The translations under genes and the position numbers were made by a program. This document shows, one piece after another, positions 1 to 64,000 of a stretch of 64,000 nt of DNA; position 1 is the first letter of the stretch; every line of letters starts with the position of its first letter. Source of the DNA: Eledone cirrhosa (Eukaryota); contig OZ024741.1 of assembly GCA_964016885.1 (NCBI GenBank), forward strand, positions 346,766,001 through 346,830,000, read 5' to 3'. Below the pieces are notes generated by a model. That model searched no databases, was not told the origin of the DNA, and was given only the letters and a program-made list of their open reading frames with translations.

Positions 1-1379
1 CAGTAAAACGGGGTGTGTATGTAGATCGAAATATATTCTGTTTACCATCTGCGTTAACCTTCAGCTATTTATTCCTTATTAAACATTTCTAGCTATATAC
101 ACATGGTGTGTATGAGAAATGGGTTTATAGTGTTCCAAGATGTTTACCTTACATCTTTCTTATTAATTGAAAACTCCTTTTCCAAATGTGTGTTTATAAC
201 ACGAAAGCTGGACTGTATCCAGTAAATATTCCCATTCTCTCATGCCAAAATCGACCGTGTAATAATGTGCGGTATAGATATTTCGCTTCCTGAAATATTT
301 CATTTTTACAGATTTCATAAGTGCCAAGATAACCAAACTACTTAGCTGGAAACAACACATTTACTCTCATTTCAAATATTGGTTTTGGAGGCTTAGAACT
401 TACTACCACAATACATCTCTGTGCTAACACTAAAACATTATTATATTTCTATTGAAACCTGGAAAGTGAAAGTTAAACAACGGATGCGGATGAAACTACT
501 GACATGTGCGTATCGATATCTATAGTCTGTAGACTAAATCAAAATTGCATTTGCAGAAGAAAATTAAGTTACTTGTTAAATAGGTGCTATCAATAGTTGG
601 TTAATTATTTACTTAAAACAAACTCACTCTATTTAATTACAGAATGCTGCATTATAACTATCTTTTCAAATTTTCCTGGTATCGGTGACTGTTTGAAAGC
701 CTATTTAAACCCATGCAATCGTCTGATACACTAAAATATATACCACATATTTAATATAGCAAGACAACAGGTAGTGTCGAATAGCCTGATGAAAGGCTCG
801 TTGTTTTCTGTATTTTTAAACAAATGTAAAATAACATGAATCGAGGTAAGAAGGCCACAAAATCTTTCTTTTTTTTGTCAACAACATCATTTCCGTCTGT
901 TATTAATTCATATTCATCAATTGTCAATCAAGCTTATGAATTATGTCTAATATTCGACAGTGTATGAGAGAATATTGACGTTTTATAAATTTATCGAGAC
1001 GGTATAAATCGTAGACGGTATTTACTCTGAATCTCTGAAACTAATTCCTTGAGTCGGATATGAAAACAACATTTCTGTCTTTAGAAATAAAATTTTCTTA
1101 TCGTGTTTTGTTACAAATTAAATCAAAACATTTCCATATAACATATTTACTAAAGGCTCGGGTAATTTCGGTGAAATTTAAAAAATTAAGATATTTTCAA
1201 CACATCTGCTCTGCAAATAAAATATATCTACGGCATGATCTTCCTCTTTACCCCGGCGATTACGTTCGAAACTCAAAATTCCACTGCATTTTTATAACTA
1301 GTCGATTAGATTCCACGCAATTTGCACAAGCCGATAAGTATAGCTAACCATACTTTGTATTTCTTAGTATAATTATGTA

Positions 1380-1382
<3 letters not shown>

Positions 1383-1462
<80 letters not shown>

Positions 1463-1494
1463 AACAACAACAACTACTACTACTACTACTACTA
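1383..1494. repeat. (CTA)n/(ACA)n trinucleotide microsatellite
   Basis: Direct reading of the sequence. Confidence 0.97.
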
Positions 1495-1568
1495 GCTCTT
1501 TTGTTGCCGTTGCTGCTAAAAGCCATGGTCACATTGATCAAGAGACGCCTCAAGTCTGTCTAACTATA

Positions 1569-1975
1569 TACAGTCACATACTCAAAGGAGGCCAGTTTAC
1601 TTGGACCATATTCGGCACTCGAATCTATCTTTCAACTAACATGGCTGAATTGAAGAAATTACCTCTCCACGGAGTGAAGCTAGAATAAATTAAGCTGGGT
1701 CTCTTCGAGCTGCACAACCTCTTTCACCATACTCACCAGGTAGGTAAAAATGCCTATCCTTCTCGGCTAAAGGACAGATACCGGTGGACGGATTTTTGCG
1801 ATGTAATCATCTGATTACCAGGTCCATCTTATACCAGACAACACTTGTTAGACAACACTCGAGCATTGTGTCGACTATCCTCAGTAAAAAAGAGGTTAGT
1901 TGTCTATCATCGACGTCCATAATCATCCACTAGTAAACCCATATAAAACGCCAAGGTGGAATATTTACCGATCAT
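1569..1975 (-). mobile_element. Ancient, heavily decayed 3' ORF2 fragment of the Tx1-like LINE
   Basis: Collinear patches match copy A 2911-3562, e.g. cagtcacatactcaaaggaggcc vs cagacacatactcagagaaggcc; tgcctatccttctcggctaaagga vs tgcctgcccttcccggctaaagga; atataaaacgccaaggtggaatatttaccgatca vs ctatagaacgccaaggtggagtttccaccgatca. Confidence 0.7.
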
Positions 1976-2588
1976 CCAACCCAATTGCAAGTGGACTGTC
2001 AGTCAGCGCTTGAACTCTTTCCTTTTTCCAAGCACTCCCACTTGGGCTTTCCCCTATTGCAGCACTGTAGCTCTGACGCGGAGTGTCAGTGCTTATGTGT
2101 ATGTATGTCCAATCCTTCAGGCAGCGGGTGTAGACATTAAAAGAAATGCATGAACAGTAGTGCATGTCACTTTCACAAAAAACTGGGGCAACGTGGGTAA
2201 TCTACTCGTCACCCGTTTCAGATTCTCTCCGCATGGAAGTCTGGACCAAAGTAACCCTGCGCTGTGACAGTTTGAATGAAATTAGTGTTGTATTTGTGCT
2301 TCCCATTAATTTGCTGATAATATCAGGAAAGCAAAAATTCAGGATTTTGAAAGGAAGAAATAAATGAGGCCAACCTTTATTATTGGTTTTTATACAAAAT
2401 TACAATGAATTGATTTTAAATTAATTCCCAGCGTAGCAAAACTCAGACGAAACTGTGGAAAGATTACATAGTCGGTTGAATAACAAGGACGAAGAAAATA
2501 ACAATGACGAACCCCTATACGGGCGAACGTTCATCAACAATTTTAACACAAAGGGAAAAGATGGAAACCACATCTTAGCTTAAGACCG

Positions 2589-2589
<1 letters not shown>

Positions 2590-2668
<79 letters not shown>
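2590..2668. repeat. (TAA)n tract; 3' tail/target of Tx1 copy A
   Basis: Pure TAA repeat directly after a minus-strand AATAAA signal (plus-strand tttatt at ~2675). Confidence 0.95.
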
Positions 2669-2669
<1 letters not shown>

Positions 2670-2909
2670 TTTTCTTTATTAACCACAAGGGTTTACATAA
2701 AGTAGACATTAAGGACAGTACAGGACAATACAGGACGGTACAAATGGACATTTCTGCGTGTAAAAAACAGAGGATGAAATAAAATAACAAAGAAAGATTC
2801 CCCAATAGGGGGGAGACTTCCGAGGGACATTTGTGGAGAAAGCCCATTAAAAGACCACAGTGACCCTGACCACAGGGCAAGTGCCCTCTCCCAGTTTTCC
2901 ACCCTTAAT

Positions 2910-5786
2910 TTACAGACACATACTCAGAGAAGGCCCATTCATTCGGGCCATACTTGCTTCTCTCACCCATCTTTCAAAAAAATGCTGGGAAGAGAGCATT
3001 TCCCTCTCTACCCTGATTTTCCTTTTCAAATGAAATTTGAAAAAGTTAATCAGGGCATCACCGAAGAGGTAAGTGCTCGTCTTCAGCCCTTTCAAACGTG
3101 TCCACCATACTATCTCTTTCGCCATGGCCACCAGACAGATAAAAACTGCCTGCCCTTCCCGGCTAAAGGAAGGGGGCGGGGCAATCCTCACGATGGACTC
3201 AGCTGATAGCTGGATCCGTCCTACACGTGACAGCAGGTGTTCGACATAAACCCACAAGTCAGCAATGCTCGGACACTGGACGGGTGCGTGCAGGACGGTT
3301 TCGTCGCCCTGCGCGCATCTCGGACATGCCCGGCTGACGACACCTCCATGCCTGTAGAGTTTATCCCGAACTGGCAAAGCTCCTCGGTAGCACTGCCAGG
3401 CCAGGGATTTCTGGAAGTTGTCCATAGGCCCCGGCCCGAAAGTCCTTCCGAAGTGATTGGCTAGTTGATTTTCGTCGACGCCTAGAGTTTCTCCAAGTAC
3501 GTCGTCGCTCTTCCCCTCCACTAATCCCCTATAGAACGCCAAGGTGGAGTTTCCACCGATCACATTGCCCGATTGGTCGAGGGCTGTGAGCGCCTGAAAA
3601 CATTCCAGTCTCCAAGCGCTCCCTCTCGGTCTTCGCTTGACCCAGGACTGCAGCTCCGTCAAGGAGACGAGCTGGGGAAAAACGTGTCTTGCAAACGGCG
3701 ACCACACCTGATCACCGTGGTGACATCGTCCGCATATGCTGACACGGATCTTCCGCATCCTAGTTCGCGCGGGAGCCCCCTCAACGTCTCCAGTTTGTGC
3801 AGTAATGGCTCGAGAGTCAATACGTACAATAGGGACGAGAGGGGACATCCTTGGCGGACCGAGCGCATGATGTTGAACGGTTCCGAAAGGTGACCGTTCA
3901 CTCTCACTACAGAGCAGATGTCGCTGTGCATGGCAGCGATCCAGCCTCTGAAGACGGGCCCAAAGCCAGCCACCCTCAGGACTGCGGCTAGGTAACGATG
4001 GTCGACCCTATCGAAGGCTTTCGACTGATCTAAATTGATCAAAGTCCCACCCGTGCCAGGTTCCCTAGCTACCCTCTCTACGATGTATCGCATGAGGTGG
4101 AGGTTGTCGTGGATGGATCTGTCGGGATGGCGCATGTCTGTGCCTCTCCCACCAGTCCACCAACGACAACGCCAACCTCTTTGCTAGCACCTTGGCCAAA
4201 ATCTTGAACTCTGTGTTTAGCAGAGTTATAGGCCTAAAATTATCTATGTTATCCCCCTTGTTCGGATCCTTTCTCAGCAGCGCCACCGCTCCTCGGCTCA
4301 CAGAGCTGGGATTACTCCCGTTCTGTTGCCAGTTGTAGTAGACGTCCGCCAAGAGGCCTCCGAACAAGTCTGGCATTTGTACGTAAAGTTCATAGGGCAG
4401 ACCATCCAAACCAGGCGATGTACCCCTTGTGTAGCCATTCATTGCCTCCCGTACTTCAGCGGTTGTTATCGGCTTTTCGCAACACTCCGCCTCAGTGGCC
4501 GAAAGCCGCGGCAGTCCGTCGGGGTAGACACTAAAGTCCATCCCTCAATCCGGCCCGCCACTGCCCCCGAACAGTTGAGCGAAGTATCGCTGAAAAGCTT
4601 CACACATTTGCCCGGGATTGAGTAGCATGCGCCCGTCATGGTCCACCAAAGACAGGATCGTGGCTTTGTTACCACGACGCGCCTCCGCCACTCGGGTCCA
4701 TTGAACAGCTTTCGTGCCCTCGTATCTGAGAGAACGCACCCTAGCTCTGACAAGACAGCCTTCGTACTTTGTATTGAAGAATTGGTCAAGGGCCAATTTC
4801 GCCGCAAGTACGTCGGTCGCGATGCCTTTGCTAAGCGCCTCGTCTAATTTTCTAACTAATTCTCCCTCTGCTCTATTTTTCTCTATTGCTAAAGCCGTAC
4901 TAAACCTAATGGACTCTATTCTAATTGCTCTTTTCAGAGCAAACCACCACTTGTTGTTGACGATGGCCCCCGTCAACACCCGCTTAACTAGTTCGCTAAT
5001 CCGGTCTCTGTAGGCCTTGCGCGCTGGTAAGGACGCGTTTAGCTTCCAGTAGCCGGGTCCTCGTCTATGAAGCCTATCTAAGTCAAGCACACAGATCACG
5101 AATTTGTGGTCCGTGTAGCTGACTATCTTGAATTGTGGACAGCCTATGCTAGACCTATCTATTTCCCTACAAAATACTCTATCTAGATATGATCTGGATG
5201 ACCCTATGCGATTTGTCCAAGTCCACATTGGTACATTCGGGAAATGCATTCAGTACCTGTCAGACAGTTCAAAACGCCTGAGCAGGTTGGTGAGACTCTT
5301 GCACCCTCCTTCCCTATCCACTAATCCCACACAATCCCAGCGTGCATCTAAGATCCCGTTCCAGTCACCCACTAACACTAAAGAGCGGGACGTTCCAAGA
5401 AAGGTCTCCAGACGCCGGAAGAAATCAGGCCGCCCTACCCCTGTCGAGGCATAGACGGCCACTAACCTGAAAGCTTGCCCGTCTCCGCTGGTCACGTCTA
5501 GCACCACCAACTTACCTTCTGGGTCCAGGAAGATGGTCCGTATGGCGAGATCCAAACCTCTCCGAAAAAGCACAGCAACTCCTCCCCCCGATACCGGGCA
5601 GCTGGGAGATGCGTACACATCATAGCCGCCGAAGATCGGTGTGAAGGCCAGTGCTTCGGAGATTCTGGTCTCGCTGCTGGCCACTACATCTATGTTTAGT
5701 GACCTGAGGTCGTTGAGCAGGTGGCCCTACTTCCATGACGACCCCAAGCCACGCGCATTTATGCTGCCTATTCTGAGTGAGGTCAT
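2910..5786 (-). pseudogene. ORF2 of Tx1 copy A (APE endonuclease + RT + CCHC), disrupted
   Basis: GDWN, SYLD, TDH (APE); SPGLDGLP, FRPITLLN, LDQSKAFD, RQGCPLS, YADD (RT); CPRC..ETVLH..C. Stops, frameshifts and a ~544-bp deletion at 3718/3719 relative to copy C. Confidence 0.93.
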
Positions 5787-5820
5787 GTTGAAAAGGAGTG
5801 GAAAAGATGGGAAAGACCAT

Positions 5821-7785
5821 TTACCTTACTTCTCGTAGGGGAAGGACGGTTTTTCCATCCTTTTCACTGCTTGTGGCCTCCTCAGGAAGGATGTCCTTAT
5901 AAATCCTCCTGGAGTGTGCTTGTCGGAAGTCTCCGATGTCTTTGGGGAATTTTTGTTTTAGTGTCATGAACGTTTTCTGTGTGATGTGAGTGATTTGTAT
6001 GTGTGGAGGTGGTGTGAATTATTGGGTTGTTGTGTAGTCTTTTTCTGTGATGCTGGTGTTGTGTTGGATGTAGTGTAATAATTGCTTGTTGTTCAAATTT
6101 AATGCTGTGTAGTGTGTATCGTTTTGGTTGTTTTGTTTTGTTTGCGTTTGTTGTGGGTTTGTTTCTGTTTCGCATTTTGGTGACTTTTGTGGTGTATGTG
6201 ATGGTGGTGTTGGGGTTAATGATGGTGATGGTGTTGGTGTTTGGGTTGATGGGGTTGGTGATGCTGGTGTGTATGGTGGCATATCTGTCCTAACTTTTTC
6301 GTTTGTTAATTTATTTGTTTCCCTCTGTATTTTGTTTTTGGAGGGGGAAGGAAGAGAATTTTTTCTTTTTTGGTTTCTTTTCTCTTTTTTCCTGATACCG
6401 TTTCCCACTCCTCGTCGTCACAATCTGTCTCCAGTTGTGATAGGCCGGGGAGTGGAAAATCTTCCACAGGCGTTAGTTTTGGTTGTGGCGTGGTGGATGG
6501 TGTAGGCGCTGGTGCTAGTTCTGAAGCGTTGGGTGGTGGTGGTGTTGGTTTTGCTGGTGGTGGTGGTGTTGGTTTTGCTACTGTTGCTGGGGTTGTTGCT
6601 GTTATAGTTGCTTCTGTTGTTGCTGCTACAGTTGTTGCTGCTATCTCTGATACTTGTGGTGTTGATGGTTGTGTCACTGGGGTGGGTAGGAGAGGTGGCC
6701 TCAACCTTTTAGCCTGAGGGCAGAAAGCCCATAGGTGGGTTCCTTCACCACAAACGACACACCTAGGTTTTCTGCCCTCGACAATTACGGTGAGGTGGCT
6801 GCCGTCAGTGAGGCCTATTACCTCTGGGATCTCCTCAATGCTTTTTTGGTCCGCTTGGATCAGGAGCTCCATCCCAGATCCGGACCAGTTGTCCTGCTAT
6901 TCTTTTGCTATTGCTATTATCTTTGTGATGGCTTCGATGCCGGCGAGGACGGCCGCTATTAGCCAGGAAATTTCGATGGCCGGTGGAACGTGGGTCACCC
7001 TGATCTTTACGAGTCTCTGGCCACAATAGCTTGGGACGAGTGTGAATTCGTCACTTCTTAATAGGGCCATGGAGTGTTCTCTAGCCTCCTCTGGTGTTTC
7101 AAAGAACACGTCCACAGTTCCATACTTCTGCCCACGTCTGATGTGGGTTTTTCTTGCCCACACATGTCCAAAAGCTTTTTGGATTTGGGACTCGGATGCC
7201 CGTTCCACTCGGCGCGATTTTACATTTATTGTTCGATACGACACGGTGCATAGGCGCCGATGCTCCATTTTATTAGGTGGGTGGGTGTGGGGGGGGGGCT
7301 GCTCTGTACCCATCTTTCTTTACCATTTGTTTGGCATTTTCTAATTCCTACTGAGTTACCGTATATGCTTCCCACTCTTTTGCTACTCTGGCAAAACTCA
7401 GGGTGGCTTTTTTAATGTCATTGTTGTTGTTGTTGCTATCGTTATTTTTGTTATTATTAATTTTAGTTTCAGTTGTGGTGGTGGTGACGTCAGTGAAGTT
7501 CGGTTTGGGAGAGTCCATTTTGGTTGAAAATATTTCGACATCACGAGTTGATTTATTTTTTCCTTTTGTTTCTGTTGTCGCGGTGGTGGTGGTGGCGGCT
7601 TTAACACCTGCAGTCATTGGTAATGGCGGGAAATGAATGTCTGCCTGAGACAAATTTAAAATATTGCTAGTGCTTAAATTGTGTGTGTTGGCAGACGTAG
7701 TATCATTTACAATGGTGGTGTCGGTGTGAGGTGTTAATTTGTGAGAAAGGCTTTCAGCTGCTTGGTGCAGTGGTGAATTAGCCAT
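5821..7785 (-). pseudogene. ORF1 of Tx1 copy A (gag-like; CCHC knuckle, Pro/Thr-rich region), disrupted
   Basis: ORF pieces 7348-7785, 6897-7313, 6306-6872, 6019-6408; motif CVVCGEGTHLWAFC (CX2CX4HX4C); lies upstream of ORF2. Confidence 0.85.
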
Positions 7786-8020
7786 TTTTTTTTGAAAGAA
7801 ATTTTTTGATAATCATAAAAGTTTAAATTTTGGGCACAAGGCCCCAATCTTTCTGGGTGTCCTTTTCGGAAAACAATGTATGTGCGCTTATATATAGTTA
7901 ACAATAAAAATTTTCCATAAATGGCAATTTTTAACAAACGGAAATAACAAACCTATGCGGAGCTCACGATGATACGATTTACTACGTAGGTCGCCAATAA
8001 TAATAATAATAATAATAATA

Positions 8021-11000
8021 GGGGAATAGCCGTGTCTCTAGGGGAGAACGACCCCTCTAGTCTTGGTTGACACTCGTTCTAGAAGTGGTAACACGAAATG
8101 ATTACCCCTTGGCGGATACGGATAAAACGCGACAAAATAAAGTAAATGTCTAATGATAAAATCTCATACCGGATCGGTCGTCACCCGGGTAAAAAAGGGC
8201 CGCGTCCCTCAGAGAGGAACCAGACTGGGGTCGAAAAATCAGCTAATGGTTCAAACCTTCCCATCACTTCGGAGCTGGAGACCTCCCATAACCGGAATAC
8301 TCCTACTGTTGGCCCTCCATGCTCACCACCAATAAATCCAAAGAAAAAGAGAGAAAAATGGTCAAGGGAAGATAATAAAGAAGTGATTGAGGCTTTCTAC
8401 ACTGCCATGTACTACCCATCAAATACATCGAATACAGAACAGACATATATCAACTGCAAAAAGAAACATCCCGAAAACAGAGGCTATATTGACAGTAACA
8501 AACTAGCCAATATACGACGAAATATTGATCAGATCAAGCTATGGGCACAAAGTCAGCGAAGGGAAAATGAAACATGTGTCAGTGAGGACGAGGTAAATTA
8601 TAACACTTCGAATCCCAGGGTTGGGGCGGAATCACTGGCAACAGAACAAATTAAAGAAAGGATCGAAAAAGTGGAGGGAGTGCATGCTCAAGATGAAACT
8701 CCAAATGAAAATAATGAGATCGTAAATGATAAAGAAATGAATGAGAATGAACTTGCCAACTTGAAGGATGAAATTATGATCGAATGGATGAAAATGAAAG
8801 AATCTGACATGGAGCAACTAGACACCCTCCCTAAGATCCAGAACTCCAAATAGAACGAAAAGATAATACACAAGACTAACATAATTCTCAAAAACATTAT
8901 CATCACAAACAAACTAAACATTACTGATTTAAATCATCTCGGCTAAAGTCACCACTCACTTATGTGGAGTGAAGATGAAAAAACGAAGGAATTCCCACAA
9001 GAAATCTACTTGGCAAGAGAACATCAATCGCCAAATAAACCTTCTCCGATCTGACATAGAAATTTTAACAAACTATAAAGTAGGTGAACAAACTAAACTT
9101 AGAAAATTGAAAAGAAAGTACAGTAGGAAATCAACAAGTGACATAGACATGCTGATAGAAATAATCAAGCAAAAAGTGTCGGCCAAAGCTGCTCGTATAA
9201 GGCGCTTTGAAAAACGATCTAGATTCTATAAGGACAATAATATGTTCAAAAACAACCAAAGAAACTTCTACAGAAAAATTGGTAAGTCAACAATAACTGC
9301 TAAATCAATAGCACCCAAGGAGGAAGTGCAAGAATTCTGGGAAAAGATCTGGGCCGAAGAAAAAGTTCATAACATACATGCCCCATGGATAGACAGACAA
9401 ATGAAAGATACAGCTCACCTTGAGGAACAAATATGGGAAAATATAACAGTTGAACAGTTGCGCTTGGCTCTAAGAAAAACCAGCAAATGGAAATCCCCAG
9501 GAAAAGTCAAAATACAAATTTTTTGGATACATGCCTTCACAGAGTCTCATGAGCTGTTAGCCCAACTTTACAATGAAATAGTTAAGGAGCCAGAAAAGAT
9601 ACCATCATGGCTAGTTAACGGCATTACATTCCTGCTTCCGAAGAATGATGAGACAAACAATCCCGAAAATTACAGACCGATAACTTGCTTGACCACAATG
9701 TATAAAATTTTAACATCAGACCTAACTGAATACACCTATGACCACCTGATAACAAATGACCTATTTTCCATTGAGCAGAAAGGGTGTAAACGAGGCTCAT
9801 ATGGCTGTAAGGATCAGCTTTTGGTTAACAAAATGGAAGATTGTCATAATAGACACAAAAATCTATCGATTGCTTGGATAGATTATAAAAAAGCATTCGA
9901 TAGTTTGCCACACAGTTGAATTGAAAAATGTTTAGAGATTTTCAAAATATCCCCCGTTGTCAGGAGGTTTTTGTCATTCAGTATGAAGACATGGAAAACG
10001 ACACTCCTTTTGAATAGTGAAACAAAATCACTGGAAGCTGGAGAAGTTAATATTAATTGTGGAATTTTTCAGGGTGACTCTTTATCGCCGCTTTTATTCT
10101 GCATCGCACTTATACCATTAAGTAAAATGCTCGATGAAACAAAACATGGATATAAAGTCTATGACAAAACCATTAATCACTTGTTCTACATGGATGACCT
10201 GAAACTATTTGCAAACAATGATGAACAATTGCAAGGGCTACTATCCACTGTGGAGCAGTTCAGTGTTGACATTAAAATGGAGTTTGGACTAGATACATGC
10301 GCCAAAGCAACGTTCACCAGAGGAAAGCTGCTGAAGAGTTCAGACATTAATCTTGATCGGGGGAACGTGATAAGAGAACTTGATCAAGAAAAAACTTACA
10401 AATATCTAGGTGTTTGTGAAGGAGACGGAATCAAGCACTCGACAATGAGGGAAAGGATAAGGAAGGAATGTTACCGCAGAGTAAGAGCAATCTTAAGAAC
10501 GGAATTGAATGCAAGGAATAGGATCGATGCCATAAACACGCTTGCCATACCAGTAGTAACCTACAGTTACGATGTCATCAACTGGTCAAGCACAGAGATC
10601 CGTAGTCTCGATACAAAAATTCGAAAATTCTTAACCATGCACAGAATGCATCACCCTAAGGTAGATATAGATAGAATATATCTCCCTAGGAAAGAAGGAG
10701 GACGTGGGTTAGTCCAGTTAGACATTGCGTTGAAAACTGCAACAATTGGATTATCTACATATCTAAGGGACTCACATGATTGGATGATCAAACTCGTTTT
10801 GAAACACGAAAGCATCAAAATATCATATTCCATTACAAAAGATGCACAAAGATACAGTAATGGACTACAAATTTCAGAAGTCCCATTTACTGCTGAAATG
10901 GAAAACACAGAAAAAGCAAAGCAGGTAAAAGTAACTGCAAAGAAAGAACTGCTACAGAAACTGGCTAAGAAATGGCAAGAAAAGCCTCTGTATGGAAAAT

Positions 11001-11872
11001 ACCCAGAGCGAGCTAACAATCCTGATGTTGACAAAACTTTAACCCATCAGTGGTTGGCATCCTCTGGACTGAAATGGGAGACTGAAGTACTGATTATATC
11101 AGCACAAGATCAGTATCTGCCAACAAAAAATGACCAAGCCAACATAATAAAAAATGGATGCAGCCCATTATGCCGTGTATGCAAAAAACAACCAGAGACC
11201 ATTGACCATATAATTTCAATGTGCAGTCCTATAGCTCCAACCGAATACCTAAACAGGCATGACAGAGCTGCACAATACATACATTGGATAATGTGTAAGC
11301 ATTTTGACCTGCGCCATCAAAAGAATTGGTGGGAACATCAACCACCTCCCATACTTGAAAAAGATCACATCTCAATCTTGTGGAACTTTAGCATCCAAAC
11401 AGACCGAAAAATAGATGCAAATAGACCTGATATAATATTGAAGGACTTTAAAAAGAGGGTATGCCTGCTAATTGATATGTCTGTTCCAATAGACAAGAAT
11501 GTATCTATAAAAACATTTGAAAAATTGAGCAAGTATAAGGACCTGGAGATAGAAATTGGAAAAATGTGGAAATTGAGAACTAAAACAATACCAGTGGTTG
11601 TAGGCGCTCTGGGAATGATACCTAAGGGGTCTAATGATTACTTATCGCAAATCCCGCGTATCGGAGAAATACAAAAGATAGTACTAATGGGAACTGCCCA
11701 TATACTAAGGAAGATTCTGTCAATATAAGAACATCACAAGTCTAAACACTAAAGCTGCATGTGTGAATATGTATGTTCTTTCTTGAACATGGCGGACCTT
11801 GTTGTCTCTTGAGGTCACTGGTTGTGACTTGGTGATAACTCGTATGAACATAAAGCAAGATAAATGCAACTG
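8021..11872 (+). mobile_element. R4/Dong-like RLE-type non-LTR retrotransposon, apparently full length
   Basis: Single long ORF with RT and C-terminal restriction-like endonuclease; (TAA)n on both sides (7996-8020, 11873-11891), the known Dong target. Confidence 0.9.
8146..11728 (+). pseudogene. Dong/R4 polyprotein (RT + CCHC + PD-(D/E)xK endonuclease), disrupted
   Basis: KWSRED N-terminal motif; WKSPG, YRPITCL, DYKKAFDS, FQGDSLSPLLF, YMDDLK; CRVC..ETIDHIISMC, RHD, RPDII..IDMSVP, KLSKY. Stops at 8851 and 9917 and a frameshift near 8940. Confidence 0.92.
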
Positions 11873-12161
11873 TAATAATAATAATAATAATGATTTCATT
11901 TATTGGCCACAAGGGCCGACATATAGGGGACAATACAAAAGATTGGGACAGTGGGGTTTTAAAGAAAAATCGAGTAAACAATATAAATAACAATATCAAA
12001 GTAACAATAACAAAGTAACAATAAAGTAACAATAAAATTACAAGAGAAAAATTCCCCAATAGGGGGGATGACCACCTAGGGTTCGCTCAGGCACCCCACC
12101 AGTCCTGAACGACCCAACGCTTCGAGAGCACCCTGGAAGGACACCCCTCTCCTCCTCAAAT

Positions 12162-15100
12162 TTACCTACCTACAGCCGCATGACCAGAGTTGGCCCACTC
12201 ACACGGCCATTCTCGCCACATTCTCCCACCTTTCAGCAAATGTACTGGGGAGGGGGGGGAAGCACTTCTCTCTCCTCTCTCACCTTCCTTTCCAAGTGAA
12301 ACTTGAAAAAGTTGATGAGGGATTGGTCGAAGAGAAAAGTGTCTCTCTTCAGTCCTTTCAACCTCGTCCACCATACAATCTCTTTCGCTACTGCCACCAG
12401 ACAGAGGAAAATTGCCTGCCCTTCCTGGCCAAAAGAGCGGCGGGTCGATCTTCACTATGGACTCGGCCGATAGCCTTTTACACGCGTCAACAGCTGTTCA
12501 ACATAACTACACAAGTCAGTAATGCACGGACACAGGACGAGTGCGTGCAGAACGGTTTCGTCGCTCTGCGCGCATCTCGGGCAGGTCCGTCTGACAGCAC
12601 TTCCGTGTCTGTAGAGTTTATCTGGATCTGGCAGTGCCCTCCGGTAGCACTGCCAAGCGAGGGATTTTTGGAAATTATCCATCGTCCCCGGCTCGAAAGT
12701 CCTCCGGTACAGGCTGGTTAGTTCGACTTCGTTGACTCCCAGAGCCTCTCTGAGTGCGTGGACGCACTTGCCCACCACTAATCCTCTATAGAACTCGAGA
12801 GTGGAAGTTCCACTGACCGCATTGCCCGCCTGGTAGAGGGCGGTGAGTGCCTGGCAACATTCCAGATGCCAGTCACCAGTCTCGGTCTCTTCTTCACCCA
12901 TGACTGCAGCTCAGTCAAAGAAATGAGCTGCGGAAAGGCCCGTCTGACAAACGGCGACCACACCTGTTCACCGTTTAGGCAGAATATCTGGAGATGCCGC
13001 AGCCTCAGCGCGTGCCTGCGCATCATTAGCCACGGCATGCCCAGCCCTCCACGTAGAGGCCGCTGACAGCAGATGGACCGCCTCACCAACGGAACCTGAC
13101 CCCTACACAAGAATTTGAAGAGGAGCCGATCCAAGATGGCGAGGCGCGAACGGGGGCAAGGGACGACGGTCAGACGGTAGTAGATGACGGACGCGTTGTA
13201 CGCGTTCGCCACCTCCGCCCGACCTTTCAGTGATAGATTTCTCGCAGCCCATTTCTGGGTGAGATTGGCTACCCTGCCCGTCACCTCGTCCCAATTCTTA
13301 TCCACATGGAGGTCTGGCCCGAACCAAACCCCGAGGAACTTTACCGGTCCGTCCGTCCAGCGCGTAAAGACGCTGTTGGACGGCATGGACTTTCCACTCC
13401 AGGTGCCGAGTTGGCAAGCCCACCGACTTTTCCGGGTTAAGTTTTGCTCCTGTCAACCCTTCATATTCCTCCAATAAGTTACCAACCACCTCGATTTCTG
13501 AGGTGTCCGACACCCTCACGGTGATGTCGTCCGCATAACCCGACACAGCCTTTTCGCGTCCCGGTTCGAGCGGGATGCCCTGCAACAGCTCCAGCTTCTG
13601 CAGTAAAGGCTCGTGAGTCAATACGTACAGGAGGAAGGAGAGAGGGCACCCTTAACGGACCGATCGTGAGACTTGAAACGGTTCCGAGAGGTGGCCATTA
13701 AATTTGACCACCGAGCAGGTGCCGCTGTGCATTGCAGCGATCCAGCGGCCTTGAGGACAGCCTCCAGGTACCGATGGTCGACTCTATCGTATAATTTCGA
13801 TTGATCTAAATTGATCAGAGCCCCACCGAAGCCAGGTTTACACCCTACCCTCTCTATGATGTATCGCATCAGGTGGAGGTTGACGTGTATGGACCTGGTT
13901 GAGATTGCGCAAGTTTGCGCCTTCCCAACCAAATCCCCGACAACAAGCGCCAACCTCTACGCTAACACCCTGGCCAAAATCTAAAACTCTTAGTTGAGCA
14001 GGGTTATGGGCTTGAAATTGTCTAATGTGTCCCTCTTGTTCTCGTCTTTCCTTATCAGCGTCAATACGCCCAGGCTCACAGAACTGGGAATGCTCCTGTT
14101 CTGCTGCAAGTTGCAGTACAGCACTTTGAAGAGATTGGAGAACAAGTCTGGCAAATTTACGTAAAGCTACTAGGGCAGACCATCCAAACCAGGGGACTTG
14201 CGCCTCATGCAGTCGACAAGGGCATCCTGAATCTCGGCTGAAGTAATTGGCCTTTCGCAGCGCCCAGCGTCGGCCGTCGATAGTTGCGGCAAGCCATCGA
14301 AGTAGGGACTGAAGTCCGCCACCGTCTCTGACCCGCCACTCTCCCCCGAAAAACCGAGCAAAATGTTGGCGAAAGGCCTCACATATCCGCTTGGAATCGC
14401 TCAGCTCGTGTCCATCTCGGACTGTCAAAGACCGAATCGTGGTTTTATTACCACGTTGCGCATCTGCCACGCGGGCCCATCGAACAGCTTTGGTTCCCTC
14501 GTTTCATAAAGAACGCGCCTTAACTCTGACAATGCAAACTTCGTGTTTCGCATTGAAGAAATGGTCTAATGCCATTCTCGCCACTAGCACGTTAGTTGCA
14601 ATATCACTACAAATAGCCTCGTCTAACTTATCTACCAACTCACCCTTCTTTCTATTTTTCTTTAACGCTACTTCTTTGCTACACTCTATCGACATTACCC
14701 TAATCTCTCTTTTGAGAGCCCCCCACCATCTATTGTTGACGACTCCCCCTGTCAACCTTTTCTTAACTAAATTGTTCACCTGGTCCCTGTAAGGTTTACG
14801 TGTCGGAAATGACATGTTCAGCTTCCAGTAACCAGGTCCTAACCTTCGCGTCTTATCTAAATCGACCATACAGATTACAAACTTGTGATCTGAATAGGCG
14901 ACCGTTTAAAAACGTGGACAGCTTACACTATTTCTGTCTATTTTCCTAATGAATATCCTGTCTATATATGATCTAGATGACCCTATGTGGTTGGTCCAGG
15001 TCCACACTGGCGCATTAGGGAAATCTAGTCGGTACATGTCAGACAGTTGGAACTGGCTGATCAGGTTCTTGACGCTTGTCCCCCCCCGCTCCTTTCGGAT

Positions 15101-15555
15101 ACTCCCACACAGTCCCAGCGTGCGTCTAAGATGCCGTTCCAGTTACTCGCCAACAGTAAAGGGCGAGACGTACCCATAAAGGCTTCCAGGCGTCTAAAGA
15201 AGTCCGGCCGTCCTGCTCCAGTAGGGGCATAGACAGCCACCAGTCTAAAGGTACCACCTTCGTTACTGTTCACGTCCAGGACCACCAACTTCCCGTCCGT
15301 GTCCCGGAAGATCGACCTTACCTCGAGATTCAGGCCTTTCCTAAACAGCACTGCCACCACTCCCGGCCGACTAACAGATGCAAAAATCTGATAGTCGTCG
15401 AAAATGGGGGCTAGTGCGCGCGTGTCGGAAATCCTGGTCTCGCTGACGGCAATTACATCCATTTCTAGAGACCTGAGGTCGTTGAGCAGGTGACCCTGCT
15501 TCCAGGACGATCGCAGGCCTCCAACATTTAAACTTCCTACTCTTAATACGGCCAT
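12162..15555 (-). pseudogene. ORF2 of Tx1 copy B, multiply frameshifted
   Basis: ORF fragments 15061-15555, 14504-14869, 14170-14382, 13618-13953, 13298-13621, 12778-13386 and 12455-12901 are collinear with the ORF2 at 59545-62967. Confidence 0.9.
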
Positions 15556-15564
15556 GTTGGCAGG

Positions 15565-17539
15565 TTAAAAGAGCCAGAGGAAAGGTGTACTTACCTTCCG
15601 GGTTCTTGTGAAGGTCGGGTGGTTCGACCTCCATAGTTGGTGGGTGTCTTTTAGGAACCCCATTAAAAGTCTTGAAGTGGGTTTTACGTTCGGGGTTCCC
15701 ACGTCCCGAGGAAAGCTGTCTCGTATCTCTTTGTATAAATCGAGCCGCATTCGCACCAGAAACAAATCTCCTGGCACGCGAAATGTGCCCCATTTAAAAA
15801 TGTCCCCCTCTTTTTGTATATCTTCACTTCGTGCTACGAGGGCCATCAGTTATTTGTTGGCCCTCCTGACGAGCACGAAGTTTTGTATGTTTTGTTGGTG
15901 TGATTTTATTTGTTTGCGTGGCTATAGCGGTGATGGTTTCGATGGTGTTGTTTCGGTTGTGTCTGTGTTTGTTGTGAGTGCGCTGTCTGTGGTTTCAGAT
16001 GTTTGTGTGTGTATTTGTTCTTGCGTCTGTTTAGGTTGTTTGGGTTTGGGGGATTCTGGTGATGGTGATTGTGGTGTTGATGTAGGTGTTATTGGGGAGA
16101 TGTTTGCGTGGGTGGTGTTTGCATTTTTGATAGTGAGTGATTTTGTGCTTTGTTGAGTTTTTTTTTCTTTTTGTGTATCCTTTTTTGTATTTTGGGGGAT
16201 TTTGGTTTTCCCTCATCTTCACTATTGGTAGATGAGGGGTCTGTGTCTGTAAGTCTGCTTGTGTGTGTGTGTGTATGTTTTTATTGGTGTGTGTACTTTT
16301 TTGGGGGGAGGGGGGGTATTTGACAGCTTTCCTCGTTTCCCTCCTGGGTGGTCAATGTTGGTGGTGGTCTTTCTATTGGTATTGTTGCTGGTGGTTTTGC
16401 CGGTGCTGGTGTTGGTTGTGGTCCTCGCCCCGGCTCGGCAGCAGTGGAGCCCTTCTACACCTTGCATCTTTCAGCAATTGAGGGCAGAAGGCTCGTAAAT
16501 GGGCTTTTCCATACAAACAAAACAATGCGACCTTTTTGCCCTCGGTCATAATATGAATGACCGTCCCATTCTGAAGGCGAATGTGGTCCGGGATTGTCTT
16601 CACATTCTCGGGCCTGATCTGGAGATGTATCTCCAGGTCAACCACGCACCAGTCCTCTCTAGCAGTTCTTGTCACTTCTATCGGGACGGTATCCGTCCCC
16701 TCCACAATCACACATCCCAGAAGCCACCACATGTCAAGTCCTGGTGGGATTCTGGGAATGCGGATACGGGCCGTTCTTTTTCCCATCTGGGAGGGGTACA
16801 TTATGGACTTGCTGGTTTTGCAAGGAGTCATAGCGTATTTCATAACGAGGGCTTCTCACTTAAACAGCACCGAAATGGTGCTGTACTGTCTGCCCCTCAC
16901 TGTGTATTCGGTGTCATCTCTGATGCACCTCAGCGCGACTTCAACATCCGCTTGTGGAATTAAGGCATTCCTTTTGGTTTGTGTTGAGATGCATCTATAA
17001 TGCACCGTTCTGCGCTCCACTGCCTCATTAGCTTCTATCTGGACAGCTAAGTTGGCCCAGGTTTGCTCTTGCTTCCAGGCCTGGGCTAACTTTTCATCTT
17101 TGTTTGAGAGGTCCATGTTGAAGCATGGCATCTCTTTGGCTGCTGCCGCAGCGAAAGTGTTCTTATTGTTGTCGTTGGGGGTGTTGTTGTTGTTGTCGTT
17201 GTTCTTGTTGGTGTTGTTGTTATCACTGTGGCTGTTATAATTTTGTCTTTGGTGCCGCCGTTGTTCTCGGTGCTGTTGGTATTGTTGCTGTTGCTGTTTT
17301 CATGTTAGTGGTGTTGATATTGTTGTTGCATTTGTTATCATTTTTTTCTGTTCGCTGTTACTGTCATTTTTTTCAAAATTAGTGTTCCAAGTGTTGTGAT
17401 CATTGCTGTGTTTGTTCACATTGTTTGTGGTGGTGTTTGTTGTATCAATTTCTGTTAATTTCGCCGTAGCGCTCCTCTCCACCTTTACGTCGTTGTCGCG
17501 CGACAGCAGACATATCGCTGGGGTGCGTGGCTCAGCCAT
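15565..17539 (-). pseudogene. ORF1 of Tx1 copy B, disrupted
   Basis: Position upstream of ORF2; similarity to family 1 ORF1 (TVHYR, RGRQYSTI, RIPRIPP..WLL, decayed knuckle ..GKAHLRAFCPQ). Confidence 0.78.
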
Positions 17540-17663
17540 GTTTTTTTTTTTCGATAATATTTTTTAAAATGTAAAATGCAAAAGGCCCAAATATTATTCT
17601 TTCCCTTTCACAGGGCAAAGTCCAACAACAAAAAATTCAATAATTAAGTTTTGATTCAGACGC

Positions 17664-17720
<57 letters not shown>

Positions 17721-17837
17721 AGTAGCAGTAGTAGTAGTAGTAGTAGTAGTAGTAGTTGTAGTAGTAGTAGTAGTAGTAGTTGTAGTAGTAGTCGTAGTAG
17801 TAGTGGCAGTGGTAGTAGCGATGTTAGTAGTGGTAGC
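17664..17837. repeat. (TAA)n followed by (TAG)n microsatellite
   Basis: Direct reading. Confidence 0.95.
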
Positions 17838-18316
17838 AGAGAAAAATTAACTACGGTAGCAGCATCCAAATTCCATTATTATTTTATTCTCCGACGGATA
17901 TCTTTCTCTTGAATTGCCGTCAGTGAAACCTTTTGGTAACTAAACCGTCGAACAATAACTATAAAAAGAACATATTCACCTAAAGTGGTTTGTTCTATTA
18001 AAATTGTAAAATTGTATTCCCTCGATTGGATTTTAATCGATAGTTATTAAAGGCAACGCAATTAAGATTAATAATAAATTACTAGCAGTACCAATATATA
18101 TGTGCGTATGTTTGTGTGTTACAGTCGCTGTATGGTTTATTTCTGTCTGTGCACGTGTTCGTATCTCTGTCCACCTGCTGCGAACTATTCCTGAATTAAG
18201 ATGTCATTACATTTACATCGTACAAGCAATTTTTTTTAATCACCATCACTGTGCTCCTTGAACATTGAATACACATAGGCTTAATTACCTTTTGTGGTGT
18301 ATATATATACACATAT

Positions 18317-18317
<1 letters not shown>

Positions 18318-18376
<59 letters not shown>
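18318..18376. repeat. (AG)n microsatellite
   Basis: Direct reading. Confidence 0.97.
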
Positions 18377-18380
<4 letters not shown>

Positions 18381-19434
18381 TGAGAGCTGAGATAAAAATA
18401 TATATTATGTAGAGAATTATATATTATATGCTAATATATAATTGCCAAACAGTTTAGAAATAACTCAATATGTTTATATATAAGTCTGACGAAAAAGGAT
18501 AATTTTGTAGGGAGTAGAAACTGGAAAGACAGACATAAAATCAATGGAAATATAATCAAGTATGTAAAAGGAAAAATTAGTTTTTAAATCATTTTTATTT
18601 GTATACACGTTCAGCATTTTACGTAAAATTATACGTAGAATTACTGAAAGGATGTTATATGCATTTCGTCCACCTTACAAGGAAATATTGATAATTGTTT
18701 ACGTAGTTCCATCTGAAACCTTTACATCTTCAAATAATAATAAGGGATGTGTATTACGTCAATGTAAGAATTCTCAATGTTATTATCAATTAATAACAAC
18801 ATTTAATTACTTTATGGTAATACAATATTACATATGAATAGTAAAGGGAGATAACTCGATGGTATTACATACACACATGTATACACACATGCAAACAAAC
18901 ATGCATATACGTTAAAAAAATATCAACACAAACACATATTAAATGCATATAAACGCTACACATAAATGAATATAGAAACTTATATCTGTATATTTATATC
19001 GATATAAAGAAAAATAAACCCTCGCTGATACATCCATACGGAGATCCTAACATATCGATATAGTTGTATAAACGCCTACACACTCATGTACACATGCATA
19101 CACGCACATAAACGTACATACACGCACACGCACTTAAACAGAGACACAGGTGTCCAATCACACGCATGTGTATTGAATCATCTTTGCCGAAATATACCTG
19201 CATAGATGCAGACACACTTACATACTTATGAGTGTTGATATTTTTATTTTGATTCACAGGATTATATCCAGAGTATAAACAGTGTAAATATATGCAGAGC
19301 AATAAATACAGAGCTTACACCCATTTCCCCATGCAAATATATAAAGATACAGATAGAAACAGCAACAAGTATACTCATATATAAATACAAGCATACATGC
19401 AGCCACCTTATATATACGCATATAAACACCCCCT

Positions 19435-19643
<209 letters not shown>

Positions 19644-20859
19644 GTGTGTATAATGGTAGCTATGGTGCTTCCATAGGCGGTATGCCAAAATTAGCATAGC
19701 ACTCAATATTCATACAGAGCAGAGTGTGAATAGTATAAAGAAACGAAAAATCAGTGATGCATCTGGACTCAGTTTATTGCGTGTTACAATTGTTTCGCCG
19801 GCAGGTAGCTCGAGACATGATCACTGTATGGTTCTGGCTGATTCTACGGCTGCATGTTCCTTCGGACACAGGCAATTCGTTCGGAGCAAATCTTCTCACT
19901 GGGGTGTTATCGTAAAAAAACATCTTCAAAAAACATCTTCCAATCTTGTCATGCCATTGGCTGTTGTTATTCTACGTCATCATAAGTTCTGGTCACTATT
20001 TACTGCTACACGGGTCATCAGCCATTTTCCGTCCGACACACTTCAGTGGAGCCATGCTGGGTTTGGTATCTCACACGAATGTTCGCACTCCAGAGTATGT
20101 ACCCACATATACACACACAGGCGCAGGCACACACACATGCATGCATACACATATGAGGGCATACATGTGTAGACACACATACCCCCATGCACATATATAC
20201 ACGCATCACTCTCCCTCTCTTCCACAATCCCATGCACAGCCACATCCACACTCGACCGCCACATCCCTATTGGCGCCTGTCTGAACAGCACATACATCCG
20301 GTCACACGCGCACGCATAGGCGTACACACGCGCAGACACACACGTCCACGCATACAAAGACATATATCGGCGTTCGGGAACATCAGCACATATATACACA
20401 AACACTCTCAAACACATACATGGATACACACGCACATATACGCATATCCTTATGGATAGGCATCAAGGACAGACACTTCCAAAGACATAAGCACACATAC
20501 ACACACACACCTGTACATATATCTACACACAAGTACATGTACCCGCCACACGGTGAAGTTTTCCTTCTCCACAGCACCTAACATGGCCGACTACATGGGT
20601 AAAACTAACGCGGTGAAGACGGCGAGCATTGGCCGTCAACCGCGGCGATAGAATGATCGTCTATCGGAGCGGGGGGACCACCCGGGGACCGGCCCTCAAA
20701 TGACAACCCGGTCCCCGAGGCGACCGGAACGCCCGCGGAAGGAGATATGATCCAACGCCGGGAGGGAACGAAGTGGCATAAGGGAGAACACCGTGTCGAC
20801 GGAACAACACCCTGGGAATCCCGAGAGGGCCATAACAGATCGAGGCCCAGACATCAGAT

Positions 20860-21290
20860 GTGAAAGAACTGACAACAGAACTTGTAACTGCAGAGCGGGC
20901 ACCCAGTGCCCCCTGCAGGGAAAATGCCTGACGAAGGACCTGATATACAAGTGTGTGGTTACAACGCCAAAATGCGCATCGCACCTACGTCGGCGCAACA
21001 TCCACGACCTTTAAATCACACGAATTCCTTCAGGGACCGTAGCAAAAGGCACTCCACAAGGTTAGCGGATCTGGTGTGGGACCTGAAATACTAAGGCACT
21101 CCGTACGCCCTGGAATGGAGTATCGTTCGGCATGCGAGCGCATATTTGGCTGGAAGTAGAAAGTGCCGATTATGTCTACACGAGGCCATGGAGATAGTCA
21201 GACTGAAAGATGACGCGGTCAACATGAAGTCTTAAATTATCATGACCTGCAGACACCAGAGAAGATGCACATTTGCAGCAAAGAATCCTC
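20860..21290 (+). pseudogene. GIY-YIG endonuclease remnant (CxCx5C type)
   Basis: CNCRAGTQCPLQGKCLTKDLIYKCVV..(T)YVG..HTNSFR..STRLADLVWDLK..WSIV..Y..GSRKCRLCLHE across frames; homologous to 27482-27910. Confidence 0.85.
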
Positions 21291-22203
21291 CGGTTAGCAC
21301 AGGCCAAGGGCATGGGATGGAGTAAGCACAGGCCTGAGTGGCCCAACGGGATTAAGGGACCTGACACCATGCCCTGATGACATTGTGCGACCCGTGTGGC
21401 AAACATAAATAAACCAGGATGCACACCTGACCGAGCACGCAACATTGGGCTGGTACATCGCCTATGCCGGGACCGACTAACACGGTGTCCACGGTCGTCC
21501 AGTCAGATACCCCAAACATATAGAACAGCACACCCCAACACGGTGGCATACCCCAAGGTGACCGGGCCAAGCGTCCCCTTGAATGTGTACCCCGTCAGGC
21601 GTGAATATATACTCTCCACATGTTCCACTTTGGAACAATTATTATTACTGTTATTATTGATTTGTTATTGTTTGCACCTCATACTATCTGTGTGTAGTAT
21701 ATCACATGAATACACGCGCCTTCTGCTTTACCTCCCGCCTTTTTTATTTATCTCTTTGTGAAGTTATATACAGATTTAATGTATTTTAACATATTGTAAA
21801 TTTATTTATATTATTTTATTATCTTATTGTGTTTATATGTGTGGTTTTATGTGTAGACCTGTGCGTATGTATATGTATATGTGTGTGTATGTAAAGAGAG
21901 AGATATATACGTGTGTGTGTATGGGTGTGTGTATGTGTGCATGTGTACGTATAAGCATGAGTTTATACGTGTGTGTGTGCATGCATGTACATGTATGTAC
22001 ATATGTGGGTGTGTGTATATATATGTATATATATATATATAGCTGTCTATGCGTATGTGTGTGTATGTGGGTGCGTATGTATGTGTGTGTGCATGTATGT
22101 ATATATAGGTCTCTATAGGAATGTGTCCGGATGGATTATATATTCATTTTATTATTTTATCATATATCCATTATATATATATATGTGTATCTATGAATAT
22201 GTA

Positions 22204-22299
<96 letters not shown>

Positions 22300-22596
22300 T
22301 GTATACTATATTGTTATTTTATTGTATATTGTATTTTTTATTGTATATTGTATATTTATTTTACGGTTTTGTTTATAAATGTATATGTGGAAGAATGTGT
22401 GTGTAAGCAAATATGCATATATGCATGTATGTGCAGGTGGCCGTCCGTGTGAGTATGTATATATATATATATACATATATGTGTATGTATGTATATGTGT
22501 GGGTGTGCGTATGCATGTAGAGTTTTATATATATGTGTGTGTATGTATGTGTGTATGTAGTTATGTTTACGTATGTGTATTTTGTATGTATGTGTA

Positions 22597-22666
<70 letters not shown>

Positions 22667-23507
22667 TTTATGCGTAGGTATACGTGCGTGCGTATGTGTG
22701 TGTATATGTGTATGTTTGTGTATGTGTGTGTATACATATAGACATATGTGGGTATAAGTATGCATGTGTATGTGCGTATATACATGGGTATGTGTATATA
22801 TGTGTGCGTATACATATATGTATATGTGTATATGTGTGTGTCTGCATGCCTGTGTATATGTGTGTGTGTCTATGTACACACACACACATATATATATATA
22901 TGGTGTGTGTATCTGTCAGTGGGTGTGTGTATGTGTGGGTGCGTACGTACACCCACATAAAACAGGGTTTGTCTATGTGTTTATATGCGGGTACATGTAC
23001 TTGTGTGTAGATATATGTACAGGTGAGTGTATGTGTGTGTATGTGTGCTTCTGTCTTTGGAAGTGTGTCTGTCCTTGATGCCTATCCATAAGGATATGCG
23101 TGTATGTGCGTGTGTATCCATGTATGTGTCTGAGAGTGTTTGTGTATATATGTGCTGATGTGTAGAACGCCGATATGTGTCTTTGCATGCTTGGACGTGT
23201 GTGTCTGCGCGTGTGTACGTCTATGCGTGCGTGTGAGACCGGATGTATGTGGCTGTTCAGGCAGGCGCCAATGGACATCTGGCAGTCGGTATATGGATGT
23301 TTGTGGTAGAGAGGGAGAGTGTGTGCGTGTATATATGTGCATGGAGGTATGTGTGTCTACACATGTATGCGTACATATGTGTATGCATGCATGTGTGTGT
23401 GCCTGCGTGTGTGTGTGTGTATATGTGTGTGTGTGTATATGTGCGTACATACTCTGGACTGTGAGATACCAAACCCAGCATGGCTCCATTGAAATGTGTC
23501 GGACGGA

Positions 23508-23755
23508 AAATGGCTGATGACCCGTGTAGCAGTATATAGTGACCAGAACTTATGATGACGTAGAATAACAACAGCCAATGGCATGACAAGATTGGAAGAT
23601 GTTTTTTTGAAGATGTTTTTTTACGATAACACCCCAGTGAGAAGATTTTCTCGGAACGAATTGCCTGTGTCCGAAGCAACCTGCAGCCGTAGAATCAGCC
23701 AGAACCATACAGTGATCATGTTTCGAGCTACCTGCCGGCGAAACAATTGTAACAC
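23508..23755 (+). ncRNA. Putative hammerhead with a very long stem II insertion (mirror copy on the minus strand ~19781-20027)
   Basis: CTGATGA at 23514; GAAAC-AATT-GTA at ~23740; stem II base ccg/cgg plus gtagc/gctac. Stem I is weak. Confidence 0.45.
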
Positions 23756-24278
23756 GCAATAAACTGAGTCCAGATGCATCACTGAATTTTCGTTTTTTTA
23801 TACTATATATATATATAATGTTGTACTTACATGAAAACACATCCTTTTAGTTTCGTACGGACAAATAACAAACATACACACACACACAGGTACACGCTCT
23901 ATACACAAAACCAGTTTTTGTCCTTTTCATCTAAACGTGAGCGATCACCCACATATCGTTCAACTATTAGAACAACGCTAGAATCAACAGTTTTCTAAGC
24001 GATTTGAATGTACCTCTTTTTCCTCCAAGAATTTCGTTTCTTTTATGCCACTTAACTCTATATTTTATTTCTTTGATTTCTCATTCTATATTCTGATCAA
24101 TGTTCATAGATAGATAACCCCTTCATGTTTCATAAGAGGTATTCAAGTAAAAAATGAAGATTATGGATGGAGAATAGAAGACTAATCGTGAAGTTAGACT
24201 ATAATCATCGGTGGAGGAAAGGTACGTAATAATTTCATAACCTAGACAAGACACACAAACAGACAAGGAGCCATGTAT

Positions 24279-24371
<93 letters not shown>

Positions 24372-24534
24372 TGTATGTATGTCTTCTGGGCACACAAGCA
24401 TTAGGACGTGTGTTTTCTCCGGCCGGCGGCATATCAAACATATCGGGTAATATCTGAAGATACCGTTCTCATAATAGCAACAAATGCATGAAGGACATCT
24501 CGATTGCATGGAGAACCGTGGAAATAATTATAAT

Positions 24535-24716
24535 TGTTTCTACTTTTAGCACAAGGCAAGCAATTACCTAGTACATTACTGGTACTTTTTTTATCGAGAC
24601 CGTAAGGATGAAAGGCAAAGTTAACCTCGGCAGGATTTGAACTCAGACTGTAAAGAGAGTAACTATGCTGGAAAGCATGGCGTCCGACTCCCTACCGATA
24701 CTACCAATTCACCGCC
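24535..24716 (-). mobile_element. tRNA-derived SINE (Nin/Deu-like core) with a 12-bp TSD
   Basis: A box, B box GAGTTCAAATCC, core GAGGTTAACTTTGCCTTTCATCCTTACGG; AATAATTATAAT repeated at 24523-24534 and 24717-24728. Confidence 0.85.
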
Positions 24717-25409
24717 AATAATTATAATGATGAAATGATATATGTAACCTCAGCATCTTATTTTGTTATGTATATATATATATATAAAAGTAAGTCCAAA
24801 GAATCATTAGATAAAATATATACAGTATTTCTCCTCCCAATCAGTATAAATCAACCACACAAAAAATCATTTAAACGAGGCTACAAGTTTAAAATGTACT
24901 TATGAAGAAATAATAGACAAATGATATAGCTTCTTATCCGCGATATACAGCTACAAAAATTTACCTAATATTTCTATTAGCCTGTAGAAATTGACTAGAC
25001 ATATAGTTAACTACAGATAATTATGTACAAAATCAAAGTTAGAAGAAAAAATGTACATAAACTTTATTGAAATCTTCATAATATCTCTCCCACACGGCCG
25101 TTTCGTTCACTTTTTGGATATATCCGGTCTTGGATAAATCAACGAGGTTTGGAACTCATCAGGAGATAACTCAATTGGACAAAGATTTTTCTACCATGAC
25201 CTCCGCCAGAAACGAGTTCAAAATGGCTAAGAAACATCACGTGGCCAGTGGTCAAGGCAGAAATCTGTGGTTGGTGCCCGTCGGCAAAATCTTTGAACGC
25301 AGAAGTAAATATTTCGAAAAACGTTGCAACCGAAGGAAGACGATAAAATGTAAACAGAAATAACAACACAATCGGTACAGTATATGGAAGGTATATGTTA
25401 GGGTTCCGC

Positions 25410-25500
25410 TTGATATAGCAGGAAGAGGGTCTTAACGATTCAGACGCTAGTCTTTCATCAGAAGAAAGAATGAGAAATAAGATAGATTGAGGGGACGGGC
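25410..25500 (-). ncRNA. PLE pseudo-LTR fragment with a degenerate minimal hammerhead
   Basis: Minus strand tctt-CTGATGA-a-agac-tagc-gtct-GAAt-CGTT-aaga; same family as the motifs at ~35500 and ~38440. Confidence 0.6.
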
Positions 25501-26348
25501 GGTGTGTAATTGGAAAAAAATGTCTTTAGATAAAAATAACAGGTCCATTCATGTTGATATCTCTTACAAAACTCTCTATCTATATATATATAATTTATAT
25601 CTGAGTTTGTCCAATAGAAATAGTAATATTTGATCCGTTTATCATTATGCGAACAGCCTCTTCAGCCATGTGAGTAGAACAATCTCGTCATTCTTTCTCT
25701 TGTGTTGGCATTTTCTTGTATTGAATCGGGTACAGCGATAAAACTATTTGTTATATATATATAAGCTTATATATATGGAAGCTTAGTAAAATCGAAGCTT
25801 TGGCTGCGGCCAAGCAAAGTCGACCTACAATTAGGAATGAGTAGCAAAGCACTCAATAATGGGAGGTGTTTAGAGTAATAACATTACGTTTAGATAGCTT
25901 GACAAATTGAAAATTGCGGCAGGCAAAACCCAATCATACAATACCAAAACAACGAAATAAGTAATCAGGTTAGACAACAGACCTGGACAAATCGAACGAT
26001 ATTTTGCAATACGTCCGAAATGTTTCTATGAAATCCGAAATCATTAAACCAAATTACGTAACACGTAAGCTTGAGGTATTCAATGATCGAACAGGGGATT
26101 CACTTCATCGACAGGTATTTCGTTCTAGGCCTCAAACCTGTGTAAACTGTAAGTCAATGCGACTGCTACAATAGACAGCCTTCAGTCATTTCGTTGTCAC
26201 GTTATATTTCCAATAAGGGAAGTAACCCCCGGTTTTGGCAGGTAAATTCAAAATATTAACAAAGGAAAATAGTTCCGCTCATCATTCCGAACAAAAGCTC
26301 TCAACTAGACGTTATTAAACAAACATTAATAATTAACCAATCAACAGA

Positions 26349-26440
<92 letters not shown>

Positions 26441-26442
<2 letters not shown>

Positions 26443-29216
26443 CAGGAAAGAAGAGTGACATGGTTCGCTATACAATAAGGGTTTTATTCACATTGTTGCC
26501 AATTGTTTCTTTGATCTGGTAGGTCTAGAGTTCGCTACCCGCGTTATTTTGCGTCAATTGATCTCCAATACTTTGTTTATAAACACTCGTTTTCATCAGA
26601 GCACGCGAAAGTGAAGAAGATACATTAGGCATGGCTTTTATATAGTAGTGGTTTTAAACCAGAACAATAATATCAATAATAATATAAAATAACTAGATAG
26701 TAAATAGTTAAAATAAATAACATCAATATAAGTAAGAAATATAGTATAATGATGAATATAGTGTGTTAAACGAACTGATATAATACAGATGTATGAAATT
26801 GTCATATGCAAACTGCTATAGGGTACATTAGATATAGTGTTAAGGTGGCGAAGAGATGACAGTAACAACTAAAATGTACTTGGATCAGGATTTATGAGGT
26901 ATCTGGTTTGTATTAATTTAGTGAGAATGATAGTTTTTATGTAGTGTTAAGTGAAGTTGTAGATTCGTTATTTAAGTGGCTTATACTAAAGCTAAGGATT
27001 GTTAGTTCGAATCATGGGGGTTTAGCTTTCACAGCATCAATAACAAATCGTGTATAAATAAGACAGTAATAACAACAATAATAGAGACAATAAAGGTAAT
27101 AAAATAGTAAAATATGCATGGTAGATATAGAGAACATGATGAATAATATTAGGGATACATTGAGATGTTCATAATCATAATAATGGGAAAGTAAGATTTC
27201 AAGGAGTGTAGGAGTAATAAGATAATGTACTTAGAATTAATTTCATCTGTTAGAGATCATGAGTGCTAATGTGAGATATAATTGTTTGGTCCGAAGGAGT
27301 GAACAACAGCTTAGATGGGATTGATTTATGGGCTGATAAGTTAGTTGTAGACATTACTGCCACAATCCAGTGGTATAGAATTATGGAGGCTAGAAGGTGT
27401 TTATAGAAGAGTATGGTTCTGTAGTGGGTTGTGTGAGAATGCGGATTTCATATGTTTAATGCTAAGTGCTGTTGGTTCGAATCACGGTGGTTTAAATCTC
27501 GCGAATTTTGTAGCAATCCTATGTCTGCAGAAAATTGACCTTTCTATTTTGTTGTTGAGTAGCATTTTATCGTTCCTTAAGATATGCAGCAATTCAAGGT
27601 TGCAGAGCCCGCAGTGGGACATACCGCTGTTATAGGCCTTTGCGGCCGCCAATTTCGACCAGCTAATATTGTAATCAAAGTTTTTGTCCTTAAGGTGCCA
27701 GATTTTATTGGCGAGGGTTTTAGAACTTACCTGTGAAGGGTTCTTCCTTGAATGTCTGTGCACATACCATCTTTTTTTAAAAACACCCATGGTGGATCCA
27801 ATGTTGTGCCAAGTGGAGTTGCCCGTGTTTACAGTACACATGTACACTAGGCTCGAATAAAGGCAGCTATTCGCTAATGGGCACTTATCCGGTAGGTGAC
27901 AGTTGCAGTTCGAGGTATTACTCCGTGCAGCTTTCACATTGCGGTTTGGCAAACTGCTAAATGTGGGTTGTGATTCATGCCTATTGAAGTTTTGCTGCGG
28001 TGCGTTCATGTGTGTTTGTGGTTGTGATACGGTAATGTGTTTGTGTTTAGTGTTTGGTGCTATGTTGCGTATAGGTGGGATATCTTTCCGAGAGGTAATT
28101 CTTGTGGTTGATCTTGCGTATGTGCGATTCAATGTTGGCAGCAGGAGAGTATGAAAGTTTTATAGTTTTTCTATTGAAGATTTTATGATATCTATGCGAT
28201 ATAGGAAGTGCTTATCTATTAATTTAAAAAACGTAGAAGGCTGTCTAGTTCTTATAGAGGAGTTGAAGATTGGAGTAAACCATAGGTATTTTCTTTCCCT
28301 CGTTCTTCTATCGTTTCTAAGGTTTACATTATTCGTGTTCGGTCCTCCTACTCTAGGTGCTACTTGCCTAGTTCTATGTCTAGTCCAGTTAACTTTATTT
28401 TTGTATGATCGGTTGGTGTCGGTGTTAATGGGTTTGTTTGTGTTGTGCTTATCCGTTATAAACTGCAGATTTTTTTGCGTCCAGCCCTATGTAATGCTGC
28501 GTTATAATAGTTAGCATGTTCTTTAAAAAATTCTTGGTTTGAGGATATGTGGGATATTCTAAGGGATATACTACGTGCTATGGATTTAATTAGGGATCGG
28601 GGGGCGGTTTGAGTTATAACTAATGTAGGCTAGATTTTCATTATTTTTGTGGAAGGGTTCTATTAATCCCGTGCTTTGGTTTATAGTTACGTCTAGAAAA
28701 TTTGCCTTTTTATGGTTCAGTTCGTAGGTGATACTTAGGCCTAATTTTTGAAGAATGTTCCAATGTTTTTTCGTAATCTTTCCATGCTCTGGTTATTTAA
28801 GTTCCTAGCTATAAGGAGCGTGTCATCTCTATAAATCCCTCCTTGGAGTTATTAAATCCTTTATGTAGGTTGTGTGCTATAAATATCCCCACAACATCAG
28901 TTATTTGCGCTGAATCGTTCGATGCCATTGTGATATCGAAACTGTTCATCCTATTTTTTCTTTCCCAGTAACTATTTTCAAATTTTATGATAGTCCTTCT
29001 AGCAGCTAGTATTATTTTAATTTCATCTGGGGTAAGGTCCGAGTTATTGTGGGCAAATATTAGCGCTTTATCTAGAGTGAGTGGGGAAAGTACTGGAGAT
29101 CGATTGACGCAAAATCAGGCGGGTAGCGAACTCTAGACCTACCACATCAAAGAAACAATTGTCAGCAATGTGAATAAAACCTTTATTGTATAGCATGTCA
29201 CGCTTCCTTCTTGAAT
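26441..29216 (-). mobile_element. 5'-truncated Penelope-like element (Hydra-type), RT + GIY-YIG, with an inverted ~130-bp pseudo-LTR at the 5' end
   Basis: Minus-strand FDITMASNDSAQITDVVG and GGIYRDD; 26441-26575 is inverted at 29087-29216; the 3' end abuts (TA)n. Confidence 0.87.
27482..29068 (-). pseudogene. PLE RT C-terminal half + GIY-YIG (CNCHLPDKCPL...CGLCNLE...CRH), frameshifted
   Basis: ORF 27482-28132 plus upstream RT motifs in other frames. Confidence 0.85.
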
Positions 29217-29365
29217 GATTATTACTCCAAGTATAAACTACATAGAAATTACCCCGAACTCGCAGCATCACCATGGAAGCGTCGCGTTAATACTATCCAC
29301 TACACGGAGTACTCTAACTGGACTACATCTAAGTGGACTGCATATAACGATAACCTGTTATCCCG

Positions 29366-29396
<31 letters not shown>

Positions 29397-29525
29397 GAAT
29401 GAATAAAAGAAAAATGAAAAAAATTCCATTAATAATTCTTCATAATCTGTTATAGTTCAAAGTACTCTACGTTGAAGGAGCTATTTATAAGCAAAGAGTA
29501 ATTTAAATAACTCTTTGCTTATATA

Positions 29526-29605
<80 letters not shown>

Positions 29606-29612
29606 ATATAAT

Positions 29613-29955
29613 AAAACCATATTTATTTTATTAAACATATTTCAAGGGCAACCAAGGCAAATTATGGTGCGCTTTCATCAGATAAAATACAGATTTGTAT
29701 TATAAATAAATATTGACATACCCGGAAAAAAGACAACCTTTCGGACACGGATTTGCATACTCACTCATAACTTTGTATCACCCTCAATAAATGTACTATC
29801 TCCACTATCCAGGAAGCTCCAACCGTTAAGGTTGTCTTTTTTCCGGGTATGTCAATATTTATTTATAAAACAAATCTGTATTTTATCTGATGAAAGCGCA
29901 CCATAATTCGCCTTGGTTGCCCTTGAAATATGTAAAATAAAATAAATATGTTTTT
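29613..29955. repeat. Non-coding fold-back (~130-bp arms) with a hammerhead-like motif in each arm, inside (TA)n
   Basis: 29613-29744 is the reverse complement of 29822-29955; the plus arm reads attttat-CTGATGA-aagcgcacc...ggttgccctt-GAAA-TATG-TA..ataaaat. Confidence 0.8.
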
Positions 29956-30075
29956 ATATATATAGTTTCAATTTATTAATATATTGTGTGTTTACTCCAC
30001 TAAACGTTGAGTGCTTTATATTAGTTATAAACATTTTAAAGCTTTTTTGAATCCCAACAAATTAAATATAACCTC

Positions 30076-30144
<69 letters not shown>

Positions 30145-30214
30145 AAAAAGAGATGAAATCGAAAATGCAACTGGAGTCTTATTTAAAAAAAATATATATA
30201 TATTTATTTGGTTC

Positions 30215-30250
30215 CTTTACAGGTTTCGCAGTTCTTTTGCTTTTCAAAAG
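30215..30250 (-). ncRNA. Minimal hammerhead, U3-A8 core variant
   Basis: ctt-TTGAAAA-gca-aaagaac-tgc-GAAA-CCTG-TA-aag. Confidence 0.6.
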
Positions 30251-31619
30251 TTAGTTGAGATGGAGGGTCTGTGGTTTTTCTGACATCTGGTTGGTCTATG
30301 AATGTTACTTGTTTTATATGGAAAAAGTGGCTCGAAATGCAAGGTTTTTCGAGAAGTAATTTGATTGGGTTGTCAATAATTATAATAAATTTCGCGCCAG
30401 TTCGCGTTACAATAGTTCTTCAAATAAGAGGGGGGGGGTTGTCACAGGTTGTTTTTTCATATATGAGTGTTTGAATTTCTTTTTACTTGAAAAAAGGAGG
30501 CTCACGAAGGCTTTTTTTTGGTTGGTTATAAATGAAATTATGGCTGTCACGTGAACAGGTTTTCATTAAATTTTTGTGCTCTTATTTGGAAATCCATTCT
30601 GTAGCCTTTTTAGAGAATTTTTTGATAAGTGAAAGATAATGGTCAAGAGAAAGAGATGGGAGAATTGTTCTGGTTCAGTGAATATGGTTAGTTCGCTGGG
30701 GTGTCAGAATTCAGATTTTCTATTGAATAAAGAAAGTAAAGATATGTATGTTTATTTGTGTGCTTGTGTGTGTGTGTGTGTGTTGTGTGTGTGTGTTTGA
30801 ATTTCTTTACTTTAAAAAAAGGTGGCTCACGAAGGCTTTTTTTTAATAAACGTGATTTGATTGGTTATAAATGAAATTTGGCTGTCATGTGAACAAGTTT
30901 TCATTACATTTTTGCGCCCTTATTTGGAAAACTATTCTGTAGCCTTTATAGCGAATATTATGACAATGGAAAGATAGTGGTCAAGAGAAATGGGATTGGG
31001 AGTATTGTTCTGCTTCAGTGAATATGGTTAGTTCGCTGGGGTGTCAGAGTTCAGATTTTCTATTGAAGTGAAGATATGTATGTTTATTTGTGTGCTTGTG
31101 TGTGTGTATGTGTGTGTGTGTGTGTGTGTGTATGTGTGTATTGGAAGATTATTCTATTAGTAGAAATGGGGGAGGGAGTTGTGTGTGTGTGTGTATATGG
31201 GTGTTATGTGTGTGTGTGCGAGTATGTTAAGATGGAGAGATTATATATTTTGTGTGTGTGTATATATATGTGTGTAGGAAAGTGGTTCTATTAGTAGAAA
31301 TGGGGAGGGAGTTGTGGGTGTGGGGGTTGTTATGTGTGTGTATGGGTGTTATGTGTGTGGGAGTATGGTTAGCATGTTAAGATGAAGAGAATATATATAT
31401 ATATATATTGTGTGTGTGTGCATGTGTGTGTGTAGGAAAGTGATTTATTTAGTAGGAATATTTTTGAATGAACATATTTTCCTTACTTATTCGTATTTGC
31501 TGTTGTATTGTCAGTGCAAACGTATGTTAAGGTTTATTTAGTTCGGGTTTTTATTTTCTAAAGTAGAAGGTGTTATGTGTGTGTGTGTATGTCATATTAT
31601 GGTGTTGACATAATGTATA

Positions 31620-33520
31620 TTAAACCATATTTAATGTTGGTCTATATTTTTGAATAAACATATTTTCCTTATTTATTCGCATTTGTTCTGTTGTATTGTT
31701 AACGCAAAGGTAAAATGGGAAGACTTGGAATTTGGGTGTCTTATTACTTGGGCAAATGTCTAGATGTGCACTTAGTGGTATCTGTCTCGTGGTTAGATCT
31801 CGTAATTGTTGGCGATGAACTGTCATTCTGTTTCTGAGTGTGAGTTTAGTTTGTCCTATATAATCTTCATTGCATCCTTTACATTTAATGGCATAAATTA
31901 GATTTTTTGATGAGCAAGTGAAGTGATTTTTTACAGTAAAATTTTGTCCTGATTTAAATGTATACGTGTTGCCTTCAATGAGGTGAGTGCAGGTTCCACA
32001 ATTAGAGCGACCACATTTTTTGATACTTGGTTGTGGGTTTGTGGTAGGTAATTTGGCATTGGTGAGTAATGTTTTCAGTGATTTTGGTTGTTTTTTGCTT
32101 TTGATTATTTTGTGTGTTTCAAGGGCTTTTTTCATTCTTGGGTTTTGTTTTAGTAGTGGGATGTTATTGTGAATAGTGTTGTAAGCTTCCGCATTTCTTG
32201 GGTTGTGTGTTGAGATATGTGATAGAATATTGGACGTACCTTGAATTTGTTTCTGTTTCCGTAATTCATCAATGCCTATTGCTTTAGCCCTTTCTATTCC
32301 ATTATTTATTAGTAATAGTGGGTACTCGCTCTCGAGTAGAATTTCCTTTAATTCTTGAAGTCTTTTATTTCGCGTTTCATAATTGGAGACAATTGTGCAA
32401 ATTCTTCTTGCTAGGTTAAAAGGAATGTTCGTCTTCGTGTGCTTTGGATGGTTGGAGGTGAATAGCAGATATTGTTTGGAATCTGTTGGTTTGTAGTGTA
32501 TGTCAGTTTCGATATTTGTGTCTTTATTTAAGATTAAGATGTCCAGAAATGGGAGTTGATCTTGGCTGTATTCCATTGTGAATTGGATGTGGTTATTGAT
32601 GCCGTTTATTAAGTTTTTGAAATCCTTCAGTTGGTCGAGTGTGTGGGACCAAAGAATGAGGCAATCATCCAAGTAGCGTTTCCAATTCTCTGATAAATAT
32701 TTGTGGAAGTTCAATCCGTATTTTGATTTGGACTGTTTATATATCTGGACTTCTAAGTATGCCATGACTAAGTTGGCATAAGTTAGAGCGGCTTTTGTAC
32801 CCATCGTAGTCCCCGATATTTGCTTGTAAGTATTGCCATCGAAATCAAAAAAGTTGTTTTGTAGGATGAATTTTAATCCCTCAGTGATGAAGCTTTTTTT
32901 CTATTCTGTCAGGTATCTCATTGGTATATTTCTCTAGCCAGAATCCTATTGCTTCTAGTCCGTATTGGTGTGGGATCGTTGTGTAGAGATTCACTACATC
33001 GAAAGACACAATAATAGTGTCGTTGTTGACATGTTTGGGGAGGTGGTTTAAGAGGTCCAGATCGTCTCTTACAAGGCTTGGTATGTGTTTCAGTATTGGT
33101 TTCAGTAGTATGTCTATAAAGTTGCTCAATCTGTGTGTTTCACATTGTGGGCCCGCTACAATTGGTCTTAATTTAAGGTCTGTGGGGTATTGTGTGTTCA
33201 CGCAGGCTGAGGTGGATTGTTTACAGGCATCGTTGATTATTTTACACTTGTGGATCTTCGGAAGTCCGTAAAGGTTGCTGGTTTTGTATTCAAAATTTGT
33301 TAAATAATCACGTTCCTTTTTAGTTAGGTTTTCCTGGTATCGATAAATCAGTGTGTTTAATTTGGTCATTATTTTTGATTGTTGGTAGTTTTTTACTCTT
33401 TCATAGTAATTAGTATTTTGTAAGAGAGAGAACATAGAATTTTTATATTTTTCAGCCTCCATAATGACATCAGTACTTCCCTTGTCTGCTTCCTTAATTA
33501 TAATGTCCGTATTGTTTTTT
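31620..33520 (-). pseudogene. Neptune PLE RT/GIY-YIG ORF, frameshifted near 32890
   Basis: ORFs 32881-33462 and 31620-32804 are collinear with 53527-55281. Confidence 0.9.
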
Positions 33521-33787
33521 ATATATATATATATATTGTTGAGGAACTACTTCTACCAAGCTCGTCCCATGGATTGAGTGCTCTACTGCTACGGCTATAA
33601 CCCTCCAGTTATATTTACCCATTTACCGTATAGGTCGCAGTCCCAAAATCTGCCAACATTCCCAACGCGAGAGGCTATGTCTGCTGACTGACTGTCTCTT
33701 CACTCATCTTCCTGGGACACAACGCACGAACAGTAAAGGAGCTTCATGCCAACCCACAAACCACAATAAAGCCACTCGCTGGTGCGG

Positions 33788-33965
33788 TAATGCTGCTCCA
33801 GTCTCCTCACAAAGACATGATTACAACAACAAAACAACAAAAGTAATGCTGCTCCAGTCTTTTCACAAAGACACGATCACAACAACAACAAATACAACAA
33901 CAACAAAAATAACGCTGCTCCAGTCTTTTCACAAATACACAATTACAAAAAGTACAACAACAACA
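33788..33965. repeat. Three ~55-65-bp imperfect tandem units (taatgctgctccagtcttttcacaaagacac + ACA runs)
   Basis: Direct reading. Confidence 0.8.
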
Positions 33966-34259
33966 ACAAAAGAGAGAACTGCAACCCTATCCAATGTTGT
34001 AACCACAAATACAATCAAAAACTGCTCCCTGAACAAAAGAAAAATCTTTCTTTTTAGCCATGAACCTGGCAAAGGAGATAGAGAAAAAGATTTTAGCCAT
34101 CACCCAACACCATCCTTGCTGTCACTAACACACAATCACAAAACAAGCCCCTTGCAACAGTCAAAATCAACCACCACACTAGCCTTCACATTATTACTCA
34201 ATACACAAGGTCCATCCATCAATGCACAGAAATGGAAGATCCAATTCATTGAGGATTGT

Positions 34260-34417
34260 GGACGCCATGCTTTCTAGTATAGTTATGTCCCTTTACGGTC
34301 TGAGTTCAAATCCCGTCGAGGTTAACTTTGCCTTTCATCCTTACGGGGTCGATAAAATAAAGTGCCAGTAATGTACTGGGTAATTGTTGGCCTTGTGCCA
34401 AAAGTAGAAACAATTAT
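34260..34417 (+). mobile_element. 5'-truncated copy of the same tRNA-derived SINE
   Basis: B box GAGTTCAAATCC; same core and 3' end (ggccttgtgccaaaagtagaaacaatt) as 47991-48186. Confidence 0.85.
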
Positions 34418-35173
34418 ATATATATATATGAATTTTTCAGCCCTTACGTTATTGTTAAAATATTTAATGTTCAACACATTTGATATACTGGAGAACTTCA
34501 AAGAATAAATTGTACCGATCTTAGATTAAACACTAGTATCAATAAGGAAGTAAATGCATAAAATCTATACTATTTGGGGAAAAGCGTAATTTCCTTCATG
34601 ACCCAACCTGACCCTCAAAGGATTTGATACTGTCAAGATTATATGAACAAAATTTGGTTTTTAATAGATATAATTTTGAAACTAAATAATATGTATTTAT
34701 ATATAATTCAATATAAGTATATTAAATACTGATAATAATTTTCAGAGAAATGATAATTACTATTTTCACCTTGATATTTTACAAATTTAATTTAATGAAA
34801 ATGTAATGGAGTCTACAATATCAGAACGAATTAGGTAAAAATAATGCAAATTCCAATAATTATAATCACAATAGTTACACTTGAGCTTGATTATTAGATT
34901 CAAAACTTATGTCAGCTTTTTTTCTGATGTTTATTAGATTCGTTTATATTCTGGAGTACCTTATTTACAATATTAAAACATCTTTGGCAAAATTAAGACG
35001 GTAGATATATTAACACCGGTGTTTTAAAATAAAGGATGGATCAAGGAGTGTGATCACATACACATATTACTTACCTTTCTTTGAATCTTTCCTTAATTGA
35101 GTAAATATATTTTCTATATATGCACAAAATCTAGTAATTTCTTAAATTGATATATGAAAAACAATGTATAGGG

Positions 35174-35235
<62 letters not shown>

Positions 35236-35560
35236 TTTCGTTGGATTTTCAAATTGGATTGTCACTCTGAAACCGGATCTACACCCGGAGTTTACTTGAA
35301 CTTCCATCAGGAAATCTTTTCCTGTCACGGATATTCTCTTTACTTCTTGCATTATTTGAATATACCACGACGCTCTATCACTTTTCCCCCAGTATACTCT
35401 TCTTACTTCCAACTTCTTATTCACCCGTCTATTTCTGTCTCGCCCGAGGACCTTCATCCTGCCCGTTCCCTCTATATATCTAATTTCTCATTCATCCTTC
35501 TGATTAAGGACTAGCGTCCTACACGTTAAGATCCTCTTCCTGCTATTTCAAGCGTTACCT
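35236..35560 (+). mobile_element. PLE 3'-end/pseudo-LTR fragment with a decayed minimal hammerhead (~35496-35531)
   Basis: cctt-CTGATtA-aggac-tagc-gtcct-acAC-GTT-aaga; paralogous to 38177-38500. Confidence 0.65.
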
Positions 35561-35587
35561 TTTACACCCCCCACACACCACACACAC

Positions 35588-35621
<34 letters not shown>

Positions 35622-35735
35622 GTGATCAAAGTTAAAAGATGTGGTGTCGTTCATGGTTTTCCTAGAGCTATTAGTAATATTTAGGGTCGACGTATGGATT
35701 TGGGATGTTATATATATATATATTTAAATATGTGA

Positions 35736-35781
<46 letters not shown>

Positions 35782-36185
35782 CTATCTATCTATCTATCTA
35801 TCTGAACACCTACAAAACGTATTCCTAGTGTTGAGGGTTGTTCTATCTACGGGATGTAAAACAACCCTGTAGTAACGTTCCTCCATATTGGGGATTTCAA
35901 TTGTTATTTTATTATATACAGTTTATTGTTATTTATTAATGTTAAAGTTATATGATTTTTATGTAAAACCCCCGCCGTCACGTCTTGTAATGTTCCATTT
36001 GTGTACACCCCTGTGGCAAATAAAGAAATATATCTCTCTCTGTCTCTCTCCCTGTCTCTCTCTCTCACTCTCTCTCTCTCTCTATATATATATATAGATA
36101 GATATATGTACACCACCTTACCCTCTAATTGATTTAACAGTTGTCTTTAACCCATTGATACCAAATATTATTTGGTCAGTAGTTC

Positions 36186-36240
<55 letters not shown>

Positions 36241-36247
<7 letters not shown>

Positions 36248-37199
36248 ATAATATATATGTAGTAAGAAACATAGTAAACCGTGTGTCTAATATTACGAGG
36301 GTTGAAAGACTACATTTGTTTGAAATATTTTACCATCAAGCAGACAGAATGATAAAATAAAATAAAATTATATTATACAAACCGCCTCAATAACAATTAT
36401 ATCTCTCGGACAGATTAGGGATAATCTGTCTCGCCCAGAGTGTGTTTGTAACAGATAATCCAGGGCATCATCAGCGAGAGAATCTGATTAAATGCGACAA
36501 ACACAATAGTACCAACGTTCACACAGAAAGATGAATTTATCACCTCGTGCGCCGCAAGTAAAAAGTGGTGTGAGTGTATTGGTTAGAAATAACAGTCCAA
36601 CATACGCAACTTAATAATCTCACCTCATGAGGGAGCCGAAATATAAATGAAAGTTAGAGTTAATAACTCTTACCGAAACCCTGTAATGAATAAGCTCCAA
36701 GCATAAATACTGAGCATTATAATAATAATATATATGTAGTAAGAAACAGAGTAAACCGTGTGTCTAATATTACGAGGGTTGAAAGACCATATTTGTTTGA
36801 AATATTGAAAGACCATATTTGTTTGAAATATTTAACCATGAAGCAGACAGAATGATAAAATAAAATAAAATTATATTATACAAACTGCCTCAATAACAAT
36901 TATATCTCTCGGACAGATTAGGGATATACACTCTGGGCGAAACAGATTATCCCTAATCTGTCCGAGAGATATAATTGTTATTGAGGCGGTTTGTATAATA
37001 TAATTTAATTTTACTTTATCATTCTGTCTGCTTCATGGTTAAATATTTCAAACTAATGTGGTCTTTCAACCCTCGAAATATTAGACACACGGTTTACTCT
37101 GTTTCTTACTACATATATATTATTATTATAATGCTCAGTATTTATGCTTGGAGCTTATTCATTACAGGGTTTCAGTAAGAGTTATTAACTCTAACTTTC

Positions 37200-37205
<6 letters not shown>
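36241..37205 (-). mobile_element. Non-coding 477-bp-period hammerhead repeat (about 1.4 tandem units plus an inverted segment) in (TA)n
   Basis: 36241.. recurs at 36718..; 36927-37205 is the reverse complement of a stretch that crosses the unit junction. Confidence 0.85.
36402..36481 (-). ncRNA. Type I hammerhead ribozyme with a stable stem III
   Basis: tctctcg-CTGATGA-t-gccc...gggc-GAgAC-agatta-tccc-taatct-GTC-cgagaga. The inverted partial copy at 36931-36969 retains canonical GAAAC. Confidence 0.85.
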
Positions 37206-37255
<50 letters not shown>

Positions 37256-37462
37256 TTTTGTGTCTTTGTCTATATATTTATGTTTGGATGGATGAATGAA
37301 TACACTAAGCTTTAGATCTAGTAGAATGCACAACCACTGATTCCATACTTCTAGTAATTCCCTGGGGAATTGGTTGAGCAAATGCTTTACTTAATTGTTT
37401 TATTTATTTTTTTAAAAATGTTATTCTTTCTCTTAGATTTCAGGTATTTTTTCAAAGCATAG

Positions 37463-37568
37463 CATTGGCCCCTAAAATATTGCAGTGGGCCCTGCAATAC
37501 TACTGTGGGCTCTTGCAATGGGGCCCACTTGCCATTGGGCAACCTGGCAATCTGGCTATCCGCCAGTG
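37463..37568. mobile_element. Possible end of a hAT-like MITE
   Basis: GGGCCC-rich subterminal motifs ending in atccgccagtg (close to the reverse complement of CAGTGGCGGAT); no partner TIR found. Confidence 0.3.
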
Positions 37569-37919
37569 TATATATATATATATATACTATCATATGTATA
37601 ACACTTCTCTCTAAAGATAGCTCCGGATTATTTATATTTGATTAGCTTTTATCATTAAATGTGATATCTTTATATATTGATTATGTTACTCAACAAAAAG
37701 CGTGCATTGAACATTAACCTCCAAGCATCAGTTATACGCCCTTGGTTTGAATCTTTCCTTAATTGAGTAAATATATTTTCTATATATGCACACAATCTAG
37801 TAGTTTCTTGAATTGATATATGAAAAACATTGTATAGAGTTTAAGTTATATATATAGATACATACATAACATAAATATATAGACACAGACGCAAAAGCAT
37901 ATATGTATATATATATATA

Positions 37920-38144
<225 letters not shown>

Positions 38145-38176
38145 TACCCACTCTCCTACCCTAAGTATTGAGTACT

Positions 38177-38500
38177 CTGGATTTTCACTCTGAAACTGGA
38201 TCTACACCCGGAGTTTTCTTGAACTTCCACCAGGAAATCTTTTCGTATCACGGATATTTTCTTTACTTCTTGCATTATTTGAATATACCACGACTCTATC
38301 ACTTTTCCTCCACTATACTATTCTTACTTCCAACTTCTTCTTCTCACCCATCTATTTCTGTCTCGCCCGAGGACCTTCATCCTGCCCAATTCAACCCTGC
38401 CCGTTCCCTCTATATTTCTAATTTCTCATCCATTCTTCTGATGAAGGGCTAACTTCAGAAACGCTAAGATCCACTTCCTCCTATGTCAAGCGTTAGTCTA
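38177..38500 (+). mobile_element. Second copy of the PLE pseudo-LTR fragment with a minimal hammerhead (~38434-38469)
   Basis: tctt-CTGATGA-agggctaacttca-GAAAC-GCT-aaga. Confidence 0.65.
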
Positions 38501-39875
38501 ATATATTCCCTCCATATACTATAGCGATGTTGTTGTTATTTCTGTTTACCTTTTACACACACACATAGACACACACATATATGTATATCTTTGTATCGGC
38601 AAGAATGACATTTGTTCCTGCCAATAATATCTCTCAACTAACACCCAAAGCGTTGCAAACGACTATTAAACGCAGATTAATTTGAGTATTGCCGCAAAAA
38701 TATAACTATCAATATCAAATAATAGATACAGGAAACATTTCAGATAATTCTCATTTGTTAGGTAACTCAATATTTGGTCTTACAGCGAGAAGGCAGGGGT
38801 GTACGAATTTAATATATGCTAGTATATAGACTTAAGCTGAAACATTCTTTATTCATATGGACATCTACGTTTGCCTTCTTGTTCCAAGCGGCATGAATTT
38901 ATTTCCGCAACCTGCTCTTACTTAAAGCTGTGGACCACATATCTTCGTATCCGACATTTAGGTGATGTCGAAATTTTGCGGCTTCCCCCACTTCGCAAAC
39001 ATTCGTCGTAATATTTACGTCAAGGAATGATACTCGATGTGATATAAGAAAGATTTTCTCCGCGTTATATAGAGATGAGCCTCCTCGTGAGATAATCAAG
39101 CAAAACAGTTGAATCCCGTGTATCCAATCGCGTACACGTGTCGGTAAACTTGAAATCCATTATTATCTGCTAACAAATAAACGAGGAACTGAGTAAATGA
39201 TCACAAACTAATTTTGTTTTATTGCACTCGTTTCAAATTTCTCTTCCAATCTATATAGATGTATATCTCGATCGTTGTGCACCACGCCATTCGCCTAGAG
39301 AACAGATAATGTGACATTTGTTCCTTCCGCTTTTAAACACATTACAGATATTTTTGGTTTTTCTATTGTTGTCTAAAAAATAGAGTAATATCTTATAGTG
39401 AATTCTCGTAATAACTAAAATAATACAATTCAATGAGGGAAATCTTTGGTGGTAATCATGTAAGTAAATGCTAAATCGCCAATAAAACACACGCTGACTG
39501 GTTTTAAAAAAACCGTGCATGCTTTTATGTAATTCCAGCAATTAATTTCTCTAAAAGAACAACGTAGGTATTAGAAGAGTGGGTTTATCTTGGTCTAACA
39601 TATACAACTTATTCATGGTTGGATGTCATATCAGGACCCATAAAGGTCAAAGAATTGTAGGAAATACATAACAATTCTCACTGAAATATGAATGTTATGT
39701 TGTAGGAAGAAGGCTTGAATAATATATGTGAAAGGACGGATTGTTTTCAGTTAAATAATTACGTTAGACAAACATTCTGCGAAAACCAGGCCAACTGCGC
39801 AAGTGAACAAACAATAATTTTATCGTATATATATATATATACATATATATATCGTATATATATATATATATATAT

Positions 39876-39916
<41 letters not shown>

Positions 39917-39921
<5 letters not shown>

Positions 39922-42900
39922 GTAAGTATGTATGTATACGTACATACATATATGTATACAGACGTACAGTAGCATGCATACATATACATATATATATATA
40001 TATATACATACATATACATATATATACATATATGCATACAGGTACACATACATATATGCACGCATCAGTTTAGCGGACGTTTATTACAACGCCGCTTTGT
40101 TCGTTTGTTTGTCAACAAACCGAACAGCCTGAATTTATGCCATACGGTGTTAAGGCAACCACGTCACCTTTTTGTTCAACACTGACACAGGAACGATGTA
40201 CTAGTTTCAAGCTTGTTAGCTATCATCAGCACCGTTTACCCATCTGCCAGATAGTTGAACGTTCGAAAGTATATACTTTCCTTATGAAAATTAACGGCTG
40301 AGCAGCCTAATTTGCATATTGAGTGAGTTAAATCGGTCAGGCATACCGAAAACGATAAGTTGAAAAAAATGAAAACGAAATTTCATTTCTCACTCTTAGT
40401 ATGGCACTTACTTAAATGTAAGTATGTATGTATACGTACATACATATATGTATACAGACGTACAGTAGCATGCATACATATACATATATATATATATATA
40501 TATATACATACATATACATATATATACATATATGCATACAGGTACACATACATATATGCACGCATCAGTTTAGCGGACGTTTATTACAACGCCGCTTTGT
40601 TCGTTTGTTTGTCAACAAACCGAACAGCCTGAATTTATGCCATACGGTGTTAAGGCAACCACGTCACCTTTTTGTTCAACACTGACACAGGAACGATGTA
40701 CTAGTTTCAAGCTTGTTAGCTATCATCAGCACCGTTTACCCATCTGCCAGATAGTTGAACGTTCGAAAGTATATACTTTCCTTATGAAAATTAACGGCTG
40801 AGCAGCCTAATTTGCATATTGAGTGAGTTAAATCGGTCAGGCATACCGAAAACGATAAGTTGAAAAAAATGAAAACGAAATTTCATTTCTCACTCTTAGT
40901 ATGGCACTTACTTAAATGTAAGTATGTATGTATACGTACATACATATATGTATACAGACGTACAGTAGCATGCATACATATACATATATATATATATATA
41001 TACATACATATACATATATATACATATATGCATACAGGTACACATACATATATGCACGCATCAGTTTAGCGGACGTTTATTACAACGCCGCTTTGTTCGT
41101 TTGTTTGTCAACAAACCGAACAGCCTGAATTTATGCCATACGGTGTTAAGGCAACCACGTCACCTTTTTGTTCAACACTGACACAGGAACGATGTACTAG
41201 TTTCAAGCTTGTTAGCTATCATCAGCACCGTTTACCCATCTGCCAGATAGTTGAACGTTCGAAAGTATATACTTTCCTTATGAAAATTAACGGCTGAGCA
41301 GCCTAATTTGCATATTGAGTGAGTTAAATCGGTCAGGCATACCGAAAACGGTAAGTTGAAAAAAATGAAAACGAAATTTCATTTCTCACTCTTAGTATGG
41401 CACTTACTTAAATGTAAGTATGTATGTATACGTACATACATATATGTATACAGACGTACAGTAGCATGCATACATATACATATATATATATATATATACA
41501 TACATATACATATATATACATATATGCATACAGGTACACATACATATATGCACGCATCAGTTTAGCGGACGTTTATTACAACGCCGCTTTGTTCGTTTGT
41601 TTGTCAACAAACCGAACAGCCTGAATTTATGCCATACGGTGTTAAGGCAACCACGTCACCTTTTTGTTCAACACTGACACAGGAACGATGTACTAGTTTC
41701 AAGCTTGTTAGCTATCATCAGCACCGTTTACCCATCTGCCAGATAGTTGAACGTTCGAAAGTATATACTTTCCTTATGAAAATTAACGGCTGAGCAGCCT
41801 AATTTGCATATTGAGTGAGTTAAATCGGTCAGGCATACCGAAAACGATAAGTTGAAAAAAATGAAAACGAAATTTCATTTCTCACTCTTAGTATGGCACT
41901 TACTTAAATGTAAGTATGTATGTATACGTACATACATATATGTATACAGACGTACAGTAGCATGCATACATATACATATATATATATATATATACATACA
42001 TATACATATATATACATATATGCATACAGGTACACATACATATATGCACGCATCAGTTTAGCGGACGTTTATTACAACGCCGCTTTGTTCGTTTGTTTGT
42101 CAACAAACCGAACAGCCTGAATTCATGCCATACGGTGTTAAGGCAACCACGTCACCTTTTTGTTCAACACTGACACAGGAACGATGTACTAGTTTCAAGC
42201 TTGTTAGCTATCATCAGCACCGTTTACCCATCTGCCAGATAGTTGAACGTTCGAAATTATATACTTTCCTTATGAAAATTAACGGCTGAGCAGCCTAATT
42301 TGCATATTGAGTGAGTTAAATCGGTCAGGCATACCGAAAACGATAAGTTGAAAAAAATGAAAACGAAATTTCATTTCTCACTCTTAGTATGGCACTTACT
42401 TAAATGTAAGTATGTATGTATACGTACATACATATATGTATACAGACGTACAGTAGCATGCATACATATACATATATATATATATATATACATACATATA
42501 CATATATATACATATATGCATACAGGTACACATACATATATGCACGCATCAGTTTAGCGGACGTTTATTACAACGCCGCTTTGTTCGTTTGTTTGTCAAC
42601 AAACCGAACAGCCTGAATTTATGCCATACGGTGTTAAGGCAACCACGTCACCTTTTTGTTCAACACTGACACAGGAACGATGTACTAGTTTCAAGCTTGT
42701 TAGCTATCATCAGCACCGTTTACCCATCTGCCAGATAGTTGAACGTTCGAAAGTATATACTTTCCTTATGAAAATTAACGGCTGAGCAGCCTAATTTGCA
42801 TATTGAGTGAGTTAAATCGGTCAGGCATACCGAAAACGATAAGTTGAAAAAAATGAAAACGAAATTTCATTTCTCACTCTTAGTATGGCACTTACTTAAA

Positions 42901-45900
42901 TGTAAGTATGTATGTATACGTACATACATATATGTATACAGACGTACAGTAGCATGCATACATATACATATATATATATATATACATACATATACATATA
43001 TATACATATATGCATACAGGTACACATACATATATGCACGCATCAGTTTAGCGGACGTTTATTACAACGCCGCTTTGTTCGTTTGTTTGTCAACAAACCG
43101 AACAGCCTGAATTTATGCCATACGGTGTTAAGGCAACCACGTCACCTTTTTGTTCAACACTGACACAGGAACGATGTACTAGTTTCAAGCTTGTTAGCTA
43201 TCATCAGCACCGTTTACCCATCTGCCAGATAGTTGAACGTTCGAAAGTATATACTTTCCTTATGAAAATTAACGGCTGAGCAGCCTAATTTGCATATTGA
43301 GTGAGTTAAATCGGTCAGGCATACCGAAAACGATAAGTTGAAAAAAATGAAAACGAAATTTCATTTCTCACTCTTAGTATGGCACTTACTTAAATGTAAG
43401 TATGTATGTATACGTACATACATATATGTATACAGACGTACAGTAGCATGCATACATATACATATATATATATATATATACATACATATACATATATATA
43501 CATATATGCATACAGGTACACATACATATATGCACGCATCAGTTTAGCGGACGTTTATTACAACGCCGCTTTGTTCGTTTGTTTGTCAACAAACCGAACA
43601 GCCTGAATTTATGCCATACGGTGTTAAGGCAACCACGTCACCTTTTTGTTCAACACTGACACAGGAACGATGTACTAGTTTCAAGCTTGTTAGCTATCAT
43701 CAGCACCGTTTACCCATCTGCCAGATAGTTGAACGTTCGAAAGTATATACTTTCCTTATGAAAATTAACGGCTGAGCAGCCTAATTTGCATATTGAGTGA
43801 GTTAAATCGGTCAGGCATACCGAAAACGATAAGTTGAAAAAAATGAAAACGAAATTTCATTTCTCACTCTTAGTATGGCACTTACTTAAATGTAAGTATG
43901 TATGTATACGTACATACATATATGTATACAGACGTACAGTAGCATGCATACATATACATATATATATATATATATACATACATATACATATATATACATA
44001 TATGCATACAGGTACACATACATATATGCACGCATCAGTTTAGCGGACGTTTATTACAACGCCGCTTTGTTCGTTTGTTTGTCAACAAACCGAACAGCCT
44101 GAATTTATGCCATACGGTGTTAAGGCAACCACGTCACCTTTTTGTTCAACACTGACACAGGAACGATGTACTAGTTTCAAGCTTGTTAGCTATCATCAGC
44201 ACCGTTTACCCATCTGCCAGATAGTTGAACGTTCGAAAGTATATACTTTCCTTATGAAAATTAACGGCTGAGCAGCCTAATTTGCATATTGAGTGAGTTA
44301 AATCGGTCAGGCATACCGAAAACGATAAGTTGAAAAAAATGAAAACGAAATTTCATTTCTCACTCTTAGTATGGCACTTACTTAAATGTAAGTATGTATG
44401 TATACGTACATACATATATGTATACAGACGTACAGTAGCATGCATACATATACATATATATATATATATATATACATACATATACATATATATACATATA
44501 TGCATACAGGTACACATACATATATGCACGCATCAGTTTAGCGGACGTTTATTACAACGCCGCTTTGTTCGTTTGTTTGTCAACAAACCGAACAGCCTGA
44601 ATTTATGCCATACGGTGTTAAGGCAACCACGTCACCTTTTTGTTCAACACTGACACAGGAACGATGTACTAGTTTCAAGCTTGTTAGCTATCATCAGCAC
44701 CGTTTACCCATCTGCCAGATAGTTGAACGTTCGAAAGTATATACTTTCCTTATGAAAATTAACGGCTGAGCAGCCTAATTTGCATATTGAGTGAGTTAAA
44801 TCGGTCAGGCATACCGAAAACGATAAGTTGAAAAAAATGAAAACGAAATTTCATTTCTCACTCTTAGTATGGCACTTACTTAAATGTAAGTATGTATGTA
44901 TACGTACATACATATATGTATACAGACGTACAGTAGCATGCATACATATACATATATATATATATATATACATACATATACATATATATACATATATGCA
45001 TACAGGTACACATACATATATGCACGCATCAGTTTAGCGGACGTTTATTACAACGCCGCTTTGTTCGTTTGTTTGTCAACAAACCGAACAGCCTGAATTT
45101 ATGCCATACGGTGTTAAGGCAACCACGTCACCTTTTTGTTCAACACTGACACAGGAACGATGTACTAGTTTCAAGCTTGTTAGCTATCATCAGCACCGTT
45201 TACCCATCTGCCAGATAGTTGAACGTTCGAAAGTATATACTTTCCTTATGAAAATTAACGGCTGAGCAGCCTAATTTGCATATTGAGTGAGTTAAATCGG
45301 TCAGGCATACCGAAAACGATAAGTTGAAAAAAATGAAAACGAAATTTCATTTCTCACTCTTAGTATGGCACTTACTTAAATGTAAGTATGTATGTATACG
45401 TACATACATATATGTATACAGACGTACAGTAGCATGCATACATATACATATATATATATATATATACATACATATACATATATATACATATATGCATACA
45501 GGTACACATACATATATGCACGCATCAGTTTAGCGGACGTTTATTACAACGCCGCTTTGTTCGTTTGTTTGTCAACAAACCGAACAGCCTGAATTTATGC
45601 CATACGGTGTTAAGGCAACCACGTCACCTTTTTGTTCAACACTGACACAGGAACGATGTACTAGTTTCAAGCTTGTTAGCTATCATCAGCACCGTTTACC
45701 CATCTGCCAGATAGTTGAACGTTCGAAAGTATATACTTTCCTTATGAAAATTAACGGCTGAGCAGCCTAATTTGCATATTGAGTGAGTTAAATCGGTCAG
45801 GCATACCGAAAACGATAAGTTGAAAAAAATGAAAACGAAATTTCATTTCTCACTCTTAGTATGGCACTTACTTAAATGTAAGTATGTATGTATACGTACA

Positions 45901-47514
45901 TACATATATGTATACAGACGTACAGTAGCATGCATACATATACATATATATATATATATATACATACATATACATATATATACATATATGCATACAGGTA
46001 CACATACATATATGCACGCATCAGTTTAGCGGACGTTTATTACAACGCCGCTTTGTTCGTTTGTTTGTCAACAAACCGAACAGCCTGAATTTATGCCATA
46101 CGGTGTTAAGGCAACCACGTCACCTTTTTGTTCAACACTGACACAGGAACGATGTACTAGTTTCAAGCTTGTTAGCTATCATCAGCACCGTTTACCCATC
46201 TGCCAGATAGTTGAACGTTCGAAAGTATATACTTTCCTTATGAAAATTAACGGCTGAGCAGCCTAATTTGCATATTGAGTGAGTTAAATCGGTCAGGCAT
46301 ACCGAAAACGATAAGTTGAAAAAAATGAAAACGAAATTTCATTTCTCACTCTTAGTATGGCACTTACTTAAATGTAAGTATGTATGTATACGTACATACA
46401 TATATGTATACAGACGTACAGTAGCATGCATACATATACATATATATATATATATATACATACATATACATATATATACATATATGCATACAGGTACACA
46501 TACATATATGCACGCATCAGTTTAGCGGACGTTTATTACAACGCCGCTTTGTTCGTTTGTTTGTCAACAAACCGAACAGCCTGAATTTATGCCATACGGT
46601 GTTAAGGCAACCACGTCACCTTTTTGTTCAACACTGACACAGGAACGATGTACTAGTTTCAAGCTTGTTAGCTATCATCAGCACCGTTTACCCATCTGCC
46701 AGATAGTTGAACGTTCGAAAGTATATACTTTCCTTATGAAAATTAACGGCTGAGCAGCCTAATTTGCATATTGAGTGAGTTAAATCGGTCAGGCATACCG
46801 AAAACGATAAGTTGAAAAAAATGAAAACGAAATTTCATTTCTCACTCTTAGTATGGCACTTACTTAAATGTAAGTATGTATGTATACGTACATACATATA
46901 TGTATACAGACGTACAGTAGCATGCATACATATACATATATATATATATATATACATACATATACATATATATACATATATGCATACAGGTACACATACA
47001 TATATGCACGCATCAGTTTAGCGGACGTTTATTACAACGCCGCTTTGTTCGTTTGTTTGTCAACAAACCGAACAGCCTGAATTTATGCCATACGGTGTTA
47101 AGGCAACCACGTCACCTTTTTGTTCAACACTGACACAGGAACGATGTACTAGTTTCAAGCTTGTTAGCTATCATCAGCACCGTTTACCCATCTGCCAGAT
47201 AGTTGAACGTTCGAAAGTATATACTTTCCTTATGAAAATTAACGGCTGAGCAGCCTAATTTGCATATTGAGTGAGTTAAATCGGTCAGGCATACCGAAAA
47301 CGATAAGTTGATGCGTGCATATATGTATGTGTACCTGTATGCATATATGTATATATATGTATATGTATGTATATATATATATATATATGTATATGTATGC
47401 ATGCTACTGTACGTCTGTATACATATATGTATGTACGTATACATACATACTTACATTTAAGTAAGTGCCATACTAAGAGTGAGAAATGAAATTTCGTTTT
47501 CATTTTTTTCAACT

Positions 47515-47517
<3 letters not shown>
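39917..47517 (-). repeat. Tandem array of 15 ~496-bp hammerhead-bearing units (retrozyme-like) with a terminal ~208-bp inversion, flanked by (TA)n
   Basis: Period 494-500 bp from recurring ORF-track starts (40360, 40860, 41356 ... 46812); 47309-47517 is the reverse complement of the next expected segment. Confidence 0.95.
40192..40236 (-). ncRNA. Minimal type I hammerhead, first of 15 (starts 40192, 40692, 41188, 41684, 42180, 42676, 43170, 43666, 44162, 44660, 45156, 45652, 46148, 46644, 47140)
   Basis: aacggtg-CTGATGA-t-agct-aaca-agct-t-GAAA-CTAG-TA|catcgtt: 7-bp stem I, 4-bp stem II, palindromic stem III loop, GUA cleavage triplet (cut between 40199 and 40198). Confidence 0.88.
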
Positions 47518-47562
<45 letters not shown>

Positions 47563-47596
47563 AAACTGTGAGTTTTTAACTCAATATATACTTTTG

Positions 47597-47646
<50 letters not shown>

Positions 47647-47990
47647 GGCGATGAATTAGTTTTGCGAGGGTTTTGATATGAAATCGTGTGTCGAAACAAA
47701 TATATATATCGTATTCCAACTAATTAAGAAGTTATTTCTATCTTGTGTCTTATTTTCATTGTTCTATCTACAAACACACACACGCACACACACAGACACA
47801 TGCAACCCCCCCCCCCCCCCCCCACACACACATACACACACACATATACCTATATAAATGAATCTGAAACATGGTTGGATTCTTCGTCGACAAAAATTTA
47901 AGCGATGGTGCATGCACACAACTCCAACAAAGGTCAATTCTCTATCTTGTACGATTACAATAACTATTACCATTATTACTTTTATCAGTG

Positions 47991-48186
47991 GGCGGTGGAT
48001 TGGCAGTATCGGTAGAGGGTCGGATGCCATGCTTTGAAGCATAGAGTTACTTCCCTTTATGATCTGAGTTCAAATCCCGCCGAGGTTAACTTTGTCTTTC
48101 ATCCTTACGGGGTCGATAAAATAAAGTACCAGTAATACACTGAGATAATTGCTGGCCTTGTGCCAAAAGTAGAAACAATTATTATT
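47991..48186 (+). mobile_element. Full-length tRNA-derived SINE (Nin/Deu-like core) with an (ATT)n tail
   Basis: A box TGGCAGTATCGG, B box GAGTTCAAATCC, core CTTTCATCCTTACGGGGTCGATAAAATAAAGTACCAG. Confidence 0.88.
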
Positions 48187-50439
48187 CGGCGGCTACGATG
48201 TGTACGCATCTCCCAGCCGACTTGGATCGAGGGGAGGAATTGCTGTGCTTTTTCGGAGAGGTTTGGATGTCGCCATACGGGCCATCTCCATGGACCCAGA
48301 GAGTAAGTTGGTGGTGCTGGATGTGACCAGCGGAGACGGGCAAGCTTTCAGGTCAGTGGACGTCTATGCCCCGACAGGTGCAGGCCGCGTGATTTCTTCC
48401 GGCGTGTGGAGACCTTTCTTGGAACGTCCCGCTCTTTAGTGTTAGTGGGCGACTGGAGCGGGATCTTAGATGCACGCTGGGACTTTGTGGGATTAGCGGA
48501 TAGGTGAGGAGGATGTAAAGCCTAGCAAACCTGCTCAGACGGTTTCAACTGTCTGACAGCTACCGTCTGGATTTCCCGAATGTGGCAATGTGGACATGGA
48601 CAAACTGCTTCGGGTCATCGAGATCATATCTAAATAGGGTATTTTGTAGGGAAATAGATAGGTCTAGCATAGGCTGTCCACATTTCAAAATAGTCGACTA
48701 CACGGACCAGAAATTCGTGATCTGTGAGGTTGCCTTAGATAGGCTTCATAGACAAGGACCCGGCTACTGAAAGCTAAACGCGTCATTATCTGCGCACAAG
48801 GCCTACAGAGACCAGATTAGCGAACTACTTAAGCGGGCGTTGACGGGCCATCGTCAACGACAAATGGTGGTTTTCTCTGAAATAGAGTCCATTAGGTTTA
48901 GTAGGGCTTTAGCAATAGAGAAAAATAAAGCAGAGGGAGAACTAGTTAGAAAATTAGACGAGGCGCTTAGTAAAGGCATCGCGACCGACGTACTTGCGGC
49001 GAAATTGGCCCTTGACCAATTCTTCAATGCAAAGCACGAAGGCTGCGTTGTCAGACACGAGGGGACGAAAGCAATTCAATGGGCCCGAGTGGCGGGCGCG
49101 CGTCGTAGCAACAAAGCCATGATCCGGTCATTGGTGGACCACGACGGGCACATGCTACTCGATCCCGGGAAAATGTGTTAAGCTTTTCAGTGACACTTCG
49201 CTCAGCTGTTCGGGGGCAGCGGCGGGGCGGATCGAGGGATGGACTGCACTACACTAAGAGGATGGACGGCACTACACTAAGAGAATACGAAGCGGTGACA
49301 GGAGCAATATTTAACCTGGAAAAGTCGGTGGGCCTGCAGCTTGGCTCCTGGAGAGGCAGGTCCATGCCGCCCAACAACGTCGTCGGGCGCTGGACGGAGG
49401 GACCAGTTAAATTGCTGGGGGTCTGGTTCAGTCCGCACCTCCAGACGGACAAAAACTGGGACGAGGTGACGAGCAGGATGGCTTCCATGACCCAGAAACG
49501 CAGAGAGGAAGGTATCCCTGAAAGGTCGAGCGGATGTGGCGAATGCGAACACCGCGTCCGTCATCTACTACCACCTGACCGTCGTGCCTTGCCCTAAGCC
49601 TCGCCTGACTGCTCTGGAGCGTTTGCTCTTTCGCTTTTTGTGGAAGGGACGCGCTCCGATGGTCAAGCGGTCCATCTGCTGTCAACACGCGCTACGTGGA
49701 GAGCAGGCATGCTGTGGGGCTCAGGCCTCTTCCTCGACGGTGATCAGGTGTGACCGCCGTTTGCTAGACGCTTCTTTCCCCAGCTAGTCTCCTTGATGGA
49801 GCTGCAGTTCTGGGTCAAGCGAAGACCGAGAGGGAGCGCTTGGAGACTGGAATGTCTTCAGGCGCTCACAGCTCTCGACCAGTCGGTAATGTGATTGGTG
49901 GAAACTCCACCTTGGCGTTCTATAGAGGATTAGTGTAGGGGAAGAGCGAGGACGTACTTGGGGAAACTCTAGGCGTTGACGAAAATCAACTTGCCAATCT
50001 CTTCGGAAGAACTTTCGGGCCGGGGCCTATGGACAACTTCCAGAAATCCCTGGCCTGGCAGTGCTACCGAGGAGCTTTGCCAGTTCGGGATAAACTCAAC
50101 AGGCATGGAAGTGCCGTCAACCGAGCATGTCCGAGATGCGCACAGGGCGACAAAACCGTTCTGCACGCACTCGTCCAGTGTCCGAGCATTGCTGACTTGT
50201 GGGTTTATGTCGAACACCTGCTGTCGCGTGTAGGACGGATACGACTATCAGCTGAGTCCATCGTGAGGATTGCCCCGCCCTCTTCCTTTAGCCGGGAAGG
50301 GCAGGAAGTTTTTATCTGTCTGGTGGCCATGGCGAATGAGATAGTATGGTGGACACGTTTGAAAGGGCTGAAGACAAGCACTTACCTCTTCGGTGATGCT
50401 CTGATTAATTTTTTCAAATTTCATTTGAAAAGGAAAATC
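48185..50439 (+). mobile_element. Tx1 family 1 copy D: 5'-truncated ORF2 lacking the RT core and the 3' end
   Basis: Collinear with copy C from FGGYDVYAS; jumps from GMD to GTTLREY near 49250; stops at KRKI. Confidence 0.9.
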
Positions 50440-51790
50440 GTAATTTGGGTAGTATCATTAGAGCCCATAGTAAATTCGACATTACTATGGGCTCTAATGA
50501 TTCTGCCCAAATTACGATCTTGTGGGCCTCTTTCTTCTATTTAACATAAATGCTTCTTTTCCCCACCTTAAAGGTGGTTTATATCGTGATGACTATCTTC
50601 TTCTTTCCACTAACCTTAGCCTATCAGAAATTGAAAAAAACTAAAAAAACTTATTAGAACTTTCCTCAATGACTATTATAGTCTCACTATTACATTTAAA
50701 AACACCAGTAAAGTAGTTAATTTCCCTGATATAACTTTAGACTTATCTACGGGTATCTACCAACCTTACCATAAACCAAACCAAAACTTACATTATATAC
50801 ACTCACAATCTAATCACCCTAAATCTATCCTTAAAAACCTAGCATATAATATCTCACTCAGAATTTCTAACCTTTCATCTAACCAGGATGTATTCGATAA
50901 AAATGCGAACTTTTATAACGAAGTTTTAGCTAGAAGCGGCCACAAAAACAAATTAGTATATATACCTTGTACCAATAATATTACAAATATACAACCCAAT
51001 ATTACCAACAAACACGAAATGAAATATACACATCTAAATGCCACTCACACTATACCAAAAAATACCAACTTAAAACTTAATTTCTCTACCTCTTCTAATA
51101 TACAATATAATAACTTTCAAAAAACCATTCATCCTAATATTCCAATATATGTTAATAACATTACTAACAAAATTCCTAATAATCAGGCTAAAACACCTAA
51201 ATATGTGAATCTAACTAAACATATGTGTAATAAAATCACTAATACTAATTATCTTAGTAAACATCAGGATATATCGTATAAAAATAAAAAAACAACATCG
51301 AAACCGTAATAGACGAGTTACTTGGTATAATGCTTCATTTAATCTACAAATTAAAGATAATATAGCTAAAAAACTTTATACTATCCTAGAGAAAAACTTC
51401 CCGACAAACCATAAATACCATTAAATTTTAAATAGATCAACGGTCAAATTCTCCTACTCCACAACCAAAAATATACAACAAAATATAAGTGCTTACAATG
51501 CATATAAATGAAAAAAAAACATGAATATACCACCAACACATCAAACTAACCATAATACTAAAATAAACCACAGCAAACCACCATCTCATTTACATACAAC
51601 AAGTCGAGAAAATTCCACACCTAATTTGACTAACTCCCCTGATATAACATTCACGAAAGGTTCTAACCGTAGAAACAAAGCAGGAACTGATTATACAAAG
51701 CGGTTGCCTGTCTGGCAGAAATCGAAAACAATAGCGTAAGGTCTTCGAAATGCTTTTAATTAAGCATACAGTGTATTGCAAAATACACTA
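50437..51790 (+). mobile_element. Decayed Hydra-type PLE fragment with a 37-bp 5' fold-back
   Basis: FDITMGSNDSAQIT, GGLYRDD, YQPYHKPNQ..YIHSQSNHP, VTWYN..FN; arms at 50437-50473 and 50482-50518. Confidence 0.8.
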
Positions 51791-52141
51791 TATATACATT
51801 CATATATATATATATATATCGCTATTTCAAAGCACCAATTCTAATTTTCAATTTCTGCCTGACCGGCAACCGCTCTGTATAATCAGTTCCTGATTATTAC
51901 TAGAATTCTATAAGAATCAAACATTCATGATTTTCAGCAAACAGGTTGAGTACTTGGCTTTGATAAGTACCAATCAGTACGAAACAGAGCTCTGTCAGCT
52001 TTATCTCCTCTGTTTGCTGAACATTTAAAGTAAGTGATACTGTCACTCCTCTAAAACAATAGCGTAAGGTCTTCGAAATGCTTTTAATTAAGCATACAGT
52101 GTATTGGAAAATACACTATATATACATTCATATATATATCG

Positions 52142-52191
<50 letters not shown>

Positions 52192-52329
52192 AGTGTAAGT
52201 TTCTATACAAAACGAAGGTTATAGAGAAAATTGAGGTTGGTAATGGCACATGGAATATATAAGAGACAGAATACTTTTTTGTGAAAAAACATATAATTTT
52301 ATAAGGTAAGGAAATAATAAAGGGTATAA

Positions 52330-52377
52330 AAAATGACCGGTTTCGATGGGTCTGCAAAAGCCATCTTTTCAAATGTT
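52330..52377 (-). ncRNA. Minimal hammerhead, U3-A8 core variant (mirror copy 55837-55885, +, with GUC>GCC)
   Basis: aacat-TTGAAAA-gatgg-cttttgcagac-ccatc-GAAA-CCGG-TC-atttt. Confidence 0.7.
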
Positions 52378-52748
52378 GATTAATATTAAGAAAATTAATA
52401 ATAAGAAGAGTTAAAATTTGAGATTTGAAAATTCAAGTATAAAATTCAGTGTGGGATTTCATAGTAGTTTTCATCTTGGTAGCAGCAAGTTGACTGCTGT
52501 GTGCCTTTCTGGTAGTGAATGAGGAGTTATTTGGGGGAGTGGGTTATTTTATAAAGGTCAGATTTAGCAATGGCCAGATGGCCAGCTGCTGGTAAGTGAG
52601 GGGGTGGAAGCAATATACATACATATATCTGCCTGTGGTCGGTAGGAGAGGGGAGAGTGATAGATAGGGATTTAGTGCACTTACACCTATATATACACAC
52701 ATACACTCATCCACACACACATACATATACATACATATATATATACAT

Positions 52749-52831
<83 letters not shown>

Positions 52832-53526
52832 TATATATACATATATATACATATACACACATACATACACACACACATACATATACATACACACATATAT
52901 ACACATACATACACATATATATATACATACACACACATATATATACATACACGTACATCCAGATACACACATATACACACACACACACATATATACACAT
53001 ACACACACATATATATACACACACACATATATATACACATACGCATACATCCAGATACACACATACATACACACACACACACACAATACACACACACAAT
53101 ACACACACACACACACACATACACATACATACACCCACACACCTAGAGAAATGGCCTCCAAATATATATATATATATATACATACATACACATATATTGT
53201 TTCCATAATATAAGAAGTTAGGACAGTGAAATTAAAATACAAGTTATTCTGATCACATTGAGTTCTTCATGTAGATTGCCCCCCCCCCCCAACCGACAGT
53301 GGTGAATTCTGTGTGCGCATATATATATATAGATATATGTGTGTGCACGTGCAGGGTTTAACATGGATGTGTTGGTCACACAAAGGCATGGTCCGTCAAC
53401 GAATAAACCTGATTCTACAGAATTGGTCTCTGGTCTTTAATAGTATTTATAATTATATACATGCCCACATACACACACATATATCTGTCACTCCGTGCGT
53501 ATGCGTGTTTATATTTTATGACAATT

Positions 53527-55281
53527 CTATTGGGGTGATAACCCGTTTAGTTTTGGTTTAAATTTGTTAAAGAATAGATTTTCTTTGTTTATTCTTTGTT
53601 GCTGTGTGAACGAATCTGAGCACTTGTCGAAGGGGAAGATTTTAAAGTTGGGTAGTGTCATTCCTGCGCAGTTCGCAATATGGCTGCTCAAGGGGATTTT
53701 TCTTGTGTTAGCGTCCCGGATTTGTTGGCGGTGGATGGTCATTCTTTTGCGTAATGAGGCGCCCGTCTGTCCTATGTAGTTGTGTTTGCACCCACCGCAA
53801 ATTATTACGTAAATCAAGTTCTCCGAGTTGCAGGTGAAATTGTTTTTTACTGTAAATGTTTGGCCATCTTTAAATGTAAATTGTTGTCCTTCAGTGAGGT
53901 AGAGGCACGTTCCACAGTTTGTTCTACCACATTTGGTAACTGTAGGGTTGAGAATTGGTTTGGGTATATTTGGTCCAGTGAGAATGCGTTTAAGTGATTT
54001 GGGTTTTTTTTTACTTTTAAGGATCTTGTGTGTTTCAAGAATAGACTTCATTTTTACATCTTTAAGTAGGATGGGGAGGTTTTTGTGTAGGTGATCAAAC
54101 ATTTCGGTATTTCTGGGGCTGAAAGTGGATACATATGGCAGGGTGTTGAGTGTGGTTTTCTGTTTTGGATTGTTAAGTTGGTGGGGATTTAGGTGTTTTG
54201 CCCTGTCTATTCCATTGTTGATTATTTCAAGTGGAAAGGCTCTTAAGATAAGGGTGTCTTTTAGTTCCTTTAGTCTTTGCTCCCGTTTAGGTAGATCTGA
54301 TACTATGGTACATATACGTTTGGCCAAATTGTAAGGAATGTTAAATTTTGTATGTTTTGGGTGACTTGATGTGAAAAAGAGGTATTGCTTGGAATCTGTG
54401 GGTTTATAGAATATATCTGTATCTAATTTCCCGTATATTACAGAGATGAGAATATCCAAGAAGGCTAATTCCTTGGGATTGGATTCCATTGTGAATTGTA
54501 TATTATTATCTATGTTGTTTATCATGTTTTTAAACATAGTAAGTGAGTTCATGTCTTCTTGCCATAGGATAAAGCAGTCGTCTAGATATCTTTTACAATT
54601 GGCTTTGAGGTGTGTGTGGAAAGAGTCTCCAAATAAGAGAAGGGACTGACTGTATATTTGTTGTTCATGGAATCCCATGACTAGGTTGGCATATGTGGGT
54701 GCTACTTTCGTGCCCATTGCAGTACCTGATACTGGTCTGTATGTTGAACCATTGAATGTGAAGTAGTTATTTTGTAGGATAAAGTGGAGTCCGTCAGTGA
54801 TAAAATCTTTGTTGATGCGTGTCGGTATTTCTGATGGGTGTGTGTTAAGCCAGTATTGGATTGCTGTTATTCCATAGTTGTGGGGTATGTTTGTGTAGAG
54901 GTTTATTACGTCAAAGGAGACAAGAATTGTATTTGCACTTACTGTTTTAGGGAGGTGCTTCAGCATGTCAAGGTCATCTCGTATGTAGCTCTGTATATGT
55001 TGTAGAAAGGGTTTCAGTAGGATGTCCAGAAAGTTGCTAAGTCTGTGGGTTTCACATGTAGGGCCTGCTATAATTGGCCTGAGTTTTAGGTCTTCTGGTG
55101 GTGTTAGTTCAATGTAATTGTTGGTTGAGGTGTCACATGCATCGTTTATGGGTTTACATTTGTGGAGTTTCGGTAAGCCGTAAAAAGAGCTTGTATTGCA
55201 TTCGAAGTGGCTTATATAGTTAAACTCTTTTGTGGTTAAGCTGTTGCGGTATGTATTCAGTGAGGTCAAAAGGTTCCCCAT
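53527..55281 (-). CDS. Neptune PLE RT + GIY-YIG, uninterrupted 584-codon frame but N-terminally truncated
   Basis: FYGLPKLHK, LRPII, SFDVINLYT, GTAMGTKVAP, KRYLDD, FLD, CGRTNCGTC, LIYVIICGGC..YIGQT, R..H, H..C, E..F..LN. Confidence 0.9.
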   Translation of the reverse strand: MGNLLTSLNTYRNSLTTKEFNYISHFECNTSSFYGLPKLHKCKPINDACDTSTNNYIELTPPEDLKLRPIIAGPTCETHRLSNFLDILLKPFLQHIQSYIRDDLDMLKHLPKTVSANTILVSFDVINLYTNIPHNYGITAIQYWLNTHPSEIPTRINKDFITDGLHFILQNNYFTFNGSTYRPVSGTAMGTKVAPTYANLVMGFHEQQIYSQSLLLFGDSFHTHLKANCKRYLDDCFILWQEDMNSLTMFKNMINNIDNNIQFTMESNPKELAFLDILISVIYGKLDTDIFYKPTDSKQYLFFTSSHPKHTKFNIPYNLAKRICTIVSDLPKREQRLKELKDTLILRAFPLEIINNGIDRAKHLNPHQLNNPKQKTTLNTLPYVSTFSPRNTEMFDHLHKNLPILLKDVKMKSILETHKILKSKKKPKSLKRILTGPNIPKPILNPTVTKCGRTNCGTCLYLTEGQQFTFKDGQTFTVKNNFTCNSENLIYVIICGGCKHNYIGQTGASLRKRMTIHRQQIRDANTRKIPLSSHIANCAGMTLPNFKIFPFDKCSDSFTQQQRINKENLFFNKFKPKLNGLSPQ

Positions 55282-55411
55282 TGTTTTGGTGTGTTTGTAT
55301 ATATATATGTGTATGTATGTGTATATATGTGTGTGTGTGTGTGTATGTGTGTATGTATATGTATGTGTGTGTGTATGTATGTGTGTATATGTATATATAT
55401 GTATATATATA

Positions 55412-55482
<71 letters not shown>

Positions 55483-56064
55483 ATGTATATGTATGTGTGT
55501 GTGGATGAGGGTATGTGTGTATATATAGGTGTAAGTGCACTAAATCCCTATCTATCACTCTCCCCTCTCCTACCGACCACAGGCAGATATATGTATGTAT
55601 ATTGCTTCCACCCCCTCACTGACCAGCAGCGGGCCATCTGGCCATTGCTAAATCTGACCTTTATAAAATAACCCACTCCCCCAAATAACTCCTCATTCAC
55701 TACCAGAAAGGCACACAGCAGTCAACTTGCTGCTACCAAGATGAAAACTACTATGAAATCCCACAATGAATTTTATACTTGAATTTTCAAATTTCAAATT
55801 TTAACTCTTCTTATTATTAATTTTCTTAATATTAATCAACATTTGAAAAGATGGCTTTTGCAGACCCATCGAAACCGGCCATTTTTTATACCCTTTATTA
55901 TTTCCTTACCTTATAAAATTATATGTTTTTTCACAAAAAAGTATTCTGTCTCTTATATATTCCATGTGCCATTACCAACCTCAATTTTCTCTCTCTCTCT
56001 CTATATATATATACATATATATATATGTTTATATAAATATATATATAAAAATATATATATATAT

Positions 56065-56440
56065 TAGAAAATATATAGCTCCTCACCGTATTTTTGACTA
56101 AAGGAATTTTAGCTTGATAACGAGGTTTAGAACCCTCAGATAAATGGAAAAAGATGAATATTGACGTACATGGGAGTCGAACCCACATTTGTGGTTATCG
56201 CGACCACTGTGCTACCATTACACCAACACATCACCCATCTCTTTCCATTCAAATTAGAAACTACATTCTTAGCGAGTTTAAATGGCAAGTAAGTATGTTT
56301 TGAAACAGTGAGCGATATGGGTTCGACTCCCATGTACGTCAATACTCATCTTTTTCCATTTATCTGTGGGTTCTAAACCCCGTTATCAAGCTAAAATTCC
56401 TTTAGTCAAAATACGGTGAAAGCTATATATATTTTCTAAT
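56065..56440. repeat. Fold-back with ~120-bp inverted arms inside (TA)n
   Basis: 56065-56185 is the reverse complement of 56318-56440. Confidence 0.9.
56162..56232 (-). tRNA. tRNA-like sequence (pseudo-tRNA or SINE head), nominal anticodon CGA
   Basis: 71-nt cloverleaf GATGTGT-TG-GTGT-AATGGTA-GCAC-A-GTGGT-CGCGATA-ACCAC-AAAT-GTGGG-TTCGACT-CCCAT-GTACGTC-A, then TTTTT. It lacks U33, a purine at 37 and the long variable arm of Ser tRNA. Confidence 0.6.
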
Positions 56441-56479
56441 TTCAAAACTCGCTGACTGTTTCAAAACAAACTTACTTGA

Positions 56480-57148
<669 letters not shown>

Positions 57149-57853
57149 TGTCCAGTTGAAAATGAAAATATCCAATAAAACCGCCTCTCTTATATATTAT
57201 AAATATATATATATATATACGCTAATTACTGCCCGCCGAAATGCGATTCTCGCTAAATTTATATTTGTATTAATCTCTCAAGTCTAGCGATTCACCAGTT
57301 AATTGTTTTGCGTTTTTTAATTAATTCTATTGACTGATTAATCGCTTAAGTTTATTTTAAAAACCACTCGGTCGTGTGCTTAATTCGTTTTGTGCTATTT
57401 TTGCAAATTTTTGCAATAACTACACATGCTGAGTTCACTGGCCAAAATAGGGGTTTTCTCCCCTTTGAACCTCACAGGTGCTTTCATACCCTGTGAGATT
57501 CTGAGGCACGAAAACAAAATGCCTGTTGAGAAAGTGACTCCTTGTTCGATCATTATACCAAAAGCTTATTATTTTTTATAAGCAGAAAGTATTATTGATT
57601 TAGGTGTCGCAGAAACCCTATATCGGAGTATACCATCTTCCCCAAGGGTCCGGGTAACTATTTCAATCATATCTTATTTTGTTTGACCCGTTTAGCTTGT
57701 CGCCTTTTTGGCTTAGGTGGTTAATGGCTTCTTAATCATCGTCTAAGTTTTGTATGACGTTTTTAACTTATATTTATAGCTCTGGTATCTTCATATCTAT
57801 AGAGCGCTTGTCAACACAACTCGGCAGTTGCGTTCCGCTAATTTCTACCCGCC

Positions 57854-57987
<134 letters not shown>

Positions 57988-58736
57988 CAAATGTCTGTGT
58001 GCTTGTCCGCAAATACATAATTACAATAATTACATACACACATTTATATATACATACATCCAAACATACATACATATATACGTACATACTTACAAGGGGA
58101 ATTGTTTGTATTTGCAAGCGTGCAATATATTGCAAACAGATGACTCTAAAATCTTTGATGAGATACTTTCACCAGTGATTATTAAGCATTGAATTACTGT
58201 CATAAAGACAGCCCCCTTCGATCATGGACACTCAATTAATTTGGTAATAAACAAATAATAATTTTATTAAATAGAAATTTAATTAAAAGCATTATGACGC
58301 ATTTCAATTTTCTTTCCGGAATTGAAACGTAATTAGATTTTCAGTGATTCTCGAGGATTATTCAATCAAACAGTTCATTAATACACGAGATACAACGTGT
58401 TAGTTGATGCTAAGGTTAACAGAATAAATTACTAAAATTATAAGTTTATTCAGTACTTATCAAATCTTAATTTTCATAATATAACTGATACTGCAATATT
58501 TTACTTATCGAAATATAGTGCATATTAACGGAATACCATTCGGTCAATTTACTTTGTTCGATCGGGCTACGGTGAAAATCGTACGAGTTTGTCTGCCGAT
58601 CCAATTTCTCGAACATTCTTGTCATTACTAAGGAACGAATAGGTATTTGGTTTCATCATCACATTAACACAGGCCATTGGGATATATATATATATAATTA
58701 AAAATACGAGGAAATAATAGTAAACAATTTACCTAT

Positions 58737-59100
58737 ATATATATACCTATTTTTTCTTCAATGTTCCGACTGCAGTTTCGCCGAATCCGTTTGCAGCAGT
58801 TATGCATAATAAAAGTGGATCATCGCTGTGAGTTTGACAATGATTAGTAAGAGACGCTTCAAAAAGGACTGTTTCCTGACGAGTTGTTAACGAGAATAAT
58901 TCAATAATCAGAGCTATTCATCAAATTAAAAATACCATCAAATAATAGACAAAAATATACCTATTTTTCTTCAAATTGCTGACTGTCGTTTCACCGAATC
59001 CGTTTGCAGCAATTTATGCAAAATAGAAGTGCACCATCGCTGTGAGGTTGATAAGGCTTATAAAAAGACCTCTCAAAAAAGACTGTTTCTTGACGGGTTC
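58737..59100. repeat. Old ~220-bp-period direct duplication
   Basis: atatacctatttttcttcaa..gactg..gtttc.ccgaatccgtttgcagca..catcgctgtgag..caaaaa.gactgtttc.tgacg at ~58740 and ~58957. Confidence 0.8.
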
Positions 59101-59254
59101 GTAACAATGAGAAATTCTCGGAAAGGCGGAGGGAGAAACTAAAACGTGATACAGTGGTCACAGAATGGTAGTAAAAGTGGACATTAACCGTATTTGCTAG
59201 AAAAAGCAGTTAGCACGCGCCTGGTTAACTCACCATATGGAAGTTTGGGACAAT

Positions 59255-59301
<47 letters not shown>
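59255..59301. repeat. (TAA)n tail/target of Tx1 copy C
   Basis: Direct reading; same junction as copy A. Confidence 0.95.
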
Positions 59302-59302
<1 letters not shown>

Positions 59303-59544
59303 TTTTCTTTATTAACCACAAGGGTTCACATAAAGTAGACATTAAGGACAGTACAGGACAATACAGGACGGTACAAATGGGCATTTCTGCGTGTAAAAAA
59401 ACAGAGGTTGAAATAAAATAACAAAGAAAAATTCCCCAATAGGGGGGAGACTTCCAAGGGACATTTGTGGAGAAAGCCCATTAAAAGACCACAGTGGCCC
59501 TGACCACCAGGGCAAGTGCCCTCTCCCAGTTTTCCACCTTTAAT

Positions 59545-62500
59545 TTACAGACACATACTCAGAGAAGGCCCATTCATTCGGGCCATACTTGCTTCTCTCA
59601 CCCATCTTTCAACAAAATGCTGGGAAGAGAGCACTTCCCTCTCTACCCTGATTTTCCTTTTCAAATGAAATTTGAAAAAGTTAATCAGGGCATCACCGAA
59701 GAGGTAAGTGCTCGTCTTCAGCCCTTTCAAATGTGTCCACCATACTATCTCTTTCGCCATGGCCACCAGACAGATAAAATCTGCCTGCCCTTCCAGGCTA
59801 AAGGAAGGGGGCGGGGCAATCCTCACGATGGACTCAGCTGATAGCTGGATAGGTCCTACACGTGACAGCAGGTGTTCGACATAAACCCACAGGTCAGCAA
59901 TGCTCGGACACTGGACGAGTGCGTGCAGGACGGTTTCGTCGCCCTGCGCGCATCTCGGACATGCCCGGCTGACGGCACCTCCATGCCTGTAGAGTTTATC
60001 CCGAACTGGCAAAGCTCCTCGGTAGCACTGCCAGGCCAGGGATTTCTGGAAGTTGTCCATAGGCCCCGGCCCGAAAGTCCTTCCGAAGAGATTGGCTAGT
60101 TGATTTTCGTCGACGCCTAGAGTTTCTCCAAGTACGTCGTCGCTCTTCCCCTCCACTAATCCCCTATAGAACGCCAAGGTGGAGTTTCCACCGATCACAT
60201 TGCCCGATTGGTCGACGGCTGTGAGCGCCTGAAGACATTCCAGTCTCCAAGCGCTCCCTCTCGGTCTTCGCTTGACCCAGGACTGCAGCTCCGTCAAGGA
60301 GACGAGCTGGGGAAAAACGTGTCTTGCAAACGGCGACCACACCTGATCACCGTCGAGGGAGAGGTGGAGATGTCGTAGCCTGAGCGCGTGTCTGCGCATC
60401 ATCAGCCACGGCATGCCCAGCCCTCCACGTAGCGGGTGTTGACAGCAGATGGACCGCCTGACCATCGGAGCGCGTCCCTTCCACAAGAAGCGAAAGAGCA
60501 AACGCTCCAGCGCAGTCAGGCGGGGCTTAGGACAAGGTACGACGGTCAGGCGGTAGTAGATGACGGATGCGATGTACGCATTCGCCACCTCCGCTCGACC
60601 TTTCAGGGATAGCTTCCTCTCGGCCCATTTCTGGGTGAGAGAAGCCACCCTGCTCGTCACCTCGTCCCAGTTTTTGTCCGTCTGGAGGTCTGGACCGAAC
60701 CAGACCCCTAGCAATTTAACCGGTCCGTCCGTCCGTCCAGCGCCCGACGACGCTGTTGGACGGCATGGACCTGCCTCTCCAGGCCCGAGCTGCAGGCCCA
60801 CTGACTTTTCCTGGTTGATCATTGCTCCTGTCACCGCTTCGTATTCTCTTAGTGTAGTGCCAATCGCCTCGATGTGTTTGGCGTTCGACACCACTACGGT
60901 GACATCGTCGGCATATGCTGATACGGATCTTCCGCATCCTAGTTCGCGCGGGACCCCCCTCAACGTCTCCAGTTTGTGCAGTAATGGCTCGAGAGTCAAT
61001 ACGTACAATAGGGACGAGAGGGGACATCCTTGGCGGACCGAGCGCATGATGTTGAACGGTTCCGAAAGGTGACCGTTCACTCTCACTACAGAGCAGATGT
61101 CGCTGTGCATGGCAGCGATCCAGCCTCTGAAGACGGGCCCAAAGCCAGCCGCCCTCAGGACTGCCGTTAGGTAACGATGGTCGACCCTATCGAAGGCTTT
61201 CGACTGATCTAAATTGATCAAAGACCCACCCGTGCCAGGTTCCCTAGCTACCCTCTCTACGATGTATCGCATGAGGTGGAGGTTGTCGTGGATGGATCTG
61301 TCGGGAATGGCGCATGTCTGTGCCTCTCCCACCAGACCACCAACGACAAGCGCCAATCTCTTTGCTAGCACCTTGGCCAAAATCTTGAACTCTGTGTTTA
61401 GCAGAGTTATGGGCCTAAAATTATCTATGTTATCCCCCTTGTTCGGATCCTTTCTCAGCAGCGCCACCGCTCCTCGGCTCACAGAGCTGGGAATTCTCCC
61501 GTTCTGTTGCCAGTTGCAGTAGACGTCCGCCAAGAGGCCTCCGAACACGTTTGGCATTTGTACGTAAAGTTCATAGGTCAGACCATCCAAACCAGGCGAT
61601 TTGCCCCTTGTGCAACTAGTCATTGCATCCCGTACTTCAGCGGTTGTTATCGGCTTTTCGCAACACTCCTCCTCAGTGGTCGAAAGCCGCGGCAGTCCGT
61701 CGAGGTAGACACTAAAGTCCATCCCTCGATCCGGCCCGCCACTGCGCCCGAACAGTTGAGCGAAGTGTCGCTGAAAAGCTTCACACATTTGCCCGGGATC
61801 GAGTAGCATGCGCCCGTCGTGGTCCACCAAAGACAGGATCGTGGCTTTGTTGCCACGACGCGCCTCCGCCACTCGGGCCCATTCAACGGCTTTCGTCCCC
61901 TCGTGTCTGAGAGCACGCACCCTAGCTCTGACAACGCAGCCTTCGTGCTTTGCATTGAAGAATTGGTCAAGGGCCAATTTCGCCGCAAGTACGTCGGTCG
62001 CGATGCCTTTGCTAAGCGCCTCATCTAATTTTCGAACTAATTCTCCCTCTGCTCTATTTTTCTCTATTGCTAAAGTCTTACTAAACCTAATGAACTCTAT
62101 TCTAATTGCTCTTTTCAGAGCAAACCACCACTTGTTGTTGACGATGGCCCCCGTCAACGCCCGCTTAACTAGTTCGCTAATCCGGTCTCTGTAGGCCTTG
62201 CGCGCTGGTAAGGACGCGTTTAGCTTCCAGTAGCCGGGTCCTCGTCTATGAAGCCTATCTAAGTCAAGCACACAGATCACGAATTTGTGGTCCGTGTAGC
62301 TGACTATCTTGAATTGTGGACAGCCTATGCTAGACCTATCTATTTCCCTACAAAATACTCTATCTAGATATGATCTGGATGACCCTATGCGATTTGTCCA
62401 AGTCCACATTGGTACATTCGGGAAATCCATTCGGTATCTGTCAGACAGTTCAAAACGTCTGAGCAAGTTGGTGAGACTCTTGCACCCTCCTTCCCTATCC

Positions 62501-62967
62501 ACTAATCCCACACAATCCCAGCGTGCATCAAAGATCCCGTTCCAGTCGCCCACTAACACTAAAGAGCGGGACGTTCCAAGAAAGGTCTCCAGACGCCGGA
62601 AGAAATCAGGCCGCCCTGCTCCTGTCGGGGCATAGACGGCCACTAACCTGAAAGCTTGCCCGTCTCCGCTGGTCACGTCCAGCACCACCAACTTACCTTC
62701 TGGGTCCAGGAAGATGGCCCGTATGGCAAGATCCAAACCTTTCCGAAAAAGCACAGCAACTCCTCCCCCCGATCCCGGACGGCTGGGAGATGCGTACACA
62801 TCGTAGCCGCCGAAGATCGGTGCGAAAGCCTGTGCTTCGGAGATTCTGGTCTCGCTGATGGCCACTACATCTATGTTTAGTGACCTGAGGTCGTTGAGCA
62901 GGTGGCCCTGCTTCCATGACGACCCCAAGCCACGCGCATTTATGCTGCCTATTCTGAGTGAGGTCAT
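59545..62967 (-). CDS. Tx1/L1 ORF2p, 1140 aa: APE endonuclease, RT, C-terminal CCHC
   Basis: SINARGL, ISET, VYAP, GDWN, SYLD, TDH; LDQSKAFD, RQGCPLS, YADD; CPRC..ETVLHALVQC. Confidence 0.95.
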   Translation of the reverse strand: MTSLRIGSINARGLGSSWKQGHLLNDLRSLNIDVVAISETRISEAQAFAPIFGGYDVYASPSRPGSGGGVAVLFRKGLDLAIRAIFLDPEGKLVVLDVTSGDGQAFRLVAVYAPTGAGRPDFFRRLETFLGTSRSLVLVGDWNGIFDARWDCVGLVDREGGCKSLTNLLRRFELSDRYRMDFPNVPMWTWTNRIGSSRSYLDRVFCREIDRSSIGCPQFKIVSYTDHKFVICVLDLDRLHRRGPGYWKLNASLPARKAYRDRISELVKRALTGAIVNNKWWFALKRAIRIEFIRFSKTLAIEKNRAEGELVRKLDEALSKGIATDVLAAKLALDQFFNAKHEGCVVRARVRALRHEGTKAVEWARVAEARRGNKATILSLVDHDGRMLLDPGQMCEAFQRHFAQLFGRSGGPDRGMDFSVYLDGLPRLSTTEEECCEKPITTAEVRDAMTSCTRGKSPGLDGLTYELYVQMPNVFGGLLADVYCNWQQNGRIPSSVSRGAVALLRKDPNKGDNIDNFRPITLLNTEFKILAKVLAKRLALVVGGLVGEAQTCAIPDRSIHDNLHLMRYIVERVAREPGTGGSLINLDQSKAFDRVDHRYLTAVLRAAGFGPVFRGWIAAMHSDICSVVRVNGHLSEPFNIMRSVRQGCPLSSLLYVLTLEPLLHKLETLRGVPRELGCGRSVSAYADDVTVVVSNAKHIEAIGTTLREYEAVTGAMINQEKSVGLQLGPGEAGPCRPTASSGAGRTDGPVKLLGVWFGPDLQTDKNWDEVTSRVASLTQKWAERKLSLKGRAEVANAYIASVIYYRLTVVPCPKPRLTALERLLFRFLWKGRAPMVRRSICCQHPLRGGLGMPWLMMRRHALRLRHLHLSLDGDQVWSPFARHVFPQLVSLTELQSWVKRRPRGSAWRLECLQALTAVDQSGNVIGGNSTLAFYRGLVEGKSDDVLGETLGVDENQLANLFGRTFGPGPMDNFQKSLAWQCYRGALPVRDKLYRHGGAVSRACPRCAQGDETVLHALVQCPSIADLWVYVEHLLSRVGPIQLSAESIVRIAPPPSFSLEGQADFICLVAMAKEIVWWTHLKGLKTSTYLFGDALINFFKFHLKRKIRVEREVLSSQHFVERWVREASMARMNGPSLSMCL

Positions 62968-63001
62968 GTTGAAAAGGAGTGAAAAAGATGGGAAAGACCA
63001 C

Positions 63002-64000
63002 TTACCTTACTTCTCGTAGGGGAAGGACGGCTTTTCCATCCTTTTCACTGCTTGTGGCCTCCTCAGGAAGGATGTCCTTATAAATCCTCCTGGAGAGTGC
63101 TTGTCGGAAGTCTCCGATGTCTTTGGGGAATTTTTGTTTTAGTGTCATGTACGTTTTCTGTGTGATGCGAGTGATTTGTATGTGTGGAGGTGGTGTGAAT
63201 TTTGGGGTTGTTGTGTAGTCTTTTTCTGTGATGCTGGTGTTGTGTTGGATGTAGTGTAATGATTGCTTGTTGTTCAAATTTAATGCTGTGTAGTGTGTAT
63301 CGTTTTGGTTATTTTGTTTTGTTTGCGTTTGTTGTGGGTTTGTTTCTGTTTCGAATTTTGGTGACTTTTGTGGTGTAGGTGATGGTGGTGTTGGAGTTAA
63401 TGATGGTGATGGTGTTGGTGTTTGGGTTGATGGGGTTGGTGATGCTGGTGTGGATGGTGGCATATCTGTCCTAACTTTTTTGTTTCTTAGTTTATTTGTT
63501 TCCCTCTGTATTTTGTTTTTGGAGGGGGAAGGAAGAGAATTTTTTCTTTTTTGGTTTCTTTTTTTTTTTCCGGATATCGTTTCCCACTCCTCGTCGTCAC
63601 AATCTGTCTCCAGTTGTGATAGGCCGGGGAGTAGAAAATCCTCCACAGCCGTTAGTTTTGGTTGTGGTGTGGTGGATGGTGTAGGCGCTGGTGCTAGTTC
63701 TGAAGCGTTGGGTGGTGGTGGTGTTGGTTTTGCTGGTGGTGGTAGTGGTGTTGGTTTTGCTACTGTTGCTGGGGTTGTTGCTGTTATAGTTGCTTCTGTT
63801 GTTGCTGCTACAGTTGTTGCTGCCATTTCTGCTACTGGTGGTGTTGATGGTTGTGTCACTGGGGTGGGTAGGAGAGGTGGCCTCAACCTTTTAGCCTGAG
63901 GGCAGAAAGCCCTTAGGTGGGTTCCTTCACCAAAAACGACACACCTAGGTCTTCTGCCCTCGACAATTACCGTGAGGTGGCTGCCGTCAGTGAGGTCTAT
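63002..64000 (-). CDS. Tx1 ORF1p C-terminal part (knuckle region, Pro/Thr-rich linker, basic patch)
   Basis: Open frame homologous to copy A ORF1; stop 34 nt before the ORF2 ATG. Confidence 0.85.
   Translation of the reverse strand: MDLTDGSHLTVIVEGRRPRCVVFGEGTHLRAFCPQAKRLRPPLLPTPVTQPSTPPVAEMAATTVAATTEATITATTPATVAKPTPLPPPAKPTPPPPNASELAPAPTPSTTPQPKLTAVEDFLLPGLSQLETDCDDEEWETISGKKKRNQKRKNSLPSPSKNKIQRETNKLRNKKVRTDMPPSTPASPTPSTQTPTPSPSLTPTPPSPTPQKSPKFETETNPQQTQTKQNNQNDTHYTALNLNNKQSLHYIQHNTSITEKDYTTTPKFTPPPHIQITRITQKTYMTLKQKFPKDIGDFRQALSRRIYKDILPEEATSSEKDGKAVLPLREVR

Follow-up and report, generated by a model that had tools for sequence, protein, structure and literature searches.

Tandem hammerhead-bearing repeats in Eledone cirrhosa: a likely insertion of a non-coding retrozyme by Penelope-like elements

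Animal non-LTR retrozymes are a published class of repeats (PMC7229834; bioRxiv 10.64898/2026.07.22.740005), as an earlier note on the DNA described here had recognised. Circular templates and Penelope-like elements (PLEs) acting as helpers have already been hypothesised for retrozymes in both texts, which also state that the copying of retrozymes into new sites is unresolved. In the preprint, 24 of 57 Xenopus families are related in sequence to the pLTR of a co-resident PLE. For the PLEs themselves, in vitro work has shown that a PLE protein can nick AT-rich DNA on either strand and extend both, and that the genomic tail of the element corresponds to the spacing of two internal RNA start sites for the reverse transcriptase, RT (PMC11167929). 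An inverted PLE copy with a tail at one end has been described (PMC8557442, PMC3846280), how PLEs form their tandem and inverted structures is stated to be open (PMC8557442), and a pair consisting of an autonomous and a non-autonomous PLE targets a microsatellite (PMC9977147). The accessible text of the two retrozyme papers makes no mention of fixed ends, of tails and inverted arms, or of a promoter, and in the retrozyme literature, with thin coverage of subscription papers, we found no report of tails, paired arms or a U6-type element. Compared with the published class and the PLE hypothesis, what appears to be new here is a set of insertion signatures and a candidate U6-type promoter element, for which we found no earlier report.

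The window analysed is a stretch of 64,000 nucleotides of Eledone cirrhosa (contig OZ024741.1, positions 346,766,001 to 346,830,000). It contains a tandem array at 39917–47311 with a period of 496, 14.9 copies and a match of 99% (TRF), in agreement with the roughly 15 tandem copies of about 496 nt described in the earlier note. That note had placed the end of the array at 47310, but this is not the end of the insertion, since an exact 209-nt inverted copy of part of the unit follows at 47309–47517. The whole insertion thus extends to 47517, measures about 7.6 kb, and adjoins (TA)n at both outer ends. Unit starts are spaced by 496 nt, except for single spacings of 500, 494 and 498 due to TA slippage, which accounts for the differences in TA count noted before; 9 of the 14 full units are identical, and the rest differ by TA slippage or by the substitutions at 41351, 42124 and 42257, the three private changes already listed and the sole ones in the array. 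The unit, numbered here from the predicted hammerhead cut on the minus strand, is 496 nt long with about 35% GC (below 50%), and its ATG open reading frames reach at most 49 aa in the sense and 66 aa in the antisense direction; the view of a unit with no credible ORF stands. The internal TA/CA mosaic and the AATAAA, one per unit on the minus strand, are likewise present as described (Table 1); the AATAAA is probably non-functional. The fold of the unit is strong (z −10.6), a value that we discount because much of the fold derives from the self-complementary TA mosaic. The window array is 100% identical to copies on five contigs and is among the youngest copies, yet it is the longest array seen.

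Table 1. Features of the insertion in window coordinates; repeated features are given for the first unit.
Feature	Position	Strand	Remarks
Long arm, 14.9 head-to-tail 496-nt units	39917..47311	-	3' end 39917 = fixed site 1 (unit 282)
Short inverted arm, unit 132-340	47309..47517	+	head-to-head with long arm, 3-nt junction overlap; 3' end 47517 = fixed site 2 (340)
Type I hammerhead	40192..40236	-	core 40229-40199; predicted cut 40199/40198; 15 repeats, last 47177-47147
58-nt tail between fixed 3' sites, unit 283-340	40355..40412	-	predicted hairpin; T7 run; one per unit
12-nt element, identical to that near -78 in one host U6 gene	40307..40318	-	contains octamer; one per unit
TATA-like box, 43 nt past the 12-nt element	40269..40276	-	putative start site about 10-16 nt upstream of hammerhead core
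TA/CA mosaic, unit 142-282	39917..40057	-	self-complementary; length varies between loci
AATAAA	40080..40085	-	one per unit; in the family's most variable segment (12.5% divergence)
Left (TA)n-rich target flank	39826..39916	.	sequence, TRF
Right (TA)n-rich target flank	47518..47644	.	sequence, TRF

A complete type I hammerhead is present on the minus strand of all 15 units, one in each as had been claimed, and the same pattern is absent from the rest of the window. As a hammerhead match, Rfam returned only Hammerhead_HH9, with 18.5 bits and an E value of 0.049 against a gathering score of 52; the matches listed for 38000–49000 are all microsatellite-driven miRNA and similar noise below gathering scores. 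Because the Rfam match is weak, the ribozyme call rests on the exact core and on covariation. In an alignment of 11 related sequences, with the structure read from one of them, both sides had changed in 9 of 14 pairs, a count reached in 0 of 500 shuffles, while slid controls gave at most 1; since the 11 sequences are related, this is supportive and is not to be read as a probability. In sister families, changes on one side of stems I and II are compensated on the other, and the maintenance of core and pairing across families implies selection on cleavage. The U10.1–U11.1 pair, the ACUAGU stem III and the cut after GUA are in the sequence as the earlier note described them. Stem III is a self-complementary hexamer, and stems of this kind depend on dimerisation (PMC4209133); GUA is among the cleavage triplets that occur in nature (PMC1636495). 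The U-U pair, which replaces the usual G-C at the base of stem II, is indeed non-canonical, as had been pointed out, but it has a cleaving precedent in axolotl HHR_Amex2, where a U-U at this place is still compatible with cleavage, better as a dimer (PMC7229834). Among Xenopus retrozyme dimers, 8 of 9 were inactive in vitro (bioRxiv 10.64898/2026.07.22.740005). Stem I is predicted to exceed 7 bp and to contain an internal bulge, which brings the motif nearer to the canonical animal type I hammerhead than to a minimal one. Stem III was not formed in the minimum-energy fold, nor was the dimer recovered when two hammerhead regions were folded together.

The exact 31-nt hammerhead core has 10,718 matches in the 3.0-Gb genome and 0 in a reversed control, so the existence of dispersed copies beyond the window locus, on which the earlier reading depended, is established in the thousands. 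Copies are dispersed as monomers, dimers and multimers with 1–15 hammerheads per arm; most arms hold 1–3, and long arrays are rare. A genome-wide search with a hammerhead pattern that demands a purine–pyrimidine pair at the base of stem II, and thereby excludes the 496-nt family, gave 19,158 further matches against 204 in the control. These include a 311-nt family and a 466-nt sister family, the latter of which aligns along the whole unit, with 309 identities in 534 columns. At least three such hammerhead families, young and abundant, thus share the genome with PLE families that have long open frames. Pieces of the unit are also present in contigs of four public runs with three organism codes, none of these contigs spanning the inversion junction. 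To judge by its sequence, the 496-nt family is an animal non-LTR retrozyme.

The ends of insertions were compared at 63 loci, namely the window, the 12 best-match loci and 51 regions taken from the first 100 exact-core matches on one contig. Of 95 hammerhead-bearing arms, 80 terminate at either of two fixed sites, which are separated by 58 nt (38 at about unit 282 and 42 at about 340), and the 15 stray ends lie mostly inside microsatellite or at other insertions; in the positional sample from the single contig alone, 59 of 72 arms end at 282 or 340. Alternating TA adjoins 72 of these 80, and flanks of this kind would mask any target-site duplication. In the 466-nt family, for which 7 ends were observed, insertions terminate at the positions homologous to these two sites. 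The earlier expectation of arrays with different start phases is therefore correct for the 5' ends, which vary, and wrong for the 3' ends, for which two sites are fixed. Of the strand switches, 45 are head-to-head and 2 are tail-to-tail. Among the 38 head-to-head pairs that could be classified (7 of the 45 could not), 33 join a short and a long end, with one site used by each arm, 5 are short/short and none is long/long, where random pairing would give 18.7 short/long pairs (p 1e-6). The median divergence between the two arms of one locus is 0.7%, against 5.5% between loci (26 pairs), and the two arms of a locus carry one common haplotype. Flush junctions overlap by at least 1 nt in 22 of 24 cases, where 45% is expected; at the other 21 of the 45 the arms are separated by a gap, partly owing to stalling of the extension in microsatellite. 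L1-type twin priming on one linear RNA would suit the window, where the long arm starts at 332, beside 340, and was rejected as a general model because the inner ends of arms are scattered. Fold-back copying was also set aside, as mirrored inner ends are rare and the fixed site at which one arm terminates differs from that of the other.

The arms also bear on the state of the template. In a sample biased to hammerhead-bearing arms, 99 of 125 arms cross the predicted cut and only 1 of 125 starts within 5 nt of it, and among 20 partner arms that do not cross the cut, not one begins there. Since arms run across the cut, the template was probably continuous there, either as a circle or as an uncleaved multimer, and cleaved linear monomers, which the earlier note had allowed as an alternative to circles, are not supported as the template.

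The window contains two elements with RT and GIY-YIG domains. Five PLE families with long open frames, A (window 31623–32900), B (window 53530–55296), C (locus L093), D (L033) and E (L090), were compared; they are abundant, some copies are identical, and they are five checked out of probably many, each search giving more than 40,000 first-look candidates. Families A, B and C, whose cysteine motif suggests that they may be Neptune-like, have two fixed ends separated by about 65, 36 and 40 nt, respectively, and (TA)n flanks. Where both ends were visible, short/long head-to-head pairs were recognised by eye at 4 of 4 loci of family B, 6 of 6 of family C and 2 of 4 of family A. Outside simple repeats, families A–E have no significant homology to the 496-, 466- or 311-nt units. 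There is no canonical hammerhead in families A–C, and D and E contain hammerhead-like motifs of different sequence. No RT/GIY-YIG ORF lies in the unit or is continuous with it at any of the 63 loci, and no PLE ORF was found within 1.5 kb of 30 loci of the other hammerhead-pattern matches; beyond site 340 the sequence re-enters the next unit, and PLE ORFs near units belong to families with ends of their own. The proposal that the retrozyme is moved by a (TA)n-targeting PLE gains from this comparison, because the family resembles the co-resident PLEs in its dispersal, its pair of fixed 3' ends, the head-to-head arrangement of its arms and its (TA)n flanks, with no significant sequence match between families A–E and the unit.

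Outside the ribozyme, the most conserved stretch of the unit is 376–388, with 0.6% divergence against 1–12% elsewhere, and it is kept in the 466-nt sister family. Its 12-mer is identical at 12 of 12 positions to one host U6 gene and has one mismatch to four other host genes. In the host the element lies at −79 to −77, with a TATA at −30, in the three highest-ranked of the U6 loci taken, the U6atac match of highest rank and the only RNase MRP match, against a background of one match (at most one mismatch) in 55 kb of both strands. Neither 8 lower-ranked U6 copies and 3 U6atac copies nor the 4 U2 loci taken have it at this position, and the similarity of the unit to U2-type promoters is no better than that of shuffles. 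The lower-ranked U6 and U6atac copies without the 12-mer mostly look like retrocopies. The spacing from element to TATA is 43 in the unit, where the TATA is imperfect, and 42 in the sister family, compared with 47–49 in host genes. Transcription is predicted to start at about unit 450–456, immediately ahead of the 5' strand of stem I, and to run in the direction of the hammerhead. The T7 run in the tail could be a Pol III stop before site 340; many copies have only T3–T4. These features suggest that the element is a candidate U6-type (Pol III type 3) promoter element inside the unit, which, given the shorter spacing and the T runs, may be used by Pol III or by another polymerase.

Taken together, we consider it quite probable that the array represents a single, young insertion of a non-coding retrozyme, whose self-promoting RNA was reverse-transcribed in trans by a PLE that started at two fixed sites and used each strand of (TA)n as a target, giving head-to-head arms that were possibly multimeric at birth. 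The family is likely to be a self-transcribing RNA parasite which Penelope-like elements insert as ready-made tandem arrays. Under this proposal, the element and TATA of one unit would start transcription just upstream of its own hammerhead and into the next unit, and with the start at this place the RNA from cut to cut would carry its otherwise external promoter. The hammerheads, probably dimeric through the self-complementary stem III, would free 496-nt monomers, which a host ligase would close into circles. A PLE protein would bind near the tail hairpin and nick both strands of (TA)n DNA, so that one cDNA would begin at 282 on one strand and another at 340 on the other. Each RT would continue beyond the cut, over a distance that differs from arm to arm (7.4 kb and 0.2 kb in the window), and the two cDNA ends would be joined head-to-head, often via 1–5 nt of microhomology. 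As the template, a circle is slightly favoured over an uncleaved linear multimer. Tentatively, and with more doubt than confidence, we would go as far as a viroid-like 496-nt circle with a captured U6-type promoter, on which a dimeric Penelope-like enzyme starts two cDNAs flanking the tail hairpin, one per target strand, both rolling round the circle to give head-to-head multimer arms in one step and without homology to the helper.

It is also conceivable that a PLE inserts a short copy and that the 15 units arise later through unequal crossover or slippage at the locus, as preferred in bioRxiv 10.64898/2026.07.22.740005. Later expansion predicts homogeneity within an array as well, it agrees with the prevalence of arms with few hammerheads and the rarity of long arrays, and it would produce variants common to several units such as those at locus L046 (one variant in 3 of 5 units) and in one 466-nt sister-family array that alternates two core variants, both of which fit either local amplification or a mixed multimer template. 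On the other hand, both arms of single insertions can be multimeric, with 3+3 hammerheads at L033, 8+2 at L035 and 5+9 at one locus of the 311-nt family, and the window array, for all its length, is young and holds three substitutions that have not been propagated. Substitutions confined to one unit (3 of 3 in the window array, 2 of 2 at L035 and 9 of 10 at L039) are as expected if one template was copied into every unit. Later expansion is for these reasons unlikely as the origin of the window array, and may contribute to some arrays, e.g. that at L046. A more serious possibility, although we would sooner decide against it, is that the template was an uncleaved linear read-through of a donor array, with a slow or dispensable hammerhead and no circle. 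Arms that cross the cut site, the weak U-U stem II, and the in vitro behaviour of an anole PLE, in which hammerhead mutants insert unimpaired and unprocessed RNA is the main substrate (PMC11167929), are all in keeping with a linear template. It would require a donor of at least 15 near-identical units for the 7.4-kb arm and passage through 14 T-rich tails and hammerheads, however, and does not sit well with the selection on cleavage implied by the conserved core and pairing, nor with the circles that accumulate for other animal retrozymes (PMC7229834).

Two further readings concern the nature of the repeat itself. Since their anatomy is that of PLE ends, and since five of probably many PLE families were checked, the units might be pseudo-LTR concatemers of an autonomous PLE yet to be found, its truncated copies being made in cis. 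Yet no arm at the 63 loci runs from the unit into an ORF, 340 being followed by the next unit, nearby PLE ORFs have ends of their own, and the snRNA-type element suggests a non-coding origin, all of which makes this reading improbable. Least credible of all is an assembly artefact, or an ordinary satellite with a chance hammerhead-like motif; assembly of near-identical units is difficult and the Rfam score is sub-threshold, but the thousands of dispersed copies with ordered ends, the covariation, the excess of further pattern matches over the control and the presence of unit pieces in public runs speak strongly against it. Assembly error could affect only the exact copy number of the window array.

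Retrozyme copying by PLE-type insertion in trans, the reading that we prefer, gives the family its wider interest. The 496-nt family provides insertion-level evidence that links the copying of retrozymes with the tandem and inverted structures of PLEs, and suggests a rule of one start site per target strand with both arms from one source. The U6-type element inside the unit, if true, would explain transcription of the repeat and its need for the tandem form.

When compared with known systems, the family shares with animal non-LTR retrozymes (accessible text of PMC7229834 and of bioRxiv 10.64898/2026.07.22.740005) non-coding tandem units with a type I hammerhead and low GC, thousands of dispersed monomers and multimers, and co-resident PLEs; the weak palindromic stem III resembles that of axolotl HHR_Amex1 (PMC7229834). 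The unit is 496 nt long, as against 170–400 nt in PMC7229834 and 51–972 nt in the 2026 preprint. In these papers mobilisation by PLEs was proposed from co-occurrence and pLTR homology, whereas here the insertion signature is explicit and pLTR homology was not found among five families. EN+ PLEs, as far as described in the text at hand (PMC11167929, PMC8557442, PMC3846280), have in common with the family two fixed 3' ends with a tail usually at one end only, an inverted head-to-head 5'-truncated copy, and AT-rich or (TA)n targets; the family differs from them in having no ORF, a tail of 58 nt rather than the usual 30–40 nt, and arms that are many-unit concatemers. Chlamys PLEs such as MRC1 (PMC8557442, in part) are also non-coding PLE derivatives, often in multicopy head-to-tail insertions, but have 3' ends similar to those of their autonomous partners and belong to a clade without canonical hammerheads, whereas the family here has a hammerhead and was matched to no partner among families A–E. 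Newt satellite 2 and schistosome Sm-alpha are alike in being tandem hammerhead repeats with their own promoter, in which an upstream unit drives the next (PMC2220036, PMC6765202, accessible parts). In those reports the promoter is of the Pol II snRNA type in newt satellite 2 and Pol III in the schistosome, while the candidate element here is of the class found in the host U6, U6atac and MRP genes.

The 496-nt hammerhead-bearing unit has a sister retrozyme family with a 466-nt unit, found at several loci in the same genome, where it forms one array of 31 units as well as an inverted array. This family has the same promoter element (the 12-nt element also found upstream of five host U6, U6atac and MRP genes) and the same two 3' ends as the 496-nt family, and the stem II base of its hammerhead is a canonical G-C pair. 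The units of a second, 311-nt family lie in head-to-head arrays of 5+9 and 3+8, and this family lacks the -78 promoter element. At its start is an 11-mer that matches, base for base, an element at about -270 of a host U6 gene, and a similar version of this 11-mer is present in U2 genes. Tandem arrays of U2 and U6 genes are present at 307.35–307.45 Mb of contig C3 and 31.78–31.84 Mb of contig C19 of this assembly (G000), with periods of ~2.2 kb and ~1.8 kb, respectively. At loci L158, L173, L181 and L182 there are further short families whose hammerheads have a palindromic stem III, and no PLE ORF lies within 1.5 kb of them.

Positions of the elements (L, genome loci)
Feature	Position	Strand	Content
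PLE family A copy	window, about 30140-33550	-	RT + GIY-YIG
PLE family B copy	window, about 52160-56060		ORF 53530-55296 (-)
PLE families D and E	L204-L208, L090, L033		open frames >1,200 aa
LINE-type	window, 2913-4007	-	
LINE-type	window, 8933-11725	+	
LINE-type	window, 49939-50541	+	
LINE-type	window, 59548-63006	-	unbroken 1,153-aa frame
311-nt hammerhead family	L159-L172; G000:C1 1.240-1.244 Mb		
466-nt sister family	L183, L154; G000:C1 5.738-5.752 Mb and others		

The family A copy in the window is frameshifted and 5'-truncated with (TA)n at its end, and many other copies of this family have 775-aa open frames. In the family B copy an upstream piece is inverted, giving a head-to-head arrangement, and the ends lie in (TA)n-rich DNA. 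The 1,153-aa LINE-type frame at 59548-63006 encodes endonuclease, RT and zinc-binding domains. No canonical hammerhead was seen in families A, B and C, each of whose tails (~65 nt in family A) contains a short GTGT-loop-ACAC hairpin (3' ends, L102, L128, L186). Families D and E, the latter with dozens of copies identical in protein sequence, both end within the 5' ORF, and in both a hammerhead-like motif is located 5' of the ORF start.
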